In this document: piece by piece, positions 1-18,634 of the stretch | Layout of the letters: each line of letters begins with the position of its first letter | Position numbering within the stretch: position 1 is the stretch's first letter | DNA from: Paramicrosporidium saccamoebae KSL3 | Lineage: Eukaryota > Fungi > Cryptomycota | Direction: 5' to 3' | Length of the DNA stretch: 18,634 nt | NCBI GenBank assembly: GCA_002794465.1 | Contig: MTSL01000092.1 | Coordinates: 1-18,634, forward strand | Notes under the pieces: model-generated | Seen by the model: the letters and a program-made list of their open reading frames with translations, nothing else | The model's database searches: none | Told to the model about the DNA's origin: nothing | Position numbers and translations under genes: made by a program

Positions 1-999
1 CAGGGAACATCCAAAGAGTCGGATGGCACCGCAATGGAGCAAGAAACGGAGCAGAACCCAGAACGGGAGGAGACGGTGGAAATTGACAACGAGGCTCAGC
101 CCTCTGAAGAAAAGATGCTTGTCGAAGGAACTGAGAGACCAACCGAGCCCATTTCGCAAGTTGACACTTCTTTGACTCCAGCCACTCCTGAAGACGACTT
201 TGACCTGCCCAATTGGGACGAAATTGAGGGCAAGACACACGAACTGTCCATGGAACTCTGTGAGCAACTCCGTCTCGTTCTGGAACCGACAAAGGCGACA
301 AAAATGAGAGGCGATTATCGCACTGGAAAACGGCTGAACCTTCGCAAGATTCCCGCTTACATTGCCTCGCATTATCGACGCGACAAGATTTGGCTTCGAC
401 GCACAAAACCTTCCACTCGCGAATACCAAATTACTCTGTCTGTAGATAATTCGCGCTCCATGAGAGGCGGAGCAGGACGGTTGGCGGTTGAGGCGCTAGC
501 CATGACTGCTACGGCACTGAGTCGACTAGAAGCCGGCACAATCAGTGTCACTTCTTTTGGTGAAAGCGCAAACTGTCTACATCCTGCAACTGCTCCCTGG
601 AATACCGATGCTGGAAGGGCTCTCCTCACAAATTTGACCTTTAAGGATGACTCGACCGATGTAGCCTCACTTCTTGCCCTCATCAATGAGGGGGGCGGTG
701 GGTCGGAATGGCAGCTGCACGTCATTCTTTCTGACGGAATCTGTCACGACCACGCGAATCTCGCGCAACTCATCAACGCCGGGCTCCAGCGGCGCATAAT
801 TCACGTTTTTGTCATTCTGGATCCCACAGTTTCCGAGATTAGCCATGTGGAGTATCGCGCAGAAGGCATCAAGATGACCAAGTATCTGGAAACATTCCCC
901 TTCCAATTCTATGTCGTCCTGCGGGATATCCACGCCCTACCTCTGGTCCTGGCTGATGCGATCCGACAATGGTTCGAGACTGTTTCTCTGTTAGATTAG
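1..999 (+). CDS. MDN1: Midasin (AAA ATPase for 60S maturation), C-terminal end: acidic region and VWA/MIDAS domain; 5'-partial
   Basis: The frame is open from base 1 (cag gga aca...), so the ATG at 34 is internal. The protein carries the typical midasin block LCEQLRLVLEPTKATKMRGDYRTGKRLNLRKIPAYIASHYRRDKIWLRRTKP, a MIDAS DxSxS (VDNSRS), ILSDG, and the terminal YLETFPFQFYVVLRDIHALPLVLADAIRQWF. Confidence 0.95.
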   Translation, partial: QGTSKESDGTAMEQETEQNPEREETVEIDNEAQPSEEKMLVEGTERPTEPISQVDTSLTPATPEDDFDLPNWDEIEGKTHELSMELCEQLRLVLEPTKATKMRGDYRTGKRLNLRKIPAYIASHYRRDKIWLRRTKPSTREYQITLSVDNSRSMRGGAGRLAVEALAMTATALSRLEAGTISVTSFGESANCLHPATAPWNTDAGRALLTNLTFKDDSTDVASLLALINEGGGGSEWQLHVILSDGICHDHANLAQLINAGLQRRIIHVFVILDPTVSEISHVEYRAEGIKMTKYLETFPFQFYVVLRDIHALPLVLADAIRQWFETVSLLD

Positions 1000-1198
1000 A
1001 ATGTGTTAGAATAGAATAAAAGTGCAAAGTTTGATGCGGGCCTGTCGAGTGTAAGAGTTCGATGGAAAAGTTGTAGGCACGCCACATGGTGATAAAATGT
1101 GGATTGATCAGAAGTAACAATTAGGCATCACTATGGTTCATGACAGCGGTGCGCAAGTCAGTCCATTATTATCCCTTGTTATCATCATATCAAAATAT

Positions 1199-1271
1199 TG
1201 GAGGACCTGGGCATCGATCCCAGTACCCCTCGCATGCTAAGCGAGTGCTCTACCATTTGAGCTAGACCCCC
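1199..1271 (-). tRNA. tRNA-Ala(AGC): tRNA-Ala, anticodon AGC, 73 nt, no intron
   Basis: The minus strand reads GGGGGTC TA GCTC AAATGGTA GAGC A CTCGC TTAGCAT GCGAG GGGTA CTGGG ATCGATG CCCAG GTCCTCC A. It forms a full cloverleaf with the G3:U70 Ala identity pair and the ATCGA T-loop typical of eukaryotic tRNA-Ala. TTTT follows a few nt downstream. Confidence 0.97.
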
Positions 1272-1420
1272 GATATGGTTATGATAGTATCGTTATTTTG
1301 TGATCCCTATACCGATTAGGTTGCATTACTTGGTTCATGTTTATGACTATGGTGGCGGTTGTAGAGTTGGGAACACAGGACTCCATTAGGTAGTATTCGC
1401 TTATGATTGGCGGCCTCTTA

Positions 1421-1441
1421 CAATCCAATCCAATCCAATCC
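1421..1441. repeat. (CAATC)4 pentanucleotide microsatellite, giving three tandem CCAAT
   Basis: caatccaatccaatccaatcc read directly from the sequence. Confidence 0.85.
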
Positions 1442-1476
1442 AGTCATATTGAGGATGGCAGTCTAAATGTCAAATG

Positions 1477-1627
1477 GTGGGGATAATACCACGGACTTTG
1501 TCAGGCGGAAGAGATGGGAAGGAGAGGTTTGTTTACTTCTGATCCTAGAATAGTATGGACACACATTTCACTGTCCTGAAATACCCAGCAACTAGGTCTT
1601 CTCCAAACTAGGGAACTCTTTCCAAAA
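1477..1627. repeat. Bipartite dispersed element, copy 1 (block A 1477-1514, block B 1599-1627)
   Basis: Block A is gtggggataataccacggactttgtcaggcggaagaga and block B is ttctccaaactagggaactctttccaaaa. Both recur in the same order and orientation at 4984-5156. Confidence 0.9.
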
Positions 1628-2161
1628 GAACTGCTAATCAGTCTTTTATGTCACATAAAGACGCCATATGCTTGAACAACACTAACACACCCATCGAAAG
1701 ATCCTATATTAGAATCCCCAGCGAAGCAATTTGCATTTAATGGACGATAACCTTTATTTTAATCACTTGTATAAGAATCTGTTAAACAGTATCCACTTAT
1801 CATTGGCAAGTCCGACCCAGATAGCAGTCCCACAGGCCAGTTTGGTCATATTAAGAATGGCAGCCCATAAAGAAGCCATATACTTTAATAAGAGCAAGCT
1901 CACTCATCGGCGGAAAGAATTCGCCCTACGCTACCCTGGCCCGGAGTTATACCGAACTCTACAGCATTTCTGGAAAATGCCGTGCAGTAAAGTGAGAGTA
2001 ACAAACCTTTACTGGAAACCCCGGTCTGTTCTATGCTAAACCGTACAGCTACGTAAAGGCAGCATTAATGCGCGCCTAAATAATGTACCCAAGCTCGCTG
2101 CATTCATCCACTATTCCGTAATAGTCAAATGATGACCCCGACCAGGGTATAAGCCACTTTA

Positions 2162-2908
2162 ATGACTCAAGAGGTCTCCAAAGATGTATGATACACTGTT
2201 TGTATGGCTAATAGCTAGATTCTCCAGGCGTTTAGCGAAATTACTGCCGGCCTCAACCGTTTGGGAGCAGCACTCTCCATTCTGGTCTCGGCAACCATGA
2301 CCAAGTCCGTCGATGTTCCGGCGGCCATCAACCCCGTGTTGGACAAGGATTCTGCGACACCGGTCCTCATCACCGAATCAGCGCTCGTGACAGCACCAGC
2401 CACCCCAAAGGCCACCAAGTCTCCAAAGGCAGTGAGGGACCCCAATTTCCCGAAGCGTCCCCTGACCGCCTATCTTCTTTTCGCTCGTGAGCAACGCGAG
2501 ACGATTCAAAAAGAGCATCCCGAGTTTGGATTCCCCGAAGTTTCTCGTCTACTGGGACAGCGGTGGGAGAGTGTTGATAAGAAGAAATATGAGGAAGAGA
2601 ACCAAAAGCTGATGGAGAGTTATCGACGAGATGTGGAAGAGTATCAGAAGAGCAAAACACAGACTAGTGAAGCAGAACAGCCAACTACAGCTGTAAAGGT
2701 CCCCAAAAAGAACAAGAAGAAGGCTGCTGCTGAGACGGTGGGTGTCGCCGAAGCTGTGAATGCTACCGAGGCTGTGAGTGATCGTGCCGGCGATAAGAGT
2801 GTGATAGAGACCATCCCGACTCTTGCGTCATCTGAGGCGGATGTAGAGGCCGTAAAGCCTAAAAAGAAGAAGAACAAAAAGGCAAAGATTGCAGAGGTTG
2901 AAGCATAA
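2162..2908 (+). CDS. HMO1: Hmo1-like HMG-box chromatin protein, join(2162..2185,2219..2908), 237 aa
   Basis: HMG box RDPNFPKRPLTAYLLFAREQRETIQKEHPEFGFPEVSRLLGQRW...YRRDVEEY and Lys-rich tail KKKKNKKAK. Removing intron 2186-2218 gives the N-terminus MTQEVSKD|ILQAFSEITAGLNRLGAAL, which resembles the helical N-terminal part of yeast Hmo1. The HMG-box call is firm; Hmo1 orthology is from recall. Confidence 0.8.
2186..2218 (+). other. 33-nt spliceosomal intron, phase 0
   Basis: GTATGA...GCTAAT...CTAG. It contains an in-frame TGA, and its removal joins ATG 2162 in frame to the HMG ORF. Confidence 0.8.
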
Positions 2909-2945
2909 GTTGTTGTGTTTTGTGAGGCTAGTAATAAGACCCTTT

Positions 2946-3155
2946 ATTGGAATCCCTGGATTGTGGGTGTACTACCTCACACGTTTGTTCGAGTTTACTT
3001 TTTCAATAAAAATTCCATCCTAACCGTTGGTTACTCTAATTGAGGTTGCATTATTGGTTCCGCCTTGAGATTATCCAATCAGGATAAATCTTTCGAAAAA
3101 TGATTCGACCGACTATCCACGTCCAATAGCGTCAGCGAGTAATGGGTCATATAAG
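2946..3155 (+). promoter_or_regulatory. CCAAT-box cluster plus TATA-like element upstream of the 557-aa gene
   Basis: ATTGG at 2946 and 3053, CCAAT at 3075 and 3123, and TATAAG at 3150-3155, 25 nt before ATG 3181. Confidence 0.55.
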
Positions 3156-3180
3156 CGACGTCGATATGGAATAGGCCAGG

Positions 3181-4854
3181 ATGCATGGACTCGGGCTACT
3201 GATAGCATTGCCGCTAGCATTGGCACAGTATGACAGCAAGCCATCATACACGAGTAATGCAAATTATGGATCACAGCAACAAACCTACGGGTCATCACCA
3301 GTTGGAACACAATTTAATACTGGTGCATCCTCACTTGGAGTACCAAAGAGTAATACTTTACCGTCATTCGGAGTGTCATCAATTGGGGCGCAACCAAATT
3401 ATGGTCAACAAATAGGTGCTCAGGCAGCAGGTTTTGGGGGTCCCAATCAACAGAATGGGACGCCATACCCCGAGACCATGCATGGCCGAGGACAACAGAC
3501 GGGTGGTTGGCCGCAGTCAGCCTATGTACCCGGGTCGCCATCGCCAATGTTTCCCCAACCGACAGTCACAGCCCCACCACGTCCTCCGCCGCCCCCACCG
3601 CCACCGAACAAACAAACTGCGGAAGCGCGTCTCGCCTGGCTCGAGTATCTAACCAATGTATATATCCAATGCGAAGATTTTGGTCATGCGCGGAAACTCG
3701 TTGAGGAGATGTATGTGTGGTTAGTGCGCTATCCGAGATTACGTAAGGAAGTGAGTGAGGCAGTGCAGGTACTGCAACAACGCATGGATGCCAGTCGGGA
3801 ATGCAAGTGTAGTGGAGGTCGCTGTAGAGGAAACCAGCAGCCTCATCCGCCCAGGGAAATGATGCCAAAGGGGGACATGACTATGGAGGCAGAGCGAAAC
3901 CTCTATAAAATGATGGGTCACATCCATGCATCATCAAATATTGAGCTGGACTCGAGAGAGAAAGAGACTGTGGAGCAAGTACATCGGATCCTTGGATTAG
4001 GATACACGAGCAATGCAATACATGCGTTTCAGCAACTACGCTCTACAAATCCCACTTTGGTGGACACGGAAACGTATGGGAAGCTTGATTTTGTGCTCAA
4101 AATGGTGCGATTCGATTTGGAGAATCCCGATAATTGCATGCCATTGTGGAAGAGCGACTGTCAGACCAACTGGAGGCGCAAGAGCGATATTCTGGAAACT
4201 TATAATATGTTAAGGAGTACCCCTCCCCAACAGACTCAGTTGCGTGGCGTATTGTATCGGATCGCCCATCTGCCCAATCGTGAAGAGATCCTCACTCGAC
4301 TTTTGGTGGCGGTGGGACGAAATGAAGCTTGGCAGCGCACTCGGGGGCTAAACCGTGCAGATCGATATTTGGCCGAGGCCTGTCTGACCCTGCATGGATC
4401 ACCCCGACCGGGCCGGTTTGATGATGTCGCCACGTGGGAATTCCATATTAATCCCCTCGATGCACGCGCTCACGCCAAACAGATATACGAACGCTGTCTT
4501 CAAGACCACCGTTTGACATCATCTGCCCAATGTCGAGAGGCATTTGGTCAGATCAATGCGCTTGAACGGACCTGTCCCTATGGAGGGTTTGTGCGCATCG
4601 GAACCTTTTCTCTAATATTTGGCGATTATTTGTTTATCAAGTGCCTGGCACCTCCCATGCCGCCTCCGAGCTATTTTTTGCCTCCACGAGCACCGTCTGT
4701 GCCAAGAGATCGCTATCGGAGACGACTGCGGAGACTGTCGAGGCTGCTGCACAGTCTGACTGAACACTTACAAGATGTGGGTGAATATGCCAATACACGC
4801 CGACTACCGGGTCATGAACACATATTAAGTGCAATACGAAACGAATTAGACTGA
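3181..4854 (+). CDS. Predicted secreted protein, 557 aa: signal peptide, G/Q/S/P low-complexity region, polyproline tract, helical domain shared with the 1352-aa protein
   Basis: Long intact ORF. The N-terminus MHGLGLLIALPLALA|QYD looks like a signal peptide, and PPRPPPPPPPP lies at 3574-3606. No family recognised. Confidence 0.85.
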   Translation: MHGLGLLIALPLALAQYDSKPSYTSNANYGSQQQTYGSSPVGTQFNTGASSLGVPKSNTLPSFGVSSIGAQPNYGQQIGAQAAGFGGPNQQNGTPYPETMHGRGQQTGGWPQSAYVPGSPSPMFPQPTVTAPPRPPPPPPPPNKQTAEARLAWLEYLTNVYIQCEDFGHARKLVEEMYVWLVRYPRLRKEVSEAVQVLQQRMDASRECKCSGGRCRGNQQPHPPREMMPKGDMTMEAERNLYKMMGHIHASSNIELDSREKETVEQVHRILGLGYTSNAIHAFQQLRSTNPTLVDTETYGKLDFVLKMVRFDLENPDNCMPLWKSDCQTNWRRKSDILETYNMLRSTPPQQTQLRGVLYRIAHLPNREEILTRLLVAVGRNEAWQRTRGLNRADRYLAEACLTLHGSPRPGRFDDVATWEFHINPLDARAHAKQIYERCLQDHRLTSSAQCREAFGQINALERTCPYGGFVRIGTFSLIFGDYLFIKCLAPPMPPPSYFLPPRAPSVPRDRYRRRLRRLSRLLHSLTEHLQDVGEYANTRRLPGHEHILSAIRNELD

Positions 4855-4983
4855 GATATTATTTATAAATGTATTCTTGTGAGATTGCTGATGATGCATG
4901 AGGGGGGGGGTAACTCGCGTTTAGAGAAAAATTGCTGCGCTGTACAGTGAAGTGAAGTAAAGAGATCATCATAGTGTCGCGTA

Positions 4984-5156
4984 GTGGGGATAATACCACG
5001 GACTTTGTCAAGCGGGAAGAGAACCCGTTCATTTTTAATCCAATGGCCCTTTTATAGTCTCCCAAGTGGCATAGGAATAATCCTCAAGTACTCAGCAAAT
5101 CGATCCATTCTAGCACACAAAGATGTTTTCTCCAAACTGGGGAACTACTTCCAAAA
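4984..5156. repeat. Bipartite dispersed element, copy 2 (block A 4984-5022, block B 5128-5156)
   Basis: The first 27 nt of block A are identical to copy 1, and block B matches at 26/29. The spacer is unrelated to that of copy 1. Confidence 0.9.
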
Positions 5157-5197
5157 AACATGGCAAACAATCCACCACATCACATCTTTATTGAATA

Positions 5198-6028
5198 TTA
5201 AACTGGTATAGCGCAGTCTTTCGGGTCATGTTTAACGGAATTAACAAGCGAGGTGTAGAATTCATTTGACAAATACCGTGGTGGCACGATCCAGGAGCGT
5301 TTTTCGTAGTGATCAAACATTACTCTATTGTGTATTGTCAAGAAGAGCTCGCCTTCTGGTCCCTCCAGGACACAGGTTAACACACCGAAAAAGCTCCGTG
5401 TACACGCATTTCCATCCAGAAACATTGTGTCCTCCCACATCCAAGATCCTCCAAAGCGCATGCGCATTGCGAAAACTTTTACCCCTAGAGCATACCCCAT
5501 CAAGAAGAATGCAATTGTGCCAATGCCGAGAAAGTAACCGGCACTTAGAAGTGCAGCTAGCAATACGAGGGGGATGGCGTCGGTGGACAGAACAATGAGC
5601 CATCCCAGCCACTTGCTATATTCTCGCTCGCGACCAAGAAACACAAATCGTTTCTGTAGGCAGTGCACTTCATCATTCTTATGATAATATCCAAGGACCA
5701 ATACTCTGGGCATCTCCCAAACCGAGAATAAAAATCCGAAATGCTTCCAGTCATGGAGGCCTTCGGCCGCGAGCTGCCCATCGGGACGAAATTTGGCGAC
5801 CACGAAGGAGCGGATGCTGAAGCGCTTGATAATCCAGAAGAGAAAATCGTGCGAAATCAAGCCCACCCAGATGAAGGCGTACATGGTCCAGCCCCAGAAT
5901 GGATAGCATATATTGACGATTGTCCACGCCATGAGCAACAATAAAAACGCATCGATAGTAACGCTGAGACACTTTACCAGTTTTGGGCCAAATGTGCTTC
6001 CCTTAGAGAGTCTAAACGTGAGATACAT
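5198..6028 (-). CDS. Membrane protein, 276 aa, about 4 TM, arranged as two (2 TM + soluble domain) units
   Basis: Two hydrophobic hairpins (VTIDAFLLLL...FLFWII and LSTDAIPLVLL...ALGVKVF), each followed by a soluble segment. The start context agcaATG matches that of 13677. Confidence 0.75.
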   Translation of the reverse strand: MYLTFRLSKGSTFGPKLVKCLSVTIDAFLLLLMAWTIVNICYPFWGWTMYAFIWVGLISHDFLFWIIKRFSIRSFVVAKFRPDGQLAAEGLHDWKHFGFLFSVWEMPRVLVLGYYHKNDEVHCLQKRFVFLGREREYSKWLGWLIVLSTDAIPLVLLAALLSAGYFLGIGTIAFFLMGYALGVKVFAMRMRFGGSWMWEDTMFLDGNACTRSFFGVLTCVLEGPEGELFLTIHNRVMFDHYEKRSWIVPPRYLSNEFYTSLVNSVKHDPKDCAIPV

Positions 6029-6132
6029 TGCTGAGCGGAGAAGTGAGAGTCGGCTCGCATTTGTTACTGTTCAATAGGGGGTGACCCCTAGGCGATGATT
6101 TGTGGGATAGCTTAATTTGGAACAGAGTGGTA

Positions 6133-6415
6133 ATTGGTCAACCGACGGATCTGCCCCGTGGTAGCCCGATCCACTACGCTCAAGTAGCAGTAAACCTTAT
6201 TTGCAATCATCCTCAAATAAGAGCATCTGCCGTATGCTTTAAATTTAATAAGAAAACTCGATTCTCGTGCGTAGATTTTTGTGACACTGCGGGGTATTTT
6301 ACAATTCCGTACCGATTAGCCGTGAAATCTGATTGGAGGAATTTCTTGCCTCCAATCAGTGACAGTCGTTCGACGACGAACAAATGTCTGGACCTGATGG
6401 CGCCGCTCTGATTGG
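6133..6415. promoter_or_regulatory. CCAAT-box cluster in the divergent promoter region
   Basis: ATTGG at 6133, 6332 and 6411; CCAAT at 6352. Confidence 0.5.
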
Positions 6416-6456
6416 ATGGGAATCTTGGATAAGGTCGCCACGGACCGGAATTCAGC

Positions 6457-9400
6457 ATGTTCCGCATGCTGTGCCAACTACTTTTGATATGGCTGGGAAT
6501 GTCGCTGGCCTCGCCACGACACCCGCTGCCAAAATCAAATTTGCAGTCATTCAGCAAATTATCGATTCCGTCAGGCAGATTGGCCGACGATGACTTGGCA
6601 CTGGCTGATACGCCGTTCCGCGAATATGTCGACTATGCCACGTGGACGCAGTATTTAGCCAAGCAGCTGGTAGCCACCGGGGATGTGGCACGACTGTCAT
6701 CAGCAATCAACCGCCTGCAGGCCCTAAACAGCCGTCTCCGGGGGGCGGACGCCGTCTCAGGGACCCAGGCGATAAAGCGTCTTACCCAGGATCTCTATGA
6801 GCTGCGCATCCGATCAGCCAGTCATCACATGAAGTTTGACCCAAAAGCAGAAGAGGTGTACGACCTAATTGAGCACGGCCATTATAACATTGCCAAAGAA
6901 ATGCTACGCAACATTCTCCACCAAATGGATTACATCAAACTAAGTGCATCGTTAAAGAATGTTGTGATTTTGGAAGGACTAATCCAGTATGATGGGCTAA
7001 ATCCCAAGGCTGTACTGTCTATATGGGAGAACATGTGGAATTTGAGCCAGGATGACAAGGTCTCTGCCCTCATCCGCGCCAAGCAACTATGCTCTGCAAC
7101 TCGCTCAGCCGTGGCAGATCCGCACCATCAGAAAGGCTACCGATGCATTTCCCGAACAAACAATATAGACGCTCGAGTTCTCGTTAACCTTGGACAGGAC
7201 GTGACCAAGCAGTTGGGCGAGCCATACATAAGAGACGATCCTGTAGAGCATCGTCTACTGCAGATGGGAATGGCATATATGAACACGGACTATTGTGCTG
7301 CTCAAACGCATATCCGTACGGCATTGCATATGGCCACTGATCAATTGCGCCGGAAAGAGTTGGAGAGAATCGAAAAACGACTTGGAGAGCAGTGCGTCCG
7401 GAAGCAGTTGGATTCGACATATCGCATGTTCTGTCAGGTTGGTCATGAGGCAGCCTTCCCCATAGGAGAGGCCACTGTCACTAATCCCGTGTCTTCCGTT
7501 GTTGCAACGGCAGAACGTACCTTTTGGACACGTATTGCCATTGGCGATTGCATTTCCGCTCGCAGTGATTTGGAGGCCGTCCGTCGTATTGTGCCAACCA
7601 ATATTATCCACCGTCGCGACTATCTCATCAGTCGCATGGAGTTTATGGAAAGTAGGCTGCGCAAATGTCAGCAAGCTCCCGGTCTCTACGCCAATGGATT
7701 TGGACAACGCATTATGGCATTGCTGCAAAATCGCAATTATCAGGGAGCCTATTGGGTGTGGCAGCAGAACCGAAATCACCCCACTGCTGTAGTATGGCGT
7801 ACTGCCATCCTAGTAGCCCGTTATCCAAAGGTCATTTATGCTCCTTGTACTGGAAACAGTCTTGTCACTGGAGTTCCCAACATGGATCGACAACTATTCG
7901 ATCGATTGGAGGCCCTAATGACTGGTCGAAAGTCGAGTTCATGCGTCCATGAGACTGATAAGGAGCTTTGCAACCTCATTTGGATGCGTGCTGCCTATGT
8001 TACTGGAAGACATCGACTTGTACATCATTACGCGAGACAAATCAGCCGCAGTGCAAAATACTGCGACGAGGCTAACCAGCTAATGGCGTGTCAGTTGCTC
8101 TGTTTCAGTGGTCGCGGCTACTCAGAGGCATGTTCCTCCTTATCAAATTATCAAAGTATGAGCCAACAGGTCCGTTCTGCTCCCCACAATGCCATTGGAC
8201 TAGATCTCGCCACTCGACTCTGTCGCTCTTCAAAGCAAATTGTCTTGGATCCGTTTTACATACGGAATGGCCCTACTCCGCGTCCATTAACCTTTCTCTT
8301 CCGACACTATTTTAAACGCTTTCTGTACGATGGGCAAAGGTCTCTCTTTTCTCCTAAAACCAAGATTCATCCCAGCATGCTCGCTTCTCAGTTGAATGGA
8401 AAAAATACTGTACCCTATTCTAGTCCATCCATTAACTATGCAACTCAAAACTCGCAGACCCCGCAGAACTCGCAGAACCGCCCTCCAGGATTCAATACTA
8501 TCACTCACTATGATCAGAACATGCAACCAATCACGGCGACAACGGCCATTTATGGCAATTCTCATCAATCGTCGCCCATTTCTGCGCTGGGTTCCAACCA
8601 AAAGCTTGTCAAGGGCGGTTGGGATCACTATATGGGACATCAGCGCCATCTCGGCAGTTATCAAAACATTAATGCTCCCCAGATAACTGACCAACAGCGA
8701 CGTGCATTGCTACAGGCTCAGGAGCTTTTGTGTCCATGTTTGGCCAAACACAAGGGACTTATGTTCCAGTGTCGACCAGGCCGAGCCGGTGATCGATGCA
8801 GAGCAGCGAAGAGAAGGTTTATGCAGTCATATCAGAGGAAGAATATGAAAAAGGTTTGTAGCAAGCCCAAATGCAGAATAGTGAAAACGAAATGCAAAAA
8901 GGGCGATAAGAAATGCAAATCAACCCGCCGTGTATGCAGCAAGCCCCAGTGTCGACTCATCCCTAAGCATAATAACAAACGGACAAGCAAGGTCTGTGAA
9001 AAACCCAAATGCAAAATGGTCAAGGTTAAATGCAAAAAGGGCGATAAAAAGTGCAAATCGACAAAACGGGTATGCAGCAAACCCAAGTGCCGATCTGTTA
9101 ATGCCGCTGGAAACGCAAAGACTCGAAGAGTTTGTGAAAAGCCCAAGTGCAGGACGGTCAAGGTCAAATGCAAAAAGGGTGATAAAAAGTGCAAGCCGAC
9201 CAAGCGTGTATGCGGTAAGCCCAAGTGTAGATTGGTTCCCGTTACTGGAAATGCAGGGACACGAAGAGTTTGCGAAAAACCCAAATGTCGGACGATCAAG
9301 GTGAAATGTAAAAAGGGCGATAAAAAGTGCAAACCAACTAAACGTGTCTGCAGCAAGCCCAAGTGCAGGATGATCAAAGTCAAAGGCAAAAAGCAATGCA

Positions 9401-10515
9401 AGTCAACCAAACGCGTTTGCAGCAAGCCCAAGTGTAAGGTTGTCAAGGTCAAGTGCAAAAAGGACGACAAGAAATGTAAGCCAACCAAACGCGTCTGTAG
9501 CAAGCCAAAGTGTAAAATGGTCAATGCGGGCCAGTCATGTTCTACAAACACGGCGCCAGGATCGGCCGGAAGCCGGCTGTTTGGAGAAAAGCTGCTAGGT
9601 AATTGTGATGAAGGAGTGAAGCACGCTTACAAAGCCTTCCTGAAACGCACCGGAAGCTGCGATTGCAAGCCGTGCAACAGCAAAGCCTCGGAAAAGTTCC
9701 TTGTAGACAGCCATGCGTTAGAGGTTGCGGCCAAAATGTTTGCCTCTGGCCAATTGCAATGTCCATGTCTCAAGAAGAGTCTTCTTAAAAAGTATGGAAT
9801 CAACTTTGACAAACTCCAAACCGTGAACATTAGGAAAAGTGGCAACTGTACTTGTAAATGCACACGCAAAAACAAAATTGATCCCTTAAAGGAATGGCGT
9901 CTCCAGAAATTCTGCGAGCGAAAGGGCATCAGAAACGGCAGGAATTGTCAGCTATATAGCAAGAAGCTTATGGAAAAGCACATGAAAAAGCTCCGTTTGC
10001 GTCGTGCTAAACTCCGTGCTACATTAAGAGCAAGGATATTAAAGACGGAACGCTGTCGGGCTCATTACCAAAAGCTCGTCAAAGCGCATGTCCAAAAATG
10101 TCGTGCCCAGGAGAAAAAGAGGATGCAAGCAGTGCGTGCTGAGCAGCAGCGCACAATCCGTATGGCTAAAAAACACGAGGCGCTTGCCAGGAAACACATG
10201 ATAATCCAGAAAAAGTGTCTGGCGGGAATGAGGGCACGAATTGCCAAGATTCAGAAATGTGGCTGCCGCAGGAGGTACCAGAGGAGACAAGTAGTTCCGA
10301 GGAGAAGGATCTGCCGCAAAAAGCAATGTAGACGCCGGGCACTGCGAAGAAAGAAATGTGCCCGAGGACGCCAATGTCGTCGACGAATGTTACAACGCAA
10401 TGCTTTCAGACGATCCCTTTATCGCAACAATCCGGCGCTGTTGAGATATCGCAGACCCTTTAATATCTCGCACTACAAACCTATGTATGGACATCCGAAC
10501 AATGCGCATATATAA
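6457..10515 (+). CDS. Large predicted secreted protein, 1352 aa: signal peptide, helical-repeat-like N-terminal half, Q/N/S linker, Cys/Lys repeat array, Arg/Lys/Cys-rich tail
   Basis: 4-kb intact ORF starting MFRMLCQLLLIWLGMSLA|SPR. No family recognised. Confidence 0.9.
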   Translation: MFRMLCQLLLIWLGMSLASPRHPLPKSNLQSFSKLSIPSGRLADDDLALADTPFREYVDYATWTQYLAKQLVATGDVARLSSAINRLQALNSRLRGADAVSGTQAIKRLTQDLYELRIRSASHHMKFDPKAEEVYDLIEHGHYNIAKEMLRNILHQMDYIKLSASLKNVVILEGLIQYDGLNPKAVLSIWENMWNLSQDDKVSALIRAKQLCSATRSAVADPHHQKGYRCISRTNNIDARVLVNLGQDVTKQLGEPYIRDDPVEHRLLQMGMAYMNTDYCAAQTHIRTALHMATDQLRRKELERIEKRLGEQCVRKQLDSTYRMFCQVGHEAAFPIGEATVTNPVSSVVATAERTFWTRIAIGDCISARSDLEAVRRIVPTNIIHRRDYLISRMEFMESRLRKCQQAPGLYANGFGQRIMALLQNRNYQGAYWVWQQNRNHPTAVVWRTAILVARYPKVIYAPCTGNSLVTGVPNMDRQLFDRLEALMTGRKSSSCVHETDKELCNLIWMRAAYVTGRHRLVHHYARQISRSAKYCDEANQLMACQLLCFSGRGYSEACSSLSNYQSMSQQVRSAPHNAIGLDLATRLCRSSKQIVLDPFYIRNGPTPRPLTFLFRHYFKRFLYDGQRSLFSPKTKIHPSMLASQLNGKNTVPYSSPSINYATQNSQTPQNSQNRPPGFNTITHYDQNMQPITATTAIYGNSHQSSPISALGSNQKLVKGGWDHYMGHQRHLGSYQNINAPQITDQQRRALLQAQELLCPCLAKHKGLMFQCRPGRAGDRCRAAKRRFMQSYQRKNMKKVCSKPKCRIVKTKCKKGDKKCKSTRRVCSKPQCRLIPKHNNKRTSKVCEKPKCKMVKVKCKKGDKKCKSTKRVCSKPKCRSVNAAGNAKTRRVCEKPKCRTVKVKCKKGDKKCKPTKRVCGKPKCRLVPVTGNAGTRRVCEKPKCRTIKVKCKKGDKKCKPTKRVCSKPKCRMIKVKGKKQCKSTKRVCSKPKCKVVKVKCKKDDKKCKPTKRVCSKPKCKMVNAGQSCSTNTAPGSAGSRLFGEKLLGNCDEGVKHAYKAFLKRTGSCDCKPCNSKASEKFLVDSHALEVAAKMFASGQLQCPCLKKSLLKKYGINFDKLQTVNIRKSGNCTCKCTRKNKIDPLKEWRLQKFCERKGIRNGRNCQLYSKKLMEKHMKKLRLRRAKLRATLRARILKTERCRAHYQKLVKAHVQKCRAQEKKRMQAVRAEQQRTIRMAKKHEALARKHMIIQKKCLAGMRARIAKIQKCGCRRRYQRRQVVPRRRICRKKQCRRRALRRKKCARGRQCRRRMLQRNAFRRSLYRNNPALLRYRRPFNISHYKPMYGHPNNAHI
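8854..9540 (+). repeat. Coding tandem array of ten VCxKPxC units alternating 26 aa and 20 aa (46 aa / 138 bp higher-order period)
   Basis: The long unit is e.g. VCEKPKCRTVKVKCKKGDKKCKPTKR and the short unit e.g. VCSKPKCRSVNAAGNAKTRR. One unit is 23 aa and the last is partial. Confidence 0.95.
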
Positions 10516-10516
10516 A

Positions 10517-10586
10517 GACTAACACGTACTAACATGTAATAATACGTAATAACATTTGCCAATATTTACTAACATCTACTAACACT
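10517..10586 (+). repeat. Degenerate 10-bp tandem array with TACTAAC core, immediately after the stop codon
   Basis: In-phase units: gactaacacg, tactaacatg, taataatacg, taataacatt, (tgccaatatt), tactaacatc, tactaacact. Confidence 0.75.
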
Positions 10587-10719
10587 AAACACTGGATGCT
10601 AGACACTATTTATCAAACATAAAGCCTAGCCCTCGCATTAAAACTATGAATATGTATACGGGCTAGGGATTTCAATAGTCATAATTTTAACTTTAAGCTC
10701 GCATGAATTTTGTTGTATG

Positions 10720-10792
10720 ATTGGAGCAAAACTTGTCCAATGGAATTCCGGGTGCAGCATTGTCATTGGATGTTGACATTTGGGACGCCAAT
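10720..10792 (+). promoter_or_regulatory. CCAAT-box cluster upstream of the 225-aa gene
   Basis: ATTGG at 10720 and 10765; CCAAT at 10737 and 10788. Confidence 0.55.
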
Positions 10793-10823
10793 AAATCAGT
10801 CATTGCCATTGCAGCTGTCAGCC

Positions 10824-11501
10824 ATGAAAGTACTCGCCATACTTCCACTTTGCCTTTCCACAGTATACTGTTCCACTTCCGGCAGTAATCCACTCTCGGC
10901 GCAACCCAGCAATCTCCCGCCAAATCAAAATGCTTACGATTTAGACGCTCGTTTTGGTGCCCCCGACAGTGATTCTCTCGCCATCGATCGTCTTCGCCAG
11001 AAAGGAAAACAACTTCTCTCTTCATGTCGGACGCCCCGTCATCCCGAAGATACTCGCTTTGAGCGCGAAATAACCAAGATGCGTTCAATGATCCAAAAGA
11101 ATGCACATGAAGAGCGCAACTGCAGCCATAAATGGAGAGGCATGATGCCAGCAAGTCTGGTGAGAGCCTATTTGCATTACCTAGAATGGCAAGATAAATG
11201 GCTAGGAAAGCTGATGGGACGTCTCCAGGGCTCATCATGTAAAGGGAGCGCTGCCTTGGTTAGGGAACCGCCCAAGTATCAAGAAATTTTACGACGAGAT
11301 GGAATGCAGGTAAAGCGCAGGACAGTGCGTAGACGAGGTGCTGTCCGTGGGAAACTTGTCCGTCGTGTAGTACGCGTAAAAAGGACATCTGGAGGAAGCT
11401 ACTCATCTGGCGGATCCAGCTACAGTACATCCGGTGGTTCAGCTAGCGGCTCAGCTAGCATGTCTACTGGTGGTTCCGTAAGGGGAAACCCACGCATGTA
11501 G
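10824..11501 (+). CDS. Predicted secreted protein, 225 aa, with an Arg-rich tract and a G/S-rich tail
   Basis: The first in-frame ATG followed by a signal peptide is at 10824 (MKVLAILPLCLSTVYC|STS). The protein contains VKRRTVRRRGAVRGKLVRRVVRVKR followed by SGGSYSSGGSS. Confidence 0.8.
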   Translation: MKVLAILPLCLSTVYCSTSGSNPLSAQPSNLPPNQNAYDLDARFGAPDSDSLAIDRLRQKGKQLLSSCRTPRHPEDTRFEREITKMRSMIQKNAHEERNCSHKWRGMMPASLVRAYLHYLEWQDKWLGKLMGRLQGSSCKGSAALVREPPKYQEILRRDGMQVKRRTVRRRGAVRGKLVRRVVRVKRTSGGSYSSGGSSYSTSGGSASGSASMSTGGSVRGNPRM

Positions 11502-12066
11502 GCAGCCTTGTAAGATAAAGTATTTATTTTGATTTGATTCAGTCGCATAGTGAGGTAAGTACTATAGTCTCTGCCGAATGGGATGATTTTGCATTTCTAA
11601 AATTAAACTTTTAAAGAACAAGAACAATCACGGATACAGCCAAATGTAGACTTGTTCCTCCACGTAAGTGTTTAGCTAATCATTCTATTAGTCTGCAGTA
11701 TGGTACTTGTTTGTGTGATGCAAATCTACTCATAATGACTTTATTAGCAGCGCCCTTTAATAGAGCCATCCTTTGGAAGTCTCAAAGTTCCGTGTCGTGC
11801 ATGGTCGAGATCACAAGCAATGTATATCACACTGATAGTTTTGATCGGCTTTCGATTCTCCAAATCCTCACCTCACTTTACGGTTAGAGTCGCTCTTGGG
11901 TTTGCTATATACCACCCCACCGGCTGATATTCTACACTCAAATCAAATTCAAACCCCGCTTAAACACGATTATAAAGTTTTTTGTAAGACTTTAATTATT
12001 TGCACGATTGGGCTGATTTGAGGCAAAGGGTTTACTATGGCCTTTATGTTCTTGAGTACTAATCCT

Positions 12067-13316
12067 CTATATCTTTATGCCTGCTACTTTTATTACTAAC
12101 ACGTCTGGCATCTTTGCCGCCGGTCTCTGCGTCTGCATTAGCGTTAGTGACATCATTATTGCTAACACAAACACAGAGACCGACGGTAAAAGTGACAAAC
12201 GCAGTGATAATAAGCAATCCGAGTGCGTTAATCCGCGGCCCATCGTGCGATATCGGCAGGTCTCGCATTTCCTAGCCCGCGAGTTGATGTGCCACAATGC
12301 CTCCTCTGCCTTTTGAAGGGCCTTCCCTTTATTGGCAGGCCGGAATCCACACAACCGGCATTCTGCATGGTCCCCCTTCAGGTACCAGCGCTCCAGCCGG
12401 GGCCCGCTGGATTGCTCGGGTACTGGGCTGGGGGGACTACTCTCCAGAGACTCTGAGATTTTGTCTTCTAGATTTGAAGGAGAATCATCCTTCTTGGGGG
12501 GCTTTGGCAGATGGGCCTCCACCCAGGGATCTGCGGCATGTACAGCAATTATTGCTCTACACAGCTCCTGCCCCACTTCGCGGCCTACGCGCCCAAGAGC
12601 CAGTAATGTGAGGTCCCGTTTTAGTTCGGGACTAAGCACATCATGGGACCAGATGTACTCGACTGCAGCGAGTATCTCAGCCTCACTCGTCCCACTGCAC
12701 TGTTTGAGCACGATGGCACACTCGACAAACCACCGGCGATAATCGGCGGCTTGGGTTGGCTCAACAAAAAGCAACAGCGCGGCCTTCTTGCCAAAGCTTC
12801 CCACGTTGTTGAGCTTTAGCCCGTGGAGGCATTCACGTTTGAAGTCTTCTAGGCCGAGCTTGGAACACTTGTCCCATGAGCTCCAGGGGGAGCTCACGAA
12901 TCAGTGATTCGTCTATTCCTCGGTAATTCTTGATGGCAATCTACAAAAATAAGCAATCTTGAATTATGGCAAACTTTCAATGCTTGGTTAAAAGTTACCG
13001 CCGCATCCCATGACCCTTCGGGATGCATCTCTTTCAACATTCCATCGAGCTGGGTCTGCTGACGATGCTTGCACGTGAGACAGCCCCACAGCGCTCCAAG
13101 GGCGACCAGCACTAAAGCCGCTCCAATCCCGAAAGACCAAAGAGCCCCATCCGTTGCAGCAACCGGCCCACAGAACAGCACCACGAGACAGGACATGAAT
13201 CCCAGAATGCTCAGCCATCCGCCCCTCTCTTGTACACTTACCACACCAGCAATGAGGGCCCCCAGCCCAGTCGCACAAGCACAGATCAGAGCAAAGACAA
13301 TGGCAATGACATTCAT
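12067..13316 (-). CDS. Probable single spliced gene, complement(join(12067..12848,12898..12940,12999..13316)), 380 aa: 3-TM N-terminus, helical region, Cys/His putative Zn-binding motif
   Basis: ORF 12894-13316 gives three hydrophobic helices. ORF 12067-12897 has no ATG start and carries CRLC...H...CETC. Two GT-AG introns (58 nt and 49 nt) join the two in frame. The exon structure is inferred. Confidence 0.5.
12089..12214. repeat. 126-bp ungapped degenerate palindrome (fold-back)
   Basis: Position i pairs with 24303-i. Of 62 positions, 43 are Watson-Crick, 16 differ by transitions and 3 by transversions. Confidence 0.9.
12849..12897 (-). other. Candidate 49-nt intron, phase 1
   Basis: GTGAGC...CCTAG; the 3n+1 length restores the frame into ORF 12067-12897. 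The branch site is weak (GCTCAT) and two AAG would have to be skipped. Confidence 0.35.
12941..12998 (-). other. Candidate 58-nt intron, phase 0
   Basis: GTAACT...GCTTAT TTTTGTAG, AT-rich relative to the flanking coding sequence. Confidence 0.6.
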
Positions 13317-13349
13317 GCAGTATCTGCTGACCCGTGGTCGAGGCCGAGG

Positions 13350-13357
13350 TATTTATA
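13350..13357 (-). promoter_or_regulatory. TATA box
   Basis: TATAAATA on the minus strand, 33 nt before ATG 13316. Confidence 0.6.
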
Positions 13358-13430
13358 GAAAGAAATTCATGCAGTATCCATGCAATGCGGGCTAGAGTTG
13401 GAGTAGCTACAAATACAATTAAGCTCATAA

Positions 13431-13595
13431 CCAATAGCTTAATATTAAATGCCAATACCTATTATAGTTTGGTTTAGCTCTAGGGGCACTGATTGGTCGT
13501 GCTTGACTTTAATCGTCCAGCCAATCATCCCACTGCTTTACAATTCAAATATGCGCAACGTCCAATAACATTCACTGAATCACTAGTCCTATTGG
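13431..13595. promoter_or_regulatory. Six CCAAT boxes in the divergent promoter region
   Basis: CCAAT at 13431, 13452, 13521 and 13562; ATTGG at 13492 and 13591. Confidence 0.6.
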
Positions 13596-13676
13596 ACACG
13601 GCCAGGGCGATACCAGTGAAATCCGATATACAAGACCACTACCTCATCACTCACTAGAGCCAAACTGACAGGAGCA

Positions 13677-15509
13677 ATGAAGCTGCTAATATTGCCACTT
13701 CTTTCATTGTCATTTTGCTGGGCCTGTACCCAGGGTCAACGGAGGGCGCTCCGACCACCACCGCCATTTAATATCCGATCGGGTGTAATCCGCGAACTTA
13801 CCGATGACGGAAACTCGGACGATGAGCAGATGAACCAGCCGGCCAAAATGGCCCGTGATGCTACCAAAATTGTGGAACGCTTTGGCAGCTGTCATGACAA
13901 AAAGCGTCACAAGTGTCTATGGTACAAAATGCAAGTGCATACAAAACATTCAGGGGATCCACCAGCCCCACGGATGCCTTGTAAGGAGAGGATGCAGGCT
14001 ACAATGAGATCTATGGATTGGCGCAGATGGATAAATACGGCTGCGTCGCCTGAGGATCGGCGGACGTTCTGGCGGTATTCCGGCAGAGCCCGTGGGGTCC
14101 ATGGTCAAGAAAAGTGGGACAGAACTTCTCAATCAGGACAGGATAGCTCGTATGGTTGGAAAACAATGGCTGGGCAGAGCCGAGGCGGCCAAAGAAATGA
14201 GTGGCTCAGGCAGTCTCTCCCCGAGCAAAAGTTGAACCGAGCCTCTTCCAACTACCAGACTGCTGGTGGTCAAAAAGTGATTAAGCAAGCAATTGACAGC
14301 CAGAACTTTGAAAAGTTTATGCGGTATTTGAAACGGAAAATGGCTAGCCACACAACCACTACAGGCAGTCAAAAAAAAGAGGGAGGATCGTACCTGGACA
14401 GAAATCTCCAACAGGACGATCCACAATTTATAGAGTACATGAAAAAACGCTTTTACCTCTTGAAGAATGCGCAGAAATATATTCGCGGAATGAAAAAAAA
14501 GATGCATGGTATGCTTAAGCTTCACCAAGAGCACGACTGCAAGGAACAAACCAAGGCAATCTCTGGAGGCAGCAAGAAATTGATAGCACACATTGACAAG
14601 TTACTACGCACCCATCGATCCCAAACACGTCGTGTCCATCAGAAACATTGTCGTGGCGTCATTGTGCATTTCTTGCACGATGTGGATAGAGTTCTAAATC
14701 ATATGCAAAAGAAACAGTCGTCTTATGAGGACATGATGAAGACCTGGCTTCAGCTGAGCTATCAGCAAAAGCAGGAGCTATATCGGATACTGTTGGCAAA
14801 CCAAATGCGCGATATGCATCGTGTGCTCCGGTTACGCAATCTCGAGGTTTGGTATTCTAAAAAGGTGCATCTCCTCGACCTCCAAACTCGCCAAAGACTG
14901 CAACAGATTATCCGGGCCCTAAAATTGCAGGAGCAACAGTTTCAGGATGCTCTTTGGGAGCGTCTGAAGCACCTGCAGCAGAGTGCTGACGAGTGGACAA
15001 AACATGAGGCAACCTACAAAAGGGTTCTTTTAGAAATGAGTAGGCAGCAGAAATTGTTGATGGAAATGAATCTTAAACAGAGTCAACAGATCCAGCGTCT
15101 CTCTGAATTTACGCAAAACATTCCAACTCGGTGTGGAATGATGGGTGGATCCGTGGGAGAAGCATCAGTAGGTAGATCTATGGGAGCAATGTCAATGAAT
15201 GGGTCCATGGGATCGACATCAATGGGCAGATCCACGAGACTGGAGCCAGCAACATCAACGGGCGATCAAGATGAATGTAATGATTACATCTTGCCTCCAG
15301 CAGCGGAACGTCGCCAAAATGCAATTGTGAAACAGTTAAAGCAGCTAAAGATCCGTCGCCATGGTGCACTTCGCTCCAAAATGTGCGCAATTCGATCCAT
15401 TGGCAAAACCCTGGCAAAACCGCTAAATGACGACGACAAGAAAGTCTCTGCCAAACGTAGGACCAAGAAGACTAGAAAGACAAGGAAGAAGAAACATTCC
15501 CTCTTCTAG
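13677..15509 (+). CDS. Predicted secreted basic protein, 610 aa, coiled-coil-like, with an M/G/S-rich segment and a polybasic C-terminus
   Basis: Starts MKLLILPLLSLSFCWA|C. It has a Q/L/K/R-rich helical middle and ends KKVSAKRRTKKTRKTRKKKHSLF. Confidence 0.85.
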   Translation: MKLLILPLLSLSFCWACTQGQRRALRPPPPFNIRSGVIRELTDDGNSDDEQMNQPAKMARDATKIVERFGSCHDKKRHKCLWYKMQVHTKHSGDPPAPRMPCKERMQATMRSMDWRRWINTAASPEDRRTFWRYSGRARGVHGQEKWDRTSQSGQDSSYGWKTMAGQSRGGQRNEWLRQSLPEQKLNRASSNYQTAGGQKVIKQAIDSQNFEKFMRYLKRKMASHTTTTGSQKKEGGSYLDRNLQQDDPQFIEYMKKRFYLLKNAQKYIRGMKKKMHGMLKLHQEHDCKEQTKAISGGSKKLIAHIDKLLRTHRSQTRRVHQKHCRGVIVHFLHDVDRVLNHMQKKQSSYEDMMKTWLQLSYQQKQELYRILLANQMRDMHRVLRLRNLEVWYSKKVHLLDLQTRQRLQQIIRALKLQEQQFQDALWERLKHLQQSADEWTKHEATYKRVLLEMSRQQKLLMEMNLKQSQQIQRLSEFTQNIPTRCGMMGGSVGEASVGRSMGAMSMNGSMGSTSMGRSTRLEPATSTGDQDECNDYILPPAAERRQNAIVKQLKQLKIRRHGALRSKMCAIRSIGKTLAKPLNDDDKKVSAKRRTKKTRKTRKKKHSLF

Positions 15510-15662
15510 ATAATTGTGTATAAACTATCCAAACATTTTATATTGATCTGCGTTACCATTAACTTGATAGTCTTAGAGGCATAGGTTTGTACAATTGGGG
15601 AGTGATTGAGGCCAAAGGTGCTCCGGGACCAAGTCTACACCTGCCCCTACTCGTCTGCCGTA

Positions 15663-18509
15663 CTATGCGGCAGGATGTGATTGACGCTGTTTTAGTTTGG
15701 CTTTGGCATCGTTTATCTTGTTAAAGTCCCCGATCCGCTTCTCGAGCTGTTTCAAAAATGACAAATGTGCCATTGGCCGTAAGGCAGGCATTTTGTCAGG
15801 ATGAATGCCCAAGAACATTCTGATAACGAGATCTACAATCGCCGTCTTTGTGTCCGGTGTCCGGCCTCCAAACTGTTTGTCTACCTTTCCGAGCAGCTGG
15901 GCCTCTAGGTTTGTGTCGTATTGGAGGATAATCTTTACGTAATCGCCCTGTTGGTTTCGACCATAACCCTTTGAGTATCTATAGGGCTTTTCCAACAAAT
16001 GGCGATACACACTTGTAAGGAATTGGTTTGGCTCACTAGTATGGTGGCTCTCAGGAAGCGTAGCAAGGTCTGGTTGGGTAGAGGCAAGATATATCCCATA
16101 CACCATGGGCGACACCTTCCCATCAATCCACTGCCGGATAGCCATCTTGTCGCGATGTTCGCCACACAATATTGCCATGTCAAGCAACGAATGCAGATTC
16201 TTGTCAAGTAGAATTTTGTAATTTTCACGGAATAGACCAAGAAGACTCTGTGCCATGTCCATCTGGTTCTTGCGTTCCTTGCCACCTCTGAAATACAAAT
16301 TTCGGTTAGAGTGCCTATTATGTTCCTTCATAATGCGCCCAGAGATTAGCGATTTTTTGACGACAATGTTTAGAGCCTCGGCAAATTTTTCCATGTTCAT
16401 AAATTTATCTCTAATTGATGCCATGTTGCATACGACATTACAATCGCGAAAAGCAAGACGAAAGAAGATGCAATTCAACTCTTGTTTTGGCTGGATGAGA
16501 CTCTGATTCTCATTAAGGACTTCAAGAACATCCACGGCTTCCTTGGGATTGATTTTCGCCAAGGAATAGTACATTTCTGCAAAGTAGTCCAAATCCTTGT
16601 AAAAGCTGACTCCCAGCATTTTATCGGCATAGAATGAGTCGAAACGCTCATCTTGAAATAGCATTGCCGAAAATGACCCAGATATGAACGGAGAATCTAC
16701 GAGCTTGACAATGTCGCTCATGTGGGAGTCTTCTAGCTCGTAATTCCCGAGACGTCGGAGCAAAATGTACAATGCGCCTTCACTAGATGCCGCTACGGCT
16801 TGCTGGATTAGACCCACATACTCCTCACAATCAAAACTATCGACTAGAAGCTTTTTAAATTCGCGATACTCACCCATGTTGATATGTGTGAATGAGGGAA
16901 GCTGGACCAGCTTGATGGTTTGCGCAGTGGCCTCGCCAAATTGCTTCTCTTCCTGAGGCGTCTTGAAGAGTGACGTTACCCTCCTGATTGCACGACTTAT
17001 CCCTGTGATCATTTTGGCAAACTTGTCTGTAATGGAAGAGTACATTTTCCCAAAGAATCCCGAGACCTGGATCCCAGCGTAAGAGTTAAAGATAATGTTT
17101 CTAAAATCAAGCGCATCCAGAAGATTCACAACTGTGGTGAATACCGGAATGACGGCGCCCATCCCAGTGAGCTGAAGGGAGGCCAATGTGAGGATAAACA
17201 TCCAGGTGCTAATTCCGTAAGGATCGTTCTTCAGTTTGGAGGCAATGCTCATTAGCCCACCAACGTTCCCCACAGAAAAGAATGCAATGTGGGAGGTTGT
17301 TGTTGCAGCAAGTACGCTCCCTTGCATCGCGGCGTTAATGGTCGCCGTGGCTTGAGGAAGCGATTTTTGCAGCGAATAGAGCGAAGTGAACAAAGATACT
17401 GCTTTCTCGATATTACGAGTCTTGAGATTTACAGAAGCACCAACGGCTGTTTGGATCGCTGGCTGGTCAGAGACAACCGGAGCCAGTGACTGCGTGTTGG
17501 GCGTAGACGCTGCACTGCTTATAGGATACAGCGTCTGTACAGCCAAAGAGCTCCCATGCACCTGCGTTCCTTGGGTTTCCTGCTCAGGAGTATCCAGTTG
17601 TTCATAATCCTCCTCCTGCCGTCTGTCCAGCTCCACGTTCCTACTCATTTGCTCTCCTGCATCCCTTTGGTCTGCCAGGAGTTGTGCACGGTATTCTCTT
17701 TCTTTTTGCTGCTCAACTAAAAGACGCTGTGCTTCCAGCGCGTGCCGTCGTCTTTGCAATCCAGCTGCTTCTTGCTGAGTAAGACCCTGTGACTGGGCAT
17801 AGTTTGGCGTTTCAGTATTTCTCTGTATTGGATCTGTTTGCTGATACCGTCTCTGCGTTTGGGTTGTTTGTTGGTACTGTCTCTGCATTTGAGCTGCTTG
17901 TTGCTGAGCAAGACGTTGTGCCTCGGCAGATCTTTGTTCTTCAGCACGCCTCTGCATCTCTATTGCATGCATTTGAGTTGCTTGGTGCTGAGCAAGACGC
18001 TGTGCTTCGGCATATTTCTGTGCTTCAGCATTCCTTTGAGCTTGAGCTGCTTGTTGAAACTGTCTCTGCGTTTCCATCGCACGCATTTGAGCCGCTTGTT
18101 GATCAGCAAAATGCTTCTCTTCAGAACGTCTCTGCATTTCCATTGCACGCATTTGGGCCTCGGGGTTCAAAGTCATTGGTGGTGAATTTCCACGTTTTGC
18201 CTGAAGTAGTGCCTGTGCCTCCTGTGCTTGCGCCTTCTGGGCCTCTTTTTGGCGTTCTATCATCTGCTTGTGTGACATTGTCGGTGCAGAATACCTTGTG
18301 CCAGATACTTGAGACTGTTGGACTGTACCTGGTCTTGGCTGGATAATCATCGGCTGTTGTACCATCTGCGGGACAGAGGTAGAACTAGTGGGATGTGATA
18401 CCGTATGCCTCCATGTGTCAATAATCCTGGTCCTTCCGCCAGTTCCGGGTACATTGGCTGTAGAGATAGCCTCGAGTAGACAAATTACAACTAACGCTAC
18501 CGCTTTCAT
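15663..18509 (-). CDS. Predicted secreted protein, 948 aa: Q/A-rich repeats, hydrophobic helical segment, helical C-terminal domain
   Basis: 2.8-kb intact ORF starting MKAVALVVICLLEAISTA|NV. No family recognised. Confidence 0.88.
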   Translation of the reverse strand: MKAVALVVICLLEAISTANVPGTGGRTRIIDTWRHTVSHPTSSTSVPQMVQQPMIIQPRPGTVQQSQVSGTRYSAPTMSHKQMIERQKEAQKAQAQEAQALLQAKRGNSPPMTLNPEAQMRAMEMQRRSEEKHFADQQAAQMRAMETQRQFQQAAQAQRNAEAQKYAEAQRLAQHQATQMHAIEMQRRAEEQRSAEAQRLAQQQAAQMQRQYQQTTQTQRRYQQTDPIQRNTETPNYAQSQGLTQQEAAGLQRRRHALEAQRLLVEQQKEREYRAQLLADQRDAGEQMSRNVELDRRQEEDYEQLDTPEQETQGTQVHGSSLAVQTLYPISSAASTPNTQSLAPVVSDQPAIQTAVGASVNLKTRNIEKAVSLFTSLYSLQKSLPQATATINAAMQGSVLAATTTSHIAFFSVGNVGGLMSIASKLKNDPYGISTWMFILTLASLQLTGMGAVIPVFTTVVNLLDALDFRNIIFNSYAGIQVSGFFGKMYSSITDKFAKMITGISRAIRRVTSLFKTPQEEKQFGEATAQTIKLVQLPSFTHINMGEYREFKKLLVDSFDCEEYVGLIQQAVAASSEGALYILLRRLGNYELEDSHMSDIVKLVDSPFISGSFSAMLFQDERFDSFYADKMLGVSFYKDLDYFAEMYYSLAKINPKEAVDVLEVLNENQSLIQPKQELNCIFFRLAFRDCNVVCNMASIRDKFMNMEKFAEALNIVVKKSLISGRIMKEHNRHSNRNLYFRGGKERKNQMDMAQSLLGLFRENYKILLDKNLHSLLDMAILCGEHRDKMAIRQWIDGKVSPMVYGIYLASTQPDLATLPESHHTSEPNQFLTSVYRHLLEKPYRYSKGYGRNQQGDYVKIILQYDTNLEAQLLGKVDKQFGGRTPDTKTAIVDLVIRMFLGIHPDKMPALRPMAHLSFLKQLEKRIGDFNKINDAKAKLKQRQSHPAA
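17830..18165 (-). repeat. Coding Q/A-rich imperfect repeats (AQMRAMEMQR and AEAQRLAQQQAAQM types)
   Basis: AQMRAMEMQRR, AAQMRAMETQRQ, ATQMHAIEMQRR and AEAQRLAQ (twice). The repeats are also visible in the DNA (gctgagcaagacg twice; tctgcatttc/tctgcgtttc). Confidence 0.85.
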
Positions 18510-18634
18510 CCCCTAGACTGCCCCGTCAATCTCAAAGAGGACGATTTAATACCGAGGCCAAATCTAATTGGTGGAATTAAATAAACAAGTGGTCATATTG
18601 ACAAGCATATCTGATTGGTAGAATAAAGCCCAGC

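Follow-up and report, generated by a model that had tools for sequence, protein, structure and literature searches.

Two copies of a lineage-specific non-coding repeat in Paramicrosporidium saccamoebae, tentatively read as relics of a short mobile element

Defective DNA transposons and LTR variants have common termini and unrelated insides, and the region upstream of a tRNA gene is a classic place for fungal LTR elements to insert. Templated insertions of the size and complexity considered here are uncommon. The window analysed in this study is a whole 18.6-kb contig of Paramicrosporidium saccamoebae, an amoeba parasite of the Rozellomycota, and the presence within it of a two-copy non-coding repeat is confirmed. 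The copies are tentatively read as inert relics of a short (~190-210 bp), non-coding, non-autonomous, lineage-specific mobile element with conserved ends. Repeats, simple ones for the most part, account for 0.53% of the genome according to the published analysis (PMC5701793), so that any repeat family must be small; nothing specific on transposable elements in P. saccamoebae was found in the literature.

A preliminary description of this DNA had placed two conserved blocks, A and B, in each copy, and both are present where it put them, alike in order and orientation. The segments 1477-1508 and 4984-5015 of block A agree at 31/32 positions (E 9e-11, BLAST within the window) around a core of 27/27 nt (1477-1503 and 4984-5010), and the block B cores (1599-1627 and 5128-5156) at 26/29 (E 3e-4, BLAST). 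Homology extends further than first described, from TGTC (1468/4975) to TCACAT (1656/5185), and comprises three collinear blocks (A, C, and B plus tail) rather than two (Table 1). The A run that had been taken as the end of both copies (1622-1625, 5151-5156) is internal to the homologous unit, which continues for 29 nt past it. The spacers, previously considered unalignable, contain the third block, C, which does align (15/19), and only the 59 and 58 nt between A and C are unrelated. The 21-nt difference in spacer length reflects a single discrete indel of ~22 nt between C and B and not the phased spacing that had been suggested. Profiles built from both copies match these two places only in the 18.6-kb window and have no match in 36 kb of related loci; exact-pattern scans of JGI metagenomes, GTDB genomes and IMG/VR also gave no match. 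The repeat has no coding potential, and the surrounding ORFs are at most 46 aa long or not conserved in relatives.

Table 1. Coordinates of the repeat copies, their parts and neighbouring features in the 18.6-kb window
Feature	Coordinates	Strand	Remarks
C/D box snoRNA, unannotated	1103-1193	-	Directly downstream of tRNA-Ala
tRNA-Ala(AGC)	1199-1271	-	5' end ~200 bp from copy 1, which lies upstream
Left flank a of copy 1	1443-1463	+	First half of split 37-mer
Copy 1, insertion unit (190 bp)	1464-1653	+	Homology with copy 2 spans 1468-1656
Block A, copy 1	1468-1514	+	42/47 identical to 4975-5022, 1-nt indel
Variable middle V1 (59 nt)	1515-1573	+	Between A and C, copy 1
Block C, copy 1	1574-1592	+	15/19 vs 5081-5099, local alignment P ~0.001
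Block B plus tail, copy 1	1594-1656	+	45/63 vs 5123-5185, core 26/29
Right flank b of copy 1	1654-1669	+	Second half of split 37-mer
Uninterrupted paralog of a+b	1845-1881	+	Paralogous empty site for copy 1
Copy 2, register-equivalent unit	4971-5185	+	Homology 4975-5185, from alignment with copy 1
Block A, copy 2	4975-5022	+	Alignment with copy 1
Variable middle V2 (58 nt)	5023-5080	+	Between A and C, copy 2
Block C, copy 2	5081-5099	+	Local alignment with copy 1
Extra ~22-nt segment, copy 2 only	5100-5122	+	Gap in pairwise alignments, between C and B
Block B plus tail, copy 2	5123-5185	+	Alignment with copy 1
Conserved membrane-protein gene, unannotated	5198-6028	-	Stop codon 13 nt from copy 2

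Removal of the 190-bp unit fuses the flanks of copy 1 into a 37-mer that matches its paralog at 33/37 positions without gaps. Because the flanks rejoin into a sequence that is found intact elsewhere, 190 bp downstream, copy 1 is a discrete insertion. Each half of the 37-mer occurs at these two places only in the window (chance expectation 0.03 for a and 0.07 for b), and 80 random pseudo-elements used as a control yielded junction-spanning matches in 0/80 cases. The insertion at site 1 is thereby shown exactly to the base, with an alternative boundary, 1462-1651, scoring equally well. TAAA stands on both sides of copy 1 and is alternatively readable as TA flanks; to count it as a duplication, one has to assume a further 2-bp difference between copy 1 and the empty-site paralog, an assumption that is unnecessary without a duplication, and the comparison favours insertion without target duplication. 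A 14/18 direct repeat flanking copy 1 only (P ~0.02) conflicts with the empty site, and the flanks of copy 2 (ATAG versus TCTT) show no duplication.

Three distant relatives (L008, L007 and L002) keep the order midasin / snoRNA / tRNA-Ala / HMG / 557-aa / 1258-aa, and the element is absent from the two corresponding sites in 3/3 of them, as is any analogous paired repeat of their own at the syntenic loci. The tRNA-to-HMG gap measures 857 bp here versus 403 bp in the relatives, and the 557-aa-to-1258-aa gap 1645 bp versus 371-646 bp. A discrete unit is thus shown to have been inserted into two intergenic gaps, and, as judged from these alignments, both copies appear to be additions specific to the P. 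saccamoebae lineage within an anciently syntenic gene array. The two settings differ: copy 1 lies upstream of the tRNA and the HMG gene, and copy 2 between convergent 3' ends, in a 343-bp gap with 3181-4854(+) and 5198-6028(-) on either side. The latter ORF is missing from the deposited annotation yet is a conserved gene, which bears out the earlier placement of copy 2 between convergent genes. It is not found at the corresponding position in the relatives, so that copy 2 sits at a synteny breakpoint, beside a relocated gene. Protein searches returned no P. saccamoebae paralogs, the closest relatives showing ~50-65% amino-acid identity. The genes flanking copy 1 are not paralogs of those flanking copy 2; the repeat is therefore not a duplicated gene segment, and tandem duplication of such a segment is ruled out.

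The reading of the copies as mobile-element relics draws on the contrast between their ends and their interiors. Both have A at the 5' side and C and B at the 3' side, enclosing middles with no similarity in either orientation (P 0.64-0.78; 16% identity in register). An inverted middle segment is ruled out by the lack of similarity to the reverse complement, and hypermutation by an excess of transversions together with the 16% identity, the differences between V1 and V2 being random-like. Since the 37-mer flanks retain 89% identity and the blocks ~71-96% beside these random-like middles, the interior difference is structural rather than a product of decay, and would fit subfamilies with common ends. 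The two copies would then descend from different master copies within one family, of which only the terminal ~50-80 bp would be kept, because they are recognised by the mobilising machinery, and the interior would be replaceable. The termini are TG...CA in both copies (1468-1655, TGTCAA...GTCACA; 4975-5184, TGTCGC...ATCACA), as in solo LTRs; taken with the TAAA beside copy 1, they suggest that the closest likeness of the element is a solo LTR, or an LTR-type end of very short length. The copies probably have no present function. No RNA family, fold or ORF offers a competing explanation, which supports the relic reading.

Among the candidates in the preliminary description, a SINE- or MITE-like relic comes closest, in that copy 1 is a discrete 190-bp insertion and the sites are lineage-specific; a tRNA-like head, inverted ends and a consistent target duplication were all tested for and not found. 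The similarity to tRNA-Ala has P 0.03 for copy 1, in an alignment that takes in flank, and P 0.95 for copy 2. Terminal inverted repeats are not significant, the best end-to-end alignments scoring 5 and 6 where the null averages 5.0, and the copies do not share the target-site duplication of fixed length that marks MITE/TIR elements. The window shows no sign of an autonomous partner, a primer-binding site or a polypurine tract. All this counts against the relic reading, as does the placement of the two members (n = 2 copies), which at 3.5 kb apart look more local than dispersed; nor does the reading predict the equal length of their unrelated middles (59 versus 58 nt).

Several other kinds of mobile element were rejected. 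A SINE with a tRNA-derived head was dismissed on the tRNA-Ala comparison, and the copies have no Rfam match to tRNA, 5S or 7SL. A Helitron, with its 5' TC and 3' CTRR ends, subterminal hairpin and insertion between A and T, is inconsistent with the host junction GTC^CAT (or CAG^CAC) and the 3' end ...TATGTCA. A spliceosomal intron or introner would require GT-AG, which neither boundary pair (1464-1653, 1462-1651) provides on either strand; the nearest GT...AG, from 1654 to 1463 on the minus strand, would remove 192 nt, not 190. The copies are not the LTRs of one 3.7-kb element, whose interior would be two genes syntenic in the relatives and whose outer flanks, TAAA and TCTT, differ. Gene capture with a second element end beyond ORF 5198-6028 was dismissed after nothing was found in 6029-6498.

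The main rival, possible if somewhat unlikely, dispenses with a mobile element and invokes local patchwork duplication during DNA repair or replication, by MMBIR or end-joining template switching; the decayed local duplication that the preliminary description had itself named as an alternative stays alive in this form. A break at site 1 would have been filled with short stretches from nearby templates, A, C and B coming from the site of copy 2, 3.5 kb distant, unless a third locus supplied both copies, and an inverted piece of the neighbouring snoRNA would also have been added. The most parsimonious reading of copy 1, insertion without target duplication, is consistent with this, as is the separation of the copies by only 3.5 kb when repeats make up 0.53% of the genome. 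The 37-mer is another small duplication in the vicinity, at a distance of 190 bp, and copy 2 adjoins a synteny breakpoint near a relocated gene. V1 additionally holds TTGTTTACTTCTGATC (1529-1544), a 16/17 inverted match to the guide and box D of the snoRNA on the opposite strand, 420 bp away, and the chained similarity of copy 1 to the snoRNA unit reaches z=4.15. The insertion closes with an 11-nt stretch (GTCTTTTATGT) that is reverse-complementary to the flank beside it (ACATAAAGAC), and both junctions carry CAGTC...ATGTCA. These small matches are, however, individually weak (P 0.02-0.08), and no local source is detectable for V2 or for the greater part of V1. The three blocks also keep their order, orientation and near-exact A-to-C spacing, which would be unexpected of a polymerase that leaves and then re-enters its template.

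A snoRNA origin is unlikely. It would make the copies decayed duplicates of a C/D snoRNA unit (snoRNA plus 3' flank) in which box C has since been lost, the family starting by duplication of the snoRNA beside tRNA-Ala. That snoRNA has box C, box D and a terminal stem all present, and copy 1 (+) is collinear with the minus-strand unit from 1200 down to 1000, the paired features being ATGATGA/ATGGTGG, GGGATAATA in both, AGTGATG/AGAGATG and TTGTTACTTCTGATC/TTGTTTACTTCTGATC. The similarity has z=3.4-4.2 (P 0.0007-0.003 by shuffling) and was equalled in 0/400 real-sequence controls, although the best of these scored 92.0 against the observed 92.5 and several comparisons were made. The 13-mer GGATCAGAAGTAA is conserved in relative L008 too. 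Against this origin, the similarity of copy 2 to the snoRNA is not significant (P 0.24-0.33), and the snoRNA-like part ends without a poly(A) tail. Judged by a box C (RUGAUGA) near the 5' end, a box D (CUGA) near the 3' end and a terminal stem, both copies have a non-canonical box C and only copy 1 has a box D (plus strand, AUGGUGG ... CUGA in copy 1, GUAGUGG without box D in copy 2); the typical terminal stem is in neither. The copies were also rejected as H/ACA or C/D snoRNAs in their own right, the motifs on either strand being inconsistent between them.

A cis-acting DNA element under selection (a protein-binding module, origin, insulator or terminator), with fixed A-to-C spacing, is improbable. 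Its attraction lies in the strongly uneven conservation, with a 27/27 core beside random-like sequence, in the near-equal spacing of 59 and 58 nt and in the intergenic position of both copies. Absence from the equivalent gaps in three syntenic relatives, where no analogous paired repeat occurs, and the differing gene contexts make the bipartite site, origin or chromosome element of the preliminary description less likely. Copy 1, moreover, interrupts a sequence and behaves as an insertion, and it is implausible that two elements of origin or centromere type would lie 3.5 kb from each other. A point-centromere-like CDEI-II-III layout was rejected on the same spacing and for a middle that is not AT-rich.

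An expressed family of structured non-coding RNA, also among the earlier proposals, is highly improbable. Conserved ends around a variable interior of constant length could in principle make a guide-like cassette, and the small hairpins described in blocks A and B are present, but without statistical support. Rfam searches at E ≤ 10 (1000-6500 and each copy alone) gave no relevant match; the lone low-score match was a bacterial sRNA (12-bit, E 7.9), and only the tRNA passed the gathering threshold. Folding z-scores of the copies on both strands (+0.89, +0.59, +0.51, -0.61) indicate no excess stability, the consensus folds are weak (-16.8 and -12.9 kcal/mol over ~200 nt) and include no common fold, and their 'compensatory' pairs fall in the unalignable middle only. 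Neither pol III boxes nor a terminator is common to both copies, and the element is not conserved at the relatives' syntenic loci. Likenesses to RNase P/MRP CR-I, U4 and 5S seen by eye had no Rfam support. Very little probability attaches to a functional cassette whose conserved arms (A; C+B) would enclose an interior fixed at 58-59 nt in length but freely exchangeable in sequence, either as a guide-carrying RNA or as a site-specific mobile element inserting precisely without target duplication; we know of no cassette-type element of this kind in early-diverging fungi.

The significance of the two-copy repeat is modest. Small insertions have recently entered an otherwise ancient gene array at two points, even in a rozellid genome of 7 Mb that is poor in repeats; one of the two points coincides with a gene relocation and so provides a handle on rearrangement in compact parasite genomes. 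Should copies exist genome-wide, they would be the first interspersed repeat family to be defined in Paramicrosporidium; should there be none, the locus would stand as a clear-cut natural case of patchwork templated duplication. The annotation gains one missed conserved gene and one missed tRNA-linked snoRNA.

Introner-like elements resemble the repeat in their precise insertion without target duplication and their length of ~200 nt, but the exact boundaries here lack GT-AG and neither copy lies inside supported coding sequence. Mammalian snoRTs offer a partial parallel, in that copy 1 shows weak collinearity in its 5' part with the C/D snoRNA nearby, over the guide and box D as well; unlike them, the copies lack both a poly(A) tail and a clean target duplication, have lost box C and form a unit twice as long as the snoRNA, and the similarity of copy 2 is not significant. 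With the insertions made by MMBIR/FoSTeS and polymerase-theta end joining, copy 1 shares the absence of target duplication, short repeats and an inverted flank copy at the junction, and pieces resembling sequence within a few kb in either orientation, but its 190 bp exceed the typical size, the block order and spacing of the source are kept and no template can be identified for most of the interior. Ds1-type derivatives and MITE subfamilies differ in their significant terminal inverted repeats and consistent target-site duplications, and here copy number must be low; the likeness lies in small size, discrete insertion and conserved terminal tens of bases around an unrelated interior. In fungal solo LTRs, such as yeast delta and sigma, members of one family align throughout, whereas the interiors of these copies are unrelated; copy 2 additionally lacks a flanking duplication, the inverted ends are not significant and neither a full-length element nor an internal sequence is known. 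The copies nonetheless resemble solo LTRs in the TG...CA termini of both, in the TAAA around copy 1, in being non-coding, intergenic and at most a few hundred bp long, and in the position of copy 1 ~200 bp upstream of a tRNA.

The unit shared by the two copies is bigger and more structured than the preliminary description, which had recognised two short blocks around unrelated spacers. Both blocks lie where they had been placed, with all bases of 1477-1503 identical to 4984-5010, and BLAST within the window aligns block A at 31/32 (E 9e-11) and block B at 26/29 (E 3e-4). Homology extends from TGTC at 1468 and 4975 to TCACAT at 1656 and 5185, so that the A run once taken as the end of each copy is internal to the unit. 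Over its full extent block A shows 42/47 identities and a 1-nt indel, a third block, C, aligns at 15/19 (P about 0.001), block B with its tail accounts for 45/63, and a segment of ~22 nt between C and B is present in copy 2 only. The difference in spacer length, formerly read as two helical turns, reduces to one single indel when the copies are aligned. The claim that the spacers do not align fails for block C and holds for the middles between A and C, V1 (1515-1573) and V2 (5023-5080), which lack similarity in either orientation (P 0.64-0.78) and in register are 16% identical, with differences that are mostly transversions. Though unrelated, V1 and V2 are nearly equal in length (59 and 58 nt). 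Searched with profiles of A, C+B and the whole unit, neither the window nor 36 kb of related loci yielded a further copy, and exact scans with block A and A plus B gave no match in JGI metagenomes, GTDB genomes or IMG/VR.

The window spans contig MTSL01000092.1 (assembly GCA_002794465.1) in full. Paramicrosporidium saccamoebae is an intranuclear rozellid parasite of amoebae whose compact genome has a gene space of 76% and only 0.53% repeats, mostly simple (PMC5701793). The contig start truncates the midasin gene (1-999), of which the C-terminal MIDAS/VWA domain alone remains; the annotation treats it as a 321-aa protein in its own right. Roughly ten consecutive G residues (4901-4910) occur in the 3' region of the 557-aa gene, and copy 2 follows ~65 nt further on. 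Lys/Cys-rich repeats of 138 nt (46 aa; KKGDKKCK.TKRVCSKPKC...) stand five to six times in tandem at 8854-9552, within a 1352-aa secreted-protein ORF (6457-10515), and match no Pfam family. Close to its N-terminus, the 948-aa protein contains degenerate Gln/Ala-rich repeats (AEAQRLAQQQAAQM..., 17755-18160).

Features of the contig; annotated genes are from contig part 1-14854
Feature	Position	Strand	Basis
Midasin, MIDAS domain end	34-999	+	annotated
C/D box snoRNA (candidate)	1103-1193	-	unannotated; boxes, stem, L008 conservation
tRNA-Ala(AGC)	1199-1271	-	Rfam, above gathering threshold
Element, copy 1	1464-1656		
HMG box protein	2129-2908	+	annotated
557-aa gene	3181-4854	+	annotated
Element, copy 2	4971-5185		
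276-aa multi-pass membrane protein	5198-6028	-	ORF; not in deposited annotation
1258-aa gene	6499-10331	+	annotated
Gene	10824-11887	+	annotated
Gene	12059-13316	-	annotated
Gene	13677-15509	+	annotated
948-aa signal-peptide protein	15663-18509	-	long ORF; outside 1-14854

Copy 1 is a discrete insertion. Its flanks, 1443-1463 on the left and 1654-1669 on the right, recur contiguously at 1845-1881, and excision of exactly 1464-1653 (190 bp) restores a 37-mer that matches this paralog at 33/37 positions without gaps. Random pseudo-elements given the same treatment produced a junction-spanning match in 0/80 cases, and each half of the 37-mer occurs at just these two places, against chance expectations of 0.03 and 0.07. 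The pair represents a local 37-bp non-coding duplication, 89% identical in unrelated surroundings, with one copy split by copy 1; it has ATG on both strands, and its ORFs are short and not conserved in relatives. A (CCAAT)4 microsatellite (CAATCCAATCCAATCCAATCCAG, 1421-1443) abuts the split 37-mer on its left. Measured against the paralog, the most parsimonious boundaries are those of a 190-bp insertion without target duplication. The junctions can also be read as TG...CA ends (1468-1655) with TAAA on either side, a reading that adds 2 bp of difference from the paralog, or as a CAGTC duplication with 10 nt of filler. This ambiguity arises because the junctions fall in motifs that are short, repeated and nearly palindromic, with ATGTCAAAT and ATGTCACAT at the ends and GTCTTTTATGT opposite ACATAAAGAC. 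Neither copy has significant inverted terminal repeats, a terminal direct repeat is marginal and confined to copy 1 (P about 0.02), and the equivalent register of copy 2 shows no flanking duplication.

Comparison with environmental relatives suggests that both element sites are lineage-specific additions. The same gene array is found on three of their contigs: L008 from ENA (midasin end, snoRNA, tRNA-Ala on the minus strand, HMG, and the 557-aa and 1258-aa orthologs), L007 from Logan (HMG, 557-aa, 1258-aa, 290-aa and 610-aa orthologs) and L002 (557-aa and 1258-aa orthologs). All three lack the element and any paired intergenic repeat of their own. The gap between the tRNA and HMG genes is 857 bp in the window vs 403 bp in L008, and that between the 557-aa and 1258-aa genes 1645 bp vs 371-646 bp in the relatives. 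No closer relative occurs in the searched collections, best identities being about 50-65%.

The second of these gaps contains the 276-aa ORF. Metagenome contigs from JGI and Logan carry full-length homologs of it, 57-65% identical with E as low as 1e-105, which point clearly to a real conserved gene. Its homolog in relatives adjoins that of gene 12059-13316 and not the 557/1258 site, so the gene has been relocated in the window. Copy 2 lies 13 nt past the stop codon of this gene and therefore at a synteny breakpoint; the relatives' contigs with the homolog have no element past the stop codon. Relative to L007, the 276-aa ORF is inserted before the 1258-aa gene (4855-6498) and gene 12059-13316 after the 290-aa gene (11888-13676). 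Together with the adjacency of the two homologs on two further contigs, L003 and L005, these insertions imply that gene order was rearranged locally around the 1258/290 pair.

The region next to copy 1 is also predicted to encode a canonical C/D box snoRNA, which begins a few bases past the T run 3' of tRNA-Ala to form a tRNA-snoRNA tandem. It contains box C (AUGAUGA), D' (CUGA), C' (UGAUGC) and a guide plus box D (CUGA), CCTAATTGTTACTTCTGATC, that is identical in L008. The terminal stem covaries (UUGA/UCAA in the window vs GGA/UCC in L008), and its Rfam matches, full-length and sub-threshold, are all to C/D families (snoR23, snR54, snR56).

The pattern of conservation constrains how the copies arose. 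Identity is about 71-96% in the blocks and 89% in the 37-mer pair, and the middles are random-like; plain drift would have left the middle about as similar as the blocks, and the interiors were therefore different from the outset. Two mechanisms yield differing interiors, a mobile-element family or a patchwork made by template switching, and neither predicts the near-equal lengths of V1 and V2. We tentatively favor relics of a mobile element, whereby the copies would belong to one family but derive from different masters, alike only in the ends required for mobilization. Consistent with this origin, the insertion unit at site 1 matches the homology unit to site 2 within 3-4 nt per end, both copies have TG...CA ends, copy 1 is flanked by TAAA and lies upstream of a tRNA gene, and block order and spacing are kept. 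A local patchwork, in which the insertion was built from nearby sequences, is somewhat unlikely. In its favor are the missing target duplication under the simplest boundary reading, the mere 3.5 kb between copies in a nearly repeat-free genome, the second small duplication (the 37-mer) next door, the inverted copy of the flank at the right junction and the presence in V1 of TTGTTTACTTCTGATC, which in inverted orientation agrees at 16/17 positions with the guide and box D of the snoRNA lying 420 bp away.

Descent of the element from a duplicated and decayed snoRNA unit is improbable. When alignments are chained, copy 1 resembles the snoRNA unit better than chance (z 3.4-4.2, P 0.0007-0.003), a similarity that is suggestive only: 0/400 real-sequence controls reached its score, but the best of them came to 92.0 vs 92.5 for copy 1, and in copy 2 no such similarity is seen. 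A cis-element under selection is given slightly less credence again. An expressed structured RNA, a candidate in the preliminary description, is very improbable, as it has no Rfam match, no fold better than shuffles and weak consensus folds (-16.8 and -12.9 kcal/mol) whose "compensatory" pairs sit in the unalignable middle and are uninformative with two sequences. With gathering thresholds Rfam recovered the tRNA and nothing else, and relaxing the cutoff to E<=10 brought no relevant match, even in searches of each copy alone; folding energies of both copies on both strands had z values of +0.89, +0.59, +0.51 and -0.61. ORFs within copy 1 reach at most 33 aa, the block A indel disrupts any shared frame, and similarity of the copies to the neighboring tRNA-Ala is not significant. 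The element is neither a recognizable RNA nor coding sequence.

Among described classes of repeat, the element differs from MITEs in lacking inverted ends and a consistent target duplication, from SINEs in lacking a pol III head, and from Helitrons, introners and C/D snoRNAs in the features tested for each. With LTRs it shares TG...CA alone. The most suitable label is that of an unclassified, low-copy insertion repeat of a general kind already known; its closest counterparts are a solo LTR and a defective transposon derivative with only its termini in common with the master.

Follow-up and report, generated by a model that had tools for sequence, protein, structure and literature searches.

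Five orphan genes of the rozellid Paramicrosporidium saccamoebae encode proteins with signal-peptide-like N-termini. They lie in an 18,634-nt window that is the entire contig MTSL01000092.1. Two of them are, by profile comparison, ancient tandem paralogues, and the promoters of all five carry CCAAT boxes in multiple copies. Our best reading, a tentative one, is that they are co-regulated and encode structural proteins of the polar filament or spore wall, basic and disulfide-bonded; in design these would resemble polar tube proteins (PTPs) and spore wall proteins (SWPs), to which they are unrelated in sequence. These four to five genes are the best available candidates for spore-wall or polar-filament proteins of an early relative of the microsporidia.

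P. saccamoebae has a polar filament and a spore wall and grows inside the nucleus of its amoeba host. Polar-tube proteins have never been found in it: the genome paper reports that its own PTP HMMs were negative on the P. saccamoebae proteome, and that polar filament proteins were sought in Paramicrosporidium and Mitosporidium without success. A preliminary description of the window, made from the letters alone, had supposed a compact-genome, microsporidia-like parasite, which fits this source. Our literature search found nothing on the cluster genes, the P. saccamoebae secretome or assembly GCA_047514055.1. The sole match of an Rfam search was a tRNA. The genes discussed below are as follows.

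3181..4854, + strand: predicted secreted protein, 557 aa (alignment A1, AF2 model, homologues)
5198..6028, - strand: ORF of 276 aa with 4 TM-like segments, doubtful gene without a deposited model
6457..10515, + strand: predicted secreted protein, 1352 aa (alignment, composition, homologue search)
10824..11501, + strand: predicted secreted protein, 225 aa (orthologues in L003, L004 and L010)
12059..13316, - strand: 360-aa gene with a TM-rich N-terminus, divergent from the 610-aa gene
13677..15509, + strand: predicted secreted protein, 610 aa (orthologues in L003 and L004)
15663..18509, - strand: 948-aa protein (relatives from exhaustive HMMER)

Predicted secretion and protein architecture

Signal peptides were called by a heuristic of our own (n-, h- and c-regions and the residues at -3 and -1) rather than by SignalP. 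By this heuristic, all five N-termini combine a short n-region, an uncharged hydrophobic core of 10-15 residues with a mean Kyte-Doolittle value of 2.0-3.5, and small residues at -3 and -1. Cleavage is predicted between MHGLGLLIALPLALA and Q in the 557-aa protein, and in the other four after MFRMLCQLLLIWLGMSLA (before S), MKVLAILPLCLSTVYC (before S), MKLLILPLLSLSFCWA (before C) and MKAVALVVICLLEAISTA (before N). A hydrophobic core of this type was looked for in the VWA and HMG neighbours and was absent. The signal-peptide-like N-terminus is kept in almost all orthologues of the five proteins, so that the original observation, five of seven genes starting in this way, holds up both by heuristic and by conservation. 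From these N-termini we infer that the proteins are secreted. The 557-, 1352-, 225- and 610-aa proteins show the classical secretory pattern, with no downstream TM segment according to the heuristic, and these four core proteins have neither an ER-retention signal nor a GPI-type hydrophobic C-terminus. The calculated pI of the five ranges from 9.2 to 10.7.

Residue counts agree with the compositions described earlier (Pro/Gly/Gln-, Lys/Cys-, Arg- and Gln/Ala-rich). In the 557-aa protein (pI 9.2, Pro 9% overall), the signal peptide (aa 1-15) precedes a region, aa 17-147, made up of 18% P, 14% G, 11% S and 11% Q and ending in a poly-Pro run; a conserved all-alpha domain with 7 invariant cysteines (aa 148-490, alignment A1) and an Arg/Pro-rich tail follow. 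The 1352-aa protein (pI 10.3, 72 Cys, 11% K) has a signal peptide at aa 1-18, a conserved all-alpha domain with 12 invariant cysteines at aa ~54-618, and an S/Q/N-rich linker. Ten Lys/Cys repeats of 26/20 aa then occupy aa 776-1040 (K 28%, C 12%), with a cysteine at every seventh residue, before a conserved CPC-motif region (aa ~1050-1140) and an Arg-rich tail (R 23%).

The 225-aa protein (pI 10.7) has a conserved domain of ~100 aa (PED..F..EI, YL.YLEWQD.WL) behind its signal peptide, then an Arg-rich stretch and a Ser/Gly-rich tail; the composition of the tail is R 18%, S 17% and G 16%. In the 610-aa protein (pI 10.3), the signal peptide is followed by a conserved acidic and two-cysteine motif (DDGNSDDE..GSC.DK..H.CLWYK), a conserved helical Q/K/L-rich region at aa 236-463 and a Lys/Arg tail. 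The 948-aa protein carries Gln/Ala-rich repeats at aa 61-330 (Q 22%, A 14%) after its signal peptide and a conserved C-terminal domain at aa ~331-941; a conserved TM-like segment near aa 438 suggests that it is probably membrane-anchored.

Two deposited gene models differ from ours. That of the 1352-aa gene begins at 6499, so that the signal peptide is lost, and treats 10160-10215 as spliced out. A secretome predicted from the deposited proteins would for this reason overlook the largest protein of the cluster. That of the 225-aa gene has a spliced 3' extension to 11887, to which the orthologues lend no support.

Family novelty, paralogy and gene order

The statement that the five proteins fall outside recognised families is borne out by searches of Pfam and NCBIfam (single proteins and members of the 948 family), which matched none of the five, and by sequence profile searches of PDB with all five families, which returned noise only (E of at least 0.04). 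Wide protein searches with the 557 family, the 1352 N-domain and the 948 family returned no microsporidian and no named protein, and by these searches the families are orphans confined to the P. saccamoebae clade. Among 5.8 billion proteins, the 557-aa protein has eight unnamed metagenomic homologues (30-57% identity); the 1352 N-domain has just three unnamed relatives. A word-indexed search with the 948-aa protein found nothing, the list of candidates having probably been flooded by Q/A-rich words, and its six distant relatives were found by exhaustive HMMER alone; three of them (P0016, P0019 and P0021) share its architecture, P0019 having four TM-like segments. No locus was confirmed when metagenomes were scanned with the 1352 family or with P0022. 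The sole usable structure model, an AF2 model of the 557-aa protein (pTM 0.66), is all-alpha, and Foldseek found it no neighbour in PDB or BFVD, only generic TPR/ARM-like solenoids at E ~1 and TM ~0.2; a single-sequence AF2 model of the 948-aa C-terminal domain was unusable (pLDDT 36). The ordinary intracellular families that would have spoken against the preliminary description were returned neither by the profile searches nor by Foldseek with the 557-aa model.

Profile comparison aligns the 557 and 1352 families over 185 columns with an hhalign probability of 81% (E = 1.2e-5), and on this evidence the two proteins are ancient tandem paralogues with a common new all-alpha domain and invariant cysteines. 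Paralogy among all five was rejected, as blastp found none and hhalign gave less than 1% for every other pair. Two of the protein families are described here as new, one being a new all-alpha domain rich in cysteine, and their environmental orthologues can together serve as markers of the Paramicrosporidium clade.

Synteny in relatives, proposed earlier as a check, is conserved: two divergent uncultured relatives, L003 and L004, have the genes in the same order, 557-1352-225-610, at ~35-45% identity, and parts of this order occur on the shorter contigs L005, L006, L009, L010, L011 and L014. The VWA and HMG housekeeping neighbours are syntenic as well, so conserved order by itself is no proof of a functional cluster. 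The 948-aa gene was not found beside the cluster in L003, where a convergent gene at the contig end was considered as its orthologue and rejected for want of any resemblance. An apparent 238-aa gene in L009 proved to be the frameshifted C-terminus of a 557 homologue. Two other genes interrupt the row. The ORF at 5198-6028 is missing from the deposited annotation, has no counterpart in the relatives and is outside the conserved cluster, while the 360-aa gene is missing from between the cluster orthologues of L003 and L004 and is by this comparison a lineage-specific insertion within it.

Divergence is uneven along the proteins. Conserved domains are 35-45% identical between lineages, as against 36-40% for the HMG neighbour, a similarity of rate unlike that of an arms-race effector. 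Low-complexity and repeat regions are replaced wholesale; the Lys/Cys array is confined to P. saccamoebae, its place being taken in orthologues by G/H-, H/K/R- or N/P/M-rich repeats. The Arg/Lys tails retain their character.

CCAAT boxes in the cluster promoters

The upstream regions had been called CCAAT-rich, and counts agree: the 5' spacers of the window hold 11-17 boxes per kb, compared with 2.1 expected and 2.5 in coding DNA. The promoters are distributed as follows.

2909..3180, + strand: 557-aa gene promoter, 4 CCAAT/ATTGG boxes (3075, 3123, 2946, 3053), 14.7 per kb
6107..6456, + strand: 1352-aa gene promoter, 4 boxes
10516..10823, + strand: 225-aa gene promoter, 5 boxes, 16 per kb
13317..13676, no strand assigned: bidirectional promoter of the 360-aa and 610-aa genes, 6 CCAAT/ATTGG boxes, 16.7 per kb
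18510..18634, - strand: 948-aa gene promoter, partial, to the contig end, 2 boxes in 125 nt

In the 1352-aa gene promoter, the boxes include an inverted repeat, CTGATTGGAGG (6329-6339) and CCTCCAATCAG (6349-6359), and an ATTGG at 6411, with the same order and orientation in the orthologous L004 promoter; box positions are conserved between the window and L004. The 225-aa gene promoter also contains a 10-mer tandem repeat with ACTAAC at 10518-10584.

Twenty-seven cluster promoters together hold 97 boxes in 7.4 kb (13.1 per kb), against 2 boxes in 1.5 kb (1.3 per kb) in HMG-type controls (p = 2.4e-6); these controls are essentially one gene (HMG, from six lineages) plus its divergent neighbour, with the spurious L009 gene left out, so that the boxes could be common to many promoters in the clade. 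The tenfold contrast with the adjacent HMG promoter recurs in six lineages. CCAAT is the most enriched of the 512 5-mers in cluster promoters (75 observed, 11.6 +/- 3.5 in shuffles), and the flanks fit CCAAT[C/A/G]R, with R at 93%. Core, typical flanks and proximal over-representation are those of NF-Y / HAP2-3-5 promoters; as in these, CCAAT has the 3' flank [C/A/G]R, often as CCAATCAG, and several copies, in either orientation, stand 40-300 bp ahead of the start codon, often 20-30 bp apart. The likeness is one of sequence motifs, and the number of control promoters from which its specificity for a gene class is judged is small. The suggestion that the cluster is co-regulated has accordingly been strengthened, by synteny, by the tandem paralogues and by a common multi-CCAAT architecture missing from the HMG promoter in six lineages. 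Several CCAAT[C/A/G]R boxes in the 300 bp before a start codon make a simple signature by which the rest of the putative regulon could be retrieved.

Possible roles and comparison with known systems

In the structural reading that we favour, several NF-Y/HAP-type CCAAT boxes per promoter would switch the genes on together, probably at spore formation. Signal peptides would direct the proteins to the ER, and there the all-alpha domains would form disulfides through their invariant cysteines; 7 and 12 invariant cysteines in paralogous domains are typical of oxidised secretory proteins. The basic low-complexity and repeat regions (P/G/Q region, Lys/Cys array, Ser/Gly tail, Arg tails) might then space or cross-link the components of an assembled matrix or bind polyanions within it, with the 948-aa member probably anchored in a membrane. 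Disulfide formation, co-expression, its timing and the spore location of the products are what we infer here from sequence. A more specific proposal, that the genes encode polar-filament or spore-wall proteins of the earliest-branching lineage with a polar filament and are switched on by a CCAAT-box (NF-Y-type) sporulation regulon, is doubtful. If it is true, the lack of any detectable PTP1-7 sequence or fold would mean that the invasion apparatus either replaced its building blocks entirely or arose more than once. The cluster narrows the choice of candidates for antibody work or spore proteomics to a few named genes.

Host entry is reported to be by phagocytosis, which makes the function of the polar filament itself less certain and counts against this reading, and such extreme basicity would suit proteins that bind nucleic acids in the host nucleus too. 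The main rival builds on the latter point: the vegetative intranuclear stage would secrete nucleomodulin-like effectors into the amoeba nucleoplasm, with Lys/Arg-rich regions that bind host chromatin or RNA and fast-changing repeats that record host adaptation. The intranuclear habit, the high pI of all five proteins (288 K+R against 87 D+E in the 1352-aa protein), the NLS- or nucleic-acid-binding-like tails that keep their character in orthologues, the complete replacement of central repeats between lineages and the restriction of every family to one clade all suit such a role. We nevertheless consider it unlikely, for the many invariant cysteines suggest disulfide-stabilised folds that would be unstable in a reducing nucleoplasm, no known DNA-binding domain, AT-hook or similar element was found, the HMG neighbour diverges at least as fast as the conserved domains, and the genes are single-copy and syntenic, unlike typical, expanded effector families.

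It is rather improbable that the proteins belong instead to the parasite surface coat, plasma membrane or secretory pathway and have no relation to spore wall or polar filament (a meront glycocalyx, an adhesin for amoeba uptake, or ER/Golgi residents), the CCAAT boxes merely marking strongly expressed genes. The TM-like segments of the 948 family, including P0019, and the multi-TM nature of both non-conserved neighbours point in that direction, Ser/Gly/Thr-rich tails fit O-glycosylated surface proteins, phagocytic entry makes an uptake-promoting spore-surface ligand plausible, and promoter controls are few; against this, the four core proteins have no retention or GPI-type signals, and proteins this large, with so many cysteines and with low-complexity repeats, more typically belong to a matrix or wall. 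Least probable, and very much so, is that there is no functional unit, only unrelated orphan genes brought together by chance, with synteny genome-wide and CCAAT richness general to promoters of the clade. If 10% of the 3750 genes in a genome encode signal peptides, chance would produce ~0.7 such windows, so signal-peptide clustering alone is not very improbable; VWA and HMG are also syntenic, and among the five families three have no relationship to each other. The 557/1352 tandem paralogy, the recurrent contrast with the HMG promoter and the conservation of signal peptides in almost all orthologues argue for a real unit.

The effector alternative has a precedent in the TashAT family of Theileria, a cluster of secreted proteins targeted to the host nucleus. 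Its genes, too, are neighbours with signal peptides and basic, nucleic-acid-binding-like regions, and parasites of that type, like P. saccamoebae, meet the contents of the host nucleus or cytoplasm directly. The proteins described here differ in lacking AT-hooks or other DNA-binding domains and in having many invariant cysteines, and their genes, each present once and in conserved order, do not form an expanded family. For the structural reading, the microsporidian spore wall supplies a comparable design: SWP1/SWP2 and EnP1 have a signal peptide, an N-domain with conserved cysteines and a species-specific, repetitive Gly/Ser-rich or basic C-terminus, and basic SWP/EnP1 motifs bind host glycosaminoglycans. 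The likeness is one of described design; database searches gave no sequence similarity to SWPs.

The preliminary description had offered an extracellular structure or effectors, with PTP1 and PTP2 as models. Sequence supports a cluster of secreted proteins, but no link to PTP1/PTP2 was found: the sequence and structure searches run returned no similarity to PTPs, SWPs or any other protein of known function, no microsporidian match appeared with the three families searched, and the genome paper's PTP HMMs were negative. The 557- and 1352-aa proteins are also much larger than PTPs. PTP1 itself is an O-mannosylated protein of the polar tube that only reducing agents bring into solution. Anncaliia algerae PTP1 is acidic and strongly proline-rich (32% Pro, pI 4.6; PMC10229552), whereas the 557-aa protein, which shares with PTP1 an N-terminal signal peptide (by heuristic), is basic and Pro-rich at aa 17-147 only, and its relatives are all unnamed. 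The 1352-aa protein is basic and Lys-rich with a signal peptide, as PTP2 is, but PTP2's conserved Lys-rich region with 8 positioned cysteines has no equivalent in it: the Lys/Cys array is missing from orthologues, the 12 invariant cysteines lie in an unrelated all-alpha domain, and Pfam and PDB were blank. Known ptp2 genes lie beside ptp1; the 1352-aa gene adjoins, in several lineages, the 557-aa gene, which is its own paralogue and no demonstrated PTP1.

The resemblance to PTPs is one of design. PTP1, PTP2 and PTP7 are recovered solely in extracts made with a reducing agent, PTP2 joins a conserved Cys-containing domain to a divergent Gly/Ser or repeat extension, and ptp1-ptp2 and ptp4-ptp5 form gene clusters, PTP4 and PTP5 being ~20% similar (PMC10229552). 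PTP1/PTP2 and PTP4/PTP5 share with the proteins described here signal peptides, Pro-rich or Lys-rich composition and, for PTP2, a basic pI. Conserved cysteines are common to both sets, disulfide-dependent insolubility being a feature of the PTPs, and so are the joining of a conserved Cys-containing domain to a divergent Gly/Ser-rich extension and strong divergence between species. The paired, distantly similar PTP4 and PTP5 genes find their counterpart in the tandem 557/1352 paralogues.

Genes and revised gene models

The window is the entire contig MTSL01000092.1 (18,634 bp) of assembly GCA_002794465.1, and no other contig is recorded as carrying its 557- and 948-aa proteins. The five proteins under study, named here by length in residues (557, 1352, 225, 610 and 948), lie among the features listed below; models are those of the deposited annotation, and ORFs come from our own ORF calling.

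Genes and ORFs of the window
34-999, +, 321 aa, VWA-like C-terminus (deposited model)
1199-1271, -, tRNA-Ala(AGC) (Rfam match)
2129-2908, +, HMG-box protein (deposited model)
3181-4854, +, 557 aa (deposited model)
5198-6028, -, 276-aa ORF, TM-rich, four TM-like segments (absent from deposited annotation)
6499-10331, +, 1258 aa (deposited model; open frame 6457-10515, 1352 aa)
10824-11887, +, 290 aa (deposited model; unspliced ORF to 11501, 225 aa)
12059-13316, -, 360 aa (deposited model)
13677-15509, +, 610 aa (deposited model)
15663-18509, -, 948 aa (deposited model)

Each of the five begins, as the preliminary description had claimed, with a signal-peptide-like sequence: under our own heuristic (n-region, hydrophobic core, -3/-1 residues), in five of five a short n-region precedes a hydrophobic core made of 10-15 uncharged residues, and positions -3 and -1 hold small ones; the VWA-like and HMG-box neighbors show no such N-terminus. 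All five are basic (pI 9.2-10.7), and the compositional biases attributed to them (Pro/Gly/Gln, Lys/Cys, Arg, Gln/Ala) were borne out region by region.

The deposited model of the 1352-aa gene begins at Met15, so that the signal peptide loses its hydrophobic core, and splices out a 56-nt "intron" at 10160-10215; the frame stays open for about 100 more codons, to 10515. Because all orthologs of this gene start with a signal-peptide-like sequence, the ATG at 6457 is supported, and orthologs back the longer reading of the gene. For the 225-aa gene, orthologs give no support to the 3' extension, to 11887, of the deposited model. A 10-mer (ACTAACATGT-like) is repeated in tandem, in about 6.7 copies, at 10518-10584, starting three bases past the 1352-aa stop codon; the repeat contains ACTAAC, a sequence similar to a fungal branch-point motif. 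The VWA-like domain at the contig start carries a DNSRSM motif (DxSxS pattern); a large midasin-like gene probably has its 3' end here. The 276-aa ORF sits in an unusually long spacer of 1.6 kb; it could encode a lineage-specific membrane protein that the annotation missed, or it could be no gene at all.

Conserved order and protein families

Pfam returned noise only for the five proteins at E <= 0.1, NCBIfam no match, and profile searches of PDB sequences with the five families no match, which agrees with the description of all five as unassigned; for the 225 and 610 families the comparison covered Pfam, NCBIfam, PDB sequences and fetched loci. Eight metagenomic relatives were found for the 557-aa protein, at 30-57% identity, and three, at about 42%, for the N-terminal 640 residues of the 1352-aa protein. 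A word-indexed search with the 948-aa protein found no relative; exhaustive HMMER against 1.8 billion representatives found six, at 24-34% identity over residues 331-941 only. None of the relatives of these three carried a name. A 113-aa fragment on a 1-kb JGI metagenome contig (P0002) shares at least 90% identity with the 557-aa protein, so P. saccamoebae or a very close relative was present in an environmental sample.

Synteny, proposed earlier as a check, was found on contigs from uncultured and environmental relatives. L003 and L004 keep HMG, 557, 1352, 225 and 610 on one strand, and L005, L006-8, L009, L010, L011, L012 and L014 keep the order for the parts that fit on each contig. The VWA-like and HMG genes are syntenic as well, the former in L005-L007 and L014, where its upstream frame runs off the contig; synteny is thus not peculiar to the secreted genes. 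No counterparts of the 276-aa ORF or the 360-aa gene were found in the relatives' loci. The 360-aa gene lies between the 225- and 610-aa genes and encodes three N-terminal TM segments. L003 and L004 lack it there, so it appears to be a lineage-specific insertion; in L003 the orthologs of 225 and 610 are only about 300 bp apart. The 948-aa gene was not seen beside the 610 ortholog in L003, so the case for its membership in the cluster consists of its signal peptide and two CCAAT boxes.

The closest relative is L011, its 557 protein being 60% identical. The adjoining gene there, at 2543-4420(+), is 28% identical to the 1352 N-domain, has no long repeat tail, and is either a fast-evolving ortholog or a different paralog. 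L009, a 58%-GC relative (NCBI assembly GCA_047514055.1) whose contig has runs of N, shows a frameshift in its 557 homolog.

In alignments, the conserved domain of the 557 family (W153-C488) has seven invariant cysteines and that of the 1352 family (F54-Y618) twelve, with a second conserved Cys-motif region in the latter near residues 1050-1140. Profile-profile comparison joins the two (81% probability, E = 1.2e-5, 185 columns), every other family pair scoring below 1%, and their signature motifs are collinear: WLEYL / WTQYL; G-Y-x-x-A; FDLENPDNCMPLW / IQYDGxNPKAVLPLW; RLLVAxGR / ARVLxNLG. The adjacent 557 and 1352 genes are therefore ancient tandem duplicates. AlphaFold2, given a nine-sequence alignment, modeled 557 as all-alpha, with 18 helices, pTM 0.66 and core pLDDT of 80-90; Foldseek against PDB and BFVD gave generic TPR, armadillo and solenoid proteins as best matches (E about 1, TM about 0.2), and the model thus has no specific structural neighbor.

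In the 1352 family, each lineage has a different central region. In the window it is an array (8782-9576, residues 776-1040) of ten alternating 26/20-aa Lys/Cys units with six KGD motifs, in which cysteine recurs every seventh residue within each 26-aa unit, beside alternating V-K-V-K; such an array may form a disulfide-laddered rod. The L003 ortholog is G/H-rich there, L004 has H/K/R-rich repeats, and in L009 a separate ORF after the conserved N-domain, at 7062-9734(+), carries long NPMMNGM (Asn/Pro/Met) repeats. The 225 family has a conserved domain of about 100 residues, then an Arg-rich stretch and a Ser/Gly-rich tail of variable length. The 610 family has a conserved acidic motif with two cysteines; its helical core is rich in Q/K/L, and its Lys/Arg tail is basic in the ortholog too. 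In the 948 family the signal peptide is followed by low-complexity sequence that varies and in the window consists of Gln/Ala repeats. Next come a hydrophobic segment, whose column in the alignment is conserved, and a C-terminal domain some 500 residues long; the protein is probably membrane-anchored.

CCAAT boxes in cluster promoters

The upstream regions had been called CCAAT-rich, and the five 5' spacers do contain 11-17 CCAAT/ATTGG boxes per kb, against 2.1 per kb expected and 2.5 per kb in coding DNA; density is low in the convergent 3' spacers. Twenty-one upstream regions of cluster genes, from seven loci, contain 75 boxes, compared with 11.6 +/- 3.5 in 2000 shuffles (maximum 24), and CCAAT is the top-enriched of 512 strand-collapsed 5-mers. 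With four more loci, cluster promoters contain 97 boxes in 7.4 kb (13.1 per kb), while control promoters of the HMG type from six lineages contain 2 in 1.5 kb (1.3 per kb; p = 2.4e-6, conditional binomial, the controls being effectively one gene and its divergent neighbor).

Most boxes fall between 40 and 300 bp before the start codon; both orientations occur, and the spacing is often 20-30 bp. In 93% of sites a purine occupies the second position past the box, CCAATCAG being frequent, which matches the NF-Y/HAP consensus. The 1352 promoters of the window and L004 have three boxes in common, alike in order and orientation, amid unalignable DNA; the first two in the window form an inverted repeat, CTGATTGGAGG-N9-CCTCCAATCAG, at 6329-6359. 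A CCAAT-rich bidirectional promoter serves the 360- and 610-aa genes. Three tandem boxes (a CAATC repeat) at 1421-1442 in the window lie upstream of two genes, by about 150 bp for tRNA-Ala and about 700 bp for HMG; the 300 bp nearest to the HMG gene contain no box.

Candidate roles of the cluster

P. saccamoebae (genome accession MTSL00000000), of the Rozellomycota, is an intranuclear parasite of Saccamoeba whose spores have a polar filament; HMMs of microsporidian polar filament proteins found no match in its predicted proteome, and the genome paper left the origin of the filament open (PMC5701793). Host entry is by phagocytosis, according to a later review.

Judged from sequence, the cluster fits a set of co-regulated secretory proteins that would combine oxidized, Cys-stabilized domains with rapidly changing basic low-complexity parts. 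The same design also fits spore wall proteins. We place first, at a probability somewhat short of even, the reading that these are structural proteins of the spore wall or polar filament, because polar tube proteins have been described as having this design, with genes in pairs and one pair about 20% similar (PMC10229552). Effectors acting in the host nucleus are a serious rival, if an unlikely one: the parasite's life inside the nucleus and the extreme basicity of the proteins speak for it, the invariant cysteines and the ordinary rate of divergence against it. A role in the surface coat or secretory pathway is rather improbable. Chance co-location is more doubtful still; clustering of signal peptides by itself is only mildly improbable (about 0.7 such windows expected genome-wide at a 10% background), and the case for a functional unit rests on synteny, protein anatomy and promoters.

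The protein families are new, as is the all-alpha domain common to 557 and 1352, and our literature search found no paper describing this cluster; the functions proposed are those we infer for its proteins. The arrangement as such, with a microsporidia-like parasite encoding secreted proteins of its own lineage in a cluster, is of a known kind. As to the resemblance to PTP1 and PTP2 suggested in the preliminary description, membership in either family failed on three counts: the sequences did not match, pI and Pro content differed, and the Lys/Cys region was not conserved. The relation we claim is that the cluster proteins would work like polar tube proteins, not that they are such proteins.

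Follow-up and report, generated by a model that had tools for sequence, protein, structure and literature searches.

Among described systems, the closest to the element reported here are the inverted duplications that arise by snap-back or template-switch synthesis (fold-back inversions and palindromes at breaks), with which it shares adjacent inverted arms, the lack of a spacer and of a target-site duplication, and occurrence as a single copy. It differs from them in that the short inverted repeat which would have seeded the duplication is no longer recognisable after 32% divergence, and in that the ancestral arm is not identifiable, the homology of the gene tail not rising above composition. 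A second group comprises mirtrons, tailed mirtrons and fungal miRNA-like precursors, which likewise have a stable hairpin of ~60–130 nt tied to a short intron. A third comprises miniature inverted-repeat transposable elements (MITEs) and foldback transposons, with which the element has terminal inverted arms and small size in common.

The biology of introns provides further points of comparison. If the intron annotated at this locus is real, then the likeness to introner-like elements, and to intron gain by duplication in general, is that of a lineage-specific gain at a duplicated, structure-prone sequence. Introner-like elements, however, form multicopy families, whereas the present case is a single-copy inverted sequence with a putative intron; and where the classical duplication model of intron gain invokes tandem AGGT duplications, the duplication here is inverted. 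In yeast, there are structures which mask splice sites, and the stem described below would similarly bury a 5′ splice site, a branch point and a 3′ splice site. The yeast masking stems are shorter and are conserved, whereas the stem of the fold-back is known from the sequence of one locus.

The fold-back is situated in the 3′ tail of the gene PSACC_01209 of Paramicrosporidium saccamoebae, a part of the gene that is not conserved, and spans the annotated last intron. It is judged here, with a probability of about 0.6, to be the relic of one old local inverted duplication that has since been drifting neutrally. As such it would illustrate cleanly, in a single copy, that the 3′ end of a fast-evolving gene can be rewritten when a local stretch is duplicated in inverted orientation: three reading frames become open together, and any transcript acquires a strong hairpin.

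Geometry of the fold-back

The window, by which is meant the whole stretch of DNA that was analysed, is contig MTSL01000092.1 of assembly GCA_002794465.1 from P. saccamoebae KSL3, and is 18,634 bases long. The organism is a rozellomycotan parasite that lives inside amoeba nuclei (PMC5701793). The genome assembly was built in Velvet on Illumina reads obtained without whole-genome amplification, and the annotation used MAKER and Augustus trained on Rhizopus, with keep_preds=1 and Trinity transcripts as evidence; the repeat content is 0.53%, chiefly simple repeats (PMC5701793).

Within this window, positions 12089–12214 form an imperfect palindrome of 126 bp, centred on 12151/12152, which is gapless and has abutting arms without a spacer. 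An initial reading made from the sequence alone (hereafter the sequence-only reading) had placed a gapless fold-back at these positions, and a recount finds it in the same place. The parts of the structure, named for the sense RNA, are as follows.

12152–12214, minus strand: 5′ arm; 38% GC; its last 49 nt lie within the annotated intron, and its read-through frame encodes the hydrophobic LLSLRLSLLPSVSVFVLAIMM
12089–12151, minus strand: 3′ arm; 49% GC; its first 19 nt are the 3′ end of the annotated intron, the remainder lying in the annotated last exon
12117–12186, minus strand: hairpin core; 26 consecutive pairs (21 Watson–Crick and 5 G-U) around an 18-nt imperfect apical region

Pairing of 12089–12151 with 12152–12214 gives 63 columns, made up of 43 Watson–Crick pairs, 17 transitions and 3 transversions, such that the arms are 68% complementary (43/63). 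The sequence-only reading had the same numbers of Watson–Crick pairs and transversions, but its 62 columns and 16 transitions become 63 and 17. In RNA, 11 of the transitions are G-U pairs on the minus (sense) strand and 6 on the plus strand, with 54 of the 63 columns paired on the minus strand; of the earlier values the 6 is retained, while 10 G-U pairs and 53/62 paired columns on the minus strand are replaced. The longest unbroken minus-strand stem is of 26 bp and pairs 12161–12186 with 12117–12142, making the 22-bp run first proposed (12121–12142 with 12161–12182) too short.

An independent repeat search recovers the arms as 12090–12150 and 12153–12213, at 70% complementarity, and finds no second inverted repeat of comparable kind elsewhere in the 18.6-kb window. 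The complementarity of the arms ends sharply on both sides, with matches in 5 of 24 flanking columns. As the sequence-only reading had remarked, no target-site duplication is evident, the left flank (gcctgctact) and the right flank (caatccgagt) having no direct repeat in common.

Stability of the hairpin

The fold is highly stable in RNA of either strand. RNAfold gives −60.8 kcal/mol for the minus strand (z = −8.5) and −51.5 kcal/mol for the plus strand (z = −8.3), and for each strand none of 200 dinucleotide shuffles folds as well. This comparison with shuffles, which the sequence-only reading had set as a check, is thus significant on both strands, and a transcript of either strand would still form a strong hairpin. 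The 26-bp core persists when folded within a context of 341 nt. When 4,114 segments of 126 nt from both strands were ranked, those of the hairpin occupied the places from second onward, with a nearby GC-rich segment tied first. The fold is weaker when computed for single-stranded DNA (−20.8 kcal/mol, z = −3.4).

These values bear directly on whether the palindrome is a chance resemblance or an artefact of assembly. The binomial tail for at least 43 matches in 63 is ~1e-12 to 1e-10 per centre, which corresponds to ~2e-5 such palindromes expected by chance in the genome of 7.3 Mb, and the shuffles do not reproduce the fold. With regard to assembly, chimeric artefacts are exact whereas the arms here differ at 20 sites, and since the Velvet assembly was made from unamplified Illumina data and the arms are diverged, a chimera is not to be expected. 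Either explanation is therefore of negligible likelihood.

The gene PSACC_01209 and its family

A protein search with the minus-strand open reading frame (ORF) that ends in the fold-back returned a single match, the hypothetical protein PSACC_01209. The deposited gene model, the exons of which were obtained by mapping the deposited protein to the window, and the main ORF are as follows.

12059–13316, minus strand: gene PSACC_01209, deposited model; 360 aa, 4 exons
13316–12999, 12940–~12899, ~12848–12201 and 12132–12059, minus strand: deposited exons
12067–12897, minus strand: main long ORF; 276 codons, with the conserved family core and CxxC...CxxC; its last 49 codons are read-through of the hairpin

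An exhaustive HMMER search yields 50 relatives of PSACC_01209. Exact look-ups identify at least seven of the family as P. saccamoebae paralogues (PSACC_00971, 02139, 00204, 00329, 00099/01702 and 03368) and place further members on short JGI metagenome contigs. From these sequences, the multigene family appears to be known only from P. saccamoebae and its JGI metagenome relatives. Its members begin with membrane helices at the N-terminus, continue into a helical core, and carry at the C-terminal end the motif W-Y-x-x-G-x-x-x-E-C-R-x-C...C-x-x-C-x-Y-R-T, beyond which comes a tail. No assignment for the family results from Pfam, PDB-sequence or profile searches; word-indexed protein searches with family alignments return three proteins apiece, an alignment-based locus scan with the family finds no relative, and an AlphaFold model from a 5-sequence alignment (pLDDT 48) is too poor for use.

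The deposited model was checked against a family HMM built without PSACC_01209, which matches three minus-strand frames. Two further features are needed at this point.

12941–12974, minus strand: inferred 34-nt intron; GTTTGC...TTTGTAG; restores colinearity with the family
12849–12897, minus strand: annotated intron 2; 49 nt; deletes the family-conserved RELPLELMGQVFQAR; a frame break with a 6-codon gap underlies it at ~12854–12862

Annotated intron 1 (58 nt), which the deposited model has in place of the 34-nt intron, deletes VTFNQALK, a segment that aligns with conserved residues of the family. The 34-nt intron has a counterpart in a metagenome relative (locus L004), where an intron of the same length (GTTCAT...TTTGTAG) stands at the matching position, ~nt 825–858, and is identical at 21 of 34 bases. 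The lineage uses conserved 34-nt introns which a predictor trained on Rhizopus has missed. At ~12854–12862, the homology shifts frame across the 6-codon gap, with no space for an intron. In other words, when set against the family, the deposited model is demonstrably wrong at both intron 1 and intron 2, and because these upstream introns are wrong the last intron of the same model is unreliable on annotation alone.

The frame break at ~12854–12862 is either a frame-shifting deletion, as in a pseudogene, or an assembly indel. PSACC_01209 may accordingly be a pseudogene, and on the alignment the break and the 6-codon gap relative to the family do argue for decay of this copy. In this regard, the relative in L004/L005 has a frame break of its own, in a G6 run, which is present in two samples, such that decaying copies may be common in the family. 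As the 276-codon ORF downstream of the break is still intact, any pseudogenisation, if real, would be recent.

The annotated last intron and the protein tail

The sequences that the fold-back contributes to the gene depend on which frame is read through it, and three frames are open over the hairpin, namely the main ORF, minus-strand frame 0 and a plus-strand ORF. The features concerned are as follows.

12133–12200, minus strand: annotated terminal intron 3; 68 nt, GTTTGT...CACTAACGCTAATGCAG; wholly within the fold-back
12059–12268, minus strand: frame 0 ORF; 69 codons, overlapping the main ORF; the hairpin is codon-aligned and the end is the annotated last exon (AETGGKDARRVSNKSSRHKDIED)
12077–12316, plus strand: mirror ORF; 79 codons; antisense codon-aligned image of frame 0

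The palindrome is codon-aligned in frame 0 and in the plus-strand ORF, at 21 codons per arm, and this is the reason for the near-identical peptides on the two strands; the sequence-only reading had attributed those peptides to the symmetry of the palindrome, and the register of 21 + 21 codons bears it out. The plus-strand ORF owes its openness solely to being the antisense, codon-aligned counterpart of minus-strand frame 0. It is a mirror image and does not point to a gene.

The main ORF, if read through to 12067, ends in ...CLLSLRLSLLPSVSVFVLAIMMSLTLMQTQRPAAKMPDVLVIKVAGIKI, and in this read-through form the earlier suggestion that the fold-back supplies the C-terminus of the protein holds; in the deposited model it does not, since there the 68-nt intron is spliced out of the hairpin, and the 5′ arm thereby loses 49 nt and the 3′ arm 19 nt. 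The annotated intron is either a true splice or a gene predictor's bridge between two open frames.

Were the splice true, the inverted duplication could have created, or could now gate, a real spliceosomal intron of 68 nt. In that case GTTTGT, the 5′ splice site, would come from the new 5′ arm, and the branch point and AG from the loop-proximal part of the 3′ arm; splicing would excise most of the inserted hydrophobic-coding arm to leave a hydrophilic tail, and the stem, in which both splice sites are buried, would determine the proportions of the spliced and the retained isoform. Several features are in keeping with this. The intron does not extend beyond the fold-back, and its signals are canonical, with CACTAAC 11 nt upstream of CAG and with spacings usual for introns of this organism (its 68 nt compare with the 34-nt intron of the same gene and with a 72-nt intron in an HMG-box gene); its 19 nt of 3′ arm hold the branch-point-like CACTAAC/GCTAAT followed by that CAG. 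Its 5′ site belongs to the GTTTGY type, like the one in the 34-nt intron that the family supports in this gene; patterns of the form GT...CTxAY...YAG number 8 in the contig, fewer than the 14.4 ± 4.2 expected from shuffles. The annotated spliced tail, with a GRAVY of −1.19, is within the range of the family, and the codon-usage score of the 5′ arm is below that of the 3′ arm in both frames. At the position of 12200–12133, the metagenome relatives and the paralogue PSACC_03368 are contiguous and have no intron; hence the intron, if real, is a gain, and it would provide a case of an intron acquired through inverted duplication in a lineage close to the base of the Microsporidia, a setting in which introns are as a rule lost.

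Against this stand the retention of ab initio models in the annotation (keep_preds=1, with Augustus trained on Rhizopus), the wrong introns 1 and 2 of the same model, and the distribution of the mismatches between the arms, of which 6 fall within the putative splice signals against 5.1 expected, which amounts to no enrichment. From what is known of yeast, moreover, a stem of −60 kcal/mol that hides both splice sites and the branch point is expected to block splicing, and if the upstream frame break is real then the region is untranslated. Overall, the birth or gating of an intron here, though the leading alternative, is unlikely. Its fullest form, in which an intron was born from a single inverted duplication whose arms supply the sites, the spliced tail being family-like and the 26-bp stem tuning the balance between the spliced form and a retained, anchor-tailed form, must be considered a little more doubtful again.

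The tails of the family put the two candidate C-termini in context. Beyond the second CxxC the tails are unalignable, run from 15 to 117 aa and are hydrophilic, with GRAVY values of −1.22 to +0.17 and a highest 19-residue hydropathy window of 1.22; being unalignable and so variable in length, they are under weak constraint. The read-through tail of PSACC_01209 is a hydrophobic outlier, at a GRAVY of +0.66 and with a TM-like 19-residue window of 2.19. Shuffle-controlled comparison of each candidate C-terminus with the family tails reveals no homology beyond composition, and codon-usage likelihood permits no choice between the read-through and annotated frames.

It is in principle conceivable that this outlier is itself the product of selection, the read-through 5′ arm having been exapted to encode a C-terminal hydrophobic helix that acts as a tail anchor. 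The main ORF is indeed open through both arms to 12067, and a hydrophobic stretch of 20 residues is encoded by the 5′ arm, where six of the mismatch sites have T in the second codon position. No such helix, however, is found in any of 28 family tails, the codon-usage score of the 5′ arm is slightly negative, and the read-through frame has no third-position excess of mismatches: over the three codon-position pairing classes these fall 8/5/7, identically in every frame. The openness of three frames, moreover, follows simply from the palindrome. Exaptation as coding sequence is accordingly improbable.

Apparent neutrality of the pairing

The sequence-only reading had proposed that the hairpin is kept by selection which tolerates G-U pairs. 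The tests of the mismatches leave this proposal unsupported. The transitions divide 11:6 between sense G-U and sense A-C, from which no strand preference can be discerned (p = 0.33). When the transitions are swapped at random between the arms, the minimum free energy of the minus strand is at least as good in 20% of trials, and that of either strand in 52%. To this may be added the lack of codon-position bias noted above and the sub-threshold Rfam matches given below. The 26-bp run is borderline, at p ~0.05 with positions shuffled to 0.08 with orientation randomised, and was chosen post hoc. In sum, every test run came out neutral, which suggests neutrality of the arm mismatches.

With respect to the type of substitution, transitions make up 17 of 20 mismatches (0.85), an excess that is not exceptional beside the fraction of 0.64–0.73 in duplicates from the same contig, for which the repeats of a KPKC array served; the corresponding probability of at least 17 in 20 is 0.04–0.17. 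Their contexts are 7 CpA, 7 CpT, 2 CpG and 1 CpC. Hypermutation by a RIP-like process or by deamination of 5-methylcytosine was considered on this basis and rejected, there being neither a RIP-like concentration in CpA nor a 5mC-like one in CpG. The other proposal of the sequence-only reading, an old inverted duplication eroded by deamination, fits all the data as regards the duplication, while its deamination component is without a positive signature in the contexts.

A hairpin of this kind could also serve as a precursor of small RNAs, being a miRNA-like, hairpin-siRNA or mirtron-like substrate of Dicer. It is stable, is of precursor size, has the 26-bp core and gives weak Rfam matches to models of plant miRNA precursors. 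The best of these (MIR158) scores 23.6 bits against a gathering score of 67, no family reaches its gathering threshold, and matches at ~23 bits arise equally from both strands, such that they are generic. As for mirtrons, the intron occupies positions 15–82 of the 126-nt hairpin in the sense RNA, and the ends of the hairpin are therefore off the splice sites. Unlike in a mirtron, the pairing partner of the 5′ splice site lies 30 nt further downstream than the 3′ splice site, and the excised intron is unstructured (−13.8 kcal/mol alone, z = −1.1); the mirtron assignment was rejected on these grounds. Further against a small-RNA precursor are the lack of a strand-specific preference for G-U pairs and the fact that RNAi genes of P. 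saccamoebae are not mentioned in the genome literature searched. Such a role is very unlikely.

Origin of the fold-back

In the sequence searched, neither arm resembles anything but the other. A degenerate 22-mer common to the two has no further match in the window, and none in a second P. saccamoebae contig (20 kb), in the loci of the relatives, or in collections of metagenome, viral and prokaryotic sequence; in Smith–Waterman alignments, each arm against the rest of the window and against L002–L004 is at shuffle level, as are the arms at chance similarity to the region coding for the N-terminal membrane helices of the family. No fold-back is present at the 3′ end of PSACC_03368 or of any of three metagenome relatives. 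An imperfect palindrome whose arms are similar to each other alone, the fold-back has the features of a local inverted duplication.

The same searches bear on insertion of a foldback or miniature inverted-repeat transposable element into the tail of the gene, for which the unit of two inverted arms with sharp ends might speak. In contrast to such elements, it has no target-site duplication, no further copy exists in the ~39 kb of P. saccamoebae sequence or the collections scanned, the genome is poor in repeats (0.53%), and the arms abut with no internal spacer. A transposable origin is thus most improbable.

The preferred reading, that of a single inverted duplication, envisages the following course. 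Snap-back or template-switch synthesis likely copied ~63 nt of the 3′ tail of the gene in reverse, and the copy would have been placed right beside the original, with no spacer. The event would have struck the fast-evolving, non-conserved tail of PSACC_01209, after which the arms would have drifted to their present complementarity through the ordinary, transition-rich substitutions of the genome. A single event of this type is the simplest account because the palindrome is spacer-less, lacks a target-site duplication and is single-copy. It must be set against this that 20 substitutions with no indels in 126 nt are slightly tidier than neutral decay would lead one to expect (P estimated at ~0.1–0.4 from typical indel:substitution ratios).

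Some observations sit less comfortably with a neutral relic. The sense stem of 26 bp is borderline unusual (p ~0.05–0.08). The signals of the annotated intron are good, and a hydrophilic, family-like spliced tail would be compatible with the hairpin and the intron being functionally connected. Past the frame break, the ORF of 276 codons has also remained intact.

Beyond PSACC_01209, the window contains the C-terminus of a VWA-domain protein, several lineage-specific ORFs, an HMG-box gene with a 72-nt intron, and one tRNA-Ala, which is the sole Rfam match above threshold in the window.

The PSACC_01209 family

PSACC_01209 (12059-13316, minus strand), the gene whose 3' tail contains the fold-back, is a member of an uncharacterised multigene family, without a match in either Pfam or the PDB, whose proteins combine membrane helices at the N-terminus with a helical core and a CxxC...CxxC motif. 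At least seven paralogues are present in P. saccamoebae (PSACC_00971, 02139, 00204, 00329, 00099/01702 and 03368), and further relatives are found in JGI metagenomes.

Gene model, short introns and frame breaks

Comparison with the family bears on the deposited model of PSACC_01209 at the following places:

12941-12998 (-): deposited intron 1, 58 nt
12974..12941 (-): 34-nt intron, GTTTGC...TTTGTAG
12849-12897 (-): annotated intron 2
~12854-12862 (-): frame jump and 6-codon gap relative to the family

As deposited, intron 1 cuts away the family-conserved codons VTFNQALK, and it is with the 34-nt intron that colinearity with the family is regained. A 34-nt counterpart lies at the same position in the relative on metagenome contig L004 (~825-858), where 21 of the 34 bases are identical. 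It seems that ultra-short conserved introns, overlooked by annotation, are in use in the P. saccamoebae lineage.

Annotated intron 2 similarly entails the loss of conserved coding sequence, RELPLELMGQVFQAR. The frame jump and gap leave too little space for an intron, and PSACC_01209 may be a pseudogene, or there may be an assembly indel at this point. The L004 relative also changes frame, within a G6 run at ~1029-1034, and the identical frame-shifted sequence is carried by a second metagenome contig, L005, the two contigs coming from two samples (3300042203 and 3300042204). This is an indication that decay of gene copies is widespread in the family.

Other foldable sequences

A GC-rich stretch at 12313-12465 (+) lies just upstream of the hairpin at 12089-12214, within a conserved exon. 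In a contig-wide scan, 126-nt windows in this stretch equal the raw fold energy of the hairpin (-60.8 kcal/mol), although they do so as branched structures, unlike the single fold-back of the hairpin. A second, unrelated hairpin, seemingly intergenic, is found close to the start of another P. saccamoebae contig (MTSL01000206.1; positions 19845-19910 of the stretch L006), with 28-nt arms that are 96% complementary around a 10-nt loop. This repeat-poor genome has short local inverted repeats elsewhere too.

Other ORFs and a tRNA gene of the window

6457-10515 (+): ORF of 1,352 codons, signal-peptide-like start
15663-18509 (-): ORF of 948 codons, signal-peptide-like start, glutamine/alanine-rich repeat region, no match in Pfam
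1199-1271 (-): tRNA-Ala (AGC), the sole Rfam match at gathering threshold in the whole window

The 1,352-codon ORF differs from the deposited model (1,258 aa) and contains a tandem array (8890-9462, periods of 138 nt and 69 nt) encoding cysteine- and lysine-rich units in alternation (KPKCR.VKVKCKKGDKKCK.TKRVCS / KPKCR...RRVCE), the repeats of which served as the yardstick for the transition:transversion ratio. The repeats of the 948-codon ORF, at 17820-17903, are AQRLAQQQAAQMQR-like units with a 30-nt period.
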